Assembly (NCBI GenBank): GCA_038851035.1 | Contig: JAWCLH010000003.1 | Location: forward strand, 47,511 to 111,510 | Origin: Thermoplasmata archaeon | GTDB taxonomy: Archaea; Thermoplasmatota; DTKX01; VGTL01 | Reading direction: 5' to 3' | Length of the DNA: 64,000 nucleotides | In this document: positions 1 to 64,000 of the stretch, one piece after another | Position numbering within the stretch: the first letter of the stretch is position 1 | Layout: each line of letters begins with the position of its first letter | Translations under genes and position numbers: made by a program | Notes under the pieces: generated by a model | The model's input: the letters and a program-made list of their open reading frames with translations, nothing else | Told to the model about the DNA's origin: nothing | Database searches by the model: none

Positions 1-878
1 AAGGCCTTTGCGTAGTCGAGGAGGTCCTCTATTGATGTCACCCTCAGAATTCCACATTGATGAAAGACAGCATCAGTGGTGATGTCGCCCTCAGCAAGAG
101 ACCCCGTATGGGAAGATATTGCCCTCGCCCCCGCCAGCGTCCGGCCTGATTTAACCGCTATAACGGGCTTCATGCGTGTCACCCTCCTAGCTATCCTCGT
201 GAACTTTCTCGGGTTGCCGAAGCTCTCGATGTACATCAGAATCATTTTAACCGTTGGGTCCTCGCCCCAGGCCTCGAGAAGGTCGTTGGCGCTCACGTCC
301 ATTTTGTTCCCCATGCTGACGAACTTGGAGAAGCCGATATGCTCCTCCCTAGCGTAGTCGAGGAGGGTGGCACAGAGAGCCCCGCTCTGGGACATGAGAC
401 CTATCGATCCCTCCAAGGGCATCGTGATGGCGAATGTGGCATTCATTCTCACATCGGGGTCTGTGTTTATCACGCCCATGCAGTTGGGGCCCACAACTCG
501 AATTCCATATTTCTTCGCAATCTGGGCGACTTCGTTCTCAAGCTCAGCGCCCTTTCCTCCGACCTCTTTGAAGCCCGCCGAGATGATGACCGCACCCTTC
601 ACTCCCTTTCTGCCACATTCTTCCATAACTTGAGGGACAACCCGCGCGGGAACTACAATGATTGCGAGGTCTACCGGATCCGGTATCGCCGAGACGCTGG
701 GGTAGCACTTCATGCTGTATATTGTGTGGGCCCTAGGGTTCACAGGGAAGACAGCACCCCTGAACTCATAGCTGATTATGTTGTGGAGAATCTCCCTCCC
801 CACCCCCCCTCTCTCCCTCGATGCCCCAATCACCGCAATTGACTGGGGGCGGAAGATCGCCTCTAGTGTCTTTGGCAT
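1..878 (-). CDS. Partial (N-terminal ~292 aa) acetyl-CoA synthetase (ADP-forming) alpha / CoA-binding-domain protein; the gene runs off the window start
   Basis: Minus-strand translation from the ATG at 876-878 reads MPKTLEAIFRPQSIAVIGASREGG...VNPRAHTIYSMKCYPSVSAIPDPVDLAIIVVPA...GPNCMGVINT, the typical CoA-binding / succinyl-CoA-synthetase-like fold of the ACD alpha subunit. It is absent from the ORF track because it has no in-window stop. Confidence 0.6.
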   Translation of the reverse strand, partial: MPKTLEAIFRPQSIAVIGASRERGGVGREILHNIISYEFRGAVFPVNPRAHTIYSMKCYPSVSAIPDPVDLAIIVVPARVVPQVMEECGRKGVKGAVIISAGFKEVGGKGAELENEVAQIAKKYGIRVVGPNCMGVINTDPDVRMNATFAITMPLEGSIGLMSQSGALCATLLDYAREEHIGFSKFVSMGNKMDVSANDLLEAWGEDPTVKMILMYIESFGNPRKFTRIARRVTRMKPVIAVKSGRTLAGARAISSHTGSLAEGDITTDAVFHQCGILRVTSIEDLLDYAKA

Positions 879-929
879 CGAATCACCCCTGCCCCCATTC
901 GCACCGGCAATATAAGCATTTACCGCGAG

Positions 930-945
930 CATATTAAATATCTGA
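930..945 (+). promoter_or_regulatory. Candidate archaeal TATA/BRE box (gcatattaaatatctg) in the divergent intergenic region between the ACD gene and the thiolase operon
   Basis: AT-rich octamer ttaaatat about 30 nt upstream of the GTG start at 975, within a 96-nt GC-rich divergent spacer. Confidence 0.3.
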
Positions 946-974
946 TTCCTAATTCAGGCCCAGGGGGGTCATGG

Positions 975-2234
975 GTGAGGAAGGTTGCGGTCGTGGGAAT
1001 CGGCAGAACAGTTCCGAGACCCTTCTCTCCAGAGGTGTCCTACAAGGAGCTCATGTACGAGGCCGCTGTTAGGGCCTACGAGGACGCTGGCCTTGACCCA
1101 CGGAAAGAAGTCGACTCTTTCATAGGCGTCTCAGAGGACTTCTGGGAGGGAACGAGCATATTCGATGAGTACATCCCCGACCAGCTCGGGGGAGCCCTAA
1201 GGCCGGTGTGCACAATTGGGAACGAGGGTCTGCACGGCGTCGCCACAGCAGCGATGCAGATAATGACGGGCCTTGTTGATGTGGTGGCGGTGGAGAGCCA
1301 CAGCAAGTTCTCTGAGGTCGAAAGGCCTTTTAGGGTCATGACCATGGCCCTCGACCCGATCCTCACTAGGCCCCTGGGCATTAACCCGCACGCAATAGCG
1401 GGTTTGGAGATGGCCGCTTTCATTGGTGAATCGCTCGCTCGACGCCGCGCCTGCGCGGAAGTGGTTACAAAAAACAGGAGGAACGCGATATCGAATCCCT
1501 GGGCCGCCTACCCATCTCGGCTTAGCCCGGATGATGTCCTTAATTCTGAAGAGCTGTTCTCTCCCCTTCGGGAGCTCGAGTTCAGCGCTCCAGCGGACGG
1601 GGCGGTCGTGGTGGTCATTGCCTCAGAGGAGAGGGCGAGGAAGCTGAGCGAGAGGCCGATATGGATAGATGGCATCGGCTGGGCCAACGAGACTCCCTCA
1701 CTAGAGTCTAGGGAGTGGGGGAAGGCTGGGTATGCCCGGCTGGCCCTAGAGCAAGCCTCCAGAATGGCTGGCTACTCCTCCGCGGATATTGACCTCTGCG
1801 AGATAGACGACACCTATGCTTACAAAGAGGTCCAGCACGCGGAGGCGCTGGGTATCTGCGAGCCGGAGAGGTACACCAACTATATTTCCCGGGGGCGAAT
1901 CGATATTAATCCATCAGGAGGGAGCCTAGGGTGCGGGCACCTGCTCGATGCCACCGGCCTCTTTAAACTCGCCGAGGCAGTGGAACAGCTAAGAGGCACG
2001 GCGGGTAGCCGGCAGGTGAAGGACGCAAGGAGGGCTCTGGTCCAGTCCTGGAGGGGCGTCCCGACGACCTCGGGCGCCGTGGTTCTGCTGTCCAACGATG
2101 AGGGAAGAGGGGAGGTGGAAAGGAGGATGAGAGTAAGTGGTAGGAAGACCGTAGCGCGGGTGGAAAAGAGCGGTGGCGGCCACCGGGGTAAGGGCGCAGG
2201 GGATGCGAGAGCGAGAGCACGGAGGAGGTGGTGA
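975..2234 (+). CDS. Thiolase-superfamily protein (SCP-x-like / acetyl-CoA acetyltransferase-like), GTG start
   Basis: N-terminus VRKVAVVGIGRTVPRPF, Cys in PVCTIGNEGLHGVATAAMQI, thiolase-like length (419 aa). Stop at 2232-2234 immediately precedes the next start. Confidence 0.7.
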   Translation: MRKVAVVGIGRTVPRPFSPEVSYKELMYEAAVRAYEDAGLDPRKEVDSFIGVSEDFWEGTSIFDEYIPDQLGGALRPVCTIGNEGLHGVATAAMQIMTGLVDVVAVESHSKFSEVERPFRVMTMALDPILTRPLGINPHAIAGLEMAAFIGESLARRRACAEVVTKNRRNAISNPWAAYPSRLSPDDVLNSEELFSPLRELEFSAPADGAVVVVIASEERARKLSERPIWIDGIGWANETPSLESREWGKAGYARLALEQASRMAGYSSADIDLCEIDDTYAYKEVQHAEALGICEPERYTNYISRGRIDINPSGGSLGCGHLLDATGLFKLAEAVEQLRGTAGSRQVKDARRALVQSWRGVPTTSGAVVLLSNDEGRGEVERRMRVSGRKTVARVEKSGGGHRGKGAGDARARARRRW

Positions 2235-2235
2235 G

Positions 2236-3399
2236 ATGAGACGGGTGGCTGTTATTGGGGCTGGAATGACCAGGTTTGTGCGGAGGGCGAAGGAAACTGG
2301 AAAGGAGCTGTCATTTGAGGCGGCGCGGATGGCTCTCGATTCCTGTGGGATGGAGTTCAAAGACATTCAAGCAGTCGCCGAGGGCACCGCCCCAGACGCG
2401 TTTGACGGCGTGCACATGAAGGGGGAGTACCTCTCCAACGGGAGCGGAGGGGTTGGCAGGCCCTACACAAGGTCCTACGTCGGCGGTGGGACAGGGGTCT
2501 TCTGCGGAATTCACGGCTGGTGGCACATTGCCTCGGGCATGTTCGATACCTGCCTTGTGGTGGGTGAAGAGAAGATGTCGTCCTGCCACCCGCACCCCCA
2601 AGGCGCGTTCCTGACCATCTTCGACAGCTTTACAGAAAGGCAACTGGGACCCAACCTGATCTGGATTTTCGCGCTCGAGATGAACAGATACATGACACGG
2701 CACCGCATCAAAAAGGAGGACATTGCGCTCGTGTCGGTGAAGAATCACAGAAATGCTCTCGACCACCCCTCTGCCCAGCTCGGCATGAAAATTACGGTGG
2801 AGGACGTACTTAACTCGGAGGTACTTGCCTACCCAGTCCAGAGGCTGGATATCAGCCCAACCAGCGACGGCGCCGCGGCTCTCGTGCTCGCCTCGGAGGA
2901 AATCGCCCGGAAGTACACCGACACGCCGGTTTTTATTGACGGCGTCGGGTGGTGCTTAGACACCGCATACTGGACCGACAGGGACCTTTACTATCCGCTC
3001 TATGTAGAAATGGCAGCGAGAATGGCATACAAGATGGCTCGTATAGATAATCCGAGGAGGGAGATCGACTTCGCCGAACCCTACGATCCCTTCGATTATA
3101 AGGAACTCCATCACATGGAGGGCCTCATGCTCTGCGGTAAGGGAGAGGCGCCAATATTAACCAGAGAGGGGGTGACTCAGCGCGACGGGGATCTCCCCAC
3201 CTGCCCTTCGGGGGGCGCGCTCGGCGTCGGAAATCCGATCGCGGCGACCGGCGTAATGAAGCTCTGCGAGCTCTTCTGGCAGCTAAGAGGCGAGGCGGGG
3301 AAGAGACAGATAAAAAAGGAGGCTAGAACCGGCGTTGCTCAGGCGTGGGGGGACCTGATGCAGGTGGGCACCGTAGTGGTTATGAGAAGGGGGGATTGA
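2236..3399 (+). CDS. Second thiolase-superfamily protein (SCP-x-type thiolase-like); start trimmed to MRRVAVIGAGMTRF
   Basis: MRRVAVIGAGMTRFV N-terminus typical of SCP-x thiolases; C-terminal GGALGVGNPIAATGV glycine-rich thiolase motif; 4 nt from the upstream stop. Confidence 0.7.
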   Translation: MRRVAVIGAGMTRFVRRAKETGKELSFEAARMALDSCGMEFKDIQAVAEGTAPDAFDGVHMKGEYLSNGSGGVGRPYTRSYVGGGTGVFCGIHGWWHIASGMFDTCLVVGEEKMSSCHPHPQGAFLTIFDSFTERQLGPNLIWIFALEMNRYMTRHRIKKEDIALVSVKNHRNALDHPSAQLGMKITVEDVLNSEVLAYPVQRLDISPTSDGAAALVLASEEIARKYTDTPVFIDGVGWCLDTAYWTDRDLYYPLYVEMAARMAYKMARIDNPRREIDFAEPYDPFDYKELHHMEGLMLCGKGEAPILTREGVTQRDGDLPTCPSGGALGVGNPIAATGVMKLCELFWQLRGEAGKRQIKKEARTGVAQAWGDLMQVGTVVVMRRGD

Positions 3400-3403
3400 G
3401 GCA

Positions 3404-4099
3404 ATGGCGAAGACCAGCACTAAACAACGTGCTCCGGCGTGTGGCCTAGGCCGCCAGAGCAGCTCGAAGCCCTCGCCTGGAGCCAAAGGACCGGAGCGGC
3501 TTCTCCAGAGAGCGACGGCGGGGCCAGAGGGCAGACCCGGAAAGGAGCTAGCGGGAACGGCATTGAGCGAGGAGGACCTGAGAGAGAGGAGAGTATTAGT
3601 GGAGGAGACCTCGGACCCAGGCCTTAGCTACTCGTGGAGCGCGGGTGTTGCGATCGGGACCTATCTAAATGGCCTCAAGGAGGGAAGAATTCTGGGTGTC
3701 CGATGCAGCTCGTGCGGGCGTATAATGGTGCCCCCGCGCATGTTCTGCGAGCAGTGCTTCATACCTCTCACCGAGTTTGTATCAGTCCGGGACCACGGCA
3801 CCGTAAATACTTTCGCAATATGCTATATAAGAACGGACGCGTCCAGGCAAAAGACTCCCCAGATACCCGCTGTGATAGAACTTGACGGCGCGTCCCCTGG
3901 CATGGGCATCCTCCACCTCCTCGGTGAGGTCGCGCCCGAGGCGGTGAGGGTGGGCATGAGGGTCCGGGCGGTCTGGAGGCCCCCTGAGGAGAGGAAGGGG
4001 GACATAACGGACATTCTCTACTTCAAACCGTTTGAGGAAGGCGCAGATTCGGGCCCAGGCAAGGCAATCACGGAGCCGCTCCGGAGGAGGGATGAGTGA
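3404..4099 (+). CDS. DUF35-family protein (rubredoxin-like Zn ribbon + OB fold, thiolase-associated); the N-terminal ~70 aa extension may be a start-calling artefact
   Basis: CSSCGRIMVPPRMFCEQC zinc ribbon followed by an OB-fold-like region, as in DUF35/BbsA-type partners of thiolases. Confidence 0.55.
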   Translation: MAKTSTKQRAPACGLGRQSSSKPSPGAKGPERLLQRATAGPEGRPGKELAGTALSEEDLRERRVLVEETSDPGLSYSWSAGVAIGTYLNGLKEGRILGVRCSSCGRIMVPPRMFCEQCFIPLTEFVSVRDHGTVNTFAICYIRTDASRQKTPQIPAVIELDGASPGMGILHLLGEVAPEAVRVGMRVRAVWRPPEERKGDITDILYFKPFEEGADSGPGKAITEPLRRRDE

Positions 4100-4578
4100 T
4101 GGGGGTTGCGAAAAAAGTGGAGAGAGCGGATAAGGTGAAAATAGTAAGGGGCAGCTTTCCGGTTAAATACATCTATACGATGCCACCCCATCTAGAACGG
4201 TTCTTTCAAAACCTCAGGGAGAACGGGGAGCTCACTGGGGCGGTATGCGAGCGCTGCGGAACCGTTTATGTTCCGCCGGTCTGGTTCTGCGAAAGGTGCT
4301 TTGTTAGGGTGAGCAAAGAGACCACTCTCCCCAGCGAAGGGGAGCTGATCGCCTTCACAGTCGCCCGTAGAGGACCGGAAGGGGAGGTTCTGGATAGGCC
4401 GGAGGTATATGGCCTTGTCCGACTCAAGGGAGCGTCCACGGTGTTACTCCACAGATTGCTCTCGGAGCCCTCCGGAATTCGTTCTGGTATACGAGTCCGA
4501 CTCAGGTTGAAGGAGAAGGTGGAGCGGCGCGGCTCGATAATGGATATTGAGGGCTTCGTGCCAGTGGAGGGGCGATGA
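4096..4578 (+). CDS. DUF35-family protein (Zn ribbon + OB fold), second copy
   Basis: CERCGTVYVPPVWFCERCF motif; 160 aa; start overlaps the upstream stop (ATGA). Confidence 0.6.
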   Translation: MMGVAKKVERADKVKIVRGSFPVKYIYTMPPHLERFFQNLRENGELTGAVCERCGTVYVPPVWFCERCFVRVSKETTLPSEGELIAFTVARRGPEGEVLDRPEVYGLVRLKGASTVLLHRLLSEPSGIRSGIRVRLRLKEKVERRGSIMDIEGFVPVEGR

Positions 4579-4928
4579 GAACGAAACAGACGGACATTTA
4601 TAGGGCAAGGAGCGGACAACTCCTCACCTCGCCGGACTCGAGGTATCTTAGGGGCCGGGTCGAGACAAAGAGACCGGGCGAGGAGACCGCAACCCATGTG
4701 ACGGAGGGTAGGGAGGAGGTGCTGATCGTCCTCGAAGGCACCGCCACGGTTGAGCTTGGCAGGTCGCGGGTGAGGAGAATCGCGATGGGTCCCGGCCGCG
4801 CCCTATTCATCCCCGAGGGTATCCCACACAATGTCCGGAACTCCGGCGGGAGCGGCCTGAGATATTTGTACGTTCGCTCGATTTCCGCGTCCGAGAAGAG
4901 GCGAAGCTTACGGCATAGCCACCACTGA
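4575..4928 (+). CDS. Cupin-domain protein
   Basis: VLIVLEGTATVELGRSRVRRIAMGPGRALFIPEGIPHNVRN is a cupin_2-like two-motif core; overlaps the upstream stop. Confidence 0.45.
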   Translation: MRTKQTDIYRARSGQLLTSPDSRYLRGRVETKRPGEETATHVTEGREEVLIVLEGTATVELGRSRVRRIAMGPGRALFIPEGIPHNVRNSGGSGLRYLYVRSISASEKRRSLRHSHH

Positions 4929-5041
4929 AATTACATTTGAGGAGAAGGTCCGGAGGCTGTTGATTTCACGCGGAGCCGGCATACGCCATGAAAAATTATT
5001 AAGTCAAACTGGCGATATGGCATATTAAAAGGTGGTTCTAA

Positions 5042-6010
5042 ATGAAGAGAATTGGTATTCTCACCTCGGGTGGGGATTCTCCAGGCATGAACGCCGCCAT
5101 CAGGGCCGCCACTAGGACTGCCTTGTCAAGAGGCGTTGAGGTCGTCGGCATCATGCGGGGTTATCAGGGCATGATAGAGGGCGATTTTGTACCCCTTGAC
5201 TCAAGGGCTGTTGCGGGCATCATAAACCGCGGCGGGACAATTCTCAAGACCGCGAGATCCAAGGATTTCATGAAGCCCTCGGGCAGACTGAAGGCTGCTG
5301 AGGCTCTGAGCGCTGCCGGGATTGAGGGCCTTGTGGTCATCGGAGGCGATGGGTCTTTCAGAGGAGCCCACAAGTTTTCAACCGAGCATAGCTTCCCAGT
5401 CTTGGGAATTCCAGGCTCAATCGACAACGACCAGATCGGGACTGACTACACGATTGGGTTCGATACGGCGGTCAACATCGCCCTCGAAGCGATAGACAGA
5501 ATAAGGGACACGGCAATATCGCACGACAGGGTTTTTTTTGTAGAGGTGATGGGGCGCTCGAGCGGCTTCATAGCGCTCCATGCTGGCCTCGTTGGCGGTG
5601 CCGAGGCGATTCTTGTCCCTGAGGTAAAGGAAAATCTTCAGGAACTCGCTAGCATGCTCAAGGAGAACCGGAAGAGGGGAAAGCTCTCGAATATCGTTGT
5701 TGTGGCCGAGGGCGAAGAATCCGGTGGCGCGTTCGCAATCGCCAACATGGTCAAGACATTGACAGGGCTCGACTACCGCGTGACGATCCTCGGCCACATT
5801 CAGCGAGGAGGAACCCCCACCGCATTCGACAGACTCTTGGCAACGCGCCTCGGTGCGGCGGCGGTTGATGCTCTGCTCGATGGAAAAAAGAACATGATGG
5901 CGGGGTTGATAAGCAACGAGGTGGTTCTAACGCCGTTCGAGCAGGTATGCAACTCAAGAAAAGAGCCGGATCTCTCCCTCCTAAAACTCGCCAAAATCCT
6001 CTCGGGGTGA
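5042..6010 (+). CDS. pfkA: ATP-dependent 6-phosphofructokinase, PfkA (bacterial-type) family
   Basis: MKRIGILTSGGDSPGMNAAIRA...GGDGS...GIPGSIDND...MGR...HIQRGG, the canonical PfkA motifs. Confidence 0.85.
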   Translation: MKRIGILTSGGDSPGMNAAIRAATRTALSRGVEVVGIMRGYQGMIEGDFVPLDSRAVAGIINRGGTILKTARSKDFMKPSGRLKAAEALSAAGIEGLVVIGGDGSFRGAHKFSTEHSFPVLGIPGSIDNDQIGTDYTIGFDTAVNIALEAIDRIRDTAISHDRVFFVEVMGRSSGFIALHAGLVGGAEAILVPEVKENLQELASMLKENRKRGKLSNIVVVAEGEESGGAFAIANMVKTLTGLDYRVTILGHIQRGGTPTAFDRLLATRLGAAAVDALLDGKKNMMAGLISNEVVLTPFEQVCNSRKEPDLSLLKLAKILSG

Positions 6011-6014
6011 TTGC

Positions 6015-7460
6015 GTGGGGAAAGCCAGAATAAAAAAGACAAAAATCGTCGCCACTCTGGGCCCCGCGACCGAAGATACTAGCGTTCTTCGGGAAATGAT
6101 ATCTGCTGGCATGGACGTTGCGAGGGTGAACTTCTCCCACGGAAGCCACGAGGAGCATCGGACCCGCATCCGGGCGGTCAGGGAGGCCGCCGAAAAGGAA
6201 GGGAGAATTGTGGCCGTGCTCGGGGACCTCGGGGGGCCGAAAATTCGGATTGGAGAATTCGCCAACGGCAGGGCTGAACTCGTGACCGGGAAGAGATTCA
6301 GACTCACGACACGCGACGTACCCGGGGACGAGACAGAGGTCTCCGTAAACTATCCTCGCCTTCCGGTCGAAGTCAAGGTCGATGAGACCATACTGCTGGC
6401 CGATGGCGCGGTAGAGCTGAGGGTTGTCGACCGAAATTCAACAGATGTCATTTGCGAAGTAGTGAGTGGCGGGGTAATTACATCACGCAAGGGAGTGAAT
6501 CTTCCCTCAAGCCGGTTGAAGACGCCTGCAGTAACCGAGAAGGATAAAGAGGATATCGCTTTTTCTGTTAAAGAGGAGCTGGACTATCTCGCAATCTCTT
6601 TCGTTCGAACGGTGAGGGATGTCAAGGAGGCTAAAGCCGTTCTGGAGACCCATGCCACCCAGATACCCTTGATAGCGAAGATAGAGAAGGCCGAAGCCCT
6701 CTCCGACCTTGAGAACATACTGACCGCTTCCGATGGCGTTATGATAGCCCGGGGGGACCTGGGAGTAGAGATACCTTTTGAGAAGATACCGATTGTGCAG
6801 AAGGAGGTTATGAAAAGAGCTAGGGGAGCGGGGAAACCGGTTATCACCGCTACACAGATGCTGAAATCAATGGTTGAATCCCCTAGACCGACTAGAGCCG
6901 AGACCACGGACGTCGCCAACGCCATTCTGGACGGCACGGACGCTGTGATGCTCTCTGAAGAAACAGCCGTCGGCAGATATCCCGTTGAGGCTGTAAAAAC
7001 CATGGCTTTGATCGCTGTTGAAACTGAAGCCTCGATGGACGAGGATTGGGAGATGAGGCCTGAGCTCTCTGAAGGAAGGAGAGACCTTCAGAACGCGATA
7101 GCAAGGGCCGTTATGGATGCAGCCACACACCCCGAGGCTTCGGTCATTGTCACGCCATCCGCTCGTGGTACGACACCAATGAGGGTTTCGCGCTTGAGGC
7201 CTCGAGTTCCCATTCTGATGCTGACTGAAAATAGGCGCATCGCGAGGAGATTTGCTTTGATTTGGGGTGTTATACCGATATGCGTTAAAATGCCGGGCGA
7301 ACTTAGTGAAGTGTTTAGGTTGGCAGGAGAGGAGGCAAAAATGCGAGGGCTTCTGGCTCCTGGTGAGCTGGCCGTCGTTACCGCAGGCTATCCGATTTTT
7401 GGCACACCAACGAATTTGATTTATATATATAAAAGGCCAAACAGCCCTGAGAAATCATAG
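6015..7460 (+). CDS. pyk: Pyruvate kinase (GTG start, 4 nt after the pfkA stop)
   Basis: KTKIVATLGPAT...ARVNFSHG...GDLGVEIP...MLSEETA, hallmark PK motifs. Confidence 0.9.
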   Translation: MGKARIKKTKIVATLGPATEDTSVLREMISAGMDVARVNFSHGSHEEHRTRIRAVREAAEKEGRIVAVLGDLGGPKIRIGEFANGRAELVTGKRFRLTTRDVPGDETEVSVNYPRLPVEVKVDETILLADGAVELRVVDRNSTDVICEVVSGGVITSRKGVNLPSSRLKTPAVTEKDKEDIAFSVKEELDYLAISFVRTVRDVKEAKAVLETHATQIPLIAKIEKAEALSDLENILTASDGVMIARGDLGVEIPFEKIPIVQKEVMKRARGAGKPVITATQMLKSMVESPRPTRAETTDVANAILDGTDAVMLSEETAVGRYPVEAVKTMALIAVETEASMDEDWEMRPELSEGRRDLQNAIARAVMDAATHPEASVIVTPSARGTTPMRVSRLRPRVPILMLTENRRIARRFALIWGVIPICVKMPGELSEVFRLAGEEAKMRGLLAPGELAVVTAGYPIFGTPTNLIYIYKRPNSPEKS

Positions 7461-7967
7461 CGAAATTCCTAGCGCTCGCCAATTATTTCTTGCTTTGAGG
7501 ATATCTGGATTCAAAAGTCCGTGCTGAATTCTCTGTAACCACGTGAATTCCCATGGAGACCTTGGGAGACTTTTTGCTAACTGTCTGAGTATATTTCTAG
7601 CTAGGTCGATGTTTTCATCATTAAGTTCTGGAATTTCAATGAAAGATAGAGCTCCAGAGGTGGAAGGATGAATGTCATAGAGGTCTATAACAAGCGGAGG
7701 TTGAGCCGTGATAATGAATCTGAAAACATATGCAAATTTTGGAATGGGGACAATAGCATAGAGTTGTGAGTAGGGTTTTTCTGAGCGTTCTCTTCTAAAG
7801 CTAAGACCCATTTCATTAAGAAGCTTTCTTAGGACAGAAGCTGTTGATTGAGCATTAAATGATATCGCGGATGACCAGTGAAGTATTTCACATTTGGATT
7901 TCTTTTTTCTTTTTTTTACCATTGAAGGCTTCTCTATACGTTCTTGCCTATTGATGGTGGATTTCAT
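7455..7967 (-). CDS. Hypothetical protein encoded in the AT-rich island (basic KKRKKKSK N-region)
   Basis: 170-aa ORF with codon usage matching the neighbouring AT-rich cdc6 gene; no family recognised. Confidence 0.35.
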   Translation of the reverse strand: MKSTINRQERIEKPSMVKKRKKKSKCEILHWSSAISFNAQSTASVLRKLLNEMGLSFRRERSEKPYSQLYAIVPIPKFAYVFRFIITAQPPLVIDLYDIHPSTSGALSFIEIPELNDENIDLARNILRQLAKSLPRSPWEFTWLQRIQHGLLNPDILKARNNWRALGISL

Positions 7968-8030
7968 GATTTGAATAATGAGTCGTATTTAAATGAACTT
8001 TTGGGTGGTTCAAAAGAGAAGGGCAGAGGG

Positions 8031-8053
8031 ACCCCTTCATTTCCTGTGGAAAT
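8031..8053 (-). promoter_or_regulatory. ORB-like origin recognition box (dyad TTCCACAGGAAAT + GAA + GGGGT, read on the minus strand)
   Basis: accccttcatttcctgtggaaat; its reverse complement TTCCACAGGAAATGAAGGGGT matches the archaeal ORB architecture (TTCC-N5-GGAA dyad followed by a G-string). It lies 180 nt upstream of cdc6. Confidence 0.45.
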
Positions 8054-8236
8054 CTAAAGAAACTTGATTGATTAGTTTTAAGATAGGAGATTCTAACGAT
8101 TTTGTAAAGAATTGTTATTATCGTCTACATGAAAACAATTTCTTGTTACAAACAGAAAAGTATTTGAAAATGGTATCCATTCCGCTTATCCCACAATAAA
8201 GAAAGGGGAGGAAGAAGGCTAGGAGGAGAAACCCAA

Positions 8237-9517
8237 ATGAGAGATGGAGAGACTGGAAAGGAAAACATAATGGATGACCACGTTACGGTCTTTGATCTCT
8301 ATCTTGATGAGAATATTCGCCCAATATTTAAAAAAGATAGATACGTTCTAAGACCTGAGTACGTACCAAATCGTCTTCCTCATAGAGATAGAGAAATTGA
8401 TCAGCTCGCTTCAATTCTCGTTACAGCTCTTAAAGGTGGCAGACCATCGAACGTTCTTATTTATGGGAAAACTGGCACAGGAAAAACTGCAGTCATAAAA
8501 TTTATTCAAAAAGAGATAGAAAAAAAAGCTTATTCACAGCTCCAGCAAATTCATTGTACTTATATAAATTGTCAGATAGTTGATACGGAATATGGCATTT
8601 TGGCTAATATAGGAAATATGTTTATTAAGGACTGGGATGAGAGAATTCCATTCACAGGATGGCCAACTGAGAAAGTTTATAATCATCTAAGAGAAAAAAT
8701 AGATAATGCCAGAGGCATTATATTAATAGTATTGGATGAAATAGATAAACTTATATTTAAGAGCGGAGATGATGTTTTATATCATCTAACTACTTTAAAT
8801 GAAGATTTAAAAAATTCAAAAATGAGTATTATAGGAATATCTAACGAATCTAAATTCACAGAATTCTTAGACCCTCGGGTCCAAACAAGATTAGGTGAAG
8901 AACGCCTTGTCTTTCCTCCATATAACGCCCATGAACTTTTTGATATACTAAAGCAGAGAGCACAATTAGCATTTGAAGATGGTGCAGTCGATGATTCTGT
9001 TATTTCTCTATGCGCAGCTCTCGCTGCTCAAGAACACGGAGATGCAAGAAGGGCACTTGATTTTCTCAGAGTAGCTGGAGAGCTTGCAGAAAGAGAGAGG
9101 TGTTCTAAAGTTACTGAAAGGCATGTATGGAAGGCAAAAGACAAAATCGAGCTTGATGTACAAATGGAACTCATAAGAACACTTCCAACTCAATCGAAGC
9201 TTCTCCTTTATGGAATAATCCTAAAATCTGAAGAGAGCATAACAATTCAAACAACTGGAGAAGTATACGATATATACAGAGAATTATGTTATAGGGCAAA
9301 TATTCAGCCTGTCAGCCAAAGAAGAATTACGGATCTCATTTCTGAGCTAGATATGCTTGGATTAATTAGCGCTCGAGTTCGTTCCTTCGGCAGGGGAGGA
9401 AGAACAAGAGAGATAACTTTGAGTGTGAATGTTCCAGATACAAAAAGAGTACTATATGAAGACGAAATAATTCGAGAGATAATGGATTTCACTTCTTCAC
9501 AACAGAAAATTATTTAG
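8237..9517 (+). CDS. cdc6: Orc1/Cdc6 replication initiator (AAA+ with C-terminal winged helix)
   Basis: Walker A GKTGTGKT, Walker B ILIVLDEID, sensor motifs, C-terminal wH; strong GGAGG SD 8 nt upstream. The gene is conspicuously AT-rich compared with its flanks. Confidence 0.9.
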   Translation: MRDGETGKENIMDDHVTVFDLYLDENIRPIFKKDRYVLRPEYVPNRLPHRDREIDQLASILVTALKGGRPSNVLIYGKTGTGKTAVIKFIQKEIEKKAYSQLQQIHCTYINCQIVDTEYGILANIGNMFIKDWDERIPFTGWPTEKVYNHLREKIDNARGIILIVLDEIDKLIFKSGDDVLYHLTTLNEDLKNSKMSIIGISNESKFTEFLDPRVQTRLGEERLVFPPYNAHELFDILKQRAQLAFEDGAVDDSVISLCAALAAQEHGDARRALDFLRVAGELAERERCSKVTERHVWKAKDKIELDVQMELIRTLPTQSKLLLYGIILKSEESITIQTTGEVYDIYRELCYRANIQPVSQRRITDLISELDMLGLISARVRSFGRGGRTREITLSVNVPDTKRVLYEDEIIREIMDFTSSQQKII

Positions 9518-10506
9518 TATTTCTTTTTTAGTTTTGCTCGTAGATCTTTTCTTTTTGTTTTTCTTTTTTTCAAAATTGAAATAATAAAATCAATACTGAT
9601 AGGAATAACTACAAGAATAACAATTGTTATAATTAATCCTCTAACACTAGTTTCTGGAAAAGTCTCAGAGCGATGACCCGTGACCCAAAGTTTGAAAAGA
9701 CCGAACCAAGGCAGTTCTCCTTCTGCTCTACCCACAATCCATTCGAGTTTAACAGGAGCTACTAAAGCTCCGTTCACTCTTAAAGATTCTTGGTCAACTT
9801 TTTGAATATTATGGTCTCCCTTTGTAAGAAAACCACTGTCTTGTTTTTGCGAAAAAATAACATTAAACGATATCGTCAAATCCTCTTTTCTATATCCTTG
9901 ATTTTTTATAGTATAAAATTTAACATTATACACATTAATATCTGGTATATCTCCTCTGATATCGTGAGTAGTCATGCATGAAGCGGTTCTATTGTACTCA
10001 ACCCATGCGATCGCGCGATGAATAACTGGAGTATCAGAGAGTCCGTTTTTTTTATATACTATCACATGACCGAAGTCTCCATAAGTCATAACACCATACT
10101 TAGGTGAAGTTCTACATGTGGCTTCTACATAAGTCACAATATCGTGTCGATTATTGATTTTTTTAACAAGAGTGAGATCCCCGGTATCAATAACGCCTAT
10201 TTGACTGTCATTTCCATGCATCATACTGCTGGATTCTATAACTACCATTGGCGGCCACACACCAGAATACATAAATAAAATGCCTAAAACAGAAAAGACT
10301 ATAATCGCAGATACAATGATATCCCTGACTAAACCATAAAAATATTCTTTATAACGAGATTTAGATTTCTTTTCTATCGTTTTATCTTCATTTAAATTAA
10401 ATAATTTTCTACGTCTTTTCTTGACGCTTTTATCATTTAATTTAGGATTAGAGCAGTGTTTAAGAAAATCATTAGATCCCCTCTTCATGCCTGCCCACTC
10501 CGCCAT
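9514..10506 (-). CDS. Signal peptidase I, archaeal/eukaryal Sec11-type (S26), with a large extra domain and a C-terminal TM
   Basis: N-terminal TM followed by VVIESSSMMHG (SGSMEP-like catalytic Ser box) and GVIDTGDLTLVKK (GDL box); 330 aa; AT-rich codon usage like cdc6. Confidence 0.6.
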   Translation of the reverse strand: MAEWAGMKRGSNDFLKHCSNPKLNDKSVKKRRRKLFNLNEDKTIEKKSKSRYKEYFYGLVRDIIVSAIIVFSVLGILFMYSGVWPPMVVIESSSMMHGNDSQIGVIDTGDLTLVKKINNRHDIVTYVEATCRTSPKYGVMTYGDFGHVIVYKKNGLSDTPVIHRAIAWVEYNRTASCMTTHDIRGDIPDINVYNVKFYTIKNQGYRKEDLTISFNVIFSQKQDSGFLTKGDHNIQKVDQESLRVNGALVAPVKLEWIVGRAEGELPWFGLFKLWVTGHRSETFPETSVRGLIITIVILVVIPISIDFIISILKKRKTKRKDLRAKLKKKY

Positions 10507-10633
10507 TCCTTCTGGACTGTTTTTTTCATCATAGACAGAGACGAGTAAGGAGGATGTTCAATATATATATCTTGGCAAAATATCAAATAAAAAAGGAGTT
10601 TTTACCCATAAGTACCTACTTATAATTTTCAAA

Positions 10634-10654
10634 TTCCATAGGAAATAAAGGGGT
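10634..10654 (+). promoter_or_regulatory. ORB-like origin recognition box (TTCCATAGGAAAT + AAA + GGGGT), inverted relative to the ORB at 8031-8053
   Basis: ttccataggaaataaaggggt in the AT-rich spacer that follows an A/T-rich DUE-like stretch at 10560-10620. Confidence 0.45.
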
Positions 10655-10771
10655 AGGAGGACTTAAAAATAGAAAAACTATTTATAATACTTTAGCTAAA
10701 ATAAGCCAAAAACTATTCTTGACCAAAAATATTATTAAGCAATACTACCATCTTGGCTTTGGTGAGAATGG

Positions 10772-11074
10772 ATGGAGCTAGAGATTGACGCTCCCGTCGT
10801 CCTTGACACCCTCCGTAACCTTTATAAAGGGGCTATTCGGGGGTCGAGAGTTCTTGACGACATTATCCGCGCCCATAAGATAACATATGAGGAGGCGGTT
10901 GAAGTTCTTCATTTTCTATTGAAAAACCAATTAATTCTCAACATAGAAAAAAATAGAATCAATGGGGACGCAGTGTACAAACTAACAAGAAGAGGAGAGG
11001 TAGTCATTGAAGAAAGACTTTCTAGCCTCTACCACTCTAACCCCAAGGCCGGGGGTGTGGGGGGAGTGATATGA
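10772..11074 (+). CDS. Small winged-helix DNA-binding protein
   Basis: 100 aa with a wHTH-like core (ITYEEAVEVLHFLLKNQLI...YKLTRRGE); GC-rich codon usage resumes here. Confidence 0.45.
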   Translation: MELEIDAPVVLDTLRNLYKGAIRGSRVLDDIIRAHKITYEEAVEVLHFLLKNQLILNIEKNRINGDAVYKLTRRGEVVIEERLSSLYHSNPKAGGVGGVI

Positions 11075-11538
11075 GCGCTGAAGAGTCAATTTCAAAGAAC
11101 CCCGAGGTTGCGATGGAGCTCCTGACCGAACTATATTATGGCCCCAAGCGCTCATCCAGACTCGTCAAAATGATCATGCAGAGACTTAAGGTCTCTGAGC
11201 CAACAGTGTATGCCACCCTCCAAGAGCTTGTTGCCAAGGGGGCTCTGGAGAAGCAGGAGAGGAGTCGTCGGAGAGTAATATACCGACTTACGGACGAGGG
11301 CCGGCGTTTAATGGATAAGGAGCATTTCGAAGTTATAAACAGTCTTCTCTCCCGCCTCGGTAATCAGGGGCGTCGTAGGGAAATAATGGTAGAGCTCCTT
11401 ATATTAGATTTGCTCGAGGAGCTGCCAGAGGAGATGAGGCGCAGCATCAAGATGGAGGCTCTTCGAAGCAGTACAGCAATTGAATTCGAGGACATGCGCA
11501 AGCGGCTAGTCAGGATGGCGAGTGCCCTCTTTATCTGA
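11071..11538 (+). CDS. PadR-like winged-helix transcriptional regulator
   Basis: PTVYATLQELVAKGALEKQE...RRVIYRLTDEGRRL is the PadR-type recognition helix/wing; overlaps the upstream stop. Confidence 0.5.
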   Translation: MSAEESISKNPEVAMELLTELYYGPKRSSRLVKMIMQRLKVSEPTVYATLQELVAKGALEKQERSRRRVIYRLTDEGRRLMDKEHFEVINSLLSRLGNQGRRREIMVELLILDLLEELPEEMRRSIKMEALRSSTAIEFEDMRKRLVRMASALFI

Positions 11539-11638
11539 GGGCTAGAGGGGTATAGAAGTGACGGAGAAGGAATGGGCGAACCGACCGGATGGCTGGAACG
11601 CAGGCCCAGATGGAATCGATAAAATAGAGGCGTGAGCG

Positions 11639-14600
11639 TTGGCGGAGATAAAAGGCTCCCGGGAGAGTAGCGCGAGAGATGCAATAGTCGAGGAGATGGA
11701 GCGGAGGCTATCGATTGGGAGGCCCACGCGCTTGGGAGAGGTTTCTAGGTCAGTGCTCGAGGCCATCGTCACTGTCTCGATAATCCCCGCCATTGCGATT
11801 ATCTGTGCGAAGTTGCCGATGCTCCAGGATCTCTGGTATGGCCATTTTGAGATATTCAACACGATGCTTCTGGTGCTCCTGCTCGCCGTGGCGGGAGCCG
11901 GTGCGTTTGTATTGCTATCCAACACGAAGCAGCTCTCGAGCAAGTGGTGGACAAGGTCGCTGGCGCTCGCCGCGGGCGGGGGATTGATAATCGGTCTCTC
12001 CCTACTACCTTCCGCCGGGTTCACCTATTTAAATGCTGTGCCATGGTGGGCACCGGCGATCCTGCTCATCGGCGCGGCCGTGGTCTGGGTGGCGAACTCT
12101 CTCATCAAAGAGAGGCTGGGCTTCTACAGCATCTGGTTCACGGGCCTTATTTTCCTGACCATAGTACCTCTTGAGGAGGCCCTCCTCAAGGGAGTCAGCG
12201 GAACCTACAGGTATGGCTCTTACGAGGGCGCTAGAATGAATATCATATTGGTGGGGCTGATATTTCTCTTCTTCGGGGTGCTTCTGTACGTTCGCGAGCG
12301 AAGGATGATCAAGAGGATAGATACCGAGCTAGCAAGAGGAGACGAGCTTGCCAAAGCGGGGAGGTATGACGAGGCCCTAAAGAGCTACGACAGGGCGATT
12401 CGGGCAGCCCACCTCCTCGCTCCGCCCTCCCATGTCGGGGAGGGCAAGAAAGCGCCCGTCGATGGCTACGAGACCCCCTGGCACGCCAAGGGGTTCGCAT
12501 TCATGAAGATGGGCCGCTACAGCGAAGCTGTCCCCTATCTCGACCTCGCGCTCGACGCCAACCCCGAGAACGAGGCGGTATGGATAAACCGTGGGAACGC
12601 CCTCTCCCGCCTTAAGCAGTTCGATAGCGCGATTCAAAGCTACACCGTGGCCCTGAAGCTCAACCCGAAGAGCGAGGCTGCATACAACAATCTAGGCTGG
12701 GCGCTCTATGCAAAGGATGATGTGGAGGGAGCTATCCGATGCTACGATGCCGCCATCGCCCTGAAGCCAGACTACTCGCAGGCGCTCTACAACAAGGGTT
12801 TGGCTCTCCTCAGGGCAAACAGGCTCGATGAGGCCGTATCAACTCTTGACAAGGCTCTCGCGGTCAAGGAGGCCCCGCTCAGCCCAGCCCAGCAGCTCGC
12901 TGCTAAACACGCCAAGGGCAACGCCCTCTACAGAATGCAGAAGCTGCCCGAGGCTGTCCAGGTCTTCGATGAGGTGCTGAGCCAGGTCCCGGACGTGTCC
13001 GTTTTTCTTCTCAAGGGCAACGCCCTGATGCTCCAGAGGAAATATTCCGAGGCCCTCACCCAGTACGAGAACGCCCTCCGCTATGACCCACGGAACGGCA
13101 GCGCCTGGAACAACCGTGGTAACGCCCTGTTGAACATGGACAAAAAGGAGGAGGCGATATACTGCTTCGACCAGGCAATAAAATTCGACCCCCAGAACGC
13201 AGAGCCTTGGAATAATAAGGGCATCGCGCTGAGCCGGCTGAACCGTCTTCCGGAAGCGCTGAAGTGCTTTGAAAAGGCTCTGGAACTCGACCCCCGGCAC
13301 CTTGATGCGATGTTGAACAAGGGCAATACCCTCTCGAAGCTTGGAAAGCACACCGAGGCCATAAAGTGCTTCGACCAGCTCCTCGCCCACGACCCAAACA
13401 ACGTGATAGCCCTGAATAACAAAGCCAACGCCTTGGCGCGCATGGGCAAGACTGAAGAGGCCCTCCAGGCTTACGACAGGGCGACAGCGCTCGCGCCGAA
13501 CTTCGAGCTCGCGCAGGTGAACAAGGGGAACACATTGATGGCCGTCGAGCGCTATGAGGAGGCCAAGAGGTGCTTCGAAAAGGCCCTGGAACTAAATCCG
13601 AAGAACGCCCACGCATGGTTCAGTCGTGGGAGCATACTGCAGAAGCTCAAAGCGTCTCCAGAAGAGGCTCTGAAAAACATAGACGCAGCCCTATCCCTCG
13701 ACCCGAAACATGTAGAAGCTTGGAACACCAGGGGCGATATACTACTTGAGGCGAAGAGGTTCGATGAGGCGATTCAGTGCTACGATACCGTCCTGAAGCT
13801 CCAGCCGGACAACGTCTCGGCCTGGTACCACAGGGGCAGTGCCCTCTCGCAGAAGGGGAACCACGCAGAGGCCATAGCCGCCCTTGACAAAGCCACCGAT
13901 CTGGACGAGGACTACATCGATGCCTGGAACCTAAAGGGGCATATCTGGCACACGCTGGGCGAGATGGAGAAGGCAATATTCAACTTCGACAAGGTTACCG
14001 AGCTAGACCCGGGACACGTCGAGGCCTGGGACAACAAGGGCGTTGCGTACTACTCAATGGGCAGAATTCACGACGCTATCAAGTGCTTCGAGAAGTGTGT
14101 GGCCATAGATCCCAGGTACGAGAAGGGCTGGTACAATATGGCTTCGGCCTACAGCTCGCAGGGCAAAGTCGAGGAGGCCCTGAAGTGCTATGAAAAGGCG
14201 ATTGAAATCAAGCCGGACTATGGGAAAGCCTGGAACAACATGGGCAACCTTCTTTATTCTATAGACAGGCTTGACGAGGCCCTCCGGTGCTTCGATCGCG
14301 CTCTCACCATCGACTCAACCTACGAGAAGGCCTGGAATAACAAAGGCAACATCCTGCTCACAAAAGGGCAGACGGAGGAGGCTCTGGCCTGCTTCAACCG
14401 CGCCCTAGAGCTCGACCCGAAGTACGTGAAGGCGTGGAACAACAAGGGGAGCGCCCTATTCAATTTGGGGAGAGTAGAGGAGTCGTTGGAGTGCTTTAGA
14501 GAGGCCTTGAAGCTGAAAAAGGACTACGACAAGGCTTGGTACAACGCCGGCGCGGCGCTGCACAAGATGGGCAAGTCGGAGGAGGCCATAGCCTGCTTCG

Positions 14601-17443
14601 ACAAGGCGATAGAGCTGAGGCCGAAGTACGACGAGGCATGGTACAACAAAGGCGCCGCCCTCTTCAAGCTCGGCCGGGTGAAGGAGGCGGTAGAGTGCTT
14701 TGAAGAAACGCTCAAGCTCAACCCTAGATTTGACGAGGCCTGGTACAATCTAGGCAATGCGAAGTACTATCTGGGCAGCACCCTGGAGGCCCTGAAGGCG
14801 CTCGACCGGGCGCTCGAGATAAACCCCGAGTATCAGGAAGCCATCCGAATTCGGACCGAGTGCCTCGAGACTTTGGAGAAGGCAGGAAGGATGTACGAGT
14901 ACTGGAGGGAGAAGGGCAACATTCTCGCGGAGGCGGGAAAGGACACGGAGGCCCTCACCTGTTACAACAAGGCTCTGGACCTAAAGAAGGACGACGACAG
15001 GACCTGGTTCTTCAAGGGGAAGCTGCAGGCTAAAATGGGGAGGCACGAGCAGGCCGTGCAGTCATTTGACAAGGTGCTGGCGATAAAACCTGACGACAGA
15101 GAGGCCTGGTACGGGAAGGCGGAGTCTCTGGTGGCCTCGGGAAGGGTGGCGGAGGCGATCATTTGCTACGACAAAGTGATCGAGCTCGACCCCCAGAACG
15201 AGCAGGCCTGGCTGAACAAAGGAATGGCGCTCATCAAGCTGGGCCGAATAGAAGACGGGATGCAGTGCTTCCAAAAGATGATCGAGCTCACGCCCGAGGA
15301 CCACCTGGGCTGGCACTACATGGGCCTCGGCCTTGCTGCGACGGGCAGAAAGGCAGACGCAGTCACCTACTTTTCCAGAGCGCTAGATCTGAACCCCAGC
15401 GCGCTCGACACGTGGTTCCAGAAGGGCCTAGCGCTCCGGGACCTAGGAAAAACTGACGAAGCGATCGCGGCTCTGAACAAGGTCGTTGAGCTGAAGCCTG
15501 AGCATTCCGAGGGCTGGACCGCTCTCGGCGAGCTGTTGATGAAAGCGGAGAAGTGGGAGGGTGCGAGCAAAGCCTTCGAGAAGGCGATCACTGCAAACGA
15601 GATGAACCCGCGGGCCTGGTTCGGAAAGGGAATGGTCCAGCTCAATCACGGCAACGCGCAGGCCGCTAGTGAGGCTCTTCAGAGGGCGCTAGAGCTGAAG
15701 CCGGACTTCGGCGAGGCCTGGAGCGGCATGGGGATGGCATACCTAAAGAGCGGGAACGCGGGGTCGGCGCTGGAGTGCTTCGAGAAGGCGGTGAAGCTTG
15801 CGCCGGGCTACGCGGAGGGCTGGTCCGGCTACGGCAGCGCGCTCTTTGCGCTAGGCCGCCTGGACGAGGCTATCAAGGCCTTTGACACCGCCATATCCAT
15901 CAACCCGAACTTCGAGAAGGCCTGGGCCAACAAGGCGACGGCATTGGTCAAAGCCGGCAAGGCTCCGATGGCTTTAATAGCACTTGACAAGGCGACTGAG
16001 ATAAAGCCGGATTATGAGAAGGCCTGGGCGGACAAGGGCAATGTGCTCCTTTCTCTGGGAAGAACGGAGGACGCCTTGGCGGCCTTCAACCGGGCGCTGA
16101 CGCTCAACCCCCGCAGCGACAAGACCTGGCTAGCGGTCGGTCAGGCCCTCCAGACTATGGGCAAGCACAAGGAGGCGGTGGCGGCCCTCGATAAGGCTAT
16201 AGGAATCAAGCCGGAGAGCGAACGAGCGTGGCTCGAGAAGGGGAACGCCCTCCAGGCGATGGGGAACCACGACGCTGCCATTCAGGCCTACAATCGAGCG
16301 CTGGAGCTGAAGCCTGACAACGCAAAGGCTTGGCTGGGGCGGGGCCTTGCCTACGCCGACCTTACGGAGTACGGGGACGCGCTCAAGAGCCTCGAGAAGG
16401 CCCTCGAGCTGAAGCCTGAGGACGACAGGGTCTGGATGGAGAGAGGAAAAGTTCTGATGGCGATGGAGCGGTATGATGAGGCCGCGACGAGCCTTGCGAA
16501 GGCAATAGAGCTGAACAGAGCAAACGCTCAGGCCTGGTTCCTGAGCGCAACGCTGCTGGCGAAGCAGGGAATGGCCGAGGATGCGATCGCCGCGCTCAAT
16601 CAGGCGCTCGAGGCTGACCCCGCCCATGCCGATGCGCTCCTGGAAAAGGCGAAGCTCGCGATGCAGCTCCGTAGGGGAGACGAGGCTCTGAAGGCCCTGT
16701 ACAGGTTCGTGGAGGTGAGGAAGGAGAGCGCCGAGGGCTGGCTTCTTCTGGGCGCAGCGCTCTACGAGAATGGGCAGAGGGAGGAGGCGCTGGGGGCGCT
16801 GGACAGGGTGGTCCAACTAGACACAAGCCATGCCCGCGCTTGGGCGCTACGTGGCAAGATACTACAGGAACTCGAGAGGAGCGAAGAGGCCCTGAAGTCC
16901 TTCGAGAGGGCTGCGGAGCTCGAGCCAGACATGGAGGAGGCATGGCTCGGCATGGCCGACATACAAACTCGGGCTGGAAAGGCTGAGGAGGCGGTCCGGA
17001 CGCTGAAGAAGGCGCTGGACAGGAACCCGAAGAGCGAAAGGGCATGGCTGGCGACCGCGGTGGCACTGAGGAAGCTGGGTCGTGTGAAGGACGCGATGAA
17101 GTGCGTAGAGCGGGTTCTCAAAATAAATCCGCGCAACGAGAGGGCTATAGAAATGAGGGAGCTGCTCGAGAGCGAGGAGGAGGAGGCTGGCGGGGCGGGG
17201 CCCGAGGCAGCTCCCACGGTGCCCGAGCCTGCGCCCACTACAAGCAAGGAGGGCCGCGAGAGGAGCGGCCCCGCGGCCCCAGAGCCATCAGGGCCTGTGG
17301 CTGCGGGGGAGGCCCAAAGGCGTGAGGGAACAGGAGCCTCGTCGCCATCGGCTGGACCTGGAGCCGTTCAGGCCGCCCCCGGCCCGCGCGGGGCCGATGT
17401 GAGAGACGATTTCGAGAGCATCGAGACTGTGGAGATGGAGTGA
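11639..17443 (+). CDS. Giant membrane-anchored TPR protein (N-terminal ~6 TM helices, ~45 TPR units, Glu/Pro/Ala-rich low-complexity C-tail), 1934 aa
   Basis: N-terminal hydrophobic helices (IIPAIAIICAKL, LLVLLLAVAGAGAFVLL, LIIGLSLLP, ILLIGAAVVWV, IFLTIVPL, IILVGLIFLFFGVLLYV). These are followed by an uninterrupted series of 34-aa W-x2-G-x2-L / A-x3-Y / A-x6-P TPR repeats. Confidence 0.85.
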   Translation: MAEIKGSRESSARDAIVEEMERRLSIGRPTRLGEVSRSVLEAIVTVSIIPAIAIICAKLPMLQDLWYGHFEIFNTMLLVLLLAVAGAGAFVLLSNTKQLSSKWWTRSLALAAGGGLIIGLSLLPSAGFTYLNAVPWWAPAILLIGAAVVWVANSLIKERLGFYSIWFTGLIFLTIVPLEEALLKGVSGTYRYGSYEGARMNIILVGLIFLFFGVLLYVRERRMIKRIDTELARGDELAKAGRYDEALKSYDRAIRAAHLLAPPSHVGEGKKAPVDGYETPWHAKGFAFMKMGRYSEAVPYLDLALDANPENEAVWINRGNALSRLKQFDSAIQSYTVALKLNPKSEAAYNNLGWALYAKDDVEGAIRCYDAAIALKPDYSQALYNKGLALLRANRLDEAVSTLDKALAVKEAPLSPAQQLAAKHAKGNALYRMQKLPEAVQVFDEVLSQVPDVSVFLLKGNALMLQRKYSEALTQYENALRYDPRNGSAWNNRGNALLNMDKKEEAIYCFDQAIKFDPQNAEPWNNKGIALSRLNRLPEALKCFEKALELDPRHLDAMLNKGNTLSKLGKHTEAIKCFDQLLAHDPNNVIALNNKANALARMGKTEEALQAYDRATALAPNFELAQVNKGNTLMAVERYEEAKRCFEKALELNPKNAHAWFSRGSILQKLKASPEEALKNIDAALSLDPKHVEAWNTRGDILLEAKRFDEAIQCYDTVLKLQPDNVSAWYHRGSALSQKGNHAEAIAALDKATDLDEDYIDAWNLKGHIWHTLGEMEKAIFNFDKVTELDPGHVEAWDNKGVAYYSMGRIHDAIKCFEKCVAIDPRYEKGWYNMASAYSSQGKVEEALKCYEKAIEIKPDYGKAWNNMGNLLYSIDRLDEALRCFDRALTIDSTYEKAWNNKGNILLTKGQTEEALACFNRALELDPKYVKAWNNKGSALFNLGRVEESLECFREALKLKKDYDKAWYNAGAALHKMGKSEEAIACFDKAIELRPKYDEAWYNKGAALFKLGRVKEAVECFEETLKLNPRFDEAWYNLGNAKYYLGSTLEALKALDRALEINPEYQEAIRIRTECLETLEKAGRMYEYWREKGNILAEAGKDTEALTCYNKALDLKKDDDRTWFFKGKLQAKMGRHEQAVQSFDKVLAIKPDDREAWYGKAESLVASGRVAEAIICYDKVIELDPQNEQAWLNKGMALIKLGRIEDGMQCFQKMIELTPEDHLGWHYMGLGLAATGRKADAVTYFSRALDLNPSALDTWFQKGLALRDLGKTDEAIAALNKVVELKPEHSEGWTALGELLMKAEKWEGASKAFEKAITANEMNPRAWFGKGMVQLNHGNAQAASEALQRALELKPDFGEAWSGMGMAYLKSGNAGSALECFEKAVKLAPGYAEGWSGYGSALFALGRLDEAIKAFDTAISINPNFEKAWANKATALVKAGKAPMALIALDKATEIKPDYEKAWADKGNVLLSLGRTEDALAAFNRALTLNPRSDKTWLAVGQALQTMGKHKEAVAALDKAIGIKPESERAWLEKGNALQAMGNHDAAIQAYNRALELKPDNAKAWLGRGLAYADLTEYGDALKSLEKALELKPEDDRVWMERGKVLMAMERYDEAATSLAKAIELNRANAQAWFLSATLLAKQGMAEDAIAALNQALEADPAHADALLEKAKLAMQLRRGDEALKALYRFVEVRKESAEGWLLLGAALYENGQREEALGALDRVVQLDTSHARAWALRGKILQELERSEEALKSFERAAELEPDMEEAWLGMADIQTRAGKAEEAVRTLKKALDRNPKSERAWLATAVALRKLGRVKDAMKCVERVLKINPRNERAIEMRELLESEEEEAGGAGPEAAPTVPEPAPTTSKEGRERSGPAAPEPSGPVAAGEAQRREGTGASSPSAGPGAVQAAPGPRGADVRDDFESIETVEME

Positions 17444-17570
17444 GGATGTGCGCTGAAAGACCGGATGTGGGCGAAGAGGGGGAAGCCGGAGGCCCCCGGG
17501 GAACCGAAGGCTTTAAAGCCCACACAGCGGTAATGGCGAATTCCCCACTAGGAACAATGGGGGAGCGCAG

Positions 17571-20500
17571 GTGAGAGGGAGACTAGTAAGGTGGTGGACA
17601 CTCGGGCTCATGCCAGTTCTGCAGGCCCAGCCCCCGGACTTTGATGGAGAGGAGCCGCCGCCCCAGAGAAGGGAGCAACCTCCTCCGGAGGGACATGACG
17701 ATTTCGAGGAGGTGCCGCCCCCTCCCCCCGGCGGGCCGGCTGAGAAGGCAACCTCTCCCCCATCTGGACCGGTACCGGCGCCCGCGGGGCCTGCAGAATT
17801 CGAGGAGGCTCCACCGCCGGCCCCCGGCCAGTCCGGAGCCCCAGCCCCGGAGAGTCCTGAAGAGTTACCGCCCTCTCCTCCTCCGCCCCAGCCGGCCGCG
17901 CCCGGGGAACCTGTGGAGTTCGAGGAAGCGCCTTCACGTCCCCCAGCGCCCGAAGCGTCCATGGAGTTCACGGAGGCTCCGGGTCCCGGTCCCTCGAGAG
18001 AAGCTCCACCACCCGAGGAGTTCGAGGAGGCCCCGGCCCCCGGACCTCCCGAGCAACCCGCAGTCCCTCCGCCGGAAGCTCCCTCCCCGGCAGTCACCCC
18101 CAGGGGCCCCGAGGAGGCTCTACCGGGCGAGCCGGAGGTATTCGAAGTGAAGGCCGAGGAGGCGCCGCCGGTTTCGCTCAGGACCGCCCCGCCGGCCGAG
18201 GCCGAGGCCCCCGAGACCAGACCGGCCGCCCGGAGGAGGGCGGGCATGGTCAATGGCCGGGGGCTCGTCAACGCCCGCGGGAGGGCCAACGGCCTCGTCA
18301 ATGGTCGGGGGCTGGTCAACGCGAGGGGCAGGACAAACGGCCTTGTCAATGGCCGTGGATTGGTCAATGCGCGCGGAGCGACGAACGGCCTCGTCAACGG
18401 CCGCAGGAGGGGGCTGGTCAACGGCGCGAGCCTCGTCAACGGCCGGAGGCGGAGGGGTCTGGTAAACGGTGGCGGCCTGATAAACGGTGAGGGTGTTATC
18501 AACGGCCGGGGGCTGGTCAACGGCAAGGGCCTGATAAACGGCCGCGGTCTGACCAACGGAAGGCAGCTCGTTGCGGCGGAGACCGTGCCCAGCCGCCCCA
18601 GGCCGCGGAAGAGGCTGATGATGGCCGCTCTCGCGGTCGCCATCGCCCTCCTGATAATCATCCCGATATTTTATATAGTGCAGGTGGAGAAGGGCATAGC
18701 GATAGACGGCATCTTCGCCGACTGGAGCGGCGTGAGCAACAAGTACAACGACGGCGGCGCCTCGCCCGTGCCATCGACGGACAACAATGTCGACATCGAC
18801 ATGTTCGGAGCGAGCGCGAGCGATACCGACCTATCCTTCTATCTGAAGGTCGCGGGACAGGTGCTGAAGGGCGCGGGCAACGGGGTTGATACACTTACTA
18901 TTTTCATAGACAAAGACCACGACGGTAACGGCTATCTGGTCAATAGCCCCGGAGGGGTCATCCACGCTGACCTGAAGCTCGAGGTCTTCGGCTGGGACGG
19001 ACTCGTCAAGTCCGCCTCATATTCGAAATTCGAGGGAGCCAACCCGAACGACTACTCCGGCTGGAAGAGCCTCGGGGCGGCGAGGGCAGCGGTCTCCGGG
19101 AGCGAGCTCGAGGCGCAGGTCTGGTTCAGGGATACGGGTATGTCCCGGAACTCCGAGGTCAGCATCCTGTTCTACCTGCGCGACTCGAACGGCGAGGAGG
19201 ACTACTCCGACTTTACGATAGGAATGAGCACCGGCGTCCTTAGCGTCAGGCAGAGGGAGCCGAGCCTTGGGGGTGGAGGAGGGAGCCTTGTTCTCGACCT
19301 GACCGCGCACGCCCGTACAATCAATGTGACATCGATAACGGTCACGCGTTTCGGGAGCGGGGGAGGGGGGATGCTCCAGCTCAGCGGGCCCGGAGGGCTT
19401 GAGAGGACGGCCTCATTCGCGGGCACGGGGAGCCTGACAGGCTTCGTCCTGACGGTCGAGAGAGACCGGACGGTCTCGGTCACGCTCTACGCGAGCGGTA
19501 TGAGCGGCGTATTTGGAATGGGCCTGGCATCGCCCACGGCGGTCACGGCCAGCACGAACGGCCGCACCGTCCACGTGTCGGTCTCGGGCTACTCAACGGC
19601 GCTCGTCAATCTCGCCGGTGGTGTGCCCGGAGGAATTATCATAGACGGGGCCTTCGAGGACTGGGACGCCACCCGCGGGAGCGCCGGGTACCGCTCCCGG
19701 CTGGACAGGAGCGACGATGTACAGCAGTCCGGGAGGGTCGGGACGCCGGGGCTCATTGACAGGGGCGGGCTGGCCTATTACCCAAACGACAACATCAACC
19801 TGCAGGAGGTGGCCGAGTACGACTCCGGAGGCGGGCCCCTCTATTTCTATGCCAGAGTCGCCGGGAAGGCGATGGCGGGCCAGCCGGTTCCGGCGACGAG
19901 GCGCGGGACGCCGGGGCCCTCCGGACCTCCATCTCCACCGAAGGAGCTGAAGCTCGTGGGCTCGGACGCTTTTTACGTTCTGATAGATGACGATGGCAAC
20001 AAAAACACCGGCTACCCGCTCTACACGGAGGACGGGGACCTCCTGATCGGAGCGAGGTACTGCGCCGTGGCGATAGGGAAGAACGGAGTGGTGCTAGAGG
20101 TCAGGACCTTCGTGTACGACGGCGGCTGGCGCGAGGGGGGCTTCTCAGCCACCGCGGCCTCGGGGGGGAAGAGGATAGAGCTCTCCGCGTCGGGCATCGC
20201 GGCCCTCGTGGCCCACAGGACCATCATAATAGCGGAGGACTGGACCTGCAACGCCGACCGGAGCGACGCGCCGCTCGTCGGCGCCGGGAGGAGCGGGGGA
20301 GAGCCGACGCTCATAGTCAACGAGGTGGATATTGCGAAGCACGTGATAAGAATCGGCTCCTCGAACAACCCGCTCTTCAGAATCGAGCTGGAGGCGCTCA
20401 ACGGAGAGGTCGAGGTCAGCGGAATCGAGCTCCAGAGGGACGGAACCGCCCCGGATGAGGATATCTGCCTCGTTCGCCTGATGCAGGACGCCGACGGCGA

Positions 20501-21314
20501 CTGGGAGCTGACGGTGGGAGACCGGGAGCTCGCGGCGACGGTATTTGTCAATGGAAGCGCTAACTTCACCCTCGCGCCGCCCGTCGTCGTCAGGCCGGGG
20601 GAGATTGTGGTCCTAATCGTGGCGATTGACGTTAGGGAGGGGGCGGGGGAGTATGGTAGATTTGGGGCGGGGATAAAGAGGGTGGAGAGCAGCGGAGTCG
20701 AAGTGGATACTATTATCGAGAGCGAGACGAGAGATGTCGTATTTGTCAAAACGAATGGAAGATGGCAATCACTGACAGCATGTGTAATTAATGAGATAAA
20801 AAAGAAAAGTAGTGGTTACGAAGTTGAATGGATTGAAATTCTTAATAAATCAGGAAATAAGATTTCAGATTGGAAAATTTCAGAATCTCTCGGATCATGG
20901 AGCATATCTATTACTTTAGAAAATGGAGAATGTAAATATTATGCAATCGGCGAAGATATTGTATATTGGAAAAAAGATTCTACTTACAATACAATTTATT
21001 TGTATGATAATAATAATAATTTGAAAGATTCAAAAACTCTTTCTGAATTAACAGAAGGTGCCTATTCAATGGCTCGTTATAGAGATGCAGATGAAAATCC
21101 CACGGATGAATGGTATGATGAGAATGAGCCTACACCTGGAAATAAAAATGATTTAATCCCCGAGTTCCAAGATATTATCTATCCACTCGCCGGCCTTATT
21201 GCTGTAATCGTCGTAATCCGCGCCGCAGGCCGGGGGCGCACCGGGGGTATGAGGCGCATGAAGAGTGGAGCGGAGAAGACGATCCGCGCGCGGAGGCGGA
21301 CCAGCGAGCTCTAA
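17571..21314 (+). CDS. Large surface protein: Pro/Glu-rich N-region with EFEEAP repeats, (G)LVNGRG tandem repeats, single TM, extracellular DG-F-DW domains, C-terminal lamin-tail-like module and hydrophobic/Arg-rich anchor (PGF-CTERM-like)
   Basis: Repeats NGLVNGRGLVNARG at 18243-18570; TM LMMAALAVAIALLIIIPIFYI; motif IIIDGAFEDWD appears twice; C-terminal PLAGLIAVIVVIRAAGRGR. It is paralogous to the gene at 35041-37512. Confidence 0.8.
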   Translation: MRGRLVRWWTLGLMPVLQAQPPDFDGEEPPPQRREQPPPEGHDDFEEVPPPPPGGPAEKATSPPSGPVPAPAGPAEFEEAPPPAPGQSGAPAPESPEELPPSPPPPQPAAPGEPVEFEEAPSRPPAPEASMEFTEAPGPGPSREAPPPEEFEEAPAPGPPEQPAVPPPEAPSPAVTPRGPEEALPGEPEVFEVKAEEAPPVSLRTAPPAEAEAPETRPAARRRAGMVNGRGLVNARGRANGLVNGRGLVNARGRTNGLVNGRGLVNARGATNGLVNGRRRGLVNGASLVNGRRRRGLVNGGGLINGEGVINGRGLVNGKGLINGRGLTNGRQLVAAETVPSRPRPRKRLMMAALAVAIALLIIIPIFYIVQVEKGIAIDGIFADWSGVSNKYNDGGASPVPSTDNNVDIDMFGASASDTDLSFYLKVAGQVLKGAGNGVDTLTIFIDKDHDGNGYLVNSPGGVIHADLKLEVFGWDGLVKSASYSKFEGANPNDYSGWKSLGAARAAVSGSELEAQVWFRDTGMSRNSEVSILFYLRDSNGEEDYSDFTIGMSTGVLSVRQREPSLGGGGGSLVLDLTAHARTINVTSITVTRFGSGGGGMLQLSGPGGLERTASFAGTGSLTGFVLTVERDRTVSVTLYASGMSGVFGMGLASPTAVTASTNGRTVHVSVSGYSTALVNLAGGVPGGIIIDGAFEDWDATRGSAGYRSRLDRSDDVQQSGRVGTPGLIDRGGLAYYPNDNINLQEVAEYDSGGGPLYFYARVAGKAMAGQPVPATRRGTPGPSGPPSPPKELKLVGSDAFYVLIDDDGNKNTGYPLYTEDGDLLIGARYCAVAIGKNGVVLEVRTFVYDGGWREGGFSATAASGGKRIELSASGIAALVAHRTIIIAEDWTCNADRSDAPLVGAGRSGGEPTLIVNEVDIAKHVIRIGSSNNPLFRIELEALNGEVEVSGIELQRDGTAPDEDICLVRLMQDADGDWELTVGDRELAATVFVNGSANFTLAPPVVVRPGEIVVLIVAIDVREGAGEYGRFGAGIKRVESSGVEVDTIIESETRDVVFVKTNGRWQSLTACVINEIKKKSSGYEVEWIEILNKSGNKISDWKISESLGSWSISITLENGECKYYAIGEDIVYWKKDSTYNTIYLYDNNNNLKDSKTLSELTEGAYSMARYRDADENPTDEWYDENEPTPGNKNDLIPEFQDIIYPLAGLIAVIVVIRAAGRGRTGGMRRMKSGAEKTIRARRRTSEL
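18243..18570 (+). repeat. Coding tandem repeat (18-nt unit, ggcctcgtcaacggccg-like) encoding (G)LVNGRG/LVNARG units
   Basis: About 18 consecutive imperfect copies of ctcgtcaacggccgnggg visible directly in the sequence. Confidence 0.8.
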
Positions 21315-21371
21315 ACCTATCATCCTTTCCCGTTTTCATAGTGGCGCCTCTTCAGCGCCTCCATAAGTGCC

Positions 21372-21755
21372 TCACGGCGCCATCTGCTCCTCAATCCAGA
21401 CGATAACTTCCTTCGCGTCCTCCATGAGGGCCTCAGCCTTTTCCTTTGTGTAGAGCTCATAGGGCGGCTCGCCGGAGGCGTCGGGGTATCTGGACAGCGT
21501 GTAGTGCGGCGTCAGCTCGCGAAGGCGCGTGTCGTGCTCGGGAGGAACGCTGGCGATGTGGCCGAGCCTTATCAGCGAGTGCTTCTCCTCCGGGGGCTCG
21601 AGGTTCTTGTGCATCAGGAGCGCCCGGAGCATCTTCTCGACCGATTGATGGCAGAGCCACGCCACGAGATAGAAGTCGCCGGCGGCGAGGGCCCTCTCGG
21701 CGCTCTCCATCTCTCGCTTCGCCTGCTTCACCCATATCAGGACGCGATCCTTCAC
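21372..21755 (-). CDS. HEPN-domain protein (orphan; no adjacent minimal nucleotidyltransferase)
   Basis: LVAWLCHQSVEKMLRALL...HSLIRL...LTPHYTLSRYPDA matches the HEPN helix/R-x4-6-H-like pattern ending in RYPD. Confidence 0.65.
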   Translation of the reverse strand: MKDRVLIWVKQAKREMESAERALAAGDFYLVAWLCHQSVEKMLRALLMHKNLEPPEEKHSLIRLGHIASVPPEHDTRLRELTPHYTLSRYPDASGEPPYELYTKEKAEALMEDAKEVIVWIEEQMAP

Positions 21756-21968
21756 CGCCCAGACCCGGACTATCTAGATGCTTAGGGGTAAATGAAGTTA
21801 TCTGGGAACAGCCCGGAGCGTCTGGAGGCAAGTCGCTGGAGTAGGAAGCAAGGAGGCAACGGTCTCTATCCATCCGGAATAATCGAAAAGGGGGATGAGT
21901 TGGGAGAAGTTTCGGAGTTCGCCGGAGGCGGTCGATGGAGCCTCCGGCAGCGGTGGCAAAATGGAAAA

Positions 21969-24900
21969 ATGAACGATAATAATATATATAATAAATCGAA
22001 TGGTTATACCGAAGGGAGCCTTGTGACGAATACGCGAGCGGTGGTGTGTGCTGTCCTCCTCGCCCTTGTCCTGCCCTGCGCCCTGCCAATCGCGCCTGAG
22101 GCCTCCGGATACGAGATAACCCGCTTCATGGACGGGGCGCTGGAGAGGGAGCTGGTTTTCACAGCGGAATCGCTATTCGCAACGGTCCAGCTGTCCATTC
22201 CGCGCGCTACAAATCTGTCCAGAGCCGAGCTTAGCATCTCCTCATCAGCCTCATCGGTCTCTGCGTTGCTGATGGAAAACACCTTCGCCTCCGGGTCTAT
22301 CCAGAACCTGACCCGCGCCAGTGAACTGCGGCTGGTCGAGAAGGACCGGTGGTGGAATACTTCATGGTCTTACAGAGCTCCCATATCGGTCAACTCCGGT
22401 TCCAAACCAAGGCGCAACATCACCGTTGTCGCCGACATCAATATTTCTCTTCTATTCACGAACCTCGGTATTCTGGGAAGGTCCCTGGATGCGAAATCAT
22501 TGAGAATCATTGAGGTAGATGCAAACGGCGACCCTGTGATCTTCAATGCCTCGATTGCCGGACCCGAAAAGTACGAGGTCCCGATGAGGTGGTCGAGGGC
22601 ACCGGGCTACAGCGCGCCCGGCAATGAAATAATAAGGCTCGAGTGGCTCCTCGCTGGCGATACCCCGCAGAATAGGGAGCGCAGGTTCCATCTATACTTC
22701 GACGACACCACCGCAACCCCTAAGCCCGAAAGCGACGCGAGGCTGGCGTTCTGGGACGATGTTCTTTTCTCCAACTGGGCCCCCTACACCAACTTCGGTC
22801 TGCTCTACAGAAACTCCAACGGGAATTTCTCCAATGTGCCGTCAGGTAGCTTCCCCACTAACGCCTCCGCGGCTGTGATTACCGGGGACTTCAACGGGGA
22901 TGGCTACCCCGACGCCGTCTTCGCCAACTGGTACAATGGCTCGTCCTACGAAATCACGAGCGACATCTTCGCCGGAGGCCCCGGGGGGCCAGACAATGTT
23001 CCCGAATGGTCCCTCCTGACCTGTGGGACTTTCGGCTGCGCCGTCGGAGACCTGAACGGCGATGGCATCGACGACATCGCCTTCCCCGGCCTCAGAGTCG
23101 GCTCTAACTATAGCATCGGGAGCAGGGTTTATCTGGGGAACGTGGCGGGCCCGTCGAATGACTCTGCGATTCTTTTCTATACAGAAGGCGCCACGGACGC
23201 GGCGATTGCCGATTTCAACCGCGATGGGCTTAACGACATCGTTTTCTCCAACGCCTACAACGGAAGCTCCGGAAACATTTATAGCTTCATATACTACAAT
23301 AGCGCGGGCGGAATCAACCCTGTGCCGGATGTCCGACTCCCGAGCCAGAATGCCTATGCAGTTGAGGCCGCGGACCTGAACAGGGACGGCTGGGTGGACA
23401 TCGTCATCGCCAACCGCAAGAACACGAGCCTCTCGGGCTCCGCGCAGTACAACATCAACAGCTTTGTATACTACGGGGGGCCGGGGGGATTCAACTCCAC
23501 CCCCGACGTCCTCCTTCCTACATACGGCGCCCTCGACGCCAAAATCGCGGACCTGAACATGGACGGTTGGCTTGACATAATTTTTGCGAACTACAACGAC
23601 GGCGCAACCTATAACACGATGAGCCATGCCTACTTCGGCGGCCCCTCGGGCTTCTCGACCACGCCCGGCGCCTACTTCCAGACATCGTGGGCCTACGGCG
23701 TCTCCGTGGGCGATGTGAACAATGATGGAATTCCGGATGTGGCCTTCGCGAACTACTACAATGGCGTTTCGACCGACATCAACAGCACGATATTCCTGGG
23801 GCCATGTATCGGGCTCCAGCAGCCTGACATATTCCTCCCGACGCACGGTGCGAATGACGTCCACATCGTGGACGTGGACAGGTACGACATGTCCAGGGAC
23901 CTGAGCCCTCCCATCGTCCACCCTGGCGTCCCCGAGGGGCGCTACGTTCCCTCCGGGAGCTACGTATCTGCAGAGCTCGTCGAGGACGAGCGAATTCTCT
24001 CCGCCTCCGCGACCTGGAACGCCACCGTCCCCGCCCAGCCCTCCGGCTGCTACGTGACCGTTGCGCTCTCCGGCGACGGCGGCGCGAGCTGGATCGAGGT
24101 CTCAAAGGGCGAGAGGCTCGATTTCACAACCCCGACGAAATCGCTGAGGTACCGCGTTGCCCTCCACTCAGACCCAAGGGCAGTCGAGACGCCTGTCTTC
24201 AAAGACATCACGATATTTTATGAAAAGGAGAGCTACCCCCACAACGTGACGCTGGACGTCGGGGAAGACGGCACGGTTGACTGGCGCTGGCCCGGCAAAT
24301 TCCCAGAGAGCGTCACGGTCAATGAGAGCACCCCGGGCGTCGCTGGGAAGGGCTTTGTGACGCTCCTCATGGAGCTCGTGCCTCGCGTCGGCATAGGGAA
24401 CCAGACCGTGCCCCTTAGGCTCGCGTCGGAGAGGCCCGGCGTCCTGAGGCTGCGCGGCCTTAGCATCGCCGGCAACTACGCCCCCGAGGCCTTCCTCCCG
24501 ATTCCGGACTTCCTGATGCTCGAGGACACCACAATAGAGAATGTGCTCAACTTCAACAACTTCTTCAGGGACCTCGACGGCGACCCCCTGCAGTTCACGC
24601 TTACGGGCGGACGGAACGTGAACGTCATTATCGCGACCAACGGCAGCGCGAGCTTCTCGCCCGCGCGCAACTGGTTCGGCACCGAGCGCCTTACGGTCAG
24701 GGCCGCGGACCCTTCGGGCGAGAAGGCCGAGCTCTCCTTCGCTGTCGAGGTCAGGTCGGTCGAGGACCCGCCCTTCTTCACCGCCCCCCTGCCAGACGTG
24801 AGTGTTCCGGAGGGAGAGAGCGCGCCCCAGCTCTTCAACCTGCTGGACTATATTGAAGACGAGGATACGGTGAAGACCGCGCTAATATTCTCGGTCGTCG

Positions 24901-26348
24901 AGGTCTCGAACAGAAACGTCTCCGTTCTCATCGATTCGAGCCGCAATGTGGAGGTATCATCGAGACTCGGCTGGAACGGCACCGCTGTGGCGAGAATCAA
25001 GGTCTTCGACGGCGAGCTCAGCGCCTTCGCCCAGCTCAACATCACGGTAGAGAGGGCGAACAGGCCCCCGGTTGTTTCGGCCCTGCCAAGCATCAGCCTC
25101 CAGCAGGGCAGTGTGATGGAGAGAGCATTCAACCTGCGCAACTACACCTCCGACCCCGACACACCCATCGAGAATCTTGTCTTCGCTATAGAAAGCAACA
25201 ACGAGCCCTCCTCGGGCGTCTCCATCGACACAGAAGGCTGGGTCCATGTACGGCCAGCATCTGAGTGGAAGGGGACGGCGCTCGTCGTCGTCAACGTAAC
25301 AGACGGCCAGTGGACCGTCAGGGCATCTTTCACCGTCACCGTTCTGGAGAAGCCCGCGACCCCCCCTCCGACGCCAGCCCCAGTCGAGGACAGGACCCTC
25401 GACTACATCCTGATCGCCCTCCTCATCGTCCTCGTGGTCGCTGTGATTGTCGATGTGGGCCTCAGGGTGAGAAAGCCGCCCCCGACTCCCCCCCAAGCAG
25501 GAGCGGTCGAAAGGAAGGAGGAGGTAGGGGCTCCGCCGGAGGCACCGGAGTCGAGGGTGGAGCCGAGGCCACCGGGTGAAGGCGCGGTAACCCCCGCTCC
25601 TGAGGAAGGCGGTGTGCTGCCGCCCGTGCCGCCGACCGGCGAGGGCGCGCCGGAGAGTGTCCCTGGAGGCGGTGAGGTCCCGGCTCCCGGCGAGACCGCC
25701 GGGCCGCGCGCGCCAGAGGCACTGATTGAAGAGCGCGAGGTGCCGCCGGAGGGCCCCGCGCCACCCACCCCCAAGGAGGAAACGGGCTTCGAGGTCGTTT
25801 CGGTCGAGGAGATGCCGGGGGCCGGGGTTGCGGCTCTGCCAGAGGGGGGAGCCGAGGTACCTCAGGTCCCCGAGAGCGTTCCTGACGTGACGCCGCCGGA
25901 GGCCGGAGCAGAGCCGACACAGGAAGCCCCCCACACGGAGGGAGAGGCCGGGGCCGCGGCCGGAGCCGGTTTCGAGGAGCTCCCGGCGCCGGCCGCTCCA
26001 GGAGTTGAGGAGCGGCCCGCCGGCGGCGTGCCGGAAGAGAGGCCCGCCGCGCCCATGGGCACTAAGAGCGCCGCAGAGCTGCTTGCAGCACTGGAGGGAA
26101 GAGCCCCAGCGGAGGCAGCTCCTCAACCCTCCCCTCCACTGCCTCAGGAGCCCCCGGCCCCCGGCCCAGCACCCGCGCCGGGCCCGATAGGCGAGGAAGG
26201 CCCACCCGGAGAGGTCGAACAGCAACCGCCCAAACCCGTCACGAAGGTCAGGTGCGCGGGCTGCAGGGCTGCCATCCCCGTTTTCAGCACCCAGAGGCCG
26301 CTCGTCGTCACCTGCCCCCACTGCGGGAGAATGGGTATGCTGAAGTAG
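21969..26348 (+). CDS. Very large surface protein with FG-GAP/VCBS-type beta-propeller repeats, cadherin-like/He_PIG Ig-like domains, C-terminal TM, Pro/Glu/Ala-rich cytoplasmic tail and a terminal CxxC...CxxC zinc ribbon
   Basis: Signal/TM AVVCAVLLALVLPCALPIAP; repeated DxNxDGxxD calcium-binding-like FG-GAP motifs (DFNGDGYPDAVFAN, DLNGDGIDDIAF, DFNRDGLNDIVFSN, DLNRDGWVDIVIAN, DLNMDGWLDIIFAN, DVNNDGIPDVAFAN); TM LIALLIVLVVAVIV; C-terminal VRCAGCRA...CPHCGRMGMLK. The start was trimmed from the 21792 ORF to the AT-rich MNDNNIYNK. Confidence 0.8.
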   Translation: MNDNNIYNKSNGYTEGSLVTNTRAVVCAVLLALVLPCALPIAPEASGYEITRFMDGALERELVFTAESLFATVQLSIPRATNLSRAELSISSSASSVSALLMENTFASGSIQNLTRASELRLVEKDRWWNTSWSYRAPISVNSGSKPRRNITVVADINISLLFTNLGILGRSLDAKSLRIIEVDANGDPVIFNASIAGPEKYEVPMRWSRAPGYSAPGNEIIRLEWLLAGDTPQNRERRFHLYFDDTTATPKPESDARLAFWDDVLFSNWAPYTNFGLLYRNSNGNFSNVPSGSFPTNASAAVITGDFNGDGYPDAVFANWYNGSSYEITSDIFAGGPGGPDNVPEWSLLTCGTFGCAVGDLNGDGIDDIAFPGLRVGSNYSIGSRVYLGNVAGPSNDSAILFYTEGATDAAIADFNRDGLNDIVFSNAYNGSSGNIYSFIYYNSAGGINPVPDVRLPSQNAYAVEAADLNRDGWVDIVIANRKNTSLSGSAQYNINSFVYYGGPGGFNSTPDVLLPTYGALDAKIADLNMDGWLDIIFANYNDGATYNTMSHAYFGGPSGFSTTPGAYFQTSWAYGVSVGDVNNDGIPDVAFANYYNGVSTDINSTIFLGPCIGLQQPDIFLPTHGANDVHIVDVDRYDMSRDLSPPIVHPGVPEGRYVPSGSYVSAELVEDERILSASATWNATVPAQPSGCYVTVALSGDGGASWIEVSKGERLDFTTPTKSLRYRVALHSDPRAVETPVFKDITIFYEKESYPHNVTLDVGEDGTVDWRWPGKFPESVTVNESTPGVAGKGFVTLLMELVPRVGIGNQTVPLRLASERPGVLRLRGLSIAGNYAPEAFLPIPDFLMLEDTTIENVLNFNNFFRDLDGDPLQFTLTGGRNVNVIIATNGSASFSPARNWFGTERLTVRAADPSGEKAELSFAVEVRSVEDPPFFTAPLPDVSVPEGESAPQLFNLLDYIEDEDTVKTALIFSVVEVSNRNVSVLIDSSRNVEVSSRLGWNGTAVARIKVFDGELSAFAQLNITVERANRPPVVSALPSISLQQGSVMERAFNLRNYTSDPDTPIENLVFAIESNNEPSSGVSIDTEGWVHVRPASEWKGTALVVVNVTDGQWTVRASFTVTVLEKPATPPPTPAPVEDRTLDYILIALLIVLVVAVIVDVGLRVRKPPPTPPQAGAVERKEEVGAPPEAPESRVEPRPPGEGAVTPAPEEGGVLPPVPPTGEGAPESVPGGGEVPAPGETAGPRAPEALIEEREVPPEGPAPPTPKEETGFEVVSVEEMPGAGVAALPEGGAEVPQVPESVPDVTPPEAGAEPTQEAPHTEGEAGAAAGAGFEELPAPAAPGVEERPAGGVPEERPAAPMGTKSAAELLAALEGRAPAEAAPQPSPPLPQEPPAPGPAPAPGPIGEEGPPGEVEQQPPKPVTKVRCAGCRAAIPVFSTQRPLVVTCPHCGRMGMLK

Positions 26349-26420
26349 GCCTGCTCGTAGTGCATCTGCGCTGAGGGGTGGCTGGGGGACAATGGAGTGG
26401 GGGGCACCCCGCGCCTTTCC

Positions 26421-27824
26421 TCAGGCGATATCCTGTCCCGACAGACTCGGGGTCTTCCGCTTTCCGGACGCAGATGGCGGTCTGGAGGCGCCGGGGTCCG
26501 GGCCCGGCAGACCGTGGTCATCTACGTTTACTCCCCGAAACCCTTCCCCACCTCTGCTGAGGGGCTGCCCAACCGGCTGGAGTTCGAGCGGAATCGCCAC
26601 CATTTGAACGAAGGAGAGACCCTTCCAGCGGAGCCGCGAGAGTAAGAGTTCTGCGATGCGGTACTGTCCGCCGGAGGTCATCAGCCGGCACCGGAGACGA
26701 CGCCTCTCGCCCTTCATCACACCTCCGATACAGGCGAGGAGGCTCTTCAGGTCCTCGGGATGGGCCTCGAGAACCACTCTCCCTCTGGCCACATCCTCCC
26801 TCCTGAAGCCTGTCATCTCTTCGAATCGATTGTTGATGAATATGCAGCGGAGCCTCCGGTCCACAATGCACACCCCCGCTGGCATGCTCCAGAGCATCTC
26901 GTCGCAGAACTCGCTCTCGGACCTTCTCGCCTCCTCCACGGCCTTCAGATCAGTTATGTCGACGCGAACGCCGGCTATCCCCGCTCGCTCACCTGTCGAG
27001 TCGGGGACTGGAGAAGCGCAGTCGAGCACCCAGCGGTAGACGCCGTCGGCGCGGAGCCACCGATAAACCAACCGGGCGGCGTCCCCTGAAGCCAGCTCCC
27101 GGAGAGCGCGCAGCACTCTCCTCTGGTCCTCGGGGTGGATGCGTGTCTTCCACAGGGCGGGGCGCTCGATGAACTCCGAGGGGCTGAAGCCCGTGAGCTC
27201 CTTCACCTTCCCTCCGACCCAGCTCGACGCAGCCGAGCCGCTGGTCGAAAGAAAATAGACGAAAACGGGAAGAGCTTCAGGAGATGGAATGACTGGGAGT
27301 GTGCCGCAGGCCTTTCTCTTTTCCTTCTCATCCCCTCCCTCGCCCGCCGCCGGTGGCATGGGGAGCACTGTGAGCTGGATGGACCCGTCCGGACCGCTTA
27401 GCTCCACAATCTGCCCGGAGCCCGTCTGGCCCACTGTTTTCAGAATTCTACGCAACTTCTGCCTTTCCTCTTCTCCGCAGAGCGATTTGAGGCTTTCGAA
27501 GAGACTCATAGCCTCATCATTGAGTCTGAGAATCTCGCCATCCGAGCTCGCCAGAAAAAGAGGTAGCGGGGTTCCTCCAGGGTCCTCGAGCAGCCCAGCT
27601 ATATCCTCCTGTCCAGTAACTGGCCTGGTTCTGAGCAGTCGGGGGTGAGGGGCACCACCAGTCACCCGGCCGCCCGCTGTTCCACCATCTACAAGGGCTG
27701 GACGGGGCGGCGATGGCCGAGGGATGGTGCGTACTCCCAGAGGAATCAGGGGAAGATCCCCGCCGGCCTTAAGGTGGGGGCATGCGGCTACCTCTTTCAG
27801 GAGACCTCCCATCCCGGTCCTCAA
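26421..27824 (-). CDS. Multi-PAS-domain sensor protein without a recognisable catalytic output domain
   Basis: Three PAS-like blocks (e.g. ILRLNDEAMSLFES, YRWLRADGVYRWVLDCASPVPD, MLWSMPAGVCIVDRRLRCIFINNRFEEMTGF...RLRCRLMTSGGQYRIAELLLSRL); the start is probably downstream of the called M. Confidence 0.65.
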   Translation of the reverse strand: MRTGMGGLLKEVAACPHLKAGGDLPLIPLGVRTIPRPSPPRPALVDGGTAGGRVTGGAPHPRLLRTRPVTGQEDIAGLLEDPGGTPLPLFLASSDGEILRLNDEAMSLFESLKSLCGEEERQKLRRILKTVGQTGSGQIVELSGPDGSIQLTVLPMPPAAGEGGDEKEKRKACGTLPVIPSPEALPVFVYFLSTSGSAASSWVGGKVKELTGFSPSEFIERPALWKTRIHPEDQRRVLRALRELASGDAARLVYRWLRADGVYRWVLDCASPVPDSTGERAGIAGVRVDITDLKAVEEARRSESEFCDEMLWSMPAGVCIVDRRLRCIFINNRFEEMTGFRREDVARGRVVLEAHPEDLKSLLACIGGVMKGERRRLRCRLMTSGGQYRIAELLLSRLRWKGLSFVQMVAIPLELQPVGQPLSRGGEGFRGVNVDDHGLPGPDPGASRPPSASGKRKTPSLSGQDIA

Positions 27825-27919
27825 CCGCTCATATCTATTACAACTCGTGATATAAATACCTTGCTGGAAAAATTAACAGCAAAGCCTAAATACTTAAAAC
27901 TCCGCCACCGACGGTAGAA

Positions 27920-29023
27920 TCAACACAGGGGCAGCACGCCGAACTGAAGGATTTCCATCCTCTCCTCGGGGGTCAGGAGGCTCGAGCTCAGGAGAATCGT
28001 GGCCCCGGTGTTTCTGGCGACCCGGACGAGGTCCCTGACGAGGTCGAGGGCGGCGAAGTATCCCGCGTTCGTGACGATGTAGTCCAGATTCTCGATGAGG
28101 ACCACAGACCTCTCCGACTGCTCGATGTAGTCCCGCACGGTGTGGAGGAGAACATCGCACTCCGAGGGAGGCAGCGCCCTCTCGTAGACCGATTGGGCCA
28201 TCCATATCACGGGCACCCTCCTGAGGCCCGTCGCCGCCCTCAGCGAGACGGGGTGGGTGCGCGTGACGACGAGGCCGGGTATCCCGGCGCGCGCCGCGGC
28301 CAAGAGCGCCTCCCTTGCCCCGGCGACCCCGCCCTCTCCGGCCAGGTATACCCCGGGCCCGGGTCCCGTCCAGCCCTCACCGCTGCCGGGTCCCTCGGCT
28401 GCGGGGGCCGGGCTGAATGCCTTGTACCTGAGGACGAGGAGGGTAAGAATCGCCGAGGCCCCCGCGGACGCGTAGGGAAAAATCGCAATGGAGACGCCGA
28501 GGAAAGGCAACAGGGCGTCGCAGACGGGGCCAGCGACGAAGAGCACGGTCAGGGCCGAGGCAATCATCTCTGGCTCCCTCTCGGATAGAACGGCCTCCGA
28601 GCGGCCGGCGTATAAAAAGAACGAGGCGAGGAGATAGAAGAACGCGCCGTGTAGCAGGTAGGCTGGATGGGGTGGGCTCCAGCCGTAACTCACGCCAGCC
28701 GCGAGTAAGAGTAGAGCGGGAATGAATAAGAGCGGCCCCCGAATGATTCCCCGCCCCGAGAGGTGCTTTCCTGATGTGTAGCCGAGGGTGAATAGGGCGA
28801 CGAGAGGGGCCTCCGCAATGGAGAGAGCGAGGGACGCTGTCGGATCGCTCGGCCAGAGATAGGTCAGGTCGTGGATTGAGAATGTGCCGATGAGGACCGC
28901 AAGAAGTGTGGCGACGCGGCCGCGGGCAGACCGAACGAGCAGTAGAAGAAGGCCGACGTGGAGGAATAGGGGAAGGAGGAGCCACTGGTCCAGGAGCCGA
29001 GTGAGCGGGGAGACCTCCCTCAT
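27920..29023 (-). CDS. 7-TM membrane protein with a C-terminal degenerate (P-loop-less) KaiC/RecA-like domain (DUF835-like architecture). Start trimmed to MREVSPLTRLL; the upstream 185 codons of the track ORF overlap the real ASCH gene in another frame
   Basis: About 7 hydrophobic helices, then GIPGLVVTRTHPVSLRAATG...SVVLIENLDYIVTNAGYFAALDLVRDLVRVARNTGATILLSS. This aligns block by block with the soluble DRPH paralogs at 29.9-34.4 kb and with the intact KaiC-like gene at 31931. Confidence 0.65.
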   Translation of the reverse strand: MREVSPLTRLLDQWLLLPLFLHVGLLLLLVRSARGRVATLLAVLIGTFSIHDLTYLWPSDPTASLALSIAEAPLVALFTLGYTSGKHLSGRGIIRGPLLFIPALLLLAAGVSYGWSPPHPAYLLHGAFFYLLASFFLYAGRSEAVLSEREPEMIASALTVLFVAGPVCDALLPFLGVSIAIFPYASAGASAILTLLVLRYKAFSPAPAAEGPGSGEGWTGPGPGVYLAGEGGVAGAREALLAAARAGIPGLVVTRTHPVSLRAATGLRRVPVIWMAQSVYERALPPSECDVLLHTVRDYIEQSERSVVLIENLDYIVTNAGYFAALDLVRDLVRVARNTGATILLSSSLLTPEERMEILQFGVLPLC

Positions 29024-29025
29024 CT

Positions 29026-29571
29026 TCAGCCCCCTCTCAGGGTCCTCAGGGGCCTGAACTCGATCACCCTGACGATCTCGAATGGGTTCCAGCGGTGGTA
29101 GGCCGCCTCCCACTTGCGCCTGAACTCCTCGAGCGAGCCGGACCCATCGGCTATTGCGTCCTCCTCGGTCAGGTCCGCGAGCCTTTTCCGGTAGACATCG
29201 GTGATTAGGAGCTGGGCAAAGGAGCTCCCGGATGCAACCCTGAGCTTTGCGTCGTAGACGCTCCCCGCCCTCATCCTCGTCCTCCTCAGCGGGCGAATTG
29301 TGAGAGTCTTGGAGCCGTATTGGATAAGCCTCACCTCTTCCGGCCGGAAAACGAGGGCGCCCGCGGAGCGCCTCCCGATAGAGGTGTTCCCCCCGGCCCA
29401 GAAGATAACCTTCAGGAAGGCGAAGGTGACGAGGCCGCCGATGAGGACGAGGGGGAGCTGGCCAAGCTTGTAGAACTCCGCGTGACCCCAGAAACCTATG
29501 ACGAGCAGCATCGAGACCAGGAGAAGCACCGCGTTCCGGACAGCGGAGGATTGCAGGCGTTTCTCGGTCAC
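29026..29571 (-). CDS. Membrane-anchored ASCH-domain protein (2 N-terminal TM helices + ASCH)
   Basis: VLLLVSMLLVIGFW and LVLIGGLVTFAFLKVIFWA, then FRPEEVRLIQYGSKTLTIRP...LLITDVYRKRLADLTEEDAIADGSGSLEEFRRKWEAAYHRW...IVRVIEF (ASCH beta-barrel signature). Its stop abuts the start of the 27920-29023 gene. Confidence 0.6.
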   Translation of the reverse strand: MTEKRLQSSAVRNAVLLLVSMLLVIGFWGHAEFYKLGQLPLVLIGGLVTFAFLKVIFWAGGNTSIGRRSAGALVFRPEEVRLIQYGSKTLTIRPLRRTRMRAGSVYDAKLRVASGSSFAQLLITDVYRKRLADLTEEDAIADGSGSLEEFRRKWEAAYHRWNPFEIVRVIEFRPLRTLRGG

Positions 29572-29915
29572 GAGACATTATTGAGCTGAGGGGAGATATC
29601 CGTTTCGGAGTGGGGCGGCACCGGGGAGCTGCGCGGCCGGCCTATGGGCTGAACGAACGGGCGGGGCCGTTGGCCCGAGGGGCGCCGGCCCCTTTCAGAA
29701 ATCGCGCGCCCGCGTTCAAGAAAAGGACAGCCGGAGGGGCCGCTGCGGGAAATTGCGGGTCACTTGAAAAATAAGGCTCGGGTCACCTGTATTTCCGTCG
29801 GAGCACCGAGAGCGGGCAGGGATGCCAGCGAGGGAAATTGGCTGCACGGGGGGGCTGGGGGGCGCGATTTCCTGCCCGACCCGGAGAGAATTTCAAACGA
29901 TTCGAAACCACACCG

Positions 29916-29931
29916 GAATTTTTAAATAACA
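29916..29931 (+). promoter_or_regulatory. Candidate TATA/BRE box (ggaatttttaaataac) for the pseudo-KaiC operon
   Basis: The only AT-rich hexamer in a 420-nt GC-rich divergent spacer; 60-75 nt upstream of candidate starts 29994/30003. Confidence 0.3.
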
Positions 29932-29993
29932 CACCACTGCAATTATCTCACAACGCCTCAGGAGGGCGGCGGAACCAAGGTCGGAAACAAAGG

Positions 29994-30725
29994 ATGCGGT
30001 GCATGGGTCGCGGCGGAGGTGCGGGTTGTATGGACGGCGGCGGTCTGAAAGAGCCAGAACCGGCATCATCCGTTGCCCCGGCCATCCCGGGGCTCGTGAG
30101 GCCCAACGGGGGACAGCCGGCCTATCTCTCCCCCCTGGAAGAAATTCTTGCGGGCCACCTCTCCCACTCACGGCCGGGTAGCAGGCTCCTCCTGACCTGT
30201 CCTTACACAAGAATTCTTAAAGTGGATATGGCCGTGCTCCGCGTTCTCCTCGGCCGGAGGAGGGAGAGAGGCATATACGTCTCCATAGACAGGCCCCACA
30301 GCTTCGTCCAGACCGCACTGAGAAAGATGGGTGTTCCTCTCGATGGCCTGATATTTATTGACGCCGTTTCAAAGCTGACGGGCATGAGGGCTGAGGGCTC
30401 CATGGTCAGGTTCCTGTCCAGCGGCTACTCCCTCCCCCTCCTCGACGACCTCTTCAGCAGGGCCTACCTGCCGGAGGGCATCCAGATGCACTTCGTCAGG
30501 CTGGAGGACCTGAGTTTCGTCCTTCTGGATAATATCGTGGTCATGCTGCAGTACACCACGCTCGAGAAGGTCAGGAGGACGGTCACCCTGCTGGGGGAGG
30601 CGGTTAAAAAGTTCACGGACATGAGAGCGCTCATCACACTCGACCCATCCGTCAGTCCGGAGCTCTACTCGATTGTGAAAGGCACCTGCGACCGAGAGAT
30701 TTCCCTGCTGGAGGCCGGGCTTTGA
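29994..30725 (+). CDS. Degenerate KaiC/RecA-like paralog 1 (no Walker A; SIDRPH motif); start uncertain (29994, 30003 or 30033)
   Basis: RVLLGRRRERGIYVSIDRPHSFVQTALRKMGVPLDGLIFIDAVS ... FVLLDNIVVMLQYTTLEKVRRTVTLLGEAVKK...ALITLD. These are the same blocks as the KaiC gene at 31931 (GEQGIFFTTLSEP / RIVIDPVSVI) but with the P-loop replaced. Confidence 0.6.
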   Translation: MRCMGRGGGAGCMDGGGLKEPEPASSVAPAIPGLVRPNGGQPAYLSPLEEILAGHLSHSRPGSRLLLTCPYTRILKVDMAVLRVLLGRRRERGIYVSIDRPHSFVQTALRKMGVPLDGLIFIDAVSKLTGMRAEGSMVRFLSSGYSLPLLDDLFSRAYLPEGIQMHFVRLEDLSFVLLDNIVVMLQYTTLEKVRRTVTLLGEAVKKFTDMRALITLDPSVSPELYSIVKGTCDREISLLEAGL

Positions 30726-31285
30726 GTGAGACTCCTGCCTCAGCCGAACACGGGGCTCTTCTTGAAGGTGAGGGCTTCGTTGTCTGCCCTGTCAGGTTCC
30801 CGATGATATCAAAAGTCATGATTGGAATTCTGGACAAGCTCCTGAGACGGACGCAAGGCATAGGGGCGGTACTCTCCCTCGACAGGCCGCACAGCTACAT
30901 CAGCCGTCTTGTGGAGAAGAACGGAATTCCCCAGGACAGAATTCTCTATATAGACGCAGTGATGGGGATCTCGGGAGAGAGCCCAGAGCCGGACGGGGGA
31001 GCGGAGATGCTGCCCGCGCCCTTCTGCATCAACATTCTATCGGACTTCATCAACGTCTGTGGGCCTAGGTTCAGCGAGAAGAGACCGGGCTTCCTGCTGA
31101 TTGACAACCTCAGCGCTCTCACGTCGTACGTTTCCGAGGAGTGCCTCAAGAGATTCCTGGAAAGCCTCCTCGTCCTGAGTAGGCAGACGCCCGGGCTGAG
31201 GTGCGTTTTTGTTCTGGACAAAGACGCTCATCCAAGAATTTACGAAATGGTTAGGGCGATGGGTGCGAGGGAGGTGAGCCCTTGA
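30722..31285 (+). CDS. Degenerate KaiC/RecA-like paralog 2 (SLDRPH motif)
   Basis: LRRTQGIGAVLSLDRPHSYISRLVEKNGIPQDRILYIDAV...FLLIDNLSALTSYVSEECLKRFLESLLVLSRQTPGLRCVFVLD; overlaps the upstream stop by 4 nt. Confidence 0.6.
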   Translation: MSETPASAEHGALLEGEGFVVCPVRFPMISKVMIGILDKLLRRTQGIGAVLSLDRPHSYISRLVEKNGIPQDRILYIDAVMGISGESPEPDGGAEMLPAPFCINILSDFINVCGPRFSEKRPGFLLIDNLSALTSYVSEECLKRFLESLLVLSRQTPGLRCVFVLDKDAHPRIYEMVRAMGAREVSP

Positions 31286-31926
31286 ATGCTGGCCCCAGGC
31301 CTGCCGCCCCATGGGAAAGCGCCCGAACGGACCAGGCAGTGGCGAGCGGGGAGCGCCCCAGGCCCCGTCTCCCCACGTCGGGCTCAAGCCTTCTCCCGGC
31401 GGACAGGTGGGCCTGCCTTGTCAGAGAACTAAGCACCGGGAGGAAACTGCTCGTAACCACCTCCCCACGCCTTCTGAATCTAGTGAGCCTGTACGTGGTC
31501 TGTTATCTCCAGAAGCATCCCGGAAGCGTTCTGTTCATCTCCGTGGACCGACCCAAAGGATACATGTCAAAAATGGTAGAGAGGTACTGCCCTGCAAGCG
31601 GGAAAGTGGTCTGGAGGGACTATACGATGATAAATCAAGCGAGGGTTTCCCATGTTGCCGGTCTCTTCGCCCCCAAGCTACTTCTAGATGCCCTCGACCA
31701 CCTTTCCCGAGTAGAAGGCGGAGAGACCTCGGTCGTGGTTTCGAACGTCTCCGCGCTGAGCTACTACAACAGCAATGACCGCGTCCGAGAATTTCTTGCA
31801 GCCCTAAGCAGAGAAGTCGACGAGGGACGAATAAAGAAGATTGCGATAATAATGGACGGTCAGGGGCAATATATATATAACGAAGCAAAAATATTTACTG
31901 AAAAATCGGTCGACATCGGGTGGTGA
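31282..31926 (+). CDS. Degenerate KaiC/RecA-like paralog 3 (SVDRPKGYM motif)
   Basis: VVCYLQKHPGSVLFISVDRPKGYMSKMVERY...SVVVSNVSALSYYNSNDRVREFLAALSREVDEGRIKKIAIIMD; 4-nt overlap with the upstream gene. Confidence 0.6.
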   Translation: MNAGPRPAAPWESARTDQAVASGERPRPRLPTSGSSLLPADRWACLVRELSTGRKLLVTTSPRLLNLVSLYVVCYLQKHPGSVLFISVDRPKGYMSKMVERYCPASGKVVWRDYTMINQARVSHVAGLFAPKLLLDALDHLSRVEGGETSVVVSNVSALSYYNSNDRVREFLAALSREVDEGRIKKIAIIMDGQGQYIYNEAKIFTEKSVDIGW

Positions 31927-31930
31927 GGGA

Positions 31931-32620
31931 ATGGGCGAGATCGGTCTGATAAGAATCAAGTCTGGGATCCACGGGCTCGATGAGATGATGGAGGGCGGGT
32001 TCGCCTTCCCTTCTACAGTGCTCGTTGCCGGAAGCGCTGGAACGGGGAAGACTACGTTCGCCCTCCAGTTCCTAAGCCAGGGCGCGAGGGAGGGAGAGCA
32101 GGGAATCTTTTTCACCACTTTGAGCGAGCCCACGCAATGGATGCTGAGGTTCGTCTCTCGATTCAGCTTTTTGGACAAAGACACCTTCGGCAAGCAGATA
32201 AAGTACGTCGACCTCGGACCGTTCCTCAGGGAGCAGAGGGACCCCGCGGCTATGCTCAAGTTCATAGACGACCAGATCGCCGAGCACATGCCCCAGAGAA
32301 TCGTTATCGACCCCGTCTCAGTCATAGGAGGAATGATCAAGGGGGACTACAGGATGTTCCTATACGACCTGACCACCCACCTGAAGAACTGGCAGGCCGT
32401 GTCCATACTGACGGGTGAGGTCCTGCCCAACGAGCCCTACCCGGTCGAGATATCGTACATCGTGGACACGGTCATCATCCTGAGTCTCGGCCTCACCCCC
32501 GAGGGTGCGCGCAGGAAGTACTGCGAGATTCTCAAGATGCGCGGCACCACTCACGCGACGGGCCAGCACCTGATGGACATATCGAGAGACGGAATAACGG
32601 TCACGATGGGGCTGAAGTAG
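31931..32620 (+). CDS. Single-domain KaiC/RecA-like ATPase with intact Walker A and B
   Basis: GIHGLDEMMEGGFAFPSTVLVAGSAGTGKTTFALQFL (Walker A at ~32030-32053), RIVIDPVSVI (Walker B), ILKMRGTTH; 229 aa. Confidence 0.8.
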   Translation: MGEIGLIRIKSGIHGLDEMMEGGFAFPSTVLVAGSAGTGKTTFALQFLSQGAREGEQGIFFTTLSEPTQWMLRFVSRFSFLDKDTFGKQIKYVDLGPFLREQRDPAAMLKFIDDQIAEHMPQRIVIDPVSVIGGMIKGDYRMFLYDLTTHLKNWQAVSILTGEVLPNEPYPVEISYIVDTVIILSLGLTPEGARRKYCEILKMRGTTHATGQHLMDISRDGITVTMGLK

Positions 32621-32643
32621 GGCTCATTCGAGACGGAGCCGCC

Positions 32644-33237
32644 ATGTCCTACAGGTCTGAGCTGATTTTTCAGGAGCTGCGGAGGGCTCTGGAGCGGCCG
32701 GGGGCGGGCGGTGTTCTTGTCACGGTAAGGGCCACGTCGGTCACAAGAATCAATCTGTCGGTCCTCAGGGTTCTTCTTACAGAGAGGGGGGAGCGAGGAA
32801 TATTTCTCTCCCTCGACAGGCCGGACAGGCACATGCTGGAGCTTCTGGAGAGGCACAACCTCGCCGCCCCTGGCGAGGCATCTTCCTCGCAGGAGACGAG
32901 GCCAAAGAAAATAGTCGTGGCCGCGGGCGTCATCAGCCCCGTGGAGTTCTTAGACGAGGTCCTCGCCCGCCTCTCGGACAGGGAGAGGGCCCCTGCGCTC
33001 GAGGAGGACCTGAGGTCCTTCCAATTCATAATGGTTGACAACCTCTCATCTATGGCTCTTTATAGCGGCCCTCGCAATCTAGAGCGATTCTTTAGGGGCA
33101 TGGAGGAGCTCCTCCTGCGCTTCCCAAACCTAAGATGCGTCTTCGTCACGGCAAGAGGGGCGCCTCCGGAGGTCATGGCACTTGCCAGGAGAGTATGTCC
33201 CGTCGAGGTGGACATAAAGGACGAGTGGCTGATTTGA
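32644..33237 (+). CDS. Degenerate KaiC/RecA-like paralog 4 (SLDRPDRHM motif)
   Basis: RVLLTERGERGIFLSLDRPDRHMLELLERHNL...FIMVDNLSSMALYSGPRNLERFFRGMEELLLRFPNLRCVFVTA. Confidence 0.6.
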   Translation: MSYRSELIFQELRRALERPGAGGVLVTVRATSVTRINLSVLRVLLTERGERGIFLSLDRPDRHMLELLERHNLAAPGEASSSQETRPKKIVVAAGVISPVEFLDEVLARLSDRERAPALEEDLRSFQFIMVDNLSSMALYSGPRNLERFFRGMEELLLRFPNLRCVFVTARGAPPEVMALARRVCPVEVDIKDEWLI

Positions 33238-33306
33238 GCGCTGAGGGGAGCACTAAGTGGGAAGCACCCCGGAGCTTCAAGAGCCAGTGGAAGGGGGGAA
33301 ACCCTT

Positions 33307-34362
33307 TTGCAGCCCGCGCTACATCCTGACGAATCACTCCTGGAGGTCGCGGAGCTCGCGGCCCGGGGCAGGAGGTGGGAGGAGGCTCTCTCGCTCCTCG
33401 ACAGGGTTCTTGAGGCTGCACCTGCGCTGGAGCGCGCCCACATCCTTCGATGCGGAATTCTAAGGGCCCTCGACCGCCGGAGCGAGGCCGTCGCCTCGGC
33501 CGAGGCCTTCGCTTCCGCGCTCCCCGGCTCGGCGAGAGCCCACCACGAGCTGGGGGTGTGCCTGAGCGCCGCGGGCAGGTATGAGGAGAGCGTGGAAGCC
33601 TTCAGGAGGGCACTGGAGCTTGACCCGAAACTGCTCGAGGCCTGGAAATGGATGGGAATCGCTCTGGGTAGGATGGGAAGGCTCGAGGAGGCCTTCCGGT
33701 GCTACGAGCGGGCCAGTGGCAGGGCGCCGGAGCTGAGCGTTCCCGTGCCGTCCGGGCCCGCGCCATCCGGGCTCGAGACAAGAATTCACGAGCTGATGAC
33801 CGGAATGATGGAAAAGGGCGGCGGTTGCGTGCGGGTCGAGACAGACCCCGCACTCACCTTTAGGACTAGCGTCCTTCTTCTCTCGATTCTTCTCAGGGAC
33901 TGGGACATGGACGGCGTCCTGGTTTCGCTTGGCAGGCCCGCGGACGTCTACCGGAGAGCGCTTGCCGCTAGGGTTCACACCCGCCACCCCCCACACTTCG
34001 TCGAGGTGGTGGCGGGCGGACCCTCGCCCGAGGCCGAGGGGGCACGGGAGTGGGTCACAAGCCTCTCCGCCTTCGAGCCCGATAGGATAGACGCCGCAGT
34101 CAGGGCGGGGCTCCAGAAGGTCGCGGAGATGTACGGCGGGGAGGAGCACTTCGTCATCATAGACGATATAACAGCGATGGAATTCTACAACGGGCGCGAG
34201 GTCGTGAGGAGGTTCGTCGCGGGCTTCTTGGGGGAGCTGTCGTTGCTCAACATCTTCTGCTTCGTAGTTGTTCCCACGAGAAGAGCGCTGGAGCTGCTTG
34301 GGCTCCTTCCCTTTTTCTGTCGAGAGAGAATTTGCGTGAGGGCGGAGTGGCTTCGCGAGTGA
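33307..34362 (+). CDS. TPR-repeat N-domain fused to degenerate KaiC/RecA-like paralog 5
   Basis: N-terminal TPR units (ALSLLDRVLEAAPALERAHILRCGIL..., AHHELGVCLSAAGRYEESVEAFRRALELDPKLLEAWKWMGIALGRMGRLEEAFRCYERA), then LLLSILLRDWDMDGVLVSLGRPADVYRRAL...FVIIDDITAMEFYNGREVVRRFVAGFLGELSLLNIFCFVVVPT. Confidence 0.6.
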   Translation: MQPALHPDESLLEVAELAARGRRWEEALSLLDRVLEAAPALERAHILRCGILRALDRRSEAVASAEAFASALPGSARAHHELGVCLSAAGRYEESVEAFRRALELDPKLLEAWKWMGIALGRMGRLEEAFRCYERASGRAPELSVPVPSGPAPSGLETRIHELMTGMMEKGGGCVRVETDPALTFRTSVLLLSILLRDWDMDGVLVSLGRPADVYRRALAARVHTRHPPHFVEVVAGGPSPEAEGAREWVTSLSAFEPDRIDAAVRAGLQKVAEMYGGEEHFVIIDDITAMEFYNGREVVRRFVAGFLGELSLLNIFCFVVVPTRRALELLGLLPFFCRERICVRAEWLRE

Positions 34363-34449
34363 CCCGTGAAGGGTTTCCGGGCCGGCGCCCCCCTGAGTCA
34401 GAGCAAAACCTAAATACTCGGGCATATAAAGAATTCCTATAGAGTAAAA

Positions 34450-34698
34450 ATGATGGAGCCCACACCTGTAAATATGCTGGGTCGTCCCGTGAGAGATGCA
34501 GAGGGCCGGAGGATCGGTGTCATAAAGGGCCTCCACCAGCGCTTCTGCCCCGGCGGCTTCGAAGAGGTCTCGATTGTGAACTGCAACGGCGTGATTATTG
34601 CAAGGGTGGAGGAGCTCGTGCCGGCGGGGCAGGAGTTCCTTCTTATAGCAAACAGGGAGCGAAGGGAAGAGGGGCAGAAAAGTTCCGGAGATGGCTAG
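34450..34698 (+). CDS. Small PRC-barrel-like protein (tentative)
   Basis: 82 aa, LGRPVRDAEGRRIGVIKGL...VIIARVEELVP pattern resembling PRC-barrel proteins; weak. Confidence 0.3.
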   Translation: MMEPTPVNMLGRPVRDAEGRRIGVIKGLHQRFCPGGFEEVSIVNCNGVIIARVEELVPAGQEFLLIANRERREEGQKSSGDG

Positions 34699-35040
34699 GC
34701 GCATAGACGGGCGGCGGTCCTCTTGGAGAGGGAGCGGCAGTCGTGAGGCTTTCCTCCTTCCACGGTTAAGTTGCGTCGTATGTAAAGGGTGCGAAGCGGC
34801 GGGCAATGCCAGGTCACTTGGCCATGTCACTTCGAATTTACTATCGGTGCTGGATAATTTTCCAGGCTGGTGCCCCGGGCCACGGTCGAGTAGAATATGG
34901 CTCAACCGCGCAATGTGTTTCGCGAACTCACAAAATCAATATATATCGGCTGTTAATCATAGCAATGGCCAGTAAATATATCTAGTCGACGTTGGGCGAT
35001 CTGCAATGTCGAAACGGGCAATGCCGAGTGTGGTGGTCGC

Positions 35041-37512
35041 ATGGTCGGAGAGAGAGGCGAGGAGAAATTGGGTGATAGGGAGGAAGATGGGCTGGAGGGG
35101 AGAGCCGGAGGAGAAGAGGATGCGACCACTGATGGGTGTCCGGGGGAACAGGAGAGCGTCCTGAGGCCCGTGCCCCCTCCTGAGAGAATTCAGGAGATTG
35201 AGATGGAGGAAGCGGAGGCCGTGGAGGTGGAAGAGGACATTGCAGAGGTCGAGCAGGCGAAGGGTGAGGAGGCCTTTAGGAAGAGCGAGGGGGCGATGGA
35301 GACAGGTGCCGGCTCCCCCGGAACACCCTTGGGTGGGGCTGAAGGACCGGTTGAGATTCCGGGCGACAGGAGGGGTGAGAGGGGCCGGAGCAATGGGCTT
35401 CTGAACAGGAGGGCCCTGACCAACGGTCGGAGCATAGTCAACGGCAACGGCCTAGTCAACGGCGCCAAAACGGGTTTAATAAACGGTGGAAAAAGGGGCG
35501 CAATCAACGGCCGAGGCATCGTCAATGACAAGGGAATCACTAACGGGAGCGATACAGGAGTGGTCGAGGCCCCGCCCCGCAGGCTCACTAAGAAGGGGCC
35601 CTTAGCCGCACTGGCCATCATCGTTGCCTTGGTTCTCATCACCGTCTCATATTACGCCCTCCTCTCGACCGAGAGAGGAGTAAGGGTCGACGGCGGGTTC
35701 TCGGACTGGACCCCCTTCCTCAAGTACCACGACGAGGCCGGCGACCAGCGGAATGCTGACATCGACATCACACAACTCGCGCTGGCCGTGGAGGACTCAT
35801 CGGTCTCGCTCTATGTACGAGTTGGGGGGAGGGTCCTGGCTGGAAGGGACGGCGGTGTGGACATGTTCTGCTTCTTTTTCGACACGGACAGGAACCCAGC
35901 CACGGGATATCCCGCGCCAAGCGTCGGGGCGGAGTATGTTCTCGTCGTGGACGGATACGATGGACGCGTCTCGGCCTGCGGGCTTTACAGGTTCGGGGGG
36001 GCGGGGCGGTCCATTAGCGACTGGAACTCGAGGACCCCCGTCGGTTCCGCAAGAGCGGCCGCCTCCGGGGCCGAACTCGAGGCCCAAGTCGCTCTCTCGG
36101 ACCTCGGGCTCCGACCTGGCTCCGGGCCGAACGTCCAGACCCTAGCGCGGCACAGCGGGGGCGGGGAGGACATCGGGCCGGTCGTCGGGACGGGGCGGGC
36201 CGCGCTTACGGCGGTCTGGGCCCGCGTCGGTCCCGTCTCCGTCCCTCCTGGCAAGGCGGGTGTGCCTCTGCTCAGGGTGGAGCTCAGGGCTCAAGGGGGC
36301 TCCGTGAGGGTCTCATCGCTACGGGTGTCCGTGAACGAGGGAACAGGGGCGCGCGACATCAGCCGGCTCTCGCTGATGACCGCCTCTGGTGCGGAGGTGC
36401 CCGGGGCATCGGCCCCAATTGCAAATGGGTCGGCGCTGCTCGCCCCTGGGAGCCCCTTGGAGCTCAGGCGCGGCGAGTCGATGAACCTCACAGTGGTGGC
36501 CTGGATAGCCTTTGAGGCGGAGAGGGGTCGGGCGGTCGGGCTCTCGCTCGAAGGGCCGCAGAGCATCATCTCCAGCGCGGACACCGTGATGGTGGAGGGC
36601 CGCGGGGGGAATCTGACGCAAATCGGAGAGCAGGCGCAGCCCGGTCGAATCATCATTGATGGAGCGTTTCAGGACTGGGAGGGCATCCCGGGCCACCCAG
36701 ACCCCATCGGCGACGCGACCAACCCTTCCGTGGACCTCAGGGACTTCAGGGTGACCAACGACTCAGCCTCACTCTTTCTCTACGCCGCTGTTGACGGAGA
36801 GATAATGGCGGGCGCGTGGGTGCCGGAGACGAAGCAGAGGCCACAGCCAGGAGGCGGGGGCGGTGGCGGCGTGCCCGCGCCCCTCCCCGAGCTGACGGGA
36901 GAGGACGCCCTCTTTGTGTTCCTCGACATCGATGGTCTCTCTGAGACAGGCTACGCAGGCGAGGGGGCTCCGCCGGGAGCGGATTATCTGGTCAAAATAA
37001 CTGGTCGGGGTGGGAAAATAACATCCCACCTCGTTATGCCCTTCACGGGTGGGGCGGACCGGAGCCAGTGGAGCTGGGGCAGGGGGACGGAGCTCCCCGC
37101 CGCGGCGGGCGGGACCGGAATCGAGCTAGCCGTGGCATTGGAAACCATCGAGAGCCCAGTGGGAGTGGTCTCCCTGTTCTATTACATGACCGGCTGGGGC
37201 CAGAGCCGGGATGCCGGGACGGAAATCGAGTACAGCCTTAGCGGCGGGGGATGGGGGAGGGGAGCCGGCGCCGGCGACCCGCCGGGGGCCGGGCCGGGCC
37301 TTGGGTCGCCAGAGGGTTCGGGCGATGAGCCCCTTCACGCCCCTGAGTTCGGTGAGCTTCTCCTGCCTATAGCAGGAGTCATCGGCATATTCGCAGGAGC
37401 CAGAGGAGCGAGACGGAGGAACGCGCGCGTCCGAAGGGGAGAAAAAAGGAATGATGGAGCGGTGACCGTGGCGTTCTCCGTTGAGGGGGCGTTGAGGGAA
37501 TGGTCTGGCTGA
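35041..37512 (+). CDS. Surface protein, paralog of 17571-21314: acidic N-region, (G)LVNG/INGRG repeats, TM, extracellular DG-F-DW domains, C-terminal hydrophobic + Arg-rich anchor
   Basis: GLLNRRALTNGRSIVNGNGLVNGAKTGLINGGKRGAINGRGIVNDKGITNG; TM LAALAIIVALVLITVSYYALL; RVDGGFSDWTP and IIIDGAFQDWEG; C-terminal LLLPIAGVIGIFAGARGARRRN. Confidence 0.75.
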   Translation: MVGERGEEKLGDREEDGLEGRAGGEEDATTDGCPGEQESVLRPVPPPERIQEIEMEEAEAVEVEEDIAEVEQAKGEEAFRKSEGAMETGAGSPGTPLGGAEGPVEIPGDRRGERGRSNGLLNRRALTNGRSIVNGNGLVNGAKTGLINGGKRGAINGRGIVNDKGITNGSDTGVVEAPPRRLTKKGPLAALAIIVALVLITVSYYALLSTERGVRVDGGFSDWTPFLKYHDEAGDQRNADIDITQLALAVEDSSVSLYVRVGGRVLAGRDGGVDMFCFFFDTDRNPATGYPAPSVGAEYVLVVDGYDGRVSACGLYRFGGAGRSISDWNSRTPVGSARAAASGAELEAQVALSDLGLRPGSGPNVQTLARHSGGGEDIGPVVGTGRAALTAVWARVGPVSVPPGKAGVPLLRVELRAQGGSVRVSSLRVSVNEGTGARDISRLSLMTASGAEVPGASAPIANGSALLAPGSPLELRRGESMNLTVVAWIAFEAERGRAVGLSLEGPQSIISSADTVMVEGRGGNLTQIGEQAQPGRIIIDGAFQDWEGIPGHPDPIGDATNPSVDLRDFRVTNDSASLFLYAAVDGEIMAGAWVPETKQRPQPGGGGGGGVPAPLPELTGEDALFVFLDIDGLSETGYAGEGAPPGADYLVKITGRGGKITSHLVMPFTGGADRSQWSWGRGTELPAAAGGTGIELAVALETIESPVGVVSLFYYMTGWGQSRDAGTEIEYSLSGGGWGRGAGAGDPPGAGPGLGSPEGSGDEPLHAPEFGELLLPIAGVIGIFAGARGARRRNARVRRGEKRNDGAVTVAFSVEGALREWSG

Positions 37513-37742
37513 GTGCGCGGACGCTCTTCTGGACGGCCCTTGCACTGTCGGCCCTCGGCCTTGCAGGGTTCACGCTAGGTCTCCTCTGGGACTCGTTCTG
37601 GGGTCGCGGCCTCGGGACTGGGGCCATTGGGCCACTCCAGCTCTCAGTGGTCATTGGTGGCCTTGTCTCCTGCGGGGTCGGAATCGCGATTTTTTTGATT
37701 CCTTTGCGCAAGGTCGGGGCGAGTGCGGAGGAAGAAGAATGA
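37500..37742 (+). CDS. Small 2-TM membrane protein (tentative)
   Basis: 80 aa with two hydrophobic helices; overlaps the upstream stop; weak. Confidence 0.3.
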   Translation: MVWLSARTLFWTALALSALGLAGFTLGLLWDSFWGRGLGTGAIGPLQLSVVIGGLVSCGVGIAIFLIPLRKVGASAEEEE

Positions 37743-37815
37743 AAGGTACGGAGGCCCATTGCGGAACTTTAGAAGCCACCGGTAACCGGTATGGAAAGAG
37801 GAGGTTGGAAAGACG

Positions 37816-39423
37816 ATGAGTGAGCGGGAATGGGGCGAGGCGGACATCCGGACCCTGCTCTCCATCCTCCCGGTCGGGGTGTTCGCGGCGGACTCCGAGG
37901 GCCTCTACACGTATGTTAACCTTCGCTGGTCCGAGATAACTGGAATCTCGATGGAGGCGGCGAGGGGCAGGGGCTGGGAAGAGGGGTTGCATCCGGAAGA
38001 TAGGGCTACGACGGTCAGAGACTGGTACGCTGCCGTGAAGAGGGGCGCTATATGGAAGAGCCGGCACAGGCTCCGGAGCCGGATGGGGAAGGAGGTGTGG
38101 GTGTTGGAGCAGGCGGTCCCGCTCCGGGGCAGGGAGGGAAGAGTCCAGGGCTATATCGGCACCCAGCTGGACATAACTCTCCAGATGGAGGAGGAAAGGA
38201 GGAAAAAAAGGGAATTGGAGGTTGTCGAGAGGGTCACCCAGCTCCTCGGTGCGGGTCTCGCTTTAATATCAAAAAAATCACGGGTAATCTGGGCCAACAG
38301 CGTGCTAAAAAGGCGCTATGGAGAAATAGAGGGGACTATATGCCCTCTCGCGCATGGCCGCGGGCGGGCCCTGTGCCCAAAGTGCGCTGTTATGGAGGTC
38401 TTCCTCACCGGAAGGGATGCGGTCGTCAAGGAACAGAAGAGCGTAGAGAGGGATGGTGAGGTACGATGGAACCAGATAATGGCCTCTCCGATCAGAGGCG
38501 AGGGCGGCGGGATCGAGGCCGTTCTGGAGCTCGTCGTTCCAATAACTGAAAGAAAAATATCGGAGCAGACGCTTAGGGAGAGCGAGGAGAGGTTCCGAAG
38601 GCTTGCCGGGGCAGCTTTTGAGGGAATAGTGATTCACGGCCCGGAGGGAATTATCGACTGCAACCTCAGGTTCGCAGAGATGGTCGGGAGGGAGCCGGCC
38701 GAGCTCGTCGGGACCGATCTCTGCGAACTGATATCACAGGAGCAGAGGGCTCTAGCGAGGGAGTGCTTTTCCCAAGGCCTCAGCTGGCCCCACGAGTTCC
38801 TTCTGCTCAGGAAGGGCGGCGAGCCCCTGCCCGTTGAGGTCGTAGGGCGGGAGATTCCATACGAAGGCAGACGTCTCTTCGTTTCTTCGTTTAGGGACAT
38901 CAGCGAGAGAAAGGAGGTCGAAAGGCTCAGGAGGGAGAGGGAGAGGTCCGAGCTCTACGGCCTCGTGGTCAGCGCCCTCCCTCTGATTGTGCCCGGACCC
39001 TACCAGGAGATCCGGATGGATCTTCTCAAGACCTTCGCCGAGCGCTTCGAGGCCTACTTCAGGCCCAGATACGAAAAAGAAATGGAGGCGGAGGGTGAGG
39101 CGTCAGAAAGCGGGGCCGCGAAGAGAAATGGACGCGCAGTTACCATGGACAAATACGTTCACTGGTGTGCGGAGCTCTTCAGGAGCTTCGGCCTCACTGT
39201 CAGCTCGGGTTCAGAGGCCGGCTCTGGCCATCTGGAGTTCCACAGCTGCCCCTGGATAGAATACTCGAAGAACAACCCCGTGTTCTGCATCTTGTGCAGG
39301 ACGATGGTCTCACGGAGCTTCTCATGGGCCTGCCCGGGCGGGGCTGTGGGCGTGAAGAGCACAATCGCCGGCGGCGGGAAGTGCTGCAGGTTCGAGTTCA
39401 GACAGCTCCGCGGAAAAAGGTGA
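37816..39423 (+). CDS. Multi-PAS sensor protein with a Cys-rich C-terminal putative ligand/metal-binding output domain (V4R-like?)
   Basis: PAS blocks (LLSILPVGVFAADSEGLYTYVNLRWSEITG..., ALISKKSRVIWANSV..., IVIHGPEGIIDCNLRFAEMVGREPAELVG...). The C-terminal 150 aa carry HWC, HSCPW, CILC, WACPGG, GKCCRFEF cysteines. Confidence 0.7.
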   Translation: MSEREWGEADIRTLLSILPVGVFAADSEGLYTYVNLRWSEITGISMEAARGRGWEEGLHPEDRATTVRDWYAAVKRGAIWKSRHRLRSRMGKEVWVLEQAVPLRGREGRVQGYIGTQLDITLQMEEERRKKRELEVVERVTQLLGAGLALISKKSRVIWANSVLKRRYGEIEGTICPLAHGRGRALCPKCAVMEVFLTGRDAVVKEQKSVERDGEVRWNQIMASPIRGEGGGIEAVLELVVPITERKISEQTLRESEERFRRLAGAAFEGIVIHGPEGIIDCNLRFAEMVGREPAELVGTDLCELISQEQRALARECFSQGLSWPHEFLLLRKGGEPLPVEVVGREIPYEGRRLFVSSFRDISERKEVERLRRERERSELYGLVVSALPLIVPGPYQEIRMDLLKTFAERFEAYFRPRYEKEMEAEGEASESGAAKRNGRAVTMDKYVHWCAELFRSFGLTVSSGSEAGSGHLEFHSCPWIEYSKNNPVFCILCRTMVSRSFSWACPGGAVGVKSTIAGGGKCCRFEFRQLRGKR

Positions 39424-39527
39424 GAGCGAGGCTCGTGCGTGTCTCTGGCCGGGGCCGAGGGTTGAGAGATAAATATTAATCTTCTCTAAGCATTACAGAG
39501 AAGCGAAAGCAACTGGAGGCTGCTGGC

Positions 39528-40637
39528 GTGAAGTCGATAATCACGGACGCGCTCTCCCGACGGGGAGCCGAGGGAATGCCGCTGGCGCTGGCCCAGCCGT
39601 CCGCCCCGGCGGAGCCTGGCGCCGACGACCGAGAGCTCGAGGAGATTCTTCAGGGGATGAAGGTCAGGATCAAGGTCTTCGGCTGCGGGGGCGGCGGCTC
39701 GAACACGATAAACCGGCTCGTCGAAGCGGGAGTGCTCGGGGCGGAGCTCTTTGCGCTCAACACCGACGCCAAGCACCTCCTGACGGTCCACGCCCAGAGG
39801 AAATTTTTGCTGGGCAAGAGGTTGACGAGGGGCCTCGGCGCAGGCGCGATACCGCAAGTCGGGGAGGAGGCTGCGAGGGAGGCCGAGGAGGAGATAAAGC
39901 CCGTGATGGCGAACACCGACATCGCATTCATCACCTGCGGCATGGGCGGTGGAACTGGAACGGGTGCTGCGCCCGTCATTGCGAAGATGGCGAAGGACGC
40001 CGGCGCGCTGGTAATCGGGGTCGTGACGATGCCCTTCCACGCCGAGGGCGCGATGAGGATGCAGAATGCGCTCGAGGGACTTGAGAGGCTTGAGAAGGTC
40101 GCTGACACAGTGATCGTGGTTCCCAACGACAAGCTGCTTCAGCTCGTCCCCCGGCTCCCCCTAGACCAGGCCTTCAAGGTCGCAGACGAGGTGCTGATGC
40201 TCGCGATAAAGGGAATAACCGAGGTCGTAACTAAGCCCGGGCTGGTCAACCTGGACTTCAGCGACCTGAAGACCATAATGAAGGGCGGCGGGGTGGCGAT
40301 GATAGGTATGGGCGAGGGCGAGGGCGACGAGAAGGCCAACGACGCCATCCAGGAGGCCCTGAACTCACCGCTCCTCGATGTGGACATATCGGAGGCCACG
40401 GGAGCGCTGATCAGCGTGACCGGGGGCCCGGACATGACCGTGGCAGAGGCGGAGAAGATGGCCGAAATCGTCGGGAGCAGAATCAACCCGATGGCAAGAA
40501 TCATCTGGGGCTGCTCCGTGGACCCCAGCCTCGAGCACGGCATGAAGGTGCTTCTTGTCGTGACCGGCGTGAAGAGCCGGTACCAGCTTTCGGAGATATC
40601 GCACCGGGCGGAGAAGGGGCTCGAGTTCCTCAGGTAG
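39528..40637 (+). CDS. ftsZ: Cell division GTPase FtsZ (paralog A)
   Basis: GCGGGGSNTINRL, tubulin signature GMGGGTGTGAAPVIA, NTDAKHL, VPNDKL. Confidence 0.9.
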   Translation: MKSIITDALSRRGAEGMPLALAQPSAPAEPGADDRELEEILQGMKVRIKVFGCGGGGSNTINRLVEAGVLGAELFALNTDAKHLLTVHAQRKFLLGKRLTRGLGAGAIPQVGEEAAREAEEEIKPVMANTDIAFITCGMGGGTGTGAAPVIAKMAKDAGALVIGVVTMPFHAEGAMRMQNALEGLERLEKVADTVIVVPNDKLLQLVPRLPLDQAFKVADEVLMLAIKGITEVVTKPGLVNLDFSDLKTIMKGGGVAMIGMGEGEGDEKANDAIQEALNSPLLDVDISEATGALISVTGGPDMTVAEAEKMAEIVGSRINPMARIIWGCSVDPSLEHGMKVLLVVTGVKSRYQLSEISHRAEKGLEFLR

Positions 40638-40772
40638 GTCAGGGACAAACCGAAACGTATTAAAATATAAACCCCGTTAGGACCCAGCGAGCCCGCCGGC
40701 AGGGCGCGCCTCAGAGATAGATTAGTCCGGTCTATCCCAGCGCGGCTGGCCCGCGGGAGGGAAGGGACCGAA

Positions 40773-41900
40773 ATGAAGTCAATCGTCCGAGACATGCTCT
40801 CCAGGCCCGCGAGCGAGCGGCCGAGCCTGGCCCCCACCGGCACCCCGCCGCCCCAGCCCGGGCCCGCCGGGGCGGACGACGAGGAGCTGGAGAAGGTGCT
40901 CCAGGGTCTTAAGACCCGGATAAAAATAATCGGTTGCGGGGGCGGGGGCTGCAATACGATAAATAGAATCGTTGAGGCTGGAATTCCGGGGGTGGAGTTA
41001 TTTGCCGCCAACACAGACGCCCAGCACCTTCTGGCGATTCATGCCCCCCGGAAGATTCTCTTGGGAAGGAGGACAACCAGGGGCTTGGGCGCCGGCGCGA
41101 TACCCCATGTCGGCGAGGAGGCGGCGAGGGAGTCGGAGGAGGAGCTCAAAGCGGCCCTGAACGGGGCAGACATATGCTTCATCACCTGCGGCCTGGGCGG
41201 GGGCACAGGCACGGGGTCTGTCTCTGTGGTAGCTAAAATCGCCAAGGATCTGGGGGCACTGACCATCGGCGTCGTCACCCTGCCGTTCAAGGCGGAGGGC
41301 ATCGTGAGGATGGAAAATGCCGAGTGGGGCCTCGAGCAGCTTAGGAGGAACGCCGACACAGTCATAGTGATACCCAACGACAAGCTTCTGGAGCTCGTCC
41401 CCCGGCTCTCGCTCAACGCAGCCTTCAAGGTCGCGGACGAGGTCCTGATGCGCTCGATAATCGGAATATCGGAGATAATCACCAAGCCCGGCCTCGTGAA
41501 TCTGGACTTCAGCGACCTTAAGACGATAATGAAGGGCGGGGGGGTGGCGATGATTGGTCTCGGGGAGGCCTCCGAGGACAACAGGGCCCTCGAGGCGGTG
41601 AACGAGGCCCTCAACTCGCCCCTGCTCGAGGTGGACATATCAGACGCCAACGGGGCCCTAGTAAACGTCACGGGCGGCCCGGACATGACGATAGCCGAGG
41701 CGGGCAGGGTGGTTGAGGAGGTCCACAACCGCATCAATCCCGGAGCCAGAATCATCTGGGGGGCGGCGGTAGACCCCGCGCTCGAGCGCACTTTGAGAGT
41801 GATGATAGTGGTCACAGGAGTGAAGAGCCGGCAGATACTGGGGCCAACCTCCCGGCCGGTCTACTCACAGCTGCACGGAATAGATTTCGTAAGGAGATAG
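40773..41900 (+). CDS. ftsZ: Cell division GTPase FtsZ (paralog B)
   Basis: [35 protein letters not shown]; about 60% identical to the upstream copy. Confidence 0.9.
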
Positions 41901-41903
41901 GAA

Positions 41904-42143
41904 ATGGATATCATAGAGCGCTCTTGGAGAATTCAGAACCGATTCGACGAAAAGCTCAAGCAGTTCGGGAAGGGGAAGTATGGCCGGGTGCTCAAGATGG
42001 CCAAGAAGCCCGAGCCGGAGGAGTACAAGAAAACCCTTCAGATAACCAGCGCCGGCTGCGTGCTGATCGGCGGCCTAGGTTTTCTCATATACCTGATATG
42101 GAATTACGGTCCCGGTATCTTCCGCAGCGCTCTGGGGATTTGA
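41904..42143 (+). CDS. secE: Protein translocase subunit SecE/Sec61-gamma
   Basis: 79 aa, basic N-region then a single TM (ITSAGCVLIGGLGFLIYLIW); conserved position between ftsZ and spt5. Confidence 0.7.
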   Translation: MDIIERSWRIQNRFDEKLKQFGKGKYGRVLKMAKKPEPEEYKKTLQITSAGCVLIGGLGFLIYLIWNYGPGIFRSALGI

Positions 42144-42156
42144 GCGGAATCGCGGG

Positions 42157-42708
42157 GTGAGCGGGTTGGAAGAGGGTATAAAGGGGACGGACTCTCAAAG
42201 GGAGGCGGTGGAGAAGGGCGTCGGGCACGGGCAGGAGGAGGAGGCTCCCTCGAAGCCCCAGATAGTCGTTGTGAAGACCTCAATAGGGCATGAGAAGATC
42301 GTGGCCGACGCCATAGCGGGGCGGGTGAAGCGGAGGGGAGCGAAGGTGTTCTCGATTCTCTCCCCCTCCAATCTACGCGGGTACCTCTTAGTCGAGACCT
42401 TGGACAAGGACGAGTTCAAGAACCTCGTTAAGGGAATTCCAAGGGTAAGGGGAATGGTCGAGGGCAGCACGATAATGGGGGAGATATCTCACTTTCTCAC
42501 GCCAAAGCCTCTAGTCTCGGGTATTGTCGAGGGCGACATCGTCGAGCTCGTCAGCGGACCTTTCAAGGGCGAGAAGGCGCGGGTCCAGCAGATAGACGAG
42601 GCCAAGGAGGAGATAACCGTCGAGCTGTTCGAGGCCCTGATATCGATTCCGGTCACGGTCAAGGGCGACTGCGTTCGTGTGATAGAGAAAGAGGAGGAGG
42701 AGAAGTAG
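42157..42708 (+). CDS. spt5: Transcription elongation factor Spt5 (NusG homolog; NGN + KOW)
   Basis: [18 protein letters not shown] (NGN) and [18 protein letters not shown] (KOW); the start may be downstream of the called GTG. Confidence 0.8.
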
Positions 42709-42736
42709 CGCCGCTTACCGCTCGCGCTCACGGAAG

Positions 42737-43222
42737 GTGCATCGGATGGCTGAGAAAATCGAGGTTCTGGTGGAGGGCGGAAAGGCCACCCCGGGCCCCC
42801 CCCTAGGCCCAGTGCTGGGGCCTTTGGGGGTGAATGTCGTCCAAGTGGTCGCGAAGATAAACGAGAAGACGAAAGCCTTCACGGGCATGAAGGTTCCCGT
42901 GAAAGTGATTGTTGAAAAGGACAGGAGCTTCACCATTGAGGTGGGCTCCCCGCCAACCTCCGCCCTGATAATGAAGGAGCTCGGGCTCGAGAAGGGGTCG
43001 GGAAACCCGAAGGCGAGTAAGGTCGGAAACCTCAGCCTCGAGCAAGCGAAGAAGATCGCGAAAATGAAGGAGGAGTCGATGCTCGGCAGGGATCTCAAGA
43101 AGGCGGTCAAGGAGGTCGTGGGTACCTGCGTCTCGATGGGCGTCACGGTGGAGGGCAGGGACCCGCGAGAGGTCCAGAAGGAGATCGACGAGGGGAAGCA
43201 CGACCGGCTCCTCTCTGGCTGA
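42737..43222 (+). CDS. rpl11: 50S ribosomal protein L11
   Basis: [23 protein letters not shown]...PVKVIV signature. Confidence 0.9.
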
Positions 43223-43357
43223 CGGCCCGTGGCCAGTCAGAAACTTTGATATACCTCCACCGCTCTGTGCCCCCCCACCGGAAGTCCAAGTAACGGCCCT
43301 GTAGGAGAGGGAGACCCCTCGACCAAGGTCTTCAAATGGCACTACAGGGGTGATGAG

Positions 43358-43996
43358 ATGGCTGAGGAAAAGATAGTTGAAGCGGTCCGGAAGGCTCTCC
43401 AGGCAGGCAAGCCGAGGAAGTTCCTGGAGAGCGTGGAGATAAGTATCAACCTCAAAGACGTCGACCTCTCCCTGCCGAAGAACAGAATAGATGAGGAGAT
43501 ACCGCTCCCAAAGGGCCGCGGGAAGCCCGTGAAGGTCGCAGTCTTCGGAACTGGAGAGCTGGCATTCAGGGCGAAGAGCGTGGCAGACCGTGTGCTGACG
43601 CCCGAGGAGATGGAAAAGCTAGCCGAAAACAAGCGGGAGAGCAGAAAGCTCGCCTCCACTTACAACTACTTCATCGCCGAAGCTCCCCTGATGCCGTCCA
43701 TAGGCAAGAAGCTCGGCAGAATTCTCGCTCCCCGGGGAAAGATGCCCCGGCCCATACCACCCCAAGCCGACCCTGTTCCAATAATAAACGCCGCCCGGAA
43801 CTCGGTAAGGGTGAGGAGCAAGGACCGCAGGACCTTCCACGCCACGGTGGGCACACGCGAAATGTCCCCCGAGGACCTGGCCGACAATATCGAGGCGGTT
43901 CTGAAGAGGGTGACCTCGAAGCTGGAAAGGGGGGAGGGAAACATCCAGTCGGTCTTCGTGAAGACCACAATGGGGCCCGCGGTCAGGATAATGTGA
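43358..43996 (+). CDS. rpl1: 50S ribosomal protein L1
   Basis: LESVEISINLKDVD...PKGRGK...VAVF pattern of L1. Confidence 0.9.
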   Translation: MAEEKIVEAVRKALQAGKPRKFLESVEISINLKDVDLSLPKNRIDEEIPLPKGRGKPVKVAVFGTGELAFRAKSVADRVLTPEEMEKLAENKRESRKLASTYNYFIAEAPLMPSIGKKLGRILAPRGKMPRPIPPQADPVPIINAARNSVRVRSKDRRTFHATVGTREMSPEDLADNIEAVLKRVTSKLERGEGNIQSVFVKTTMGPAVRIM

Positions 43997-43997
43997 G

Positions 43998-44867
43998 GTG
44001 AGGGGAATGGCGAAGAGGGAAGCTCATGTGGCTCCGCAGAAGAAGGAGACAGTGAGGCGAATCTCGGAGCTAATCCAGAGATACCCAGTCATAGGAGTTG
44101 CCAGCGTCGCCGGCGTCCCCGGCCCCCAGCTCCAAGCCATCCGGAGGCGGCTGAGGGGAAAGGCGGAGATTCTGGTTTCCAAGAACAACCTCTTCGAGAT
44201 AGCATTCAGGGAAGGCGAACAGCTCAAGCCAGGCATCGGGGGGCTCTCGGAGGGGGTTAGCGGCCAGACCGCACTTGTTGCCACGGGCCTCAGCCCGTTC
44301 CTCATGTATAAGGAGCTAGAAGCGACCAAACAGAGGTCGCCGGCTAGGGGAGGGGAGACCGCCCCGGAGGACATCATAGTCCCGGCAGGCGAGACCTCTT
44401 TTAAGCCGGGCCCCATCGTCGGGGAACTCCAGAAGGCGGGGATACCGGCGGGCATCGAGGGTGGCAAGGTGGTCATAAAGAAAGACAAGCTTCTCGTGAA
44501 AAAGGGTGAGAAGATACCACGAGAGCTCGCCCCGATGCTGACCAAGCTCGAGATACTCCCTCTGACCGTCGGTCTCGACCTGCGACTCGCTTGGGAAGCG
44601 GGCACGGTCTATCCGGCGAGCATGCTGGCAATAGACGAGCAGAAGACGGCCGCAGAGTTGGCCGCCGCGGCCCTCTATGCTTTCAATTTGGCGGTCTTCG
44701 CCGCATATCCGACCGCTGCTACCATCCAGCCCCTCATTCGGAGGGCCAGACTGGAGGCCCTATCGCTCGCACTAGAGGCCGGCGTCGCCAACAGAGACAC
44801 AATCGAGCTCCTGCTCGGTGCTGCCCATGCACGGGCGGCCGCGCTTTCGGCAACAATAGGACTGTGA
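43998..44867 (+). CDS. rplP0: 50S ribosomal stalk protein L10/P0 (appears to lack the usual acidic C-terminal tail)
   Basis: AHVAPQKKETVRRISELIQRYPVIGVASVAGVPGPQLQAIRRRLRG N-domain typical of P0; ends ...SATIGL without a P1-like tail. Confidence 0.8.
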   Translation: MRGMAKREAHVAPQKKETVRRISELIQRYPVIGVASVAGVPGPQLQAIRRRLRGKAEILVSKNNLFEIAFREGEQLKPGIGGLSEGVSGQTALVATGLSPFLMYKELEATKQRSPARGGETAPEDIIVPAGETSFKPGPIVGELQKAGIPAGIEGGKVVIKKDKLLVKKGEKIPRELAPMLTKLEILPLTVGLDLRLAWEAGTVYPASMLAIDEQKTAAELAAAALYAFNLAVFAAYPTAATIQPLIRRARLEALSLALEAGVANRDTIELLLGAAHARAAALSATIGL

Positions 44868-44935
44868 GGTATTCCAGAATTATGATCACAATAAATAATG
44901 GGAAGGACCGTGGACTAAAAAGGAGGATGTGAGAG

Positions 44936-45244
44936 ATGGAGTATGTGTACGGTGCGCTCCTCCTGCACTCCGCAGGAAAGCCCATAACCGAGGAGAGTCT
45001 GAGCAATGTGCTGAAGGCCGCGGGCGTGGCCGTGGACGCCACCCGCGCCAAGGCGCTTGTCGCAGCCCTCCAGGGAGTTGATATCGCCAAGGCGATAGCG
45101 ACGGCGGCCGCGGCACCAGTGGTGGCGGCGCCGGCCCCCGAAGCGAAAAAAGAGGAGAAGAAGGAGGAGAAGAAGGAGAAGAAGGAGGAGAAGACAGTAA
45201 CGGAGGAGGAGGCCGCGGCAGGCCTCAGCGCCCTCTTCGGCTGA
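44936..45244 (+). CDS. rpl12: 50S ribosomal stalk protein L12/P1
   Basis: [31 protein letters not shown]...[16 protein letters not shown]...GLSALFG. Confidence 0.85.
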
Positions 45245-45455
45245 ATTCTCTTAGTCCCCTCCCTCAGGCACTTGGGAAAAAATGGAGCGGTTCGGGCTCC
45301 CGAGGCGTCAGCACCGCGTGGTTCGGACCGGAGGGCCCGGGCACATCCCCCGGTCGCCATGCCACAGGTTCCGCGAGCGCCTCGAGCCGAACGCCGGAAC
45401 CCCCCGGAGCGGTGGAAAGTCCAAGACCCTCCCTAGCAGCTCCCTCACTGACTTT

Positions 45456-45809
45456 TTAAAGTCCTCTAGCTAGAATCTCCCGTAGCTCCTTCTCAAACAT
45501 TGCCATGAGCTCCTTGGAAACGTCCTTTTTCAATGCTGGGGGGAGGAGCTCGAGCCCCAGTCTGGCCCCGGCCACCCCGAGCTTGAGCGCGGCGAAGACC
45601 TGGCGGCCCCGGGCCTCAAGGTACATCGATATTGCCTCTTTGATTTCGTCCCTCAGTGCGGGATTCTCCTCGAGTTTGGCTCGGATAACTCTCTTGATTT
45701 CATCCCTGACAAGATCCCTGGTCGCTTCGAGCAGGAGATCCTCTGCTCCGATGACATCGGAAAGGGCTGATTTTATAAGGGGAGCAATATTCTTCTCCTC
45801 ATTATTCAT
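45456..45809 (-). CDS. Hypothetical all-helical protein
   Basis: 117-aa ORF, coherent amphipathic composition, convergent with rpl12; no family recognised. Confidence 0.4.
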   Translation of the reverse strand: MNNEEKNIAPLIKSALSDVIGAEDLLLEATRDLVRDEIKRVIRAKLEENPALRDEIKEAISMYLEARGRQVFAALKLGVAGARLGLELLPPALKKDVSKELMAMFEKELREILARGL

Positions 45810-46176
45810 CTACAGCACCCAGATACCTGATGCCGCTTTGAGTATTAATAATTTAAATGATAGCTTAAACGGAGTTAAATTGAGAACAGGACGAGGCCAA
45901 ATGGGGCTCAAAAGCGGACGCAAAAAGGCGGCCAAATAAAAAGCAGCGGGCCTGACGAGCGGTCTGGGAGCCCCTCCCGGGGGATGACCGAGAGCCATTT
46001 GCGGGAGGGTGGGTGCCCGCGGCCCGCCGCTTTTACGAGAATTCTGTTCAGTCGTAATGGGTGTCGCAGCCGTAGCTGCTGTATACTTCCTCCCAGCTGC
46101 AGTCCTCGTCCTCAGGCATCCCCTCTGCCTCTTTCATTCTGGAATGTAAATTGGAACCGCTTCTTTATATACCCGC

Positions 46177-46239
46177 GGAGGGGGGGTGGGTGAAAGTTGG
46201 GGATGGGGGGGGGGAGAGCGGGGTTAGGGGCAGGTAGGG
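46177..46239 (+). other. G-quadruplex-prone G-run cluster in a ~580-nt stretch without convincing ORFs
   Basis: ggagggggggtgggtg...ttggggatgggggggggg...gcggggttaggggcaggtaggg gives at least 6 G3+ tracts within 63 nt. Confidence 0.4.
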
Positions 46240-46386
46240 AAACAGAAGTTGCGAGAATTGCTCGGGGTGGGGAGGCTCAAGTTGCCCGACGAAGCATGAT
46301 GAAGCTGCCAAGGCGGGCGAAAGCGCTCACTGAATGGGGCGTGGGTTTGGCTGGTTGGGATGGTGCTCACGGGAGGGAACCGGGGC

Positions 46387-47220
46387 TCAGAGCCCCAGAT
46401 GTCTTATATAGTGAAAGAGGTACTGCTGGGCGTAGCCCGCGAAGGGACCGTAGCGATTCATGCCCCATTCTCTAACATTATTCTCTGTGAGCTCTTTCCC
46501 GTTGAAAAAAAGCCGCTCGACCGCCCTTCTTACCCACCTGTCCACGGGGAAGACCTCGAGCCTGCCCAGAGAAAAAAGGAGGACACAGTCGGCGACCTTG
46601 GGCCCGACACCCGCGAGGGCCATCAGCTCCTCCCTAGCTTTCCCTGAGGATAGCTTGCTGAGCTCGTCAAAATCCAGCTGGCCGTTTTGGACAGCCTTCG
46701 CCGCGGAGCAGAGATAGCGCGCCCGGAAGCCCAGCCCCAGTCTCCTTAGAGCTCGAGGCCCCGCGCGAGCAAGGGCACCGGGAGATGGGAAGGAGTGCGT
46801 CTCCCATGCCTCAAGCTGGAGTCTGTTCCCATATCTCTCCGATATTCTCTCAATTGTCGCGGATATCCTCGGGATGTTCGAGGCTATGGAGATGATATAT
46901 GAAGCCAAGCACTCCCATGGCTGCTGGCGCAGGAGCCTCAAACCCCGGTACCTCCGTATTGCAACACGAATATGGTCGTCCACGGCGATGCTGTCGTAGA
47001 TCTCGTCGAGGTCGTCTTCGAGGCGGAAATAGGAGCTGAGCTGGCCAGGCGACAGCGGGGAATTCGAGCGAGCCTCAAGAGTCCTCCCCTTGACCCGGAC
47101 CTTCAGGGCAAAGCCCCCCACGGTGCCGAGGTACCAGTCCCCCTCTTGCCTCCACCTGAATGCTTGGCCGCACCCAAGCGTGTGCGATAGGTTGAGAGGC
47201 CCTTCGAAGGGTATGAACAT
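46387..47220 (-). CDS. ogg: 8-oxoguanine DNA glycosylase/AP lyase, Ogg1 type (HhH-GPD)
   Basis: N-terminal LGCGQAFRWRQ (Ogg1 GQSFRW motif); HhH-GPD LMALAGVGPKVADCVLLF with catalytic Lys and VDRWV Asp. Confidence 0.75.
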   Translation of the reverse strand: MFIPFEGPLNLSHTLGCGQAFRWRQEGDWYLGTVGGFALKVRVKGRTLEARSNSPLSPGQLSSYFRLEDDLDEIYDSIAVDDHIRVAIRRYRGLRLLRQQPWECLASYIISIASNIPRISATIERISERYGNRLQLEAWETHSFPSPGALARAGPRALRRLGLGFRARYLCSAAKAVQNGQLDFDELSKLSSGKAREELMALAGVGPKVADCVLLFSLGRLEVFPVDRWVRRAVERLFFNGKELTENNVREWGMNRYGPFAGYAQQYLFHYIRHLGL

Positions 47221-47747
47221 CAGCTCGAATCTCCCGAATCGGCGCCTAGAGTTGTTCCGAGGATGTAGGGCAGTTGGCCGGAACCAACGCCGTATATTGC
47301 GCTCAGAAACTCTCCTATGGATGTGTTTCTGAGAAAGAAAAGGTGGGCCGGGCAGCCACAGTCGCTGCTCCCGAAGCCCTTAACGCCCACCACGCCGGGA
47401 ATGAAGGAGACCGCCTCTGCCAGCGCGCACTCGAGCCTATCCGTGGATGGAAAGATCGTCGCGCCATCGAGCTTCGCACTCTCCAGAAGATAGTCTATGT
47501 GCCACCGCTTGTTCCTCCTTTTTGTGAAGTGACGGGAGAGGCGCGCGCTGAGGCCGCCCATGGCCGAGCCAACGTAAGCGTAGCTCCCGAGGGCGAAACT
47601 AATTTTCCCGAGTGCCCCCACTCGCACCCTGAGGGGCCGCGGGACACGGATGAGGAGGATGTAGCAACCCCTCGTACACTCACCTCCGTCTGGGTCGAAT
47701 TCTCCCTTCGAAGGGCTCGTCGTACCTTCCGTCCGACTTCGGTCCAA
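47220..47747 (-). CDS. DUF123 (GIY-YIG-like nuclease superfamily) protein, glycosylase-associated; the true start is probably internal/alternative
   Basis: GCYILLIRVPRPLRVRVGALGKISFALGSYAYVGSAMGGLSARLSRHFTKRRNKRWHIDYL resembles DUF123, a family recurrently linked to HhH-GPD glycosylases. Confidence 0.5.
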   Translation of the reverse strand: MDRSRTEGTTSPSKGEFDPDGGECTRGCYILLIRVPRPLRVRVGALGKISFALGSYAYVGSAMGGLSARLSRHFTKRRNKRWHIDYLLESAKLDGATIFPSTDRLECALAEAVSFIPGVVGVKGFGSSDCGCPAHLFFLRNTSIGEFLSAIYGVGSGQLPYILGTTLGADSGDSS

Positions 47748-47958
47748 CGCGCCTCATGCCATAACCAAGGGAGCGGGTGCCCTTGAACCAATGGCATTTG
47801 GGACAGAGCAGACCCCTGTAGTTCCTCTCCTTCACATCGGCACCGTCGAACTTCTCCATAGGGGTATGGCAGCGGGGGCAGAGGGCAACGGGGCTGCGGG
47901 ACCACGCGTCAGGCACATCCGTATCGTTCCTTGGTTCCATGGGAATCATCCCGTCCAT
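47680..47958 (-). CDS. Small Zn-ribbon protein (CPRCH...CPKCH)
   Basis: 92 aa with two CxxC pairs; overlaps the 5' end of the DUF123 ORF in another frame. Confidence 0.35.
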   Translation of the reverse strand: MDGMIPMEPRNDTDVPDAWSRSPVALCPRCHTPMEKFDGADVKERNYRGLLCPKCHWFKGTRSLGYGMRRVGPKSDGRYDEPFEGRIRPRRR

Positions 47959-48505
47959 TGCTCTCGGGATACTTAAATCAGCTGGGAACCTTATTAAATC
48001 AATATTGCAATTTACTCACAGGATAGCAGCGGCTTTCGCAATAACCACCCGGAGGCGGATAGCGATGAGAATCCGAGGAATTGCTGTTGATGGCGAGGAG
48101 GGCTTCTCGGCCATTCTGGCGGAGGACCGGGTGGTGATCAGAAAGGGCGAGAGGCGAGTTGAGATGCCGAGGTCCTCTCCTCCATCAATGAAATGGTGCA
48201 AAAGGTACCGGTACGGCAGGGCGATTCTGGCGATGGGCGCCATCCTTATTCCCGTTTTCGGCCTCGGGGTAGTTCTTCTCGCGCTGTATTATCTGTCGAG
48301 CGATAAGGCTTTAGTCCTGCGATACCGGGAAAAGGAGTATATTCTAACCGGCGGGGAGGGGAATCTGACCAGAATAAAGAACCATATCTCTGGGTGGAGT
48401 ACAGAAGGTGTGGAGGAAGAAGAGGAGGAATGAACTCGCAGACCGCTAGATAAAGAACTCACTTTGCCGTACATTCTGCAGAAAAATCGCCTCATCCCCC
48501 AGTGA

Positions 48506-49708
48506 CTAGTAGGGGAAAATACCACACCCGCTACCTCGTCCATTACTAATAGGGTCGGATTTGGCTGCCCTCCCGCGCGCCTCGGAGATCACGATGCGTC
48601 TCTCCCGGACCATCCTAAAAAAATCACCAGCTGGTACACAGAGCTCCTGAGGCACGGCTCCCTTTTTCTTGATTCGGCCGGTGCCGAGCATCCAGGCGAC
48701 CACAGAAGCGGGGAAGGCCGTGGTCTTCATCATCGCGCTGATTCCTCTCCCCGGCATCCCCTCATCCACCATCTGATATGTCAGTCGAATGGAGCCTTTT
48801 CCAGCGGTCACCCTCAGGAGAACCACGTCCCTTCCCCCATCTCCAAGGCTTCTCCGGAGGAGCTCGTGGAGCAGCTCTCTGGGTACGAACTTCGACTCCC
48901 CGACCCTCACGGGCAGCGTCGAGCCTAGGCCGATGGAGAATATAGCTCTCATCATTGCGCAATGGCCCGGGTAGCGGATGGTCTTGTAGTCCAGATTTCG
49001 CACTCTCCCGAGCATGGTCCAGGGGAGGGTCGAGGCGCCTCCGGAGGTCGCGAAGGCCTCCAGCCTCCCGAAAGGCTCCGGGAACTCGATATCCTCGAGT
49101 TCAGTCAGGGACTCGAGCTCCACGATTCTTCCTTCCCGAATCGCGACCGCTCTCTCAAGATACTCATTGGTCAGCCCCTCTGGCGAGAAGACGAGCTTGT
49201 AGTTCAGGGGAGGCCTCGGGTGGAGGGGCAGGCCACCCACGCGAATTCGAACCTCGTCGGCGCTCCCCCCCAGTCTCTTAACGGCGTGCGCGGCGAGGAT
49301 TGTTGCGAGGCCGGGCGCGAGGCCACAGTCGGGAATAATACTCACACCGGCCTCTCTTGCCCGCTCGTGCAGCCCGAGCTCCCTCCTCACGACCTCATTG
49401 TTGCCGCCGAGGTCGCAGAAATTCACCCCCGCCCATATGGCCGCCCTTGCGAGCGCGTGGTTGAACCGGTAGGAGACCGCCCCGACAGCAACGTCGAAGT
49501 TGTGTCTCATCAACACCCGGACATCCCTCTCCTTGCTTACGTCTACCCTGATGGGCCTCACCCTCCTGCTCCGGCACCAGCGCGCGGCCTCGCGAGCTAC
49601 TTTCAGCGAGATATCCCCGAGAGTCACCTCTTCGACTTCCTCCGACCTGCAGAGGTCGTAGGCGATTGCCCTGCCCATCATTCCGGCGCCGAGCACGAGA
49701 GCGCGCAT
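48506..49708 (-). CDS. Saccharopine dehydrogenase-family NAD(P) oxidoreductase
   Basis: MRALVLGAGMMGRAIAYDL Rossmann N-terminus and Sacchrp_dh-like length/pattern. Confidence 0.7.
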   Translation of the reverse strand: MRALVLGAGMMGRAIAYDLCRSEEVEEVTLGDISLKVAREAARWCRSRRVRPIRVDVSKERDVRVLMRHNFDVAVGAVSYRFNHALARAAIWAGVNFCDLGGNNEVVRRELGLHERAREAGVSIIPDCGLAPGLATILAAHAVKRLGGSADEVRIRVGGLPLHPRPPLNYKLVFSPEGLTNEYLERAVAIREGRIVELESLTELEDIEFPEPFGRLEAFATSGGASTLPWTMLGRVRNLDYKTIRYPGHCAMMRAIFSIGLGSTLPVRVGESKFVPRELLHELLRRSLGDGGRDVVLLRVTAGKGSIRLTYQMVDEGMPGRGISAMMKTTAFPASVVAWMLGTGRIKKKGAVPQELCVPAGDFFRMVRERRIVISEARGRAAKSDPISNGRGSGCGIFPY

Positions 49709-49841
49709 CCTTTATCGCCCTCCACAGATTTCATTCCGGATATATCCAACTTTCACTCTCCCATCCTCCACCCGAAACCCACGAGCACTTTCACAGACCA
49801 CCCCGGAAGATTGATAGACCGCTGCCCCCTCCTCAATTCCC

Positions 49842-50303
49842 GTGGTCTACGACGACCTGAAGCGGCACGGGGACCGCGTTTACACCGGCATGCCCGTCGG
49901 GGGGAGACACGTATGGGAATACCCCAACGGCCTGTGGAAGGAGCGCAAGGTCGCCCCCGACAGGTGGGAGTTCACGTTTTCATCAATAAAGAGAAGGGCG
50001 ACGGGCGCCCCGGAGGGCTCCGGCGCCCCGCCCGGAACGCAGTTCCACTGGTTCATAATGGCGCACCAGAGGGTGCGGAAGCTGGATGCGGACACTTATG
50101 AGACGTTTATGGAGGGAGTGAAGCATAAGGTGGCGCACAAGAGGCCCCACTGGCGGGGCTGGAGCACGGACTACCCGGACCACCCCACAGAGAGGGAGGT
50201 TCTTATTGATATACTGGAAAAGGCGCTCTCTGAACTAAAGGAGGATTTGAATGGGCAATTGAGGACCTGGGACGGAGCCCCGGCTGAATTAAAAGCGCTT
50301 TGA
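49842..50303 (+). CDS. Hypothetical protein
   Basis: 153-aa ORF with host-like codon usage; no family recognised. Confidence 0.3.
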   Translation: MVYDDLKRHGDRVYTGMPVGGRHVWEYPNGLWKERKVAPDRWEFTFSSIKRRATGAPEGSGAPPGTQFHWFIMAHQRVRKLDADTYETFMEGVKHKVAHKRPHWRGWSTDYPDHPTEREVLIDILEKALSELKEDLNGQLRTWDGAPAELKAL

Positions 50304-50331
50304 GGCGAATTCTGAAAACGCAACATACCTT

Positions 50332-51495
50332 TTGGGGAGGACAGAATCCTTATCTGCTGACCGTGGATACAGCTTTTCGGGGTTGCCTCCACCCTTGAGA
50401 AAAATACCTGGTCTCGGAGAGAGCGCTCACATCGTCCTGGGCGTTGTATTCCTTCTGCTCTTCTGCCTGGGGCTTGTCTCCGGAGCGATGTATCTGGTGC
50501 AGGGTGATACGGCCAGCGCTGGTTATGTTCTCGGGGTTTGCGCCTTCTCCGGCCTTCTACCCGCTATAATTTTCTTCCATTTCGCGGTCCGGCTCGCGAA
50601 GGAGCGAATGGAGCTGGAGCGGCTCGGTCTCTATCTGGCGAAAAAGGGCCGCGCCAGTGTTTCCGGGGTGGCCTTTGAGTTCAAATGGACAGAGGCCAAG
50701 GCCGAGGAGCGCATAGTCGCCGCCATATCAGAGAACAAGGTCGCTGGAAATCTCGACCGCGTTACGAGGGAGTTTTTTACAGACGCGAGCCTGGAGAGCA
50801 TGGAGTTCGTCCCGAGGTGCGGGTCCTGCGGCGCCATAATCTCGGCGTGGGTCTCAAAGAGGGAACCGGCGAAATGCCCTTACTGCAACTCCGAGCCAAG
50901 GCCAAACTTCGTTTCGCCTCCCCAGCACGGAGTTCATGTGCCATTGATTTACGCTCCTCCACGGGGAGCACCGGCCCAGTATCGGGCAGCGCCCCCCGGT
51001 CCTCCGTCGGAGTATGCGGGCAAGGCTCCCGGTGCGCGCGCAGTCCCGCCCTCGCAGCCTTCGGCCCTTCCGATACCGGGCACGGGGGGAGGGACCGTTC
51101 TATCCTATCCCGCGGGCGCACCACCCGCTCCACCTGTGATGCCCAGACGGAAAAGAAGGGTCAGGTTCCTTCTCTTTTCGATGAAATCGGGAACAATGAA
51201 GGCCGTCGGTTTTTCACTTTTCATTCTGGGTCTTATAGCTCTCGCAGCCGCAATATATATCAGCGACTCCTCTCTGGGTCGGAGCCTGGTCCTTCGTCTT
51301 GATTTCGAGCTTGTCGATGGCTACCTCACCCCCGACGAGAGCGAGTTTGTAGTCAGCCTACGGCCGGAGGACGTGAGGTCGGTGAGGGTCTGCCCTATTT
51401 GCCACAGCCCGAACATAAACATTCAGGTAATAAGGGGCGGGAGCGAGAAGTGTCCCTACTGCAGCGGGCTGATATATTTCCCGGAGGTGAGCTGA
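50332..51495 (+). CDS. Membrane protein with two repeated modules (2 TM + linker + CxxC...KCPYC zinc ribbon) separated by a Pro-rich spacer
   Basis: PRCGSCGAIISAWVSKREPAKCPYCNS and CPICHSPNINIQVIRGGSEKCPYCSG; hydrophobic pairs at 35-85 and 290-320. Confidence 0.5.
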   Translation: MGRTESLSADRGYSFSGLPPPLRKIPGLGESAHIVLGVVFLLLFCLGLVSGAMYLVQGDTASAGYVLGVCAFSGLLPAIIFFHFAVRLAKERMELERLGLYLAKKGRASVSGVAFEFKWTEAKAEERIVAAISENKVAGNLDRVTREFFTDASLESMEFVPRCGSCGAIISAWVSKREPAKCPYCNSEPRPNFVSPPQHGVHVPLIYAPPRGAPAQYRAAPPGPPSEYAGKAPGARAVPPSQPSALPIPGTGGGTVLSYPAGAPPAPPVMPRRKRRVRFLLFSMKSGTMKAVGFSLFILGLIALAAAIYISDSSLGRSLVLRLDFELVDGYLTPDESEFVVSLRPEDVRSVRVCPICHSPNINIQVIRGGSEKCPYCSGLIYFPEVS

Positions 51496-51592
51496 GACTG
51501 GCTTCCTTTTCAACATCCGAGAAGCCACCTGCAAGTGGCTAGGCATCCTGTCCATCGCCTTCGGACTGGGGCTGGCGGCGTTCGCTTGGGAC

Positions 51593-52021
51593 ATGATGAG
51601 AAACCAGGAAACCGCCCACTTCGGCTACGAGGCTTTCGGAGTCTGTCTGCCACTCGCGCTGATACTTGGAATTCTGCTCCTGCACATTGGCCTGAAAGCC
51701 AAGCGTGAAGTGAGCGACTTCAAGAAGTTCGCGGCCTATTTCAAGGCCTACCGGAGAATAAAAATACCTGCCCTAGCCTCGAAGATGAAGCTCAGCGAGT
51801 ACGAGACCGAGAGGCGCATAATCAGGTGCGTGAGGCTGCGGCTGCTCACGGGCTATATCGACAGGGCCTCGGACGAATTCTTCAACCCCCCAGGAATGGA
51901 TGGGAGGGTTCTCATCAGCTGCCCCCGGTGCGGTGGACCGGTTGAACAGATGCTCATGAAGGGCGAGACGGGGAAGTGCCCCTACTGTGGGAGTCCGCTC
52001 ACCGCCGACAGCAACAGGTGA
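51593..52021 (+). CDS. Membrane protein (2 TM + zinc ribbon), paralogous to the modules of the upstream gene
   Basis: FGVCLPLALILGILLLHIGL...CPRCGGPVEQMLMKGETGKCPYCGS. Confidence 0.5.
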   Translation: MMRNQETAHFGYEAFGVCLPLALILGILLLHIGLKAKREVSDFKKFAAYFKAYRRIKIPALASKMKLSEYETERRIIRCVRLRLLTGYIDRASDEFFNPPGMDGRVLISCPRCGGPVEQMLMKGETGKCPYCGSPLTADSNR

Positions 52022-52204
52022 GTCTCAGCTAATGAGTGCGCTTCAGGGTTCGCAATTCAACCCTCCAAATCGCATCCATGTGCAAACACAGGATACGGCT
52101 CACATACGCTCCCGTATCCTGTGGCTTCAGAAGAGCCGCTTCTCTGCCGCGGAAGTGGCTCTTCCTCGCATCAGACTTTCTGTGCGCTCAATATAAAGTC
52201 TGAT

Positions 52205-52279
52205 GCTCCCGCCGGGATTTGAACCCGGGTGACCAGCTCGAAAGGCTGGCATGATTGACCGGACTACACTACGGGAGCA
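52205..52279 (-). tRNA. tRNA-Glu (anticodon UUC)
   Basis: Reverse complement GCTCCCGTAGTGTAGTCCGGTCAATCATGCCAGCCTTTCGAGCTGGTCACCCGGGTTCAAATCCCGGCGGGAGCA folds with a 7-bp acceptor, CCAGC/GCTGG anticodon stem, loop CTTTCGA and TTCAAAT T-loop. CCA is not encoded. Confidence 0.8.
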
Positions 52280-52467
52280 TTGAGGCGGCGCCTGCGGGCA
52301 TCGACACCTTCAGGCCCCGCGCAACCGTTCAGCGAACGGAACACGCGGGTATTTAGCCTTTCCCACCACCACCCCGGGGACGCACCAGCCCCCCACGAAG
52401 GGGTCCTGGGAGCAAAGCCCCTTGATAATAGGCAAATGTTATCACCGCGTAGGCCAATCAACGCCCG

Positions 52468-52677
52468 GTGACGCCGATGCCCAGAACCTGCACCCAGGAG
52501 AGAAACCTCCAGAAATGTACCTGCACCTACCCGACCTGCTCGAGGAAGGGGCTGTGCTGCGAGTGCATAGCCCACCATCGCGCCCACGGGGAGCTCCCCG
52601 GTTGCCTCTTCCCAAAGGACATTGAAAAGACCTACGACCGCAGCATCGAGGCCTTTGTCCGGGCCTACAGCAGATGA
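52468..52677 (+). CDS. Small Cys-rich protein (tentative)
   Basis: 69 aa, [30 protein letters not shown]; host-like codon usage; weak. Confidence 0.25.
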
Positions 52678-52775
52678 GGTAAGGGCAGAGGCTCGAAGAA
52701 TTAGGGAGTTCCCTGCGCCGTCACCAAGATCACCCGCCTGGGCATTCAGCCATTCTCCAGGACGCTCCGGCTCCT

Positions 52776-54107
52776 CTATGCCCTGACCGCCCTTTTAATT
52801 GCTCCGTCAAGAATATCAACGGCCGTTTCTATCTGCTCTTCGGTTACTATCAGAGGCGGAATGTACCTTATCGTGCTCCGGCCGCAGCCCAGCAGAATCA
52901 GGCCCTTCTTGAGCGCCTCGAGCTCTATCCTGTCGCGCAGCTCCGGCGCGGGCTCCTTCGTCTTTCTGCTCTTCACAAACTCCGTCGCCTGCATCAGCCC
53001 CTTCCCCCTGACATCACCGATGCATTCGTGCCTCTCCTGAAGCTCGAGGAGCCTCTTGTGAAGATGCGCCCCGACTCTAGCCGCGTTCTCCAAGAGCCTC
53101 TCTTTCTCGATCACCTCGATTGTCGCCAGCGAGGCTGCACAGCCAACGGGGTTGCCCCCATAGGTATTAGAGTGGGCGCCCTTGACGCTCCAGTCCAGCT
53201 CCCTCCTGAAGACTATCGCCCCGATTGGGAACCCGGAGCCCATGCCCTTCGCCATCGCGATGATGTCGGGGGCGACGCTGTAGTGCTCCGCGCAGAACCA
53301 CTTCCCAGTCCTCCCGAAGCCCGCCTGGACCTCGTCGTCAATGAAAAGGACCCCGTGCTTTTCAGCGACTCTCTTCAGCGCCGGGAAGAAGTCATCGGGA
53401 GGGACCATATAGCCCCCCTCGCCCTGAATCGGCTCGACCACGATCGCCGCGACCTCGTCTGGCGGCACGAGGGTCTGGAAGTAGAGTTCTTCCAGTATCT
53501 TCGCGCACCAGAGGTCGCAGCCCGGATACTCCAGCTTATATGGGCATCTGTAGCAGTAAGCGTAGGGAAGGTGGGTGACGCCGGGCATGGTCGGAAAGTA
53601 CCTCGCCCGGTGAACGAGCTTGCTTGCGGTAAACGAGAGAGCGCCCATCGTTCTGCCATGAAACGCGCCTATGAAGCCGATGAAAAGGGGCCTGCGGGTC
53701 GTCCACCGCGCCAGCTTGACGGCGGCCTCGACAGACTCGGCCCCGCTGTTGGTGAAGAAGACCCTCTTCGGGAATTTCCCAGGCGTTATCCCCACGAGCC
53801 TCTCGGCTAGCCTAACCTGAACGTCGTAGTAGAAGTCTGTGCCGGCGAAGTGCAGCAGCTCTGCGGCCTGCCTCTGAATCGCCTCGACGACCGTCGGGTG
53901 GCAGTGGCCGGTGTTTGTCACGCCCGCGCCGCAGGTGAAGTCCATGAAAACGTTTCCATCAACGTCCTCAATATAAATCCCCCTACCCCGCGCCGCCACT
54001 ACGGGCGCAGCCTTTGTGGATGTGGCCAGCAACTCACTATCCTTAGCAACTATCTCCTTTCCCCGCTGTCCCGGCAGCTTTCCCCTTACGAAAGGCCTCT
54101 GCTCCAT
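52776..54107 (-). CDS. Class-III PLP-dependent aminotransferase (GABA/ornithine/lysine aminotransferase-like)
   Basis: FHGRTMGALS, DEVQAGFGRTGKWF (PLP-lysine region), class-III length (443 aa). Confidence 0.85.
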   Translation of the reverse strand: MEQRPFVRGKLPGQRGKEIVAKDSELLATSTKAAPVVAARGRGIYIEDVDGNVFMDFTCGAGVTNTGHCHPTVVEAIQRQAAELLHFAGTDFYYDVQVRLAERLVGITPGKFPKRVFFTNSGAESVEAAVKLARWTTRRPLFIGFIGAFHGRTMGALSFTASKLVHRARYFPTMPGVTHLPYAYCYRCPYKLEYPGCDLWCAKILEELYFQTLVPPDEVAAIVVEPIQGEGGYMVPPDDFFPALKRVAEKHGVLFIDDEVQAGFGRTGKWFCAEHYSVAPDIIAMAKGMGSGFPIGAIVFRRELDWSVKGAHSNTYGGNPVGCAASLATIEVIEKERLLENAARVGAHLHKRLLELQERHECIGDVRGKGLMQATEFVKSRKTKEPAPELRDRIELEALKKGLILLGCGRSTIRYIPPLIVTEEQIETAVDILDGAIKRAVRA

Positions 54108-54146
54108 CCCGCTCGACCTCCTGTGAGTGATGGAGACCGCGTATAA

Positions 54147-55508
54147 TTACTTTGTGCGATTGGACTCGTCCCGGAATTCCATTCCCGAGGCCCCGCTCCT
54201 CTCGACGGTCTTAATTCCCAGCCCCTCCAGCTCCTTCAGAACGGGCTCGTATATTTCTGGTATCACGGGCACCTGAACCCCGCGGGCAGTAATCTTTCCC
54301 TCCAGAATCAGCCGGACGGCTATCGCCGCAGGATAGCTCACGGTCCGCGCCACGGCCGTGTCTCCGCCCGGTACGCCGAAGTCCACGAGTGTGGAGGTCA
54401 GGTACCTCGTCGCGCCGTCTCCCATCCTCGCCACAAACTCATGGTGGAGCACGACCATGTCCCTCTCGCGATCGCCGTAGCTGAGCTTCCGGAGCATCAG
54501 CGCTGTGAGGGCGTCCAGAACGCTTTTTTCCGCAGGTACTCTCTCATCGGCAAGCAGGCCCAGCCACTCAAGCCGCTTAATGACGGTGGAGCCAACAGGG
54601 ACTTTAAGTCTTCTGGCTAGGGCGGACTTTATGTCGCCGGAGCCGCAGCCCAGCTTTTCGGCCATCAATCCGGCCCAGGTGAGGTTCTCGAGGCCGCCCC
54701 TCTCTGTGTCGTCCAGCAGGCCAAGCTCCGCGATCTTTCTCATCGTCTCGCACCAGCCGATGTTCCGGAGGGTGGCCCTGTACATTGTCCTCGCGCTCCG
54801 GATGCCGTAGGTGTCAAGATAGGGAATGGAGTCGCGGTTGGGGTACTCCTCGAACCAGCCGACCCCCGGGACTTCCTTGAAGGTGTAGTTTTCAAAGAGC
54901 TCGTTTCCGGGAATATCGACCACTTTCCCATCCTTGAGGAAGCGGGCGGCGTTGCGGGAGGCGAGGAGGACGCCCCTCGGGCTCCAGGAGAATTTGTAGC
55001 CGAAGGGGTTGAGGGCGGCCTCGGGGGCGGGCAGGGCGCCACAGTATGAGCTGAATGCCTCTATCTCCCCTCCCTCCCTCTTTACGCTGTCAATCACCCT
55101 CATTGCCGACATGTGGTCTATGCCGGGGTCGAGACCGATTTCGTTGAGGCTGATGAGGCCAGCGCTCTTAAAATCTGGATCTAGGGCCCTCATTGCAGGG
55201 CTCACATAAGATGTGGTGACTAGGTGCTTCCCATGCTTCAGACATATACGGGCCACCATTGGATGGTGTACATAAGGAAGTAGACTGACGACAAGCTCCG
55301 CGTCTCTGACCAGCGGCTCGAGGACATCAGCCTTTGTGGCATCAACCTCCTTTGCCTCACCTCGCGGGTGGCCACCGAGAATTCTCCGGACCTTGCTGAT
55401 TGTTCTGCTAGCGACGACCACGGGGTACTTCGTATGGTCCAGAAGGTAACTGACCATAGGCCTCGATATCATTCCCGCGCCTAGAACAAGCACGCCGCCC
55501 ATTGTCAT
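54147..55508 (-). CDS. Saccharopine dehydrogenase-family oxidoreductase (second copy)
   Basis: MTMGGVLVLGAGMISRPMVSYLL Rossmann start, Sacchrp_dh-like C-terminal region. Confidence 0.7.
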   Translation of the reverse strand: MTMGGVLVLGAGMISRPMVSYLLDHTKYPVVVASRTISKVRRILGGHPRGEAKEVDATKADVLEPLVRDAELVVSLLPYVHHPMVARICLKHGKHLVTTSYVSPAMRALDPDFKSAGLISLNEIGLDPGIDHMSAMRVIDSVKREGGEIEAFSSYCGALPAPEAALNPFGYKFSWSPRGVLLASRNAARFLKDGKVVDIPGNELFENYTFKEVPGVGWFEEYPNRDSIPYLDTYGIRSARTMYRATLRNIGWCETMRKIAELGLLDDTERGGLENLTWAGLMAEKLGCGSGDIKSALARRLKVPVGSTVIKRLEWLGLLADERVPAEKSVLDALTALMLRKLSYGDRERDMVVLHHEFVARMGDGATRYLTSTLVDFGVPGGDTAVARTVSYPAAIAVRLILEGKITARGVQVPVIPEIYEPVLKELEGLGIKTVERSGASGMEFRDESNRTK

Positions 55509-55517
55509 GCCTCCGCT

Positions 55518-56672
55518 CTATCGTTTCTCCAAGAATTTAACAATGTATCGGTATGGAGGTGTAAGTTCTCCCTTGTGAAGTATCATTGCGTTCTTCAGGG
55601 TCGGTTGGAGAGCTATTCGCTCGAAGCTGGCTGAATAGTCAGCTTTCGCAATCTCTGGGACGAAGGGCCTGAGAGCAGCGCTGAAGCTCTCAGACGATTC
55701 TTTTGGAAATTCGCATGGGAGGTTGTAGACGGCCATTACAACAACCCCATTCCCCTCGACCCCGTCTCTGATAGTGTCGCTCTCCGGGTCGTAGACAAAG
55801 ACGGGGCTGTCTGGCTCCGTAGCTTTATAAGTGAATTCAATAGAGCCCCGGATGTCGCAGCTGATGTCCCCAACGACCCTGAGGCGGTGCTGGCCCTCCC
55901 TCCTAAGGTACTCCCTGGTCACAAGTCTCGGGTATCTTGCGTCCCAATATATGCAATTCAGGAGCACCGTCAAGTGGGGAAGATACCTTTCGAAGCGCGG
56001 TCTGTACTTCTCCGGATGCTGATAGTAATCCTGCAACTCGAACTTTCTGCCCGGTTCAACCGGCTCCACCATGTGCTCCTCTTTGAAGGTAACTGCATAG
56101 ATCAAGTGCCTGGACGGCGCCTTTAGCCCTTCTTCTATCTCGTCGGGTGAGAGCTCCTTAACGGGCAGCTCCCTGAGCATCTCCCAGACCCCGCCCGCCA
56201 CGTTCCCGTAGCCAGTGACACCGATGATGAGAGGGGAGAGGCTCTCTGGAAGACCGTCCCTCGAGACCAGATTGCCAAGCTCGCGCAGGGCCCTCTTCGC
56301 CGCCGTGAGGTTATCGTAATCGAACGCGTGCCTTAGGTTGAGGAATGGGGTGGCGAGGCCCTCCCACCTGAGCCTCTGGCCGAGGGCCCAGAGCGTCTCT
56401 ATAACTCCGGCGAGACCGGCGTGTCGGCCGAAGAAGATCAGCCGCCGCCCGCGATCGTCAACTATTCTCTCATAGTCTATTAATTGGCATTTCAGGTCCA
56501 TGAGCCTTCTGAGCATGGGCATGTTATGCTCCTGGCCCTTGATGACGTGTGCGAAAAAAATGTAGGTTTTTCCTTCCTCGAGCTCGCTCACGGGAATTTC
56601 TTTAATCGCAAATATCACAGGGCACTCTTTAAGACTCTTCTCCACCCTTGCGCCGGCTCTCACGTATTCCAC
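55518..56672 (-). CDS. LOR/SDH (lysine-oxoglutarate reductase / alanine-dehydrogenase-like) family protein
   Basis: VIFAIKEIPVSELEEGKTYIFFAHVIKGQEHNMPMLRRL...IIGVTGYGNVAGG resembles the AlaDH/PNT-like LKR domain. Confidence 0.55.
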   Translation of the reverse strand: MEYVRAGARVEKSLKECPVIFAIKEIPVSELEEGKTYIFFAHVIKGQEHNMPMLRRLMDLKCQLIDYERIVDDRGRRLIFFGRHAGLAGVIETLWALGQRLRWEGLATPFLNLRHAFDYDNLTAAKRALRELGNLVSRDGLPESLSPLIIGVTGYGNVAGGVWEMLRELPVKELSPDEIEEGLKAPSRHLIYAVTFKEEHMVEPVEPGRKFELQDYYQHPEKYRPRFERYLPHLTVLLNCIYWDARYPRLVTREYLRREGQHRLRVVGDISCDIRGSIEFTYKATEPDSPVFVYDPESDTIRDGVEGNGVVVMAVYNLPCEFPKESSESFSAALRPFVPEIAKADYSASFERIALQPTLKNAMILHKGELTPPYRYIVKFLEKR

Positions 56673-57109
56673 GTTCGTGTAGACCCTCAGGCTTGAGTCT
56701 TCAACAATGACCTCGAGCCCGTGCTCAGAAATCAGCCACCGGACGTCTTGTGGGGTGAGAGGGGCCCTCCGCTCCCGGCGGTTGATATCCTCCCGGCGAA
56801 TGCCTATCCTCGCTACCAGTGCTCTACCCCCATGGGCAATCGAGATTAGGTTAGATAATCTTTATTGGACATACGCTATCACGGGGGGGTTGTTGAATGG
56901 GACACCCGGAGTTCCATTAAGGGCCACTCGAAGCGCTCCTGCACATTCGGAGGTCCTCGGTGCCCACCTAAACATACGGTGCGAAAATGTTATCCTTTGA
57001 AAATACCACAAAATTGAATAGTCGTGAAGGGCAATAGCATTGGGGAGGGATAGGGACGCGCGGTGCCGATGACAGAAATATCGAGACTGTTACCGCTATC
57101 TCTAAGCTT

Positions 57110-57352
57110 GTGGGCGGGATCGGGGTGCTCTTCGGCTTGGTGGGTATCGGCTTGCTTTATTATTATATATATGAAGCTTTCCCGGACGCACCCACGCGCA
57201 TAGGATGGTGGGCGACTATCTCAATCGGCTTATGCATAATATTTTTCATAGTATATTTCATCTTAAAAGATACCCTCCAGAGCATGGAGCTGGAACGCCG
57301 GAGGAAGGTCGAGAGAAACCTCGGTTCTGGAGAAAAAGGGGAAAAAATCTAG
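57110..57352 (+). CDS. Small 2-TM membrane protein (tentative)
   Basis: 80 aa, two hydrophobic helices, Lys/Arg/Glu-rich tail. Confidence 0.3.
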   Translation: MGGIGVLFGLVGIGLLYYYIYEAFPDAPTRIGWWATISIGLCIIFFIVYFILKDTLQSMELERRRKVERNLGSGEKGEKI

Positions 57353-57536
57353 CGCCGCGTTGCTGGGGGTGCACAGGCCCTGCCGGGAAATGGTGAAGTG
57401 GGGGTGCGGGGATTTTCCCTTCGGGCAACAACTAACGGCTCGCTAGGCTCCTGTTAATTGTTGATTTGGGCCCCTTCCTCTCTACCGTATCGGAAGGTCC
57501 CCCTCTCAAATCCGACGCCCTCCAATAAAGTTGAAG

Positions 57537-57610
57537 TGCGGGCGTCGGGATTTGAACCCGAGTTCTGAGCTTGGCAAGCTCAAGTGATAACCAGTCTACA
57601 CTACACCCGC
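57537..57610 (-). tRNA. tRNA-Gly (anticodon GCC)
   Basis: Reverse complement GCGGGTGTAGTGTAGACTGGTTATCACTTGAGCTTGCCAAGCTCAGAACTCGGGTTCAAATCCCGACGCCCGCA; anticodon loop TTGCCAA. Confidence 0.8.
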
Positions 57611-57874
57611 ACCGGCCAGCGTGTATCATCTTGCCCCTTTTAAAGGTTTTACTGGTCCTCTCCGGGCATAAGGATTGCCCCGGGGTTTTCAGAAAAAGGA
57701 TCGCGCGGGGTTTTCCAAATTCTATACAGGGGCAATCGGAGGGGATCCTACTCTTCTGCAGGGCATCACGCCGTACCACTGCATCCGGCCCTTTTCCTAC
57801 ATCTGACTGGGATGGGGAATCGAGTGGAGTACGACCGGAAGCAATTATTAGCTCCAGCCATATTCCCTGCCCAA

Positions 57875-57947
57875 GGGCCCGTGGGGTAGCTTGGTATCCT
57901 AGGAGCTTTGGGAGCTTCAGACTCCGGTTCAAATCCGGACGGGCCCA
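57875..57947 (+). tRNA. tRNA-Pro (anticodon UGG); its 3' 17-20 nt are duplicated at 62262-62281
   Basis: GGGCCCGTGGGGTAGCTTGGTATCCTAGGAGCTTTGGGAGCTTCAGACTCCGGTTCAAATCCGGACGGGCCCA; anticodon loop TTTGGGA; closely resembles archaeal tRNA-Pro. Confidence 0.85.
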
Positions 57948-58027
57948 TTTTCACCCCCTTTTACCGATAGTGAATGAAGGTCCAGAAGGGGATAAGCTTT
58001 CTCTTCCGGGGACTGGGGAGCTGTCGG

Positions 58028-58840
58028 TCAATCTTGACTTTCCTCCTTCTTTATAGGGCCTGGAATTGGCCCTGGCCTTGTTTTTCTTTCCGAGGGGGCA
58101 TCAGCCTGGCCCGGGACAGACTGCATTTCCTGAGGGGTTTCTGGGGGTCCTGGAGGGCATTCCTGTGGGGGGTGCTGGCCCGAGGCCTCCGGTTTAATCC
58201 TGGCCGGAATAGAGCGCGTCTCCGGTGCTGCGGGTGTCTGAGCCTCCGAAAGGATGCTGCCAGGCCAGGGACACTCGCCCGGCTTCTCCTCCCCTATCAG
58301 AATTCTGCCCATTCTCTCCATAATCCATTCGCCGTCCTGAAGTTCGGCATCACGCTGCCGGTATCCCTGCATAAACGCTTTTTTGAGCCGCGGCTCACCT
58401 AGGAAAACCGGGCCATCTTCCTGTTCTTTTGCTCCGGCACCAAGAGACCTTGCTTTCAACTGGGTTTCCAAGACACGCCGTATCTGCTCCGTCAGGGCCA
58501 AAAGGACCTGAACCGGAGCATGGCCGCCAGAGGCCAAATCGGCTTCGAGCCCCTTGAGTCGGTCAAGATACCTGGCAAGTTCCCAGCCAACATCGATTTC
58601 TGAACTTGTGACATCTGAAGAAGTGTGACATCCGTTCTTCCGGGCTATTCGGTCCTCTGCCACCAATATGGGTTGTGTGACATTCACTATGACGCTTGCG
58701 GGCTTATGGAGCCTGTGCCCGAGCTGGCGGACATTTGCTGGCGTTGTGGAATACTTCCGGGCCAGTACAGTGGCGGGCTGGTCTCCTTTAAGGATATCTG
58801 CTTTGAGGCTCAGGCGGGCCTCAGGGGACATCCTGGTCAA
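58028..58840 (-). CDS. Hypothetical protein with an N-terminal HTH-like region (element-encoded)
   Basis: 270 aa; ATVLARKYSTTPANVRQLGHRL HTH-like segment; Pro/Glu-rich C-terminus. Confidence 0.4.
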   Translation of the reverse strand: MTRMSPEARLSLKADILKGDQPATVLARKYSTTPANVRQLGHRLHKPASVIVNVTQPILVAEDRIARKNGCHTSSDVTSSEIDVGWELARYLDRLKGLEADLASGGHAPVQVLLALTEQIRRVLETQLKARSLGAGAKEQEDGPVFLGEPRLKKAFMQGYRQRDAELQDGEWIMERMGRILIGEEKPGECPWPGSILSEAQTPAAPETRSIPARIKPEASGQHPPQECPPGPPETPQEMQSVPGQADAPSERKTRPGPIPGPIKKEESQD

Positions 58841-58994
58841 GAGAGACCCCTCTGCCCATGCTGCCGGGGTACAGGGCCTGAACCCTGCTGCCTGCCAGGT
58901 CCGGCTTCGGCTCTGTTCCGTATGACTGTTACCTCTAACACAGGGGAATTTGGTATTGGGGTATATCTCGCCCCCATGTTAACATTTGAATTCA

Positions 58995-60098
58995 TTAGCA
59001 GACCCCCCGCGCAACCGGAATGGCCGGTGGGGATGGTGGGTCTGGTTTGGCCCTTATACTGCCGGTTGCACCGCTTGCGCCGGTTGCACCATAGATATCC
59101 GGTTGTACCTTTTTTCCGGTTGCGCTCTTTTTCCTCAGGATTCTTTGAGGACTCGGATACTTCCTTGGGATAATAGGTTTCGGTCTGGGGGTCATAGTCA
59201 AGAATCTTCTTGTCGCCGCGTCGGATTTTTTCCCCAGTCTGACCTTCCAAAAAGTAAACTGTCTGCTGTTTTGTTCATCGGGGGTCTTCGGCCTAGAATT
59301 ACCTCGCGCGTCTCTTGGTTGTGCCGTCTCCTCAAACAGGATATTGGTAGTGGCCAAATCCTTATATATAGAGGGACCACGAATGTCATCAGCATCCGTG
59401 TCCATTATTCGCCCGTTGCTCCTGAATTTTTTACGAAGGTGATGGATTAAAACGAAAAAGACCTTCTCCTTTTGTGATATTTGTTTTATGCTGTCAATGA
59501 ACCGCTTGGCGTCGCCAGGGTCGTCCGGATTTCCGGCGACTGCCAGCTGAAGATTGTCAAGAATCACCAACTCTGCACCTTTTATCAATCTCCGGAAATC
59601 CTGCTCCCTGGTGGGCAGACGCAAAGGGTCCAAATGCTGACATCGAATATAGTCTCTAGCGGTTGGATACATCCTCTCCAGTTTTTCCGTCCGCTGAACC
59701 AAATCATACTGGGAAGATTCCAGGTCAAGATAAGCAACCACAGTCCGTCGAGTCTTTAACCCGAGAAATAGTTCTCCGCTGGCCACAGCGTAAGCCATCT
59801 GCAAAGCAAATTGGGTTTTCCCCGTGCCTTCTCTTCCGCCGATAATAATGTATCCGGGCTCGATGGGGTCCGGTATCAGGTCCTCAATAATAAATGGCGG
59901 TCGAGGTTTCTCCAAGCACTGCCTGCGGTATTCCCTGGCTGAGGGGATGAGGCAATGAATTATCCCCCCACATTTATCTGGAATAACCCCGGCAGTTTTC
60001 TCCTTCCAAGCATTGGGGTCCTTGCCGCCTTGCTGCTGCGGCTCCGAGCCCTGCTGTTCCTGGACCTGATGGTCCTGGCCTCTCAGGTCCTCGGTCAT
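58995..60098 (-). CDS. RepA-like RecA-superfamily ATPase (AAA_25 / primase-helicase C-terminal type) typical of archaeal plasmids and integrated elements
   Basis: Walker A GGREGTGKTQFALQMAYA, Walker B VILDNLQLAV, VFFVLIHHLRKK; Gln-rich N-terminus. Confidence 0.6.
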   Translation of the reverse strand: MTEDLRGQDHQVQEQQGSEPQQQGGKDPNAWKEKTAGVIPDKCGGIIHCLIPSAREYRRQCLEKPRPPFIIEDLIPDPIEPGYIIIGGREGTGKTQFALQMAYAVASGELFLGLKTRRTVVAYLDLESSQYDLVQRTEKLERMYPTARDYIRCQHLDPLRLPTREQDFRRLIKGAELVILDNLQLAVAGNPDDPGDAKRFIDSIKQISQKEKVFFVLIHHLRKKFRSNGRIMDTDADDIRGPSIYKDLATTNILFEETAQPRDARGNSRPKTPDEQNSRQFTFWKVRLGKKSDAATRRFLTMTPRPKPIIPRKYPSPQRILRKKSATGKKVQPDIYGATGASGATGSIRAKPDPPSPPAIPVARGVC

Positions 60099-61027
60099 GA
60101 ATGCACCTCCTCGATTTTCAGAACTGCTGAGCGGTTGAACCGAATCCGCGTATTATCACGGCGGACCAAGACCAGAAACTGAGGGTCATCCTCAATAAGC
60201 TGGATCCCTCTGCATCGCCGCACACCCTCGTCCGGGTCGCGATAAACAACTGAAATATCCCCCGTGCCCTCACCCCCTATATTTGGCTATTTTATAATAT
60301 ATTTAATAAGGGTAATATGCGTTGCGTGGTGTAGGAATAGAATCCTACAATAGGTGATGGGCATGGGAGATAATCGCAGGGCAGGGAAGCGGAAAAGGTT
60401 TGTTGGCCTCTCATATCTTCAATATGAGATATATCAACTCGTTTAATACTCCGGACCTTATTCAATCCCGCATATTATGGAACTTCTTCATCTTCCGAAA
60501 TCATCCCGGCCCGATGTTTATGATGGATCCAACAACTTGTCAAATTCGGTTATCTAAAAAAGCAGCGGACACACTTGGAGAAAATTGGACGCGAATATGG
60601 GGAGCGAGATAAGGGAAAAGACCCTGCTCACTACATTTTTAACCAAGGAAAAATGGGTCCTGGAAGGGGGCCCACTTATGTCTATGTTGACAATCGTCCT
60701 GTCGAAAAAATAATTAATGAAATCAATGACCTCGATAAATCTCTCGGAAGAGGGGGGCTCTCAGGAGATGAGACAAAAAGAATCAATGAAATGAGGTTCG
60801 GGTTATTGAGAAAGCTTCTCTATATCGGACCGAATCTGAAGCCTTCGTGACATTTCGCCATCCGGGAATTGAACATTTTTCAGAAAGTGCTATTCCCCCT
60901 TTTGATGAGTCAGTTTTTCCGTATGGAGCTTTCAGGATAATCTTTAATATCCCGTCCGTATATTATTTTGTCCGCCCGGGGGGCGCTCTGGGACTGCCGA
61001 TACTGCCAGGCATCGAGGGTGGAGACC

Positions 61028-61702
61028 ATGAGGGTGAGAACGATATTGGCGGTGCTTACGCTATTGTGTTTATTGACACCTGTGGATATTATCTCAGCGA
61101 AGACGAATGTCAAGAATGAGACGGTAAATGAAAATGATCATTACTCCGATTGGCTCTTTGGAGTCTCCAAGGGTGACAAGATAGACATTGATGTTACATC
61201 AACGGGCAACATCGATATTTACATCATATCCAACAATCAATATTGGAGCGGTTATCTCGGCATCTATTCGAATTTCACGCCCACCTTTCAGATGCTCAAT
61301 GTCACAACAGCGCATTTCTCCTGGACAAAACCCGATGACCAATCTTACTGCTTGGTGATTGATAATAGAGTCAATGATATCGAAGGCAGCGCGAATCCTG
61401 TCGGTCCGGTGACTATTTCTCTCACTCGTAGCGACCCTTTCTCAGAGAATGTACAAGCAGCTGGTGAAGCACTCAGTTTCTTCTGTCTCGCGGTCATAGT
61501 GATTCTCATAGTGATTGTGGTCCTTATTATTGTTGGAATTGTAATCTATGTAAAGAGAAAATCCCAGAAAACTCCACCGCTGCAGCCCTACCCGCAACAG
61601 CAATATTATCAGCAACAGCCTCAATATGTCCCTGTTCAATATCCGCCTCAGTATCCACAACAGCCTCCCCAACCGCCATATTATCCACCTCAAGGGCGAT
61701 AG
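61028..61702 (+). CDS. Secreted/membrane-anchored protein with signal peptide, C-terminal TM and a Pro/Gln/Tyr-rich tail (start trimmed to MRVRTILAVL)
   Basis: MRVRTILAVLTLLCLLTPVDIISA signal; TM FFCLAVIVILIVIVVLIIVGIVIYV; tail PPLQPYPQQQYYQQQPQYVPVQYPPQYPQQPPQPPYYPPQ; AT-richer codon usage than the host. Confidence 0.45.
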   Translation: MRVRTILAVLTLLCLLTPVDIISAKTNVKNETVNENDHYSDWLFGVSKGDKIDIDVTSTGNIDIYIISNNQYWSGYLGIYSNFTPTFQMLNVTTAHFSWTKPDDQSYCLVIDNRVNDIEGSANPVGPVTISLTRSDPFSENVQAAGEALSFFCLAVIVILIVIVVLIIVGIVIYVKRKSQKTPPLQPYPQQQYYQQQPQYVPVQYPPQYPQQPPQPPYYPPQGR

Positions 61703-62261
61703 TCTGCCGGTCTGCTGCCGGTGACCTGGGGCCTGCTCATAGCCTGCTGACGGACATTCTTGGTATCATAGAACCGGTAACAAGATACCGTCTTCCGTCC
61801 AATAACACGGGTTATTGGACACTCAACGAGCGCGTATTTAAAGTCAACAAGCCTCCAATGCTTATTCATATGCTCGCATTCTGATGCTGTGAAAAACATG
61901 CTTCATTATGCCCGGAACTGAACTGTATTGCGAGTTCTTCTACCATCAAGCCTCTCCCCAACTATCCTCTGTCCTGGGCCTGTCACAGAGCCCAGAAATG
62001 GCCTTTTAGGCAAATGCAAATCGATTTATGGCCAAACCGTGAATCAGCTGTGAAAAATTCTATAACCTGGGTTGAATCATTGAAAAAAGAAAAAACCCCC
62101 GGCCCCGTTTCTAGGACCAGGGGAGAACAGGACACAGGGCGGTTCTGGAATTCCCCGGAATGCTATCCGGGGGCCATTGAGACCGGGTTTTTCGTGCATG
62201 GCCCAGAGGTTCAATACTTGCCTGATTGAAAATGGGTCCACCGATAGTAAAAAAGGCGATT

Positions 62262-62281
62262 TTTAAATCCGGACGGGCCCA
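62262..62281 (+). repeat. Direct repeat of the tRNA-Pro 3' end (putative attR); immediately followed by a 10-bp perfect inverted repeat (62271-62280 / 62297-62306)
   Basis: tttaaatccggacgggccca matches ttcaaatccggacgggccca of the tRNA; ggacgggccc...gggcccgtcc hairpin with a 16-nt loop. Confidence 0.6.
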
Positions 62282-62468
62282 CTACGCAGTTGGTTAGGGC
62301 CCGTCCTTACCTTAAGCAGTCATTTCAGTTGGGGTCATGCGCTTTTGCAATTCGTACGGGTTGGAAGGACGGGAAAATAGGCGTTTGCATGTAAAATAGA
62401 AATTAATAAATGATTTAGAAGATAGCAAGGGAAGATATAAATTCTCCTTTTCTGTATTGTAATTGATT

Positions 62469-64000
62469 ATGACCCATGGGGCACCCTTTAAAAGGGCGGC
62501 GGTCGGGCTGCTGGCGCTTGGCCTAGCTCTTGGATGGTCAGTACTTCCGACCTCCAAGGCCTCGGTCTATCAGCTCAGCGTCTCCTCCCTTGCTCCTGAA
62601 TGGGTCAAGCCCCTCTCCGGGCCGGTTGCGATATTTGGAGTCAATATGTACCAGGACGGGGGCGAGCTCCTGACGGCCGTGGCGGTAAACTTCACGGACG
62701 CCAGCGGGGCTGGCCACTTCGATACATCCGACCTCGCGCCCCTCTCAACGAGTTCCTCGAGCGGTGTGGCTATTTATATTGACAACAAGACGAAGGGCAC
62801 AACAGGGCTCTTCGACCAGTACGACCAGCCTGCGCCACTCTCGGAGGTCCCCGCCTGGACCGTCGTCGGCAACACCTTCAGGACCGTCCTCAAGATGAGC
62901 GGCCTTCAAATCCCTCCCAGCGACCTCGCCAATTATTCAGGACCGGATTTCTTCATTGTCATCAGAACAAGTGCCCTAGCCTCTAACGGTGACAATTTCA
63001 CCGCCTCGCTAGCCTCGGGAGACGTATGGGTTGATGGCGTCCCCTTGGTTTTCTCGTCGGTGGGGACTGGGGTGATCACTGTTGATGCTATCGAGCCGCG
63101 CGCCTGCGCCGGCGATGACTTTACCGCAGAGGAGGGGGAGGAGTGCACATTTTACGGGGGCCTCTCAACGGACAATGTTGGGATTGCGCGATTTATATGG
63201 TCCTTTGGGGACTTTGGGTCCGATGGCGTGGCCAGCGGCTCCTTTGTTTCCCACACCTACAAAGCCCCTGGGCGCTACACCGTTGTGCTGAACGTCACCG
63301 ATCCGGCCGGCAACTCTGATGAAGACACCCTGGTTGTGACCGTCTTGAACATCAACCAGCCCCCAGAGATTATCTCCATCCCTCCGAGCGCGGGGGTCCA
63401 GGGTAGGGACTACACATATTTAATGAGAGCCATAGACCCCGACGGCGACACCCTCACCTTCCTTAAACTCGAGGGCCCGGACGGAATGATTGTGGATTCT
63501 AGCTCCGGCCTTGTTTCCTGGAAACCGGGCGTCACAGACGCAAACCGTACTTTCAGGGTGGTTCTTGGCGTCACGGACGGCATAGCTTCACCGGCCAGCC
63601 AGTCCTATTTCCTCACCGTTCAGAACATCAACGACCCACCGTATTTTAAGAGCCTCCCGGTGCTCATCGCCCTTCAGGGGCGGCCCTATTTTTATCAAGC
63701 CGAGGCCGAGGACCCGGACCACGACGCCCAGCTTGTGTTCTCAATTGTGGCGGGGCCTCGCGGAATGTCCATCGAGGCATTCACGGGTCTCGTCAGCTGG
63801 ACCCCGACCAATGAGCAGGTAGGGCTGAACCGTATTGTGCTGGCCGTCTCAGACGGCGAGTTCACGGCTTACCAGAGCTTCGAGGTGAATGTAACCAATG
63901 CCAACGACCCCCCGCAGATTCACTCCCTTCCTCCGACCATCGCCCAGCAGGGTGTGCTATATGAGTACCAGATTCGGGCTTACGACCCGGACGGCGACGA
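62469..64000 (+). CDS. Partial (N-terminal 510 aa) secreted protein with PKD and repeated cadherin-like/He_PIG Ig-like domains; runs off the window end
   Basis: Signal MTHGAPFKRAAVGLLALGLALGWSVLPTSKA; PKD core FVSHTYKAPGRYTVVLNVTDPAGN; repeats of NxNxPPxxxSxP...Y.Y...A.DPDGDTLTF...GP.GM.VDSSSGLVSW. The frame is open from 62469 to 64000 with host codon usage; it is absent from the track because it lacks a stop. Confidence 0.75.
   Translation, partial: MTHGAPFKRAAVGLLALGLALGWSVLPTSKASVYQLSVSSLAPEWVKPLSGPVAIFGVNMYQDGGELLTAVAVNFTDASGAGHFDTSDLAPLSTSSSSGVAIYIDNKTKGTTGLFDQYDQPAPLSEVPAWTVVGNTFRTVLKMSGLQIPPSDLANYSGPDFFIVIRTSALASNGDNFTASLASGDVWVDGVPLVFSSVGTGVITVDAIEPRACAGDDFTAEEGEECTFYGGLSTDNVGIARFIWSFGDFGSDGVASGSFVSHTYKAPGRYTVVLNVTDPAGNSDEDTLVVTVLNINQPPEIISIPPSAGVQGRDYTYLMRAIDPDGDTLTFLKLEGPDGMIVDSSSGLVSWKPGVTDANRTFRVVLGVTDGIASPASQSYFLTVQNINDPPYFKSLPVLIALQGRPYFYQAEAEDPDHDAQLVFSIVAGPRGMSIEAFTGLVSWTPTNEQVGLNRIVLAVSDGEFTAYQSFEVNVTNANDPPQIHSLPPTIAQQGVLYEYQIRAYDPDGD

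Follow-up and report, generated by a model that had tools for sequence, protein, structure and literature searches.

The window analysed here (a 64,000-nucleotide stretch of DNA) carries a gene cluster made up of one working-type KaiC ATPase, five P-loop-less copies (pK1 to pK5), PAS proteins and a membrane-spanning surface protein (Table 1). The source Thermoplasmata archaeon and its related hosts are uncultured organisms; related loci are given L numbers and individual homologues P numbers. The coordinates and descriptions of the locus features given in the initial annotation hold on re-analysis. Along pK1, pK2, pK3, KaiC and pK4 the intergenic gaps are -4, -4, 4 and 23 nt, and because of this spacing these genes look like a single operon. 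The start of pK1 follows the 231-aa NCBI protein, while the ORF itself runs from 29838.

The divergent intergenic region upstream of pK1 contains two copies of GGGTCACYTG (29757-29766 and 29780-29789) and a TATA-like AT-rich stretch (~29918-29930). At the homologous intergenic site, L001, L009 and L012 have TGTCACTGG twice. The motif is not enriched across the window (9 observed vs 5.8 expected). On the other side of this region, a minus-strand unit runs ASCH-DUF835-PAS1. The TM-ASCH gene, which precedes the DUF835 gene by 2 nt, is 65-67% identical in L001 and L009. The DUF835 membrane protein (PF05763, 56.6 bits, cut-off 33.1) has orthologues 39-40% identical in these two lineages, and its L010 orthologue gives a weak HisKA_7TM match. 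Both minus-strand membrane proteins were absent from the earlier description of the locus.

Table 1. Features of the KaiC gene cluster and related features of the window
Feature	Position	Strand	Description	Evidence
Giant TM+TPR protein	11639-17443		directly upstream of the surface paralog	TPR domains
Surface paralog	17571-21314	+	LVNGRG-repeat surface protein, outside the cluster	blastp
PAS1	26421-27824	-	two clear PAS domains, disordered termini	Pfam PAS_3, PAS
DUF835 membrane protein	27920-29023	-	multi-TM (~5 to 7 helices), C-terminal DUF835	Pfam, hydropathy scan
TM-ASCH protein	29026-29571	-	two TM helices and ASCH	Pfam ASCH E 2.5e-9, TM scan
Divergent intergenic region	29572-30029	.		two GGGTCACYTG copies, AT-rich TATA-like stretch
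pK1	30030-30725	+	KaiC/RecA-like, no P-loop	paralogy; 43 invariant residues among 17 orthologues
pK2	30722-31285	+	no P-loop; overlaps pK1 by 4 nt	paralogy
pK3	31282-31926	+	no P-loop, Walker B Asp also lost	only in the window/L010 lineage
KaiC	31931-32620	+	single-domain KaiC-family ATPase, active-looking, 229 aa	Pfam KaiC PF06745, Walker motifs
pK4	32644-33237	+	no P-loop, structure-modelled	paralogy and model
TPR-pK5	33307-34362	+	N-terminal TPRs, KaiC-like domain without P-loop	Pfam TPR_1 E 1.2e-16
Small conserved protein	34450-34698	+	~72 to 82 aa, possibly PRC-barrel-like	in all six lineages
Surface protein	35041-37512	+	bitopic	AF2 model, family signature, paralogy
Small TM protein	37500-37742	+	two TM helices	overlaps the surface-protein gene by 13 nt
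PAS2	37816-39423	+	PAS-PAS-PAS-MetOD1	Pfam; three PAS domains, Cys-rich C-terminus

An active-looking KaiC and its P-loop-less paralogs

The KaiC of the cluster matches Pfam PF06745 over residues 9-226 of 229 (E 3e-39, 135.2 bits, gathering threshold 26.6). Its translation contains a Walker A motif (GSAGTGKT, at residue 34), a Walker B motif (RIVID) and a KMRGT motif. Profile and motifs establish family membership, and the protein is active-looking, that is, predicted to be catalytically competent. It stays under every NCBIfam equivalog cut-off and is 83-84% identical in L001, L004 and L009. Although it belongs to the same ATPase family as KaiC of the cyanobacterial KaiABC clock, we rejected an assignment as clock KaiC: it has one domain instead of CI and CII, and scores 75.8 bits with the circ_KaiC model TIGR02655 (cut-off 546) and 103 bits with PRK09302 (cut-off 408). 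Neither KaiA nor KaiB was detected among its scanned neighbours, and nothing in the cluster points to an oscillator.

None of pK1 to pK5 contains a Walker A motif ([AG]xxxxGK[ST]). The same holds for the pK domain of all 107 relatives, the sole motif match (in P0080) sitting in a separate AAA_16 domain. No Pfam or NCBIfam family was matched by pK1 to pK5, DUF835 included; sub-threshold matches were to KaiC (E 0.12) and DUF7504 (E 0.02), and hhalign found no significant similarity between the pK profile and either the KaiC or the DUF835 domain of the window. Among the 107 relatives, Pfam matches were to KaiC (16), DUF7504 (23) and DUF835 (8), with DUF7090 also matched. Searched against PDB sequences, the pK-family profile gave ArlH/FlaH as its sole significant match (E 4e-4). 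The predicted structure of pK4 (pLDDT 85) shows a RecA/KaiC fold, and Foldseek ranked ArlH/FlaH (4yds, 1.4e-7) first, followed by RecA and KaiC CI. With pK4 as the member modelled, pK1 to pK5 are all predicted to keep the RecA/KaiC (ArlH-like) fold. We conclude from fold and P-loop loss that they are inactivated KaiC-type (iKaiC) paralogs, in a family of at least 965 cluster representatives. The TPR-fused pseudo-KaiC proposed by the initial annotation was confirmed by its TPR match and by the paralogy of its C-terminal domain to four ORFs nearby (blastp E 1e-5 to 2e-17). This gene is not present in L004, and TPR fusions occur in ~15 of the 107 pK-family members.

ArlH/FlaH of the archaellum (PDB 4yds, 4wia), to which the pK family is structurally most similar, has a single KaiC-like domain and forms a regulatory ring at the membrane beneath a larger machine. 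ArlH retains Walker A and binds ATP, whereas the pKs lack Walker A, and the ArlH neighbours ArlI, ArlJ and ArlX are not found near the window cluster. Identity with archaellum ArlH was rejected (NF052589, 22.6 vs 215 bits; no ArlI or ArlJ in the window region or related loci). Elongator Elp456 and the RAD51-paralog complex BCDX2, which are hetero-oligomeric RecA-like pseudo-ATPase rings, may offer an architectural analogy to the predicted assembly of the window; both are eukaryotic complexes with tRNA or DNA as substrate, whereas no nucleic-acid-binding context is evident at the window cluster.

Conservation across lineages

The core order pK1, pK2, KaiC, pK4, the ~72-aa protein and the ~800-aa surface protein is kept in six diverged lineages. 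Because this order recurs, we conclude that the arrangement is not due to chance. Between lineages the pKs are 32-55% identical, compared to 83-84% for KaiC, and throughout one active KaiC is accompanied by three to five dead paralogs of ancient divergence, whose order is fixed. When the lineages are compared, every pK falls into a separate positional clade of orthologues, so the duplications are older than the lineage split. The number of RecA-like soluble subunits varies between loci (6, 6, 5, 5, 5 and 4); a fixed one-of-each hexamer is therefore not universal. Distant Methanomassiliicoccales have minimal pK-KaiC pairs.

A single Thermoplasmatota clade accounts for every full cluster, so that common descent explains part of the synteny. 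PAS proteins are abundant in these archaea, and the genes could be independent and co-located through genome kinship, forming no functional unit. This would fit the high KaiC identity within the clade, the variation of the flanking PAS proteins by lineage, and a scan of 185,579 species representatives that confirmed one locus (exact patterns were used). We nevertheless consider it clearly unlikely, as gene order is preserved even though the pKs have diverged so far, start and stop codons overlap, the clades are paralog-specific, a second cluster exists independently, and the same domains are found joined in fusion proteins.

Defence systems include KaiC-type and STAND-like ATPases, and in L007 a HEPN gene is located upstream of the cluster. 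Yet a defence or mobile island is exceedingly improbable here. PADLOC found no match for 9 of 10 proteins and one weak match for KaiC (mad8, E 2.4e-4); the GC content of the cluster is that of its surroundings; neither integrase nor repeats were seen at it; and in two lineages it occupies a stable chromosomal position beside ftsZ, secE, nusG and rpl11.

A surface protein linked to the KaiC array

From N- to C-terminus, the surface protein is organised as an acidic cytoplasmic N-terminus, (L/I)VNG repeats (115-170), a TM helix (~185-207), three beta-sandwich ectodomains and a C-terminal HAPEF-TM-Arg-rich anchor. Its AF2 model (pLDDT 82) gives adhesin, integrin-leg and CBM-type structural matches. 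Syntenic orthologues in L001, L004 and L009 share 42-47% identity with it; the small TM protein encoded after it is 44% identical in L009. The paralogy to a second LVNGRG surface protein, named in the initial annotation, was substantiated: the two share 32% identity over 641 aa (blastp E 6e-49) as well as (L/I)VNG repeats. Most complete members of the surface family end in a tripartite C-terminus (PLHAPEF, a hydrophobic helix and an Arg-rich stretch). We rejected this terminus as a PEF-CTERM/archaeosortase signal, as five C-terminal peptides gave no NCBIfam match at E up to 10.

A second cluster type, in L017 and L018, combines KaiC, a 1329-1388-aa DUF835 protein and an LVNG paralog. The fusion protein P0196, known from one metagenomic contig and with an atypical P-loop (GPSGAEKE), joins KaiC, TPR, a Zn-ribbon, LVNG repeats, a short hydrophobic stretch and the same ectodomain; P0194 and P0197 are TPR-LVNG fusions. 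The surface family is tied to KaiC-type genes by the present cluster, the second cluster, P0196, the TPR-LVNG fusions and the giant TPR neighbour of the paralog. As judged from gene order and fusions, the surface protein is the partner most consistently linked to the KaiC array.

Such a constant partner, with its conserved HAPEF-TM-Arg-rich C-terminus, could also mean that the KaiC/pK complex serves to assemble or anchor the LVNG-tailed surface protein, as a platform in the cytoplasm for inserting, sorting or maintaining it (compare ArlH for the archaellum motor), with PAS proteins only loosely associated regulators. The best structural and sequence match being ArlH/FlaH, a component of a surface-structure machine, is consistent with this, as are at least three surface-family paralogs in the window's lineage, each adjoining TPR, KaiC or iKaiC genes. 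However, neither an ArlI/ArlJ-type secretion ATPase nor a membrane platform nor an archaeosortase is encoded in the cluster, the NCBIfam ArlH score is about a tenth of its cut-off (22.6 vs 215 bits), the C-terminus matches no PEF-CTERM model, and fusions of REC and PAS domains to iKaiC in relatives favour signalling. We regard an assembly machine as rather unlikely and favour a role of the cluster in signal transduction.

PAS and MetOD1 proteins

As initially described, the array is flanked by multi-PAS proteins, with two PAS domains in PAS1 and three in PAS2 (Pfam). PAS1 matches PAS_3 (E 3.4e-27, residues 205-286) and PAS (E 2.9e-16, residues 308-401) and has no further domain. Its orthologues are found in L007 and L010 only, the closest relatives; other lineages have different PAS proteins and kinases at this place. 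An alternative start of PAS2 at 37759 gives 554 aa, as annotated in L007. The two proteins had been described as having no kinase, GGDEF, HD-GYP or DNA-binding output, which left their downstream partner unexplained unless it is the KaiC-like assembly, and the Cys-rich end of PAS2 as resembling a small-molecule- or metal-binding output domain. A domain search indeed gave no match to HisKA/HATPase, GGDEF, HD-GYP, REC or HTH in either, which upholds the lack of a kinase, cyclase or DNA-binding output, but the Cys-rich end of PAS2 is a catalogued output-type domain. Residues 384-528 match MetOD1 (PF18546, "methanogen output domain 1"; E 1.7e-33, 116 bits, cut-off 23.8), with a secondary ATC_hydrolase match that is in line with the description in PMC5847659. 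The MetOD1 Cys pattern (CPW, FCxLC and a C-terminal Cys) is kept in seven proteins. MetOD1 was reported for methanogens (PMC5847659), whereas the window protein is from Thermoplasmatota and REC-less.

In L010, the PAS2 orthologue is a collinear protein of 661 aa with the architecture REC-PAS3-MetOD1. Because this orthologue carries a receiver domain, PAS2 is, on domain architecture, a REC-less response-regulator derivative. The MetOD1 domain of PAS2 and the L010 architecture therefore place the PAS2 family in two-component signalling, not among orphans. The PAS1/PAS2 locus as a complete two-component system was rejected, as neither protein contains HisKA/HATPase_c or REC, and no kinase or receiver was found among the other window ORFs scanned. 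HisKA/HATPase_c and REC domains are present at the orthologous loci of L001, L010 and L012. In relatives, REC-PAS-DUF835 (a receiver plus an inactivated KaiC domain) adjoins a PAS histidine kinase, and REC-PAS-MetOD1 is also linked. Both architectures are catalogued in PMC5847659 (Galperin 2018), where DUF835 is equated with iKaiC and described as an output domain of response regulators.

MetOD1 proteins lie at most 10 kb from the KaiC array in five of the six lineages. Together with REC-PAS-DUF835 in relatives, this bears out that the link between PAS-type signalling genes and the KaiC-like array is conserved, and we infer that PAS proteins may signal to the KaiC assembly. The view of the locus as a sensor-to-KaiC island is retained as far as this linkage goes, but it is the surface protein, rather than the PAS proteins, that accompanies the array most consistently.

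The small, possibly PRC-barrel-like protein

The small protein between TPR-pK5 and the surface protein belongs to a family of 41 homolog clusters, for which no solved structure was matched by sequence (PDB). It had been called PRC-barrel-like. Its match to Pfam PRC (PF05239; E 0.006, 16.9 bits) lies under the 21.2 cut-off; PRC matches recur in 20 of 36 homologues (best E 5.8e-4), all of them likewise sub-threshold, and five match PRC_RimM. The recurrence speaks for the name, the cut-off against it. Two preprints (bioRxiv 10.1101/2023.03.28.534520 and 10.1101/2023.03.28.534543) describe a role of PRC-barrel proteins in the division of archaea. The cluster might then regulate FtsZ-based division or envelope growth, with the small protein acting like CdpB. 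The recurrent PRC matches agree with this, and ftsZ1 and ftsZ2 follow 104 nt after PAS2 in the window, an FtsZ pair likewise following PAS2 in L010. However, no FtsZ adjacency occurs in the cluster-bearing L001, L004, L009 and L012, all PRC matches are under the Pfam cut-off, and no SepF or CdpA homologues were seen. We find a function in division highly doubtful.

Discussion

Makarova, Galperin and Koonin (2017, in mBio) reportedly put forward, as a hypothesis, that archaeal KaiC-like proteins are signal transduction hubs. The window cluster fits this hypothesis and points to a likely membrane partner. As in the proposed hubs, a single-domain KaiC ATPase and iKaiC domains are linked to PAS, REC, TPR and DUF835 modules. 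The window type differs in that its pKs match no Pfam or NCBIfam model, in its combination of one active KaiC and three to five dead paralogs in fixed order, and in its constant partner, the LVNG-tailed surface protein, of which PMC5847659 makes no mention.

We interpret the cluster as a conserved membrane-associated signalling module centred on a single-domain KaiC-family ATPase, and put the probability of the full mechanistic reading at about one half. The pK paralogs and KaiC would co-assemble into a hetero-oligomeric RecA-type ring or stack. KaiC would be the sole subunit that binds and hydrolyses ATP or autophosphorylates, the dead subunits providing surfaces specialised for docking. Tethering of this assembly to the membrane, and also to the (L/I)VNG tail of the co-operonic surface protein, may fall to the TPR arm of pK5 and the DUF835 iKaiC domain. 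PAS/MetOD1 proteins might tune it upon small-molecule, redox or metal cues: those of relatives have receiver domains and would be fed by PAS histidine kinases, whereas the REC-less window versions are presumably direct sensors. KaiC, through its nucleotide or phosphorylation state, would then act as the switch between these intracellular inputs and the surface protein's state. Coupling could also run in reverse, with ectodomain engagement reported inward.

The KaiC-hub proposal is still almost wholly computational, and this cluster provides a compact conserved test case. It offers one active-looking ATPase, defined dead paralogs resembling obligate partners, identifiable inputs (PAS, MetOD1 and, in relatives, REC) and, unusually, a concrete candidate for the membrane partner, to which gene order, a second paralogous cluster and fusion proteins all point. 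Two families that lack curated models are defined, the pK-type iKaiC and the LVNG-tail surface protein. It is a tentative and somewhat doubtful suggestion that the cluster represents a new type of transmembrane device in Thermoplasmatota, in which bitopic receptors have (L/I)VNG tails read or driven by a ring of live and dead KaiC subunits that is TPR/iKaiC-docked and PAS/MetOD1-gated. If true, archaea would have an equivalent of receptor-plus-cytoplasmic-kinase pathways in which a KaiC ATPase replaces the kinase.

Cluster layout

All evidence presented here is computational, and the source organisms are uncultured; the window belongs to a Thermoplasmata archaeon. The cluster comprises a plus-strand array and a divergent minus-strand unit. 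The array encodes KaiC, an active-looking ATPase, and pK1–pK5, five KaiC/RecA-like paralogs without a P-loop, the last of them fused to TPR repeats (TPR-pK5); multi-PAS proteins (PAS1 and PAS2) lie on both flanks. NCBI protein QW379_01580 is identical to pK1, and assembly GCA_038894075.1 carries a near-identical locus. Intergene gaps from pK1 to pK4 are −4, −4, 4 and 23 nt, a spacing typical of one operon, and the predicted genes of the cluster show operon-like packing. According to Rfam and tRNA scans, the cluster region is free of RNA genes. We found no support for a role in defence, as PADLOC returned essentially no matches.

Features of the KaiC-like cluster and its borders
Feature	Position	Strand
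PAS1	26421-27824	minus
Multi-TM DUF835 protein	27920-29023	minus
TM-ASCH protein	29026-29571	minus
Intergenic region, 458 bp	between minus-strand unit and divergent plus-strand genes	
pK1	30030-30725	plus
pK2	30722-31285	plus
pK3	31282-31926	plus
True KaiC	31931-32620	plus
pK4	32644-33237	plus
TPR-pK5	33307-34362	plus
82-aa protein	34450-34698	plus
823-aa surface protein	35041-37512	plus
80-aa protein, two TM helices	37500-37742	plus
PAS2	37816-39423	plus
Two ftsZ genes, secE, nusG, ribosomal protein genes	after PAS2	

The divergent promoter region contains two copies of GGGTCACYTG 23 bp apart (29757-29766 and 29780-29789), and TGTCACTGG occurs twice at the homologous site in three related contigs (L001, L009 and L012). 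A further copy lies 5' of the surface-protein gene (34813-34820). The motif is not enriched window-wide, and these copies may constitute an operator.

Elsewhere in the window, GC content falls sharply to 35% at 8001-10000, against about 60% in the remainder, and an Orc1/Cdc6 gene is found there at 8237-9517 (Cdc6_C, E 2e-28). The region probably includes a replication origin. Another RecA-like ATPase is encoded on the minus strand at 58995-60098 (AAA_25, E 1e-22; weak DnaB_C), with two tRNA genes close by and a GC dip to 47% at 60001-62000. This region could be an integrated element.

A family of P-loop-less KaiC-like proteins

All five pK domains show homology to one another (blastp E 1e-5 to 2e-17); S-x-D-R-P is invariant among them, and they have a D-N...Y motif in common. 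None reached the threshold of any Pfam or NCBIfam model, the strongest matches being KaiC (E 0.12) and DUF7504 (E 0.02). Likewise, hhalign comparison of pK profiles built from 5 and 107 sequences with the window KaiC and the DUF835 domain gave no significant match, single-sequence targets being weak. We therefore relied on fold searches, a PDB profile search and Pfam bridging. A confident AlphaFold model of pK4 (pLDDT 85, pTM 0.83) adopts a RecA-type alpha/beta fold. Its top Foldseek match was ArlH/FlaH (4yds, E 1.4e-7), ahead of RecA, KaiC CI and PH0186, a KaiC-like protein of Pyrococcus. The family profile matched FlaH among PDB sequences at E 4e-4, spanning the Walker B region. Searching 1.84 billion representatives, we recovered at least 965 relatives at E<=1e-3; among 107 sampled, 23 matched DUF7504, 16 Pfam KaiC, 11 DUF7090 and 8 DUF835, and about 15 carried TPR repeats. 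No Walker A motif is present in any pK; in the window KaiC it reads GSAGTGKT, and the cluster encodes one intact KaiC ATPase. On the basis of fold, profile, Pfam relatives and Walker A, the name pseudo-KaiC used in the initial annotation is justified at the level of predicted fold and superfamily, whereas profile comparison with the local KaiC was not significant.

The broad pK alignment offered no conserved stretch usable as a search pattern. Exact patterns from a pK1-only alignment confirmed one locus, a count that follows from the exactness of the patterns. Literature on DUF7504, DUF7090, inactivated KaiC domains (iKaiC) and PEF-CTERM yielded nothing on the family.

Conservation of the array

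We compared the cluster across six lineages (the window together with contig L007 as one, then contigs L010, L001, L012, L009 and L004). pK1, pK2, KaiC, pK4, a protein of about 72 aa and one of about 800 aa are common to all six. Cross-lineage identity reaches 83-84% for KaiC and 65-67% for the ASCH protein, with 42-47% for the surface protein and 32-55% for the pKs. As pK3 is confined to the window/L010 branch and TPR-pK5 is missing from L004, the number of soluble RecA-like subunits varies (6, 6, 5, 5, 5 and 4).

Neighbour-joining places every pK in a separate clade, and the internal branching is alike between clades. The pK duplications thus predate these lineages, each predicted RecA-fold copy having been retained as a distinct orthologous subunit. 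Among pK1 orthologues, 43 residues are invariant. Distant contigs of Methanomassiliicoccales type encode a single pK-family protein directly 5' of a KaiC ATPase (L015:8001-9435 and L016:8001-9364). This arrangement suggests that the pK-KaiC pair is the ancestral unit, that the window array is its expansion, and that such a minimal inactive-active pair is widespread. The contig for P0033 is too short to show gene context.

Exchangeable sensors flank the array

The initial annotation had held that neither PAS protein carries a canonical output, and Pfam and NCBIfam searches bore this out: no kinase, REC, GGDEF, HD-GYP or HTH model matched PAS1 or PAS2. PAS1 contains PAS_3 and PAS domains and nothing else. 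PAS2 has three PAS domains and a C-terminal Cys-rich domain identified as Pfam MetOD1 ("methanogen output domain 1"; E 1.7e-33); ATC-hydrolase came second, below threshold. MetOD1 has been described as a methanogen domain associated with REC, related to HNOB, V4R and ATC-hydrolase domains and bearing a conserved Cys cluster (Galperin et al. 2018, PMC5847659), a description that agrees with the proposed small-molecule or metal-binding role. The cysteines of CPW and FCxLC and the C-terminal Cys are kept between PAS2 and six relatives. The collinear L010 orthologue (661 aa, same cluster position) has an additional N-terminal receiver domain, so by homology PAS2 is a response-regulator family member without REC. 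The middle PAS domain of PAS2 (residues ~174-190) also contains a C-x11-CPxC motif, conserved between the window and L010, that may bind a metal or an Fe-S cluster.

Just upstream of the array, L001 and L012 encode a PAS histidine kinase, REC-PAS-DUF835, two REC-PAS-MetOD1 and three membrane DUF835 proteins. The sensors of relatives are part of canonical two-component signalling. MetOD1 proteins occur within 10 kb of the array in five of six lineages. These neighbour sets indicate that individual sensors are exchangeable and the linkage of PAS-type signalling to the KaiC-like array is conserved; the anticipated PAS linkage thus holds for the class of genes, but not for PAS1 itself, whose orthologues are confined to L007 and L010. 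By gene order, the conserved linkage extends to the bitopic surface protein, iKaiC-containing membrane proteins and REC/PAS proteins.

Three of the six lineages encode a Ras/Roc-type small GTPase beside the cluster (L001:17945-18661, L012:18045-18779 and L004:8990-9598), whereas the window has none there. We considered the DipA system for these GTPases and rejected it, because the components of the archaeal Dip oscillator (a GTPase, DUF2073 and a Zn-ribbon protein; PMC13228585) differ and are unrelated. ftsZ adjoins the cluster in two lineages and a small cluster protein gave PRC matches, which would be compatible with a role in cell division; however, the adjacency is limited to those two lineages and the PRC matches were all sub-threshold.

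A recurrent surface-protein partner

The 823-aa surface protein is, as first proposed, a paralog of the LVNGRG protein at 17571-21314 (E 6e-49). All 25 homologues of this LVNG family follow one plan: a variable cytoplasmic N-terminus, 3-19 (L/I)(V/I)NG repeats that stop right before a hydrophobic membrane segment, and an ectodomain usually starting with DGxFxDW. The C-terminus of most complete members consists of PLHAPEF, a hydrophobic helix and an Arg-rich tail; a PEF-CTERM sorting signal was considered here and rejected, as no NCBIfam sorting-signal model matched. The ectodomain model (pLDDT 82) comprises three beta-sandwich domains. Because its Foldseek matches were generic (multi-beta-sandwich adhesins, integrin legs and CBM-type folds) with low TM-scores, no specific ligand can be named. 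PDB sequence searches with the 82-aa protein gave no match. Another surface protein, FG-GAP/cadherin-like and 1518 aa long (21792-26348), combines a TM helix with a long tail rich in Pro and Glu and, at the C-terminus, a CxxC...CxxC zinc ribbon; its last 46 aa are 76% identical to an L009 sequence.

Gene order and fusions tie the LVNG family repeatedly to KaiC-type proteins. Besides the present cluster, a second, independent one brings an LVNG paralog together with a 275-aa KaiC and a DUF835 protein of 1329-1388 aa, both in a near-identical genome of the window's own lineage (L017:2867-10712; GCA_038894075.1, contig JAWAQE010000028) and in a distant relative (L018:2985-10670). Domain fusions join KaiC and TPR to the LVNG module: P0196 (L019:1554-5822), known from a single contig, is one 1422-aa ORF with a KaiC domain of atypical P-loop (GPSGAEKE), TPRs, a Zn-ribbon, an acidic linker, 14 LVNG repeats, a short hydrophobic stretch and an LVNG-type ectodomain, and P0194 and P0197 are TPR-LVNG fusions. 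The paralog at 17571-21314 is directly preceded by a 1934-aa protein (11639-17443) that has TM helices near its N-terminus and contains dozens of TPR repeats, an arrangement parallel to that of TPR-pK5 and the surface protein in the cluster. That the cluster genes are merely co-located is less likely given the separate clade of each paralog, the second cluster and these fusions.

Proposed assembly

In concept, the cluster matches the KaiC-hub hypothesis reportedly advanced by Makarova, Galperin and Koonin in 2017. It likewise matches the iKaiC, DUF835 and MetOD1 proteins catalogued by Galperin et al. 2018 (PMC5847659). Relative to the literature covered, three features appear new: the Pfam-less pK family, maintained around one live KaiC as a fixed array of several paralogs; the LVNG-tail surface-protein family, which recurs as the partner of this array; and MetOD1 without REC in Thermoplasmatota. 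A plausible alternative casts the putative KaiC/pK complex as a platform that assembles the surface protein in the manner of ArlH, although the cluster lacks a secretion ATPase and a membrane platform.

We propose that KaiC and the pKs would assemble into a hetero-oligomer analogous to the RecA-type rings of Elp456 and the RAD51 paralogs; a strict one-of-each hexamer is disfavoured because subunit number varies among lineages. Through the TPR arm and the DUF835 protein, this KaiC/pK assembly would be docked both to the membrane and to the LVNG tail, and PAS and MetOD1 proteins may tune it. Signals between the assembly and the surface protein could run in either direction.

Follow-up and report, generated by a model that had tools for sequence, protein, structure and literature searches.

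The window analysed here (64,000 nucleotides of a contig from a Thermoplasmata archaeon) carries on its minus strand two tightly coupled genes, one for a membrane protein with an ASCH domain (TM-ASCH) and one for a seven-helix protein with a DUF835 domain (7TM-DUF835). They are divergent from a plus-strand operon of KaiC-like genes:

29026-29571, minus strand: TM-ASCH gene (181 aa; GTG start, TGA stop at 29026-29028; ORF list)
27920-29023, minus strand: 7TM-DUF835 gene (367 aa; ATG at 29021-29023; ORF list and sequence)
27902-27914, minus strand: stem-loop followed by T-rich tracts, immediately after the DUF835 gene stop
29572-29837, no strand: intergenic region from which the ASCH gene and the KaiC-like operon diverge, reaching approximately 29993-30029 if an internal ATG is used
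29838-34362, plus strand: partner operon, six KaiC-like genes including one intact KaiC
29838-30725, 30722-31285 and 31282-31926, plus strand: three degenerate KaiC-like proteins
31931-32620, plus strand: intact KaiC ATPase (Pfam KaiC PF06745, E 3e-39)
32644-33237, plus strand: degenerate KaiC-like protein
33307-34362, plus strand: TPR plus degenerate KaiC-like protein (TPR matches in Pfam)

As described in the first-pass annotation, two minus-strand genes are tightly adjacent, and 2 nt separate the TGA of the TM-ASCH gene from the ATG of the DUF835 gene. The GTG assigned to the TM-ASCH gene is the earliest start available downstream of an in-frame stop (ORF list and sequence). We rejected a 552-aa ORF (27920-29578) as a merging artefact in which the DUF835 frame is prolonged upstream through the ASCH gene. 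Because the orthologues of the downstream protein begin MREVSP or MRTVSP, the true start is the ATG at 29023, and the 185 codons ahead of it are an out-of-frame artefact, in agreement with the earlier reading of the ORF track. The possibility, raised at the same time, that the ASCH ORF is itself an artefact lacking homologues is answered by 31 full-length homologue clusters in one search; full-length homologues were found for both genes, and neither is a chance ORF. Identical proteins are present at NCBI as 'MAG: ASCH domain-containing protein [Thermoplasmata archaeon]' (P0001) and 'DUF835 domain-containing protein' (P0032).

The stem-loop at 27902-27914, found in the terminator-like scan and in the sequence as no more than a consensus match, is likely the 3' end of the two-gene transcription unit. 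The spacer towards the KaiC-like operon depends on the start chosen for the first plus-strand protein: 266 nt with the TTG at 29838, and approximately 420-460 nt with the ATG at 29994 or 30030. This protein has 295 aa counted from the TTG vs 204-221 aa in its orthologues, and the 420-nt spacer given previously is plausible if an ATG start is used. A sigma-70 promoter scan returned 0 sites, the consensus being bacterial and irrelevant to an archaeal host.

The TM-ASCH protein and its family

The following features were assigned to the TM-ASCH protein:

29395-29535, minus strand: two-helix membrane hairpin (residues ~13-59; hydropathy, AF2 helices at residues 5-28 and 39-61)
29461-29496, minus strand: hairpin-turn signature GFWGHAEFYKLG (residues 26-37; alignment A6)
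29047-29349, minus strand: ASCH (PUA-like beta-barrel) domain (residues 75-175; Pfam, PDB profile, Foldseek)
29293-29316, minus strand: ASCH octapeptide GSKTLTIR (residues 86-93), with G86, K88, T91 and R93 in the YqfB-type GK[T/S]R form

Pfam ASCH (PF04266) matches residues 75-175 over profile positions 3-102 of 103 (E 2.5e-9; 38.2 bits vs a cut-off of 21.2). Together with two hydrophobic segments in the hydropathy profile and the hairpin in the AF2 model, this bears out the initial description of a 2-TM protein with an ASCH domain. In a profile search against the PDB, YqfB (1te7) was matched over its full length (E 0.034), and in Foldseek searches of the PDB the best matches of the ASCH model were all ASCH structures, with YqfB (9kyf) at E 3e-4 and a target TM-score of 0.60-0.67 and further matches to 3s9x, 1t62 and ZmASCH (5guq). 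The AF2 model of this domain is of low confidence (pLDDT 66, and <50 for residues 80-98, which include the octapeptide region).

Averaged across 33 family members, the N flank of the hairpin has a net charge of +2.9, the turn one of -0.3 and the C flank one of +1.5. Because of this charge bias across the family both hairpin termini are predicted to lie inside the cell (N-in/C-in), an arrangement that would make the ASCH domain cytoplasmic and would place the turn at the outer membrane face.

An exhaustive search returned approximately 55-60 full-length TM-ASCH clusters at 50% identity. All sequences derive from metagenome-assembled genomes (MAGs), and every family member with a named organism comes from a Thermoplasmata MAG. 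The alignment A6 of 33 members (26-77% identity) has F27, H30 and Y34 as the sole invariant residues of the family (33/33), and G45 (32/33) and G37 (30/33) are near-invariant. Pfam ASCH passes E <= 0.01 in only 13 of the 33 diverse members, so most of the family is annotated just as 'hypothetical protein'. Five matches to the hairpin only (P0089, P0100, P0107, P0140 and P0152) were rejected as new architectures; they have Arg/Pro/Gly-rich tails, come from high-GC contigs and look frame-shifted or out-of-frame.

The window copy has the octapeptide form G-x-K-x-x-[E/T/S]-x-R (motif classes from bioRxiv 10.64898/2026.02.27.708502). Family-wide the octapeptide is eroded, with Lys in 18/33, Thr/Ser/Glu in 13/33 and Arg in 21/33 members, and an acidic residue at the equivalent of YqfB E74 (D142 in the window copy) is present in 13/33. 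Judged from the alignment, selection has kept the hairpin turn and the family-specific D125 and R128 rather than the catalytic site. Thus, of the original suggestion of an RNA-binding ASCH protein the domain identity stands; most members, however, have an eroded catalytic and binding octapeptide, and what the family conserves as its signature is in the hairpin.

The E. coli N4-acetylcytidine amidohydrolase YqfB (1te7/9kyf) resembles the window protein in the short ASCH form of ~100 residues and, for this copy, in the GK[T/S]R octapeptide and the acidic residue at the E74 position. In the alignment to 1te7 the YqfB catalytic residues Lys21, Thr24, Arg26 and Glu74 correspond to K88, T91, R93 and D142 (Asp for Glu). 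A Glu-to-Asp change is tolerated in EOLA1 at the octapeptide glutamate, a site that differs from YqfB E74 (bioRxiv 10.64898/2026.02.27.708502). However, YqfB is a soluble monomer of 103 aa whereas the window protein has an N-terminal membrane hairpin, which is the most conserved part of its family, and within the TM-ASCH family conservation of the catalytic positions is lacking. Against the NCBIfam model for ac4C amidohydrolases, NF003443, the window protein scores 11.8 bits vs a cut-off of 93 (E 0.22).

The 7TM-DUF835 protein and the KaiC-like paralogs

In the 367-aa protein we distinguish a membrane domain and a C-terminal domain, the latter with two motifs:

28421-28984, minus strand: seven-helix membrane domain (residues ~14-201), predicted N-out/C-in with very short outer loops
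27944-28360, minus strand: DUF835, an inactivated KaiC-like (RecA-fold) domain (residues ~222-360)
28313-28339, minus strand: degenerate P-loop GEGGVAGAR (residues 229-237; alignments A2/A3, hhalign register against KaiC alignment A7)
28082-28105, minus strand: Walker-B-like strand VVLIENLD (residues 307-314; alignments A2/A5)

Hydropathy gives approximately seven hydrophobic segments and AF2 seven helices (residues 16-201) followed by an alpha/beta domain, consistent with the ~7-TM protein proposed at the outset. According to both, the outer loops comprise just ~5-9 residues and there is no extracellular domain. The orthologues are 40-87% identical across the full length. An N-terminal motif of the 7TM protein, LLDQWLLLPLF, was weighed as a general docking point for the hairpin and rejected, being restricted to the closer clade and absent from L005, L012 and L015. 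Among bacterial and archaeal 7TM receptors, HisKA_7TM (PF16927), the N-terminal 7TM region of histidine kinases, has no match in the window protein at E <= 1; the L001-L003 orthologues carry a weak precomputed match, and a paralog (L004:11814-13088) scores E 6.7e-4 and 20 bits vs a cut-off of 28.6. Unlike in those kinases, the output domain in the window protein is a pseudo-ATPase KaiC-like domain. The likeness to GPCR 7TM bundles is at the fold level of the predicted model only and is no sign of homology.

Pfam DUF835 (PF05763) matches residues 242-346 over profile positions 14-118 of 136 (E 1.5e-15; 57.6 bits vs a cut-off of 33.1), which confirms the DUF835-type architecture to which the protein had been likened. 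The fold predicted for this domain, from a shallow alignment of 11 sequences, is RecA/KaiC-like alpha/beta and matches PH0284, ArlH/FlaH and KaiC. A homologue search with the DUF835-domain alignment, restricted by a word pre-filter, gave just 4 matches and left that alignment shallow. The Walker A motif GxxGxGK[T/S] is absent; its Lys-Thr is swapped for Ala-Arg, and the swap is conserved in the orthologues. E311 in the Walker-B-like strand is invariant among the orthologues (A2) and near-invariant in a wider set (A5), and hhalign pairs VVLIENLD with the KaiC strand 'liVIDsl'.

By sequence the connection to KaiC is weak. Pfam KaiC (PF06745) has no match to the 367-aa protein at E <= 1, and hhalign of DUF835 against the local KaiC alignment gives E 0.048 and a probability of 1.1%, in the correct register. 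PDB searches with single window proteins returned no significant match, and neither did PDB searches with the DUF835 and soluble-paralog profiles, FlaH appearing in both lists at E 0.17-0.25. The assignment of DUF835 as KaiC-like rests on the predicted fold and the literature. Of the DUF835/KaiC relationship suggested in the first-pass annotation, the DUF835 part is clear from the profile, and the KaiC part is supported by the predicted fold.

The soluble degenerate paralogs of the operon form a family of their own, with mutual BLASTP E-values of 1e-17 to 1e-4 and faint KaiC/DUF7504 matches, and as a family they align to KaiC in hhalign with E 7.5e-4 over 137 columns. The membrane protein had been said to carry the same degenerate KaiC-like blocks as these paralogs. 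This is not borne out: BLASTP of the DUF835 domain against the soluble paralogs returned no match, and hhalign (A3 vs A4) gave a probability of 0.6% (E 0.09; 29 columns). As far as the alignments go, the two appear to share only a superfamily-level layout, that is, a strand followed by a conserved Pro at the site of the KaiC catalytic Glu pair, and an hhhhD/E-N-L Walker-B-like strand.

Galperin et al. 2018 (PMC5847659) tabulate DUF835 as an inactivated KaiC, citing the KaiC-hub proposal of Makarova, Galperin & Koonin 2017. The window protein resembles this 'iKaiC' in its DUF835 score above the Pfam threshold, its KaiC/RecA-like predicted fold and its dead P-loop. Its neighbours, KaiC ATPases and PAS, REC and TPR proteins, are those expected from the hub model, and REC-DUF835 fusions like the ones listed in PMC5847659 are present in the related loci L004, L007 and L018. 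It differs in that the domain is fused to a seven-helix bundle and paired with a membrane ASCH protein. ArlH/FlaH is a single-domain KaiC-like protein and docks on the membrane-associated archaellum motor ArlI/ArlJ; in contrast to the DUF835 protein it binds ATP, has an intact Walker A, is soluble and lacks a fused membrane domain, and its motility machine is absent from the window locus. In the searchable literature, the scope of which did not extend to Makarova et al. 2017 (mBio 8:e01959-17), no paper names a TM-ASCH partner with DUF835 or KaiC.

Gene neighbourhoods and proposed function

Gene order was compared in 13 independent contexts in which the ASCH protein is 27-78% identical to that of the window. 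A genome scan with a very narrow peptide pattern, taken from the closer alignment A1, yielded one locus. The recurrence that the first-pass annotation had proposed to check was found: a gene for a multi-TM DUF835 or DUF835-like protein lies immediately downstream of ASCH in 10 of the 11 contexts with a readable downstream gene (the one in L005 was identified by hhalign; probability 93.7%, E 1.9e-7, 328 columns), and KaiC-family genes are present within a few genes of ASCH in 12/13. An operon of the window type adjoins the ASCH-DUF835 pair in L001-L004 and L007-L011, and in L005, L015/16, L014, L017 and L018 the ASCH gene is embedded in a co-directional KaiC operon, with an order such as KaiC-KaiC-ASCH-DUF835-KaiC. 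The ASCH and DUF835 genes are 2 nt apart in the window, L001 and L015; they overlap by 4 nt in L002, L004, L007 and L005 and by 1 nt in L012. In L018 the operon encodes two TM-ASCH paralogs but lacks a 7TM gene, and hence a 7TM partner is not strictly required by the ASCH protein. Histidine kinases, REC-PAS-MetOD1 and REC-DUF835 proteins, Ras/Arf GTPases and Roadblock/LC7 proteins are also encoded in the related operons, and PAS proteins are found near the window locus as well (Pfam). The genomic setting is thus that of a KaiC signalling hub, with an intact KaiC and TPR/PAS proteins nearby and similar or fused operons in 12/13 contexts.

Our data suggest, with a probability of roughly 0.6, that the pair is the membrane side of a signalling system that centres on KaiC and is specific to uncultured Thermoplasmata; most likely the locus provides a KaiC-hub system with its membrane input or anchor. 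We infer that the two membrane proteins associate, that they contact KaiC oligomers and that the signal runs inwards, as input and not output. The first-pass annotation, with its membrane receptor feeding into the soluble KaiC-like assembly, presupposes this putative direction. The ASCH and DUF835 genes would form one co-translated operon. The larger protein would be a GPCR-like seven-helix bundle with a cytoplasmic KaiC/RecA-fold C-terminus that, its P-loop being lost, would not bind ATP in the canonical way; this domain would most likely dock onto, or insert into, oligomers of the active KaiC and the degenerate KaiC-like proteins. The smaller protein would be a two-helix hairpin that presents a largely non-catalytic ASCH domain to the cytoplasm, with the conserved F-x-x-H-x-x-x-Y turn at the outer membrane face, and would most likely serve the 7TM protein as co-receptor or adaptor subunit or, where the 7TM gene is missing, act as membrane anchor and sensor on its own.

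KaiC-like ATPases have reportedly been proposed as main archaea-specific signalling hubs. To our knowledge hardly any of the inputs and outputs predicted for these hubs has been defined, and we know of no DUF835 protein that has been studied experimentally. The present locus suggests that the KaiC signalling network has a membrane arm not described before; new here are the TM-ASCH family, the invariants of its hairpin turn and its synteny with DUF835 and KaiC. It offers a compact, testable system of three parts, namely a 7TM-pseudoKaiC, a membrane pseudo-ASCH, and a single active KaiC together with several dead paralogs. The gene order is kept from 78% down to 27% identity, which nominates H30, Y34, the dead P-loop and E311 as candidates in the coupling of a membrane event to a KaiC ring. 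ASCH, recently reported as a universal ac4C eraser, appears from its sequences to have been recruited here as a membrane-anchored and probably non-catalytic module.

With next to no loop mass outside the cell, the 7TM protein offers no evident site for a ligand, and the module could equally serve as an output or membrane anchor. In such an arrangement DUF835 would recruit KaiC/iKaiC to the membrane and thereby steer a transport-like or envelope-related activity of the 7TM and hairpin proteins, with no external signal involved. The very short outer loops would fit, as would the large surface proteins that flank the locus (an FG-GAP/cadherin-like protein of 1518 aa at 21792-26348, found in L001 too) and the cytoplasmic sensors (PAS, histidine kinase, REC) already in the neighbourhoods; we nevertheless regard this version as rather unlikely. 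Since the YqfB-type octapeptide GSKTLTIR and D142 are intact, the window copy may, to go by these residues, be catalytic, and TM-ASCH might then be an active membrane-tethered YqfB-type N4-acetylcytidine (N4-acyl-cytosine) amidohydrolase, an RNA or nucleoside eraser that KaiC merely co-regulates in expression or localisation. By structure as well as by profile YqfB matches best, all 19 ASCH proteins assayed in bioRxiv 10.64898/2026.02.27.708502 stripped ac4C from tRNA, and in L008/L009 TGT and queuosine-synthesis genes adjoin the pair. However, the same study found Lys and Glu/Thr crucial for tRNA deacetylation, and it is these positions, along with the acidic residue, that are eroded across the family while the hairpin turn, D125 and R128 are preserved; with the low NF003443 score this makes an active eraser improbable in our view. 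Somewhat more doubtful still is that the hairpin, and not the ASCH barrel, is the working part, as a cofactor-binding membrane redox or energy sensor relaying through the 7TM-pseudoKaiC to the KaiC ring. Each hairpin would then partner either another hairpin (L018 has two coexisting paralogs) or the 7TM bundle, the invariant His30 and Tyr34 together with Phe27 would bind, at the outer membrane face, a cofactor or ion such as haem, a metal or a quinone, and the GPCR-like 7TM-pseudoKaiC would pass the state to the KaiC ATPase ring and, in some lineages, also to Ras/Arf-type GTPases with Roadblock proteins. If true, this would be an archaeal receptor-to-NTPase route with KaiC in the place that G proteins or histidine kinases otherwise take.

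A short N-terminal TM effector joined to a sensor domain is a common architecture in defence systems, and the pair could be read as an anti-virus or abortive-infection module in which a PUA-like modified-nucleotide sensor and a two-helix membrane-disrupting effector act with KaiC-like NTPase partners. PUA-like modified-nucleotide sensors do occur in defence systems (for example bioRxiv 10.64898/2026.01.15.699771), and the window KaiC gives one faint PADLOC match (mad8, E 2.4e-4). PADLOC has, however, no match for the ASCH, DUF835, iKaiC, TPR or 823-aa proteins; the locus is no variable island and is syntenic across lineages beside housekeeping FtsZ, NusG/Spt5, L1 and L10 (in L005 the neighbours are a tRNA synthetase and ribosomal proteins), and the partner genes are classical signalling parts (histidine kinase, REC, PAS, GTPase, Roadblock). 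We therefore rejected the defence reading, which has no PADLOC support, as very improbable. Finally, the window pair runs divergent from the KaiC-like operon and not with it, as unrelated neighbours might if the adjacency were functionally meaningless here. This we consider scarcely credible, given the recurrence of the pair in 10/11 readable contexts, the KaiC linkage in 12/13, and the fusion with the operon at only 27-38% identity.

The TM-ASCH and DUF835 gene pair

The pair is encoded on the minus strand, opposite the divergent KaiC-like operon, and is followed by a terminator-like element:

29026..29571, minus strand: TM-ASCH gene, 181 aa; GTG start, the first possible after an in-frame stop; TGA at 29026-29028
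27920..29023, minus strand: 7TM-DUF835 gene, 367 aa; ATG at 29021-29023, two nt past the TM-ASCH TGA
27902-27914: stem-loop with T tracts, after the second stop codon

The position of the stem-loop fits a two-gene unit. The 552-aa ORF in the ORF list (27920..29578) is the frame of the second gene, open upstream across the TM-ASCH gene; the first-pass annotation had considered this merged ORF spurious and moved the start to the ATG at 29021-29023, which is borne out since all 7TM-DUF835 orthologues begin with MREVSP or MRTVSP. At every locus with coordinates read, the ASCH and DUF835 genes either overlap by 1-4 nt or stand 2 nt apart, which suggests that they are co-translated. Both exact proteins are present in NCBI (Thermoplasmata archaeon MAG), named "ASCH domain-containing protein" and "DUF835 domain-containing protein", respectively.

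Pfam ASCH matches residues 75-175 of the TM-ASCH protein (E 2.5e-9, exceeding the curated cut-off), and a profile of 24 homologues matches the Escherichia coli ac4C amidohydrolase YqfB (1te7) across its full length (E 0.034). The AF2 model is mediocre (pLDDT 66; shallow input alignment), and the best Foldseek PDB matches of this low-confidence model are all ASCH structures, with YqfB first (E 3e-4). Hydropathy and the AF2 model place two hydrophobic helices at residues ~13-59, in agreement with the earlier description of an ASCH domain on a membrane-anchored protein. A word-indexed search returned 31 full-length TM-ASCH clusters, and these argue against an out-of-frame artefact.

The AF2 model of the 7TM-DUF835 protein is good (pLDDT 80.9, pTM 0.71; shallow input alignment) and has seven helices within residues 16-201, as expected for the annotated ~7-TM protein, and a five-stranded alpha/beta domain at 224-359. 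Because K/R-rich loops (RSARGR, KHLSGRGIIRG, RYK) alternate with short neutral loops, the protein is predicted to be N-out/C-in with outer loops of just 5-9 residues. Weak matches to HisKA_7TM (histidine-kinase 7TM sensor region) were detected by Pfam in some orthologues and paralogs, and none in the window protein itself. Pfam DUF835 covers residues 242-346 (E 1.5e-15), and the best Foldseek match of the C-terminal domain model is the KaiC-like ATPase PH0284, then FlaH/ArlH, KaiC, Rad51 and DnaB, in support of the proposed DUF835/KaiC-like nature of this domain. GEGGVAGAR occupies the position of GxxGxGK[T/S] in KaiC, with Ala-Arg conserved among orthologues, and a Walker-B-like strand, VVLIENLD, is kept. 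The fold match and the lost P-loop agree with the published label of DUF835 as "iKaiC", an inactivated KaiC-like ATPase domain (Galperin et al. 2018, PMC5847659). To that extent the gene belongs to a kind that is already known but not yet characterised.

The first-pass annotation had also read into this domain the degenerate blocks of the soluble KaiC-like paralogs of the operon, and this part did not hold. The paralogs are:

29838-30725, plus strand: degenerate KaiC-like gene
30722-31285, plus strand: degenerate KaiC-like gene
31282-31926, plus strand: degenerate KaiC-like gene
32644-33237, plus strand: degenerate KaiC-like gene
33307-34362, plus strand: degenerate KaiC-like domain in the C-terminal half

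BLASTP clearly links these genes with one another (E 1e-17 to 1e-4), and hhalign aligns the family with KaiC (E 7.5e-4, 137 columns, correct register). BLASTP of the DUF835 domain against them gave no similarity, and profile-profile comparison gave a probability of 0.6% (E 0.09, 29 columns only). Both are dead KaiC-like domains that share gross layout and belong to separate families.

Conservation and genomic contexts of the TM-ASCH family

An exhaustive profile search gave 861 matches, including ~55-60 clusters at 50% identity that span hairpin and ASCH domain (150-195 aa); the rest are ordinary soluble ASCH proteins of ~105-130 aa. All organism-named TM-ASCH members are "Thermoplasmata archaeon" MAG proteins annotated as hypothetical. 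In an alignment of 33 diverse members (26-77% identity) F27, H30 and Y34 are the sole invariant residues, and G45 (32/33) and G37 (30/33) are near-invariant; all lie within the turn motif GF[WYF]xHxx[FL]YxxG...GG. Averaged over 33 members, the net charge ahead of helix 1 is +2.9, that of the turn -0.3 and that following helix 2 +1.5, and from this bias the hairpin is predicted to be N-in/C-in with a cytoplasmic ASCH domain.

The octapeptide of the window protein, GSKTLTIR, is of the YqfB-type GK[T/S]R class, and tRNA deacetylation is reported to depend crucially on Lys and Glu/Thr (bioRxiv 10.64898/2026.02.27.708502). Across the alignment Lys is retained in 18/33, Thr/Ser/Glu in 13/33 and Arg in 21/33 members, the acidic residue matching YqfB E74 in 13/33, and Pfam ASCH detects just 13 of the 33. 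Family-specific barrel residues are D125 (27/33), R128 (29/33) and G143 (29/33). Given the eroded octapeptide and acidic position and the invariant turn, the family looks like an ASCH domain whose enzyme site is largely lost, in which the membrane-turn motif, along with these barrel residues specific to the family, appears to have been fixed by selection.

Thirteen independent genomic contexts were compared.

Gene order around TM-ASCH genes in the window and related loci (L numbers), with identity to the window ASCH protein
Window, L001-3, L004, L007, L008/9, L011; 60-78%; ASCH, then directly one to three membrane DUF835 genes
L010; 61%; histidine kinase and REC-PAS-MetOD1, co-directional and ahead of ASCH; opposite the same KaiC-like operon
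JGI contig (P0029); 44%; ASCH, DUF835
L005; 38%; KaiC, KaiC-Ras/Arf fusion, two Roadblock/LC7, KaiC, TPR-KaiC, KaiC, ASCH, 584-aa protein, KaiC
L012/13; 36%; ASCH, DUF835, TPR gene
L018 (exception); 31%; REC-DUF835, KaiC, first TM-ASCH, 171-aa gene, second TM-ASCH, TPR + degenerate KaiC-like, KaiC, degenerate KaiC-like, HisKA-HATPase, Ras/Arf GTPase
L014, L017 (short contigs); 27-28%; KaiC immediately upstream of ASCH
L015/16; 27%; KaiC-KaiC-ASCH-DUF835 (606 aa)-KaiC

In the contexts of the first row the operon across from the pair runs divergently and encodes degenerate KaiC-like proteins, a single intact KaiC and a TPR protein. By hhalign, the 584-aa protein of L005 is homologous over its full length to the window 7TM-DUF835 protein (probability 93.7%, E 1.9e-7, 328 columns). 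Overall, a membrane DUF835 gene is directly downstream of ASCH in 10 of 11 readable contexts and KaiC-family genes adjoin the TM-ASCH gene in 12 of 13; in these contexts such pairs do recur beside KaiC genes, as the first-pass annotation had asked to be checked. The L018 operon has no multi-TM gene, and its two TM-ASCH paralogs (1906-2433 and 3065-3607, both with the F-x-x-H-x-x-F-Y turn) hint that hairpins may pair mutually.

KaiC operons as signalling hubs is a published idea. Our literature search, outside the text of the 2017 KaiC-hub paper, found no paper mentioning ASCH together with KaiC or DUF835, the word "transmembrane" is nowhere in the 2026 ASCH survey (bioRxiv 10.64898/2026.02.27.708502), and most family members are annotated hypothetical; hence this family of membrane-anchored ASCH proteins with an eroded catalytic site, and its conserved position within KaiC operons, appear to be undescribed.

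The L005 operon that carries the distant TM-ASCH gene and its 7TM partner also includes a gene for a KaiC-Ras/Arf GTPase fusion and, after it, two Roadblock/LC7 genes (558-2513), placing a small-GTPase module inside a KaiC operon. Where the pair is within the KaiC operon the 7TM-DUF835 protein is ~220-240 residues longer (L005 6716-8470, 584 aa; L015 2691-4511, 606 aa), with a helical-looking C-terminal extension rich in charged residues and without Pfam match. The L018 operon also holds a ferritin/rubrerythrin-like protein. In one lineage only (L008 5134-7409; L009 3055-5330), tRNA-guanine transglycosylase and Queuosine_synth genes directly follow the ASCH-DUF835 pair, between two membrane DUF835 genes, i.e. 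nucleoside-modification genes beside a PUA-like gene.

Possible roles of the pair

The 7TM protein is predicted to expose a dead KaiC domain on the cytoplasmic side. On the same side the probably co-translated TM-ASCH protein would present an ASCH domain that is mostly dead, and its invariant His/Tyr/Phe motif is predicted at the outer membrane face. Both genes are evolutionarily tied to operons whose core is a single live KaiC ATPase with several dead paralogs, operons that also carry PAS, REC, histidine kinase, TPR, GTPase and Roadblock genes. Most likely, the DUF835 domain would touch the KaiC/iKaiC oligomer or become part of it and would modulate how the live KaiC hydrolyses ATP or is phosphorylated; the hairpin protein may act as co-receptor or adaptor, or may itself be the sensor in loci that lack the 7TM gene. 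Information would flow from the membrane inwards, which is the weakest step of the proposal.

It is at this step that an output or anchoring role, somewhat improbable in our judgement, is a serious rival, because the outer loops of the 7TM protein are so short. The window copy, with its intact octapeptide motif, could be an active ac4C amidohydrolase tethered to the membrane, which is unlikely to be the function of the family. A defence role finds no support: PADLOC gave no matches for the ASCH, DUF835, iKaiC and TPR proteins, the KaiC ATPase alone matched a model (mad8, faintly), and the locus is syntenic beside housekeeping genes. Read as a membrane input, the pair offers a clean and testable case of how membrane signals could reach the KaiC hubs of archaea; the case is built entirely on comparative genomics of uncultured organisms.

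Wider neighbourhood

8001-11600: GC of 0.35-0.45 (~0.6 elsewhere in the window)
8237-9517: Orc1/Cdc6 gene (Cdc6_C E 2e-28), within the low-GC stretch
9514-10506: 330-aa ORF, opposite strand to Orc1/Cdc6, no Pfam match
11639-17443: 1934-aa protein, ~30 TPR repeats
17571-21314: 1247-aa protein, faint lamin-tail match only
21792-26348: 1518-aa FG-GAP/Big_9/cadherin-like surface protein
26421-27824: PAS-PAS protein, just downstream of the DUF835 gene
35041-37512: 823-aa ORF without Pfam or PADLOC match, immediately beyond the KaiC-like operon
37816-39423: PAS-PAS-MetOD1 protein, beyond the KaiC-like operon
39528-41900: tandem pair of FtsZ paralogs (369 and 375 aa), then NusG/Spt5 and ribosomal proteins L1 and L10

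The PAS-PAS gene is syntenic in L001/L003, and L004, L007 and L010 again contain REC-PAS-MetOD1 and REC-PAS-DUF835 genes, so that the conserved signalling neighbourhood may be wider. Genes without Pfam match occupy a similar place in L001/L002 (852 aa) and L004 (714 aa); their likeness to the 823-aa ORF is by position only, and if related its product may be a further component of the system. Three giant genes stand in a row (11639-26348), the third of which, the FG-GAP protein, has a Pro/Ala/Glu-rich tail and a C-terminal Cys-pair motif and is syntenic with the ASCH-DUF835 locus in L001. The low-GC stretch may represent either the region of a replication origin or inserted foreign DNA. Finally, the FtsZ, NusG/Spt5, L1 and L10 neighbours show that the signalling locus is within a conserved chromosomal core region.

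Follow-up and report, generated by a model that had tools for sequence, protein, structure and literature searches.

Five Predicted Inactivated KaiC-like Paralogs Encoded around a Single KaiC-family ATPase in a Thermoplasmata Archaeon: a Probable Signalling Module

Why would a KaiC-type ATPase be encoded in one operon with five relatives that lack a P-loop? The question is raised by six consecutive plus-strand genes (g1 to g6) in the window analysed here, a 64,000-nucleotide stretch of DNA from a Thermoplasmata archaeon. The original prediction, made from the letters, read the five as RecA-fold pseudo-ATPases serving as partners or adaptors of the active enzyme, to be checked by profile searches, structure prediction and gene order in relatives. 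Inactivated KaiC-like ATPase domains (iKaiC) are a published concept, described by Galperin et al., 2018 (PMC5847659), which cites Makarova et al., 2017 and classes DUF835 (PF05763) and MEDS (PF14417) as iKaiC signalling domains.

All six open reading frames exist and agree exactly with NCBI's gene models for this MAG. Those predicted to encode iKaiC pseudo-ATPases are g1 (30030..30725, 231 aa, QW379_01580), g2 (30722..31285, 187 aa, QW379_01585), g3 (31282..31926, 214 aa, QW379_01590), g5 (32644..33237, 197 aa, QW379_01600) and g6 (33307..34362, 351 aa), the last a TPR-iKaiC fusion named “tetratricopeptide repeat protein” by NCBI. The fourth gene, g4 (31931..32620, 229 aa, “ATPase domain-containing protein”), encodes a KaiC-family ATPase with a single domain, belonging to the TTLSEP subtype. 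The operon had first been drawn from 29994, where an ATG is possible, but g1 more likely begins with the ATG at 30030, the position chosen by NCBI, which is preceded by GGAGGTG at a distance of 9 nt. Overlaps of 4 nt (TTGA) at g1/g2 and g2/g3 agree with the earlier account, the g2 start being a TTG that overlaps the g1 stop, while the three gaps that follow measure 4, 23 and 69 nt, each one less than the 5, 24 and 70 initially counted. SD-like purine-rich motifs precede most starts, most clearly those of g2, g3 and g1 (at 30030), and more weakly those of g5 and g6. In the divergent intergenic region, AT-rich AATTTTTAAATAA (29917..29929, plus strand) may serve the operon as an archaeal TATA box.

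The g4 protein carries Walker A GSAGTGKT, Walker B RIVIDP, GEQGIFFTTLSEP and the arginine-finger motif KMRGTTH, and it matches Pfam KaiC (PF06745) at E 3e-39. Its best solved-structure matches in the PDB are KaiC proteins (E 1.6e-43), with RecA at 3e-9, and in the residue alignment Ser65-Glu66 occupies the position of KaiC Glu77-Glu78. No NCBIfam archaeal KaiC cutoff is reached by g4. The motif TTLSEPxQW is invariant in all partner KaiCs sampled; two other KaiCs in contig L035 lack it, one of them keeping TFEE. Judged by these motifs, the partner KaiC is a distinct subfamily, in which the catalytic Glu-Glu appears as Ser-Glu. A near-identical homologue of g4 bears the NCBI name “RAD55 family ATPase”.

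The five paralogs are mutually homologous, with pairwise BLASTP scores of about 30–69 bits (g1 and g3 form the sole pair not significant by itself) and scores of 183–244 bits against a family profile to which all five contribute (g2 192 bits, g6 186 bits). As originally described, they have no P-loop (G-x4-GK[ST]) and share the signature S-[IVL]-[DG]-R-P together with an hhhh[DS][ND] strand: SIDRPH and FVLLDN in g1, SLDRPH and FLLIDN in g2, SVDRPKGY and SVVVSN in g3, SLDRPDRH and FIMVDN in g5, SLGRPADV and FVIIDD in g6. The pattern G-x4-GK[ST] is found in the core of 0/181 family proteins, the single match sitting in a separate N-terminal AAA_16 domain. The Asp-Arg-Pro stands where the partner KaiC has its catalytic Ser-Glu-Pro. 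In g1 the core follows a disordered N-terminus, and in g6 (core at about residues 160–351) it follows TPR repeats within about residues 1–145 (TPR_1 E 1.2e-16; strongest Pfam matches at 54–142).

Compared directly, the paralogs show no significant sequence similarity to g4 (BLASTP E 0.07; hhalign probability <1%), and their kinship with KaiC is argued instead from structure prediction, a profile match to FlaH and Pfam matches of distant members. The AF2 model of g3 (pTM 0.74) has KaiC proteins as its top Foldseek matches (E 2.4e-5), DMC1, RAD51, RadA and RAD51 paralogs also being strong structural matches, and a 125-sequence family profile matches FlaH (E 3.6e-5) and KaiC (E 0.034); of 66 distant members sampled, 21 match Pfam KaiC and 24 match DUF7504. 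On the predicted fold and the motifs, the five paralogs retain a RecA/KaiC alpha/beta core and have lost the P-loop. The idea that they align with g4 block for block holds as far as the KaiC beta-6-equivalent strand, beyond which the last ~45 aa of KaiC have no counterpart. The segment missing from all five includes the KMRGTTH arginine-finger motif, which makes a canonical ring role doubtful and weakens a simple hetero-hexamer.

In public records the paralogs are unannotated, as “hypothetical protein”, so far in keeping with the suggestion of an undescribed family. The family profile, however, retrieves 1183 protein clusters, and some of these exceed the Pfam thresholds of DUF7504, DUF7090, DUF835 or KaiC, and the iKaiC concept was already in print. 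Four distant relatives retrieved by the profile (P0170, P0123, P0131 and P0147) exceed the DUF7504 threshold, the match covering the same C-terminal domain, and TPR-iKaiC fusions are common across the family.

Gene order in relatives bears out the association with KaiC, but not the proposed conservation of five pseudo-ATPases to one ATPase. The order g1-g2-(g3)-KaiC-g5-g6 is kept in ~15 contigs, the usual layout being g1-g2-KaiC-g5-TPR-g6, that is 4+1. The variable member is g3, which is missing from most related operons, found in L011, L027/L028 and L004-L006, and located between two KaiC genes elsewhere. Further variants are g1-KaiC-g5, g1-g2-KaiC-g6, g1-g3-KaiC-g5-g6, KaiC-g3-KaiC and single iKaiC-KaiC pairs, with REC-DUF835/iKaiC/KaiC and KaiC-DUF7504 arrangements also seen. 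Pseudo-ATPases number 1 to 5 per related contig and iKaiC genes 0.5 to 5 per KaiC, so no fixed complex is implied. Most other arrangements sampled again pair an iKaiC gene with an adjacent TTLSEP-type KaiC, although some family members, such as the Altiarchaeota protein P0170 in L037, have no KaiC nearby. Sequence comparison shows that the iKaiC paralogs evolve much faster than the partner KaiC. Positional iKaiC orthologues share 38–58% identity in closely related operons (58–78% in the closest contig, L011; by gene, g2 38–58% and g5 35–45%), whereas g4 orthologues share 75–84% (64% in L010), as would be expected if the engine is conserved while its adaptors diversify.

Conservation extends to the wider neighbourhood, which across loci includes DUF835, PAS, MetOD1, REC and histidine-kinase genes. 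A divergent minus-strand unit begins with an ASCH-domain protein (29026..29571, 181 aa, PF04266 E 2.5e-9), which 16 related loci have in the same place, and continues with a 367-aa DUF835 membrane protein (27920..29023, PF05763 E 3.1e-15) having at least four hydrophobic segments and a C-terminal DUF835 domain (VVTRTHP ... VVLIENLD) of the published iKaiC type; related loci hold 1 to 3 DUF835 genes here. Adjoining it is a PAS-PAS protein (26421..27824, minus strand, PAS_3 E 3.4e-27, start codon uncertain) with a relative in L011. Downstream on the plus strand lies an 82-aa, weakly PRC-barrel-like protein (34450..34698, Pfam PRC E 0.006, sub-threshold), with orthologues 3' of g6 in L001, L002, L007, L014, L016, L017 and L021. 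It is followed by an 823-aa membrane-anchored protein (35041..37512) with one TM-like segment (residues 182–211) and no matching Pfam family; its orthologues in related loci score 591–645 bits, and in L008 a 1112-aa relative (199 bits) lies upstream of an iKaiC-KaiC pair. The module is flanked by a PAS-PAS-MetOD1 signalling protein (37816..39423, plus strand, MetOD1 E 1.7e-33), and related loci by PAS/MetOD1 or REC-PAS-MetOD1 genes.

The operon is an expanded, unannotated version of iKaiC partners that had already been proposed; Makarova, Galperin and Koonin reportedly suggested in 2017 that inactivated KaiC partners build archaeal signalling hubs. It probably represents a KaiC-centred signalling module, in which g4 would be expressed together with five paralogous iKaiC adaptor proteins of ancient origin (g1, g2, g3, g5 and the TPR-fused g6). 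The iKaiC proteins would be incapable of ATP hydrolysis and would act as specificity or adaptor subunits docked on the KaiC oligomer, inserted into it or capping it; the persistent iKaiC-KaiC adjacency in several independent arrangements fits such a role. Each paralog may link KaiC to a separate input or output, candidate partners being the g6 TPR module, the divergent membrane DUF835 sensors, the PAS/MetOD1 proteins and the PRC-barrel-like and 823-aa membrane proteins downstream. The former nucleotide cleft appears marked by a set of conserved polar residues, located where the core strands end on their C-terminal side (Asp41, Arg42, Asp65, Asp121, Asn122 and Asp159, g1-core numbering), and this remodelled cleft is a likely contact or ligand site. 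Which partners are bound could be set by ATP binding, hydrolysis or autophosphorylation of KaiC, by analogy with KaiC-like ArlH, whose phosphorylation controls binding to ArlI (PMC10983859). Counting against this explanation are the Ser in place of the first catalytic Glu in the putative ATPase g4, the non-significant direct similarity of g4 to the paralogs, the varying number of iKaiC genes per KaiC, the family members with no KaiC nearby, and the loss from the paralogs of the arginine-finger hairpin, which makes up much of the interface in a KaiC ring.

A less likely alternative is a mixed RecA-type ring, a hetero-oligomer whose only catalytic subunit(s) would be KaiC, as in Elp4/5/6 or RAD51-paralog complexes, with up to six different subunits in this genome. 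The gene number is not fixed, however, with 1+1, 2+1 and 1+2 sets beside the usual 4+1, the absent KMRGTxH segment contributes to KaiC ring interfaces, and g6 carries a bulky TPR arm. It is unlikely, though compatible with the adaptor model and not exclusive of it, that the paralogs are chiefly ligand sensors, whose clefts would be binding sites for a small molecule or second messenger, different for each paralog, and signal to KaiC or others. MEDS domains, for which this is proposed, and the degenerate RecA-like domain of BcsE, in which it is seen, offer parallels; on the other hand, the analysis predicts no ligand, the conserved Asp and Arg could form a mere structural salt bridge filling an empty site, and none of the five paralogs matches Pfam MEDS at E<=1. 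Very improbable is a mediator role in recombination or repair, in which a RadA/Rad55-like ATPase and its paralogous mediator subunits would act on DNA, despite the RAD55 name of the g4 homologue and the structural matches to DMC1, RAD51 and RadA, since g4 is far closer to KaiC than to RadA/RecA, the neighbours (PAS, MetOD1, DUF835, REC, histidine-kinase and TPR genes) are not those of DNA metabolism and no DNA-binding domains turned up. Decaying tandem KaiC duplicates, for which tandem paralogy and very fast divergence might speak, or part of an anti-phage defence island, are scarcely credible given five intact reading frames with positional orthologues in many contigs, a motif set conserved over 1183 clusters and a PADLOC result holding nothing beyond a trivial P-loop match for g4.

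Compared with known systems, the preferred adaptor module resembles the iKaiC families DUF835 and MEDS, whose core likewise derives from KaiC/RecA and lacks a working P-loop, and which occur in archaeal signalling contexts (REC, PAS or TPR as fusions or neighbours) and beside KaiC-family ATPases; a true DUF835 protein is even encoded divergently beside the operon. The five paralogs nevertheless stay below both Pfam thresholds, are soluble and stand-alone (one TPR-fused), have their own S-h-D-R-P / hhhhDN / Y signature and come four or five around a single KaiC. Their nearest named sequence families are DUF7504 (PF24336) and DUF7090 (PF23365), neither with an annotated function; g1 and g6 (residues 202–329) give sub-threshold DUF7504 matches, but the window proteins score 13.6–14.9 bits against a cutoff of 27, so that current models do not recognise them. 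With its 229 aa, Walker motifs and arginine-finger motif, g4 resembles the archaeal single-domain KaiC-like proteins PH0284, PH0186, SSO2452, ArlH/FlaH and CirA, of which ArlH can use autophosphorylation and oligomerisation to regulate its partners (PMC10983859). It differs in belonging to the separate TTLSEPxQW subfamily, with Ser-Glu rather than Glu-Glu, and in lying outside an archaellum or gas-vesicle cluster. The Elongator Elp4/5/6 ring and the RAD51-paralog complexes (BCDX2, CX3, Shu/Psy3-Csm2) belong to eukaryotes, have tRNA or DNA as their substrate and show no detectable sequence relationship. A heteromer of KaiC and the paralogs is putative, and a fixed ring is disfavoured by the varying number of genes. 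With the KaiABC clock, the module shares the idea that signalling is timed or gated by accessory proteins bound to a KaiC ATPase. Neither the KaiA nor the KaiB family was found among the neighbouring ORFs scanned, and in contrast to the cyanobacterial system g4 has one domain instead of two and its accessory proteins would be pseudo-ATPases derived from KaiC itself.

The six open reading frames of the operon, all on the + strand, coincide with the genes annotated by NCBI in this Thermoplasmata MAG (QW379_01580, _01585, _01590, 'ATPase domain-containing protein', _01600 and 'tetratricopeptide repeat protein'), with four of the six named 'hypothetical protein'. A single KaiC ATPase, g4 (31931–32620), is accompanied by four genes for inactivated KaiC-like ATPase (iKaiC) domains, g1 (30030–30725), g2 (30722–31285), g3 (31282–31926) and g5 (32644–33237), and by a fifth, g6 (33307–34362), encoding a TPR-iKaiC protein. 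The start of g1 is that of NCBI, the ATG at 29994 favoured in the original prediction lying in frame 36 nt upstream. Successive genes are joined by two 4-nt TTGA overlaps followed by gaps of 4, 23 and 69 nt, and SD-like purine-rich motifs precede most of the starts, most clearly those of g2, g3 and g1 (at 30030). Within the divergent intergenic region, the AT-rich AATTTTTAAATAA (29917–29929) is a candidate TATA box.

From sequence comparison, the membership of g4 in the KaiC family is clear, as it matches Pfam PF06745 with 135.2 bits (cutoff 26.6, E 3e-39) over profile positions 1–228 of 231, and solved KaiC structures with an E of 1.6e-43. Its Walker A GSAGTGKT and Walker B RIVIDP align with their KaiC counterparts, while KMRGTTH aligns to KFRGTSH and KMRGSWH of KaiC, the K-x-R-G arginine-finger motif being present. 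Glu77-Glu78 of KaiC correspond in the alignment to Ser65-Glu66 of g4, so that one Glu is kept, a pattern which is invariant in 13 partner KaiCs. RecA itself also has one catalytic Glu, and g4 is probably active. All 13 KaiC genes that adjoin a DRP-type iKaiC encode G-[SGP]-[AT]-GTGKT and then TTLSEPxQW, with KMRGTxH found in every partner KaiC not truncated by a contig end. Two other KaiCs, both at related locus L035, are without TTLSEPxQW, one having canonical TFEE and the other ILYDTE. In the NCBIfam scan g4 falls under every archaeal KaiC equivalog cutoff, and the TTLSEPxQW KaiCs look like an unnamed subfamily, linked to the partner family and with TTLSEP as a diagnostic motif.

The five partners are mutually homologous, with pairwise BLASTP scores of ca. 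30–69 bits (only the g1–g3 pair is not significant alone), and each scores 183–244 bits against a family profile that includes these five. Common to them are S-[IVL]-[DG]-R-P (the DRP motif), hhhh[DS][ND], a conserved Tyr and a late Asp. The Walker A pattern G-x4-GK[ST] is absent from all five, as it is from the iKaiC core in 181 relatives; in the five paralogs, strand 1 and helix 1 are joined by a loop reading CPYTR, RFPMI, SPRLL, RATSV or DPALT. Their fold is of the RecA/KaiC type. For a structure model (pTM 0.74) of g3, the most divergent paralog, the 13 best Foldseek matches are all KaiC (E 2.4e-5 to 9e-5), and a 125-sequence family profile reaches FlaH with E 3.6e-5 over the region from Walker B to beta-6, and KaiC with 0.034. 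A narrow 26-sequence profile returned only chance matches among PDB sequences, and the broader profile was required to reach FlaH and KaiC.

Direct sequence similarity to g4 is not significant. BLASTP of g4 against the paralogs gave no significant match (E 0.07 over 26 residues), and against Pfam KaiC and DUF7504 the five gave only sub-threshold matches. When the KaiC orthologue alignment A6 was compared by hhalign with two alignments of the family, A3 (mixed paralogs) and A7, the probability was <1%, owing to the shallowness of A6 (Neff 1.6), though in the register of the original prediction, a match which alone is no evidence. Secondary-structure order and the FlaH alignment together place DRP at the end of strand 2, in the position of the KaiC catalytic Glu, identify hhhhDN as the Walker B strand and have the late Asp close the next strand. 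The paralogs end past the beta-6 equivalent and are without the final ~45 residues of KaiC, among which lies the KMRGTTH arginine-finger motif. Each is thus a truncated KaiC core lacking the P-loop rather than a full-length look-alike, and the block-for-block alignment of the original prediction extends no further than this point. T-L-S-E-P in the KaiCs and S-h-D-R-P in the iKaiCs are spaced alike, which suggests an origin of the pseudo-ATPases from the TTLSEP KaiC lineage.

No more than 35 close relatives, each from a Thermoplasmata MAG or metagenome, came out of a word-indexed search; an exhaustive profile search returned 1183 cluster representatives at E<=1e-3 (305 at <=1e-10). Among 66 diverse representatives, Pfam matches were to DUF7504 (24), KaiC (21), DUF7090 (13) and DUF835 (10), with TPR repeats in ~11. 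In long relatives, one of which is an Altiarchaeota MAG protein, the matched C-terminal domain lies above the DUF7504 threshold and is preceded by N-terminal fusions to TPR, SNAP-like repeats, or AAA_16 with DUF835. Against DUF7504 itself (PF24336, gathering 27 bits) g1 scores 13.6–14.9 and g6 14.4, with no match for g2, g3 or g5; since distant relatives pass the same threshold, the five are relatives and not recognised members. The five paralogs gave no match at E<=1 to DUF835 (PF05763, gathering 33.1 bits), which drew sub-threshold matches from just 3 of the 26 close family members (best E 0.0036), nor did these paralogs and 26 family members match MEDS (PF14417) at E<=1, and the NCBIfam scan matched none of the five. 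Judged by the Pfam matches of its profile-found relatives, the 'DRPH family' is a divergent branch of a DUF7504/DUF7090/DUF835 continuum. It had been thought undescribed, which does not hold given these relatives and a published name for such domains, iKaiC or 'inactivated KaiC-like ATPase domain' (Galperin et al. 2018, PMC5847659, citing Makarova et al. 2017). The five paralogs belong under this name by their P-loop loss, signalling context and KaiC-type fold.

Gene order was compared by classifying the open reading frames in 40 related loci; a search with the g1-type alignment A5 recovered one GTDB species genome and 26 metagenome contigs. A common layout (L001, L002, L007, L014–L017 and L021, some contigs being too short for the whole of it) places PAS/MetOD1 genes on one strand, followed there by DUF835 genes (one to three) and an ASCH gene, and on the opposite strand g1, g2, KaiC, g5 and TPR-g6, after which come a small gene of PRC-barrel-like type and another of ~800–840 aa. 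In the window and L011, g3 is inserted between g2 and KaiC, L011 ending inside g3, before KaiC. Other arrangements are g1-g3-KaiC-g5-g6 (L027/L028), g1-KaiC(-g5) (L018, L022), g1-g2-KaiC-g6 (L024), KaiC-g5-g6-g1-like (L010), KaiC-g3 type-KaiC (L004–L006), iKaiC-KaiC (L040), the same pair preceded by a large membrane protein and a 141-aa gene (L008/L009) or by REC-DUF835 and adjoining histidine-kinase and REC genes (L039), and KaiC followed by a DUF7504 protein (L038). The order, whose absence from related genomes would have counted against the original prediction, thus recurs across related loci, while the exact count of five paralogs to one KaiC is particular to a sublineage. Most of the arrangements sampled have a KaiC adjoining an iKaiC, and among the neighbours or fusions are DUF835, PAS, MetOD1, REC, histidine-kinase and TPR. 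Orthologues of KaiC are 75–84% identical in closely related operons (64% in L010), as against 38–58% for positional iKaiC orthologues in the same operons (58–78% in L011, the closest contig). The trio of L004 (6259–8228; also in L005 and L006) has two TTLSEP KaiCs, 67% and 69% identical to g4, around a g3-type iKaiC, and adjoins dTDP-sugar/nucleotide-sugar genes, not signalling genes.

Upstream of the operon and transcribed divergently from it is a pair on the − strand, composed of an ASCH gene (29026–29571), conserved at the same position in 16 related loci, and, after a 2-nt spacer, a DUF835 membrane protein (27920–29023) which passes PF05763 with 56.6 bits and has 1 to 3 copies per related locus. 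The ASCH domain is usually tied to RNA binding. Downstream lies an 82-aa protein (34450–34698) that matches PRC-barrel weakly (E 0.006) and at several related loci directly follows TPR-iKaiC, and then an 823-aa membrane-anchored protein (35041–37512), which has no Pfam match and is conserved downstream of the operon (591–645 bits). The latter has a paralog within the window (17571–21314) and a 1112-aa relative in L008 (2167–5505), just upstream of another iKaiC-KaiC pair, and may serve the module as effector or sensor. The PAS-MetOD1 gene is closely followed downstream by a tandem FtsZ/tubulin-family pair (39528–40637 and 40773–41900; Tubulin E ~1e-47 each, plus FtsZ_C). Upstream of the module lie a 1934-aa protein of ~30 TPR repeats (11639–17443) and a 1518-aa FG-GAP/Big_9/cadherin-like surface protein (21792–26348). 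At 8001–10500 the GC content falls sharply to 0.35, compared with ~0.6 elsewhere; this stretch, possibly the region of a replication origin or else an integrated element, holds two reading frames (8237–9517, +, and 9514–10506, −), of which one is an Orc1/Cdc6 gene (Cdc6_C E 2.3e-28) and the other a 330-aa frame without a Pfam match.

Paralog fold, motif losses, linkage to a dedicated KaiC, signalling neighbourhood and the asymmetry in rate between KaiC and iKaiC are established, and on this basis the iKaiC proteins are proposed to bind the KaiC ATPase as non-catalytic adaptors or regulators and to connect it with varied inputs and outputs, among them TPR partners, membrane DUF835 sensors, PAS/MetOD1 and the downstream membrane protein. 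The choice of partner may be set by the nucleotide or phosphorylation state of KaiC, by analogy with ArlH, whose autophosphorylation governs its oligomerisation and ArlI binding (PMC10983859). Conserved acidic and basic residues in the former nucleotide cleft are a likely contact or ligand site, and iKaiC acting as a ligand sensor is compatible with the adaptor model. Less likely, if the most exciting alternative, is a mixed KaiC/iKaiC ring resembling Elp456 or RAD51 paralogs, to which the paralog subunits are structurally similar, but the variable gene number speaks against a fixed stoichiometry and the paralogs are without the arginine-finger segment, a loss which limits the possible modes of assembly. 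It seems rather improbable that TTLSEP KaiC and DRP-type paralogs form asymmetric hetero-oligomers, in which as many as five kinds of non-catalytic RecA-fold subunit surround or cap the only catalytic kind, and each of them couples a different sensor or effector to the arginine finger or the nucleotide face of KaiC. A DNA-repair role is disfavoured by the gene context, and a role in defence was dropped as the PADLOC scan gave no defence-system match. The reading as pseudogenes or a duplication artefact, also disfavoured, was rejected because of the positional orthologues of every paralog, which mark the duplications as old.

In literature on iKaiC, DUF7504, DUF7090 and KaiC with Thermoplasmata, no description of this operon was found. 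That iKaiC domains partner KaiC hubs is a concept already published, and DUF7504, the family closest in sequence, is listed as a DUF. The novel elements are the multi-paralog operon, the assignment of 'hypothetical proteins' to the iKaiC superfamily, the linked TTLSEP KaiC subtype, the truncation of its partners and the conserved extended neighbourhood. The proposed role of KaiC-like ATPases, together with their inactivated relatives, as native archaeal signalling hubs is still mainly computational. For this proposal the locus provides a compact, testable unit, in which a KaiC subtype of high conservation is combined with a graded set of dedicated pseudo-ATPase partners, from one to five, and with adjoining membrane DUF835 sensors, alongside a partner family of ~1200 clusters mostly missed by current Pfam and NCBIfam models in these genomes. 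Were the adaptor model borne out, with partners shown to bind and tune KaiC, many 'hypothetical proteins' of Thermoplasmata and other archaea would be re-annotated and the hub model would gain a biochemical handle.

Among named systems, the cyanobacterial KaiABC oscillator combines a double-domain KaiC with KaiB (and KaiA), whereas g4 is one domain of 229 aa and no KaiA or KaiB family occurs among the neighbouring reading frames scanned, and the reading as a clock was rejected. The hetero-oligomer reading, if true, would make the module an archaeal counterpart of Elp456 or RAD51-paralog complexes that serves to integrate signals, and would give the proposed KaiC signalling hubs their first defined molecular architecture.
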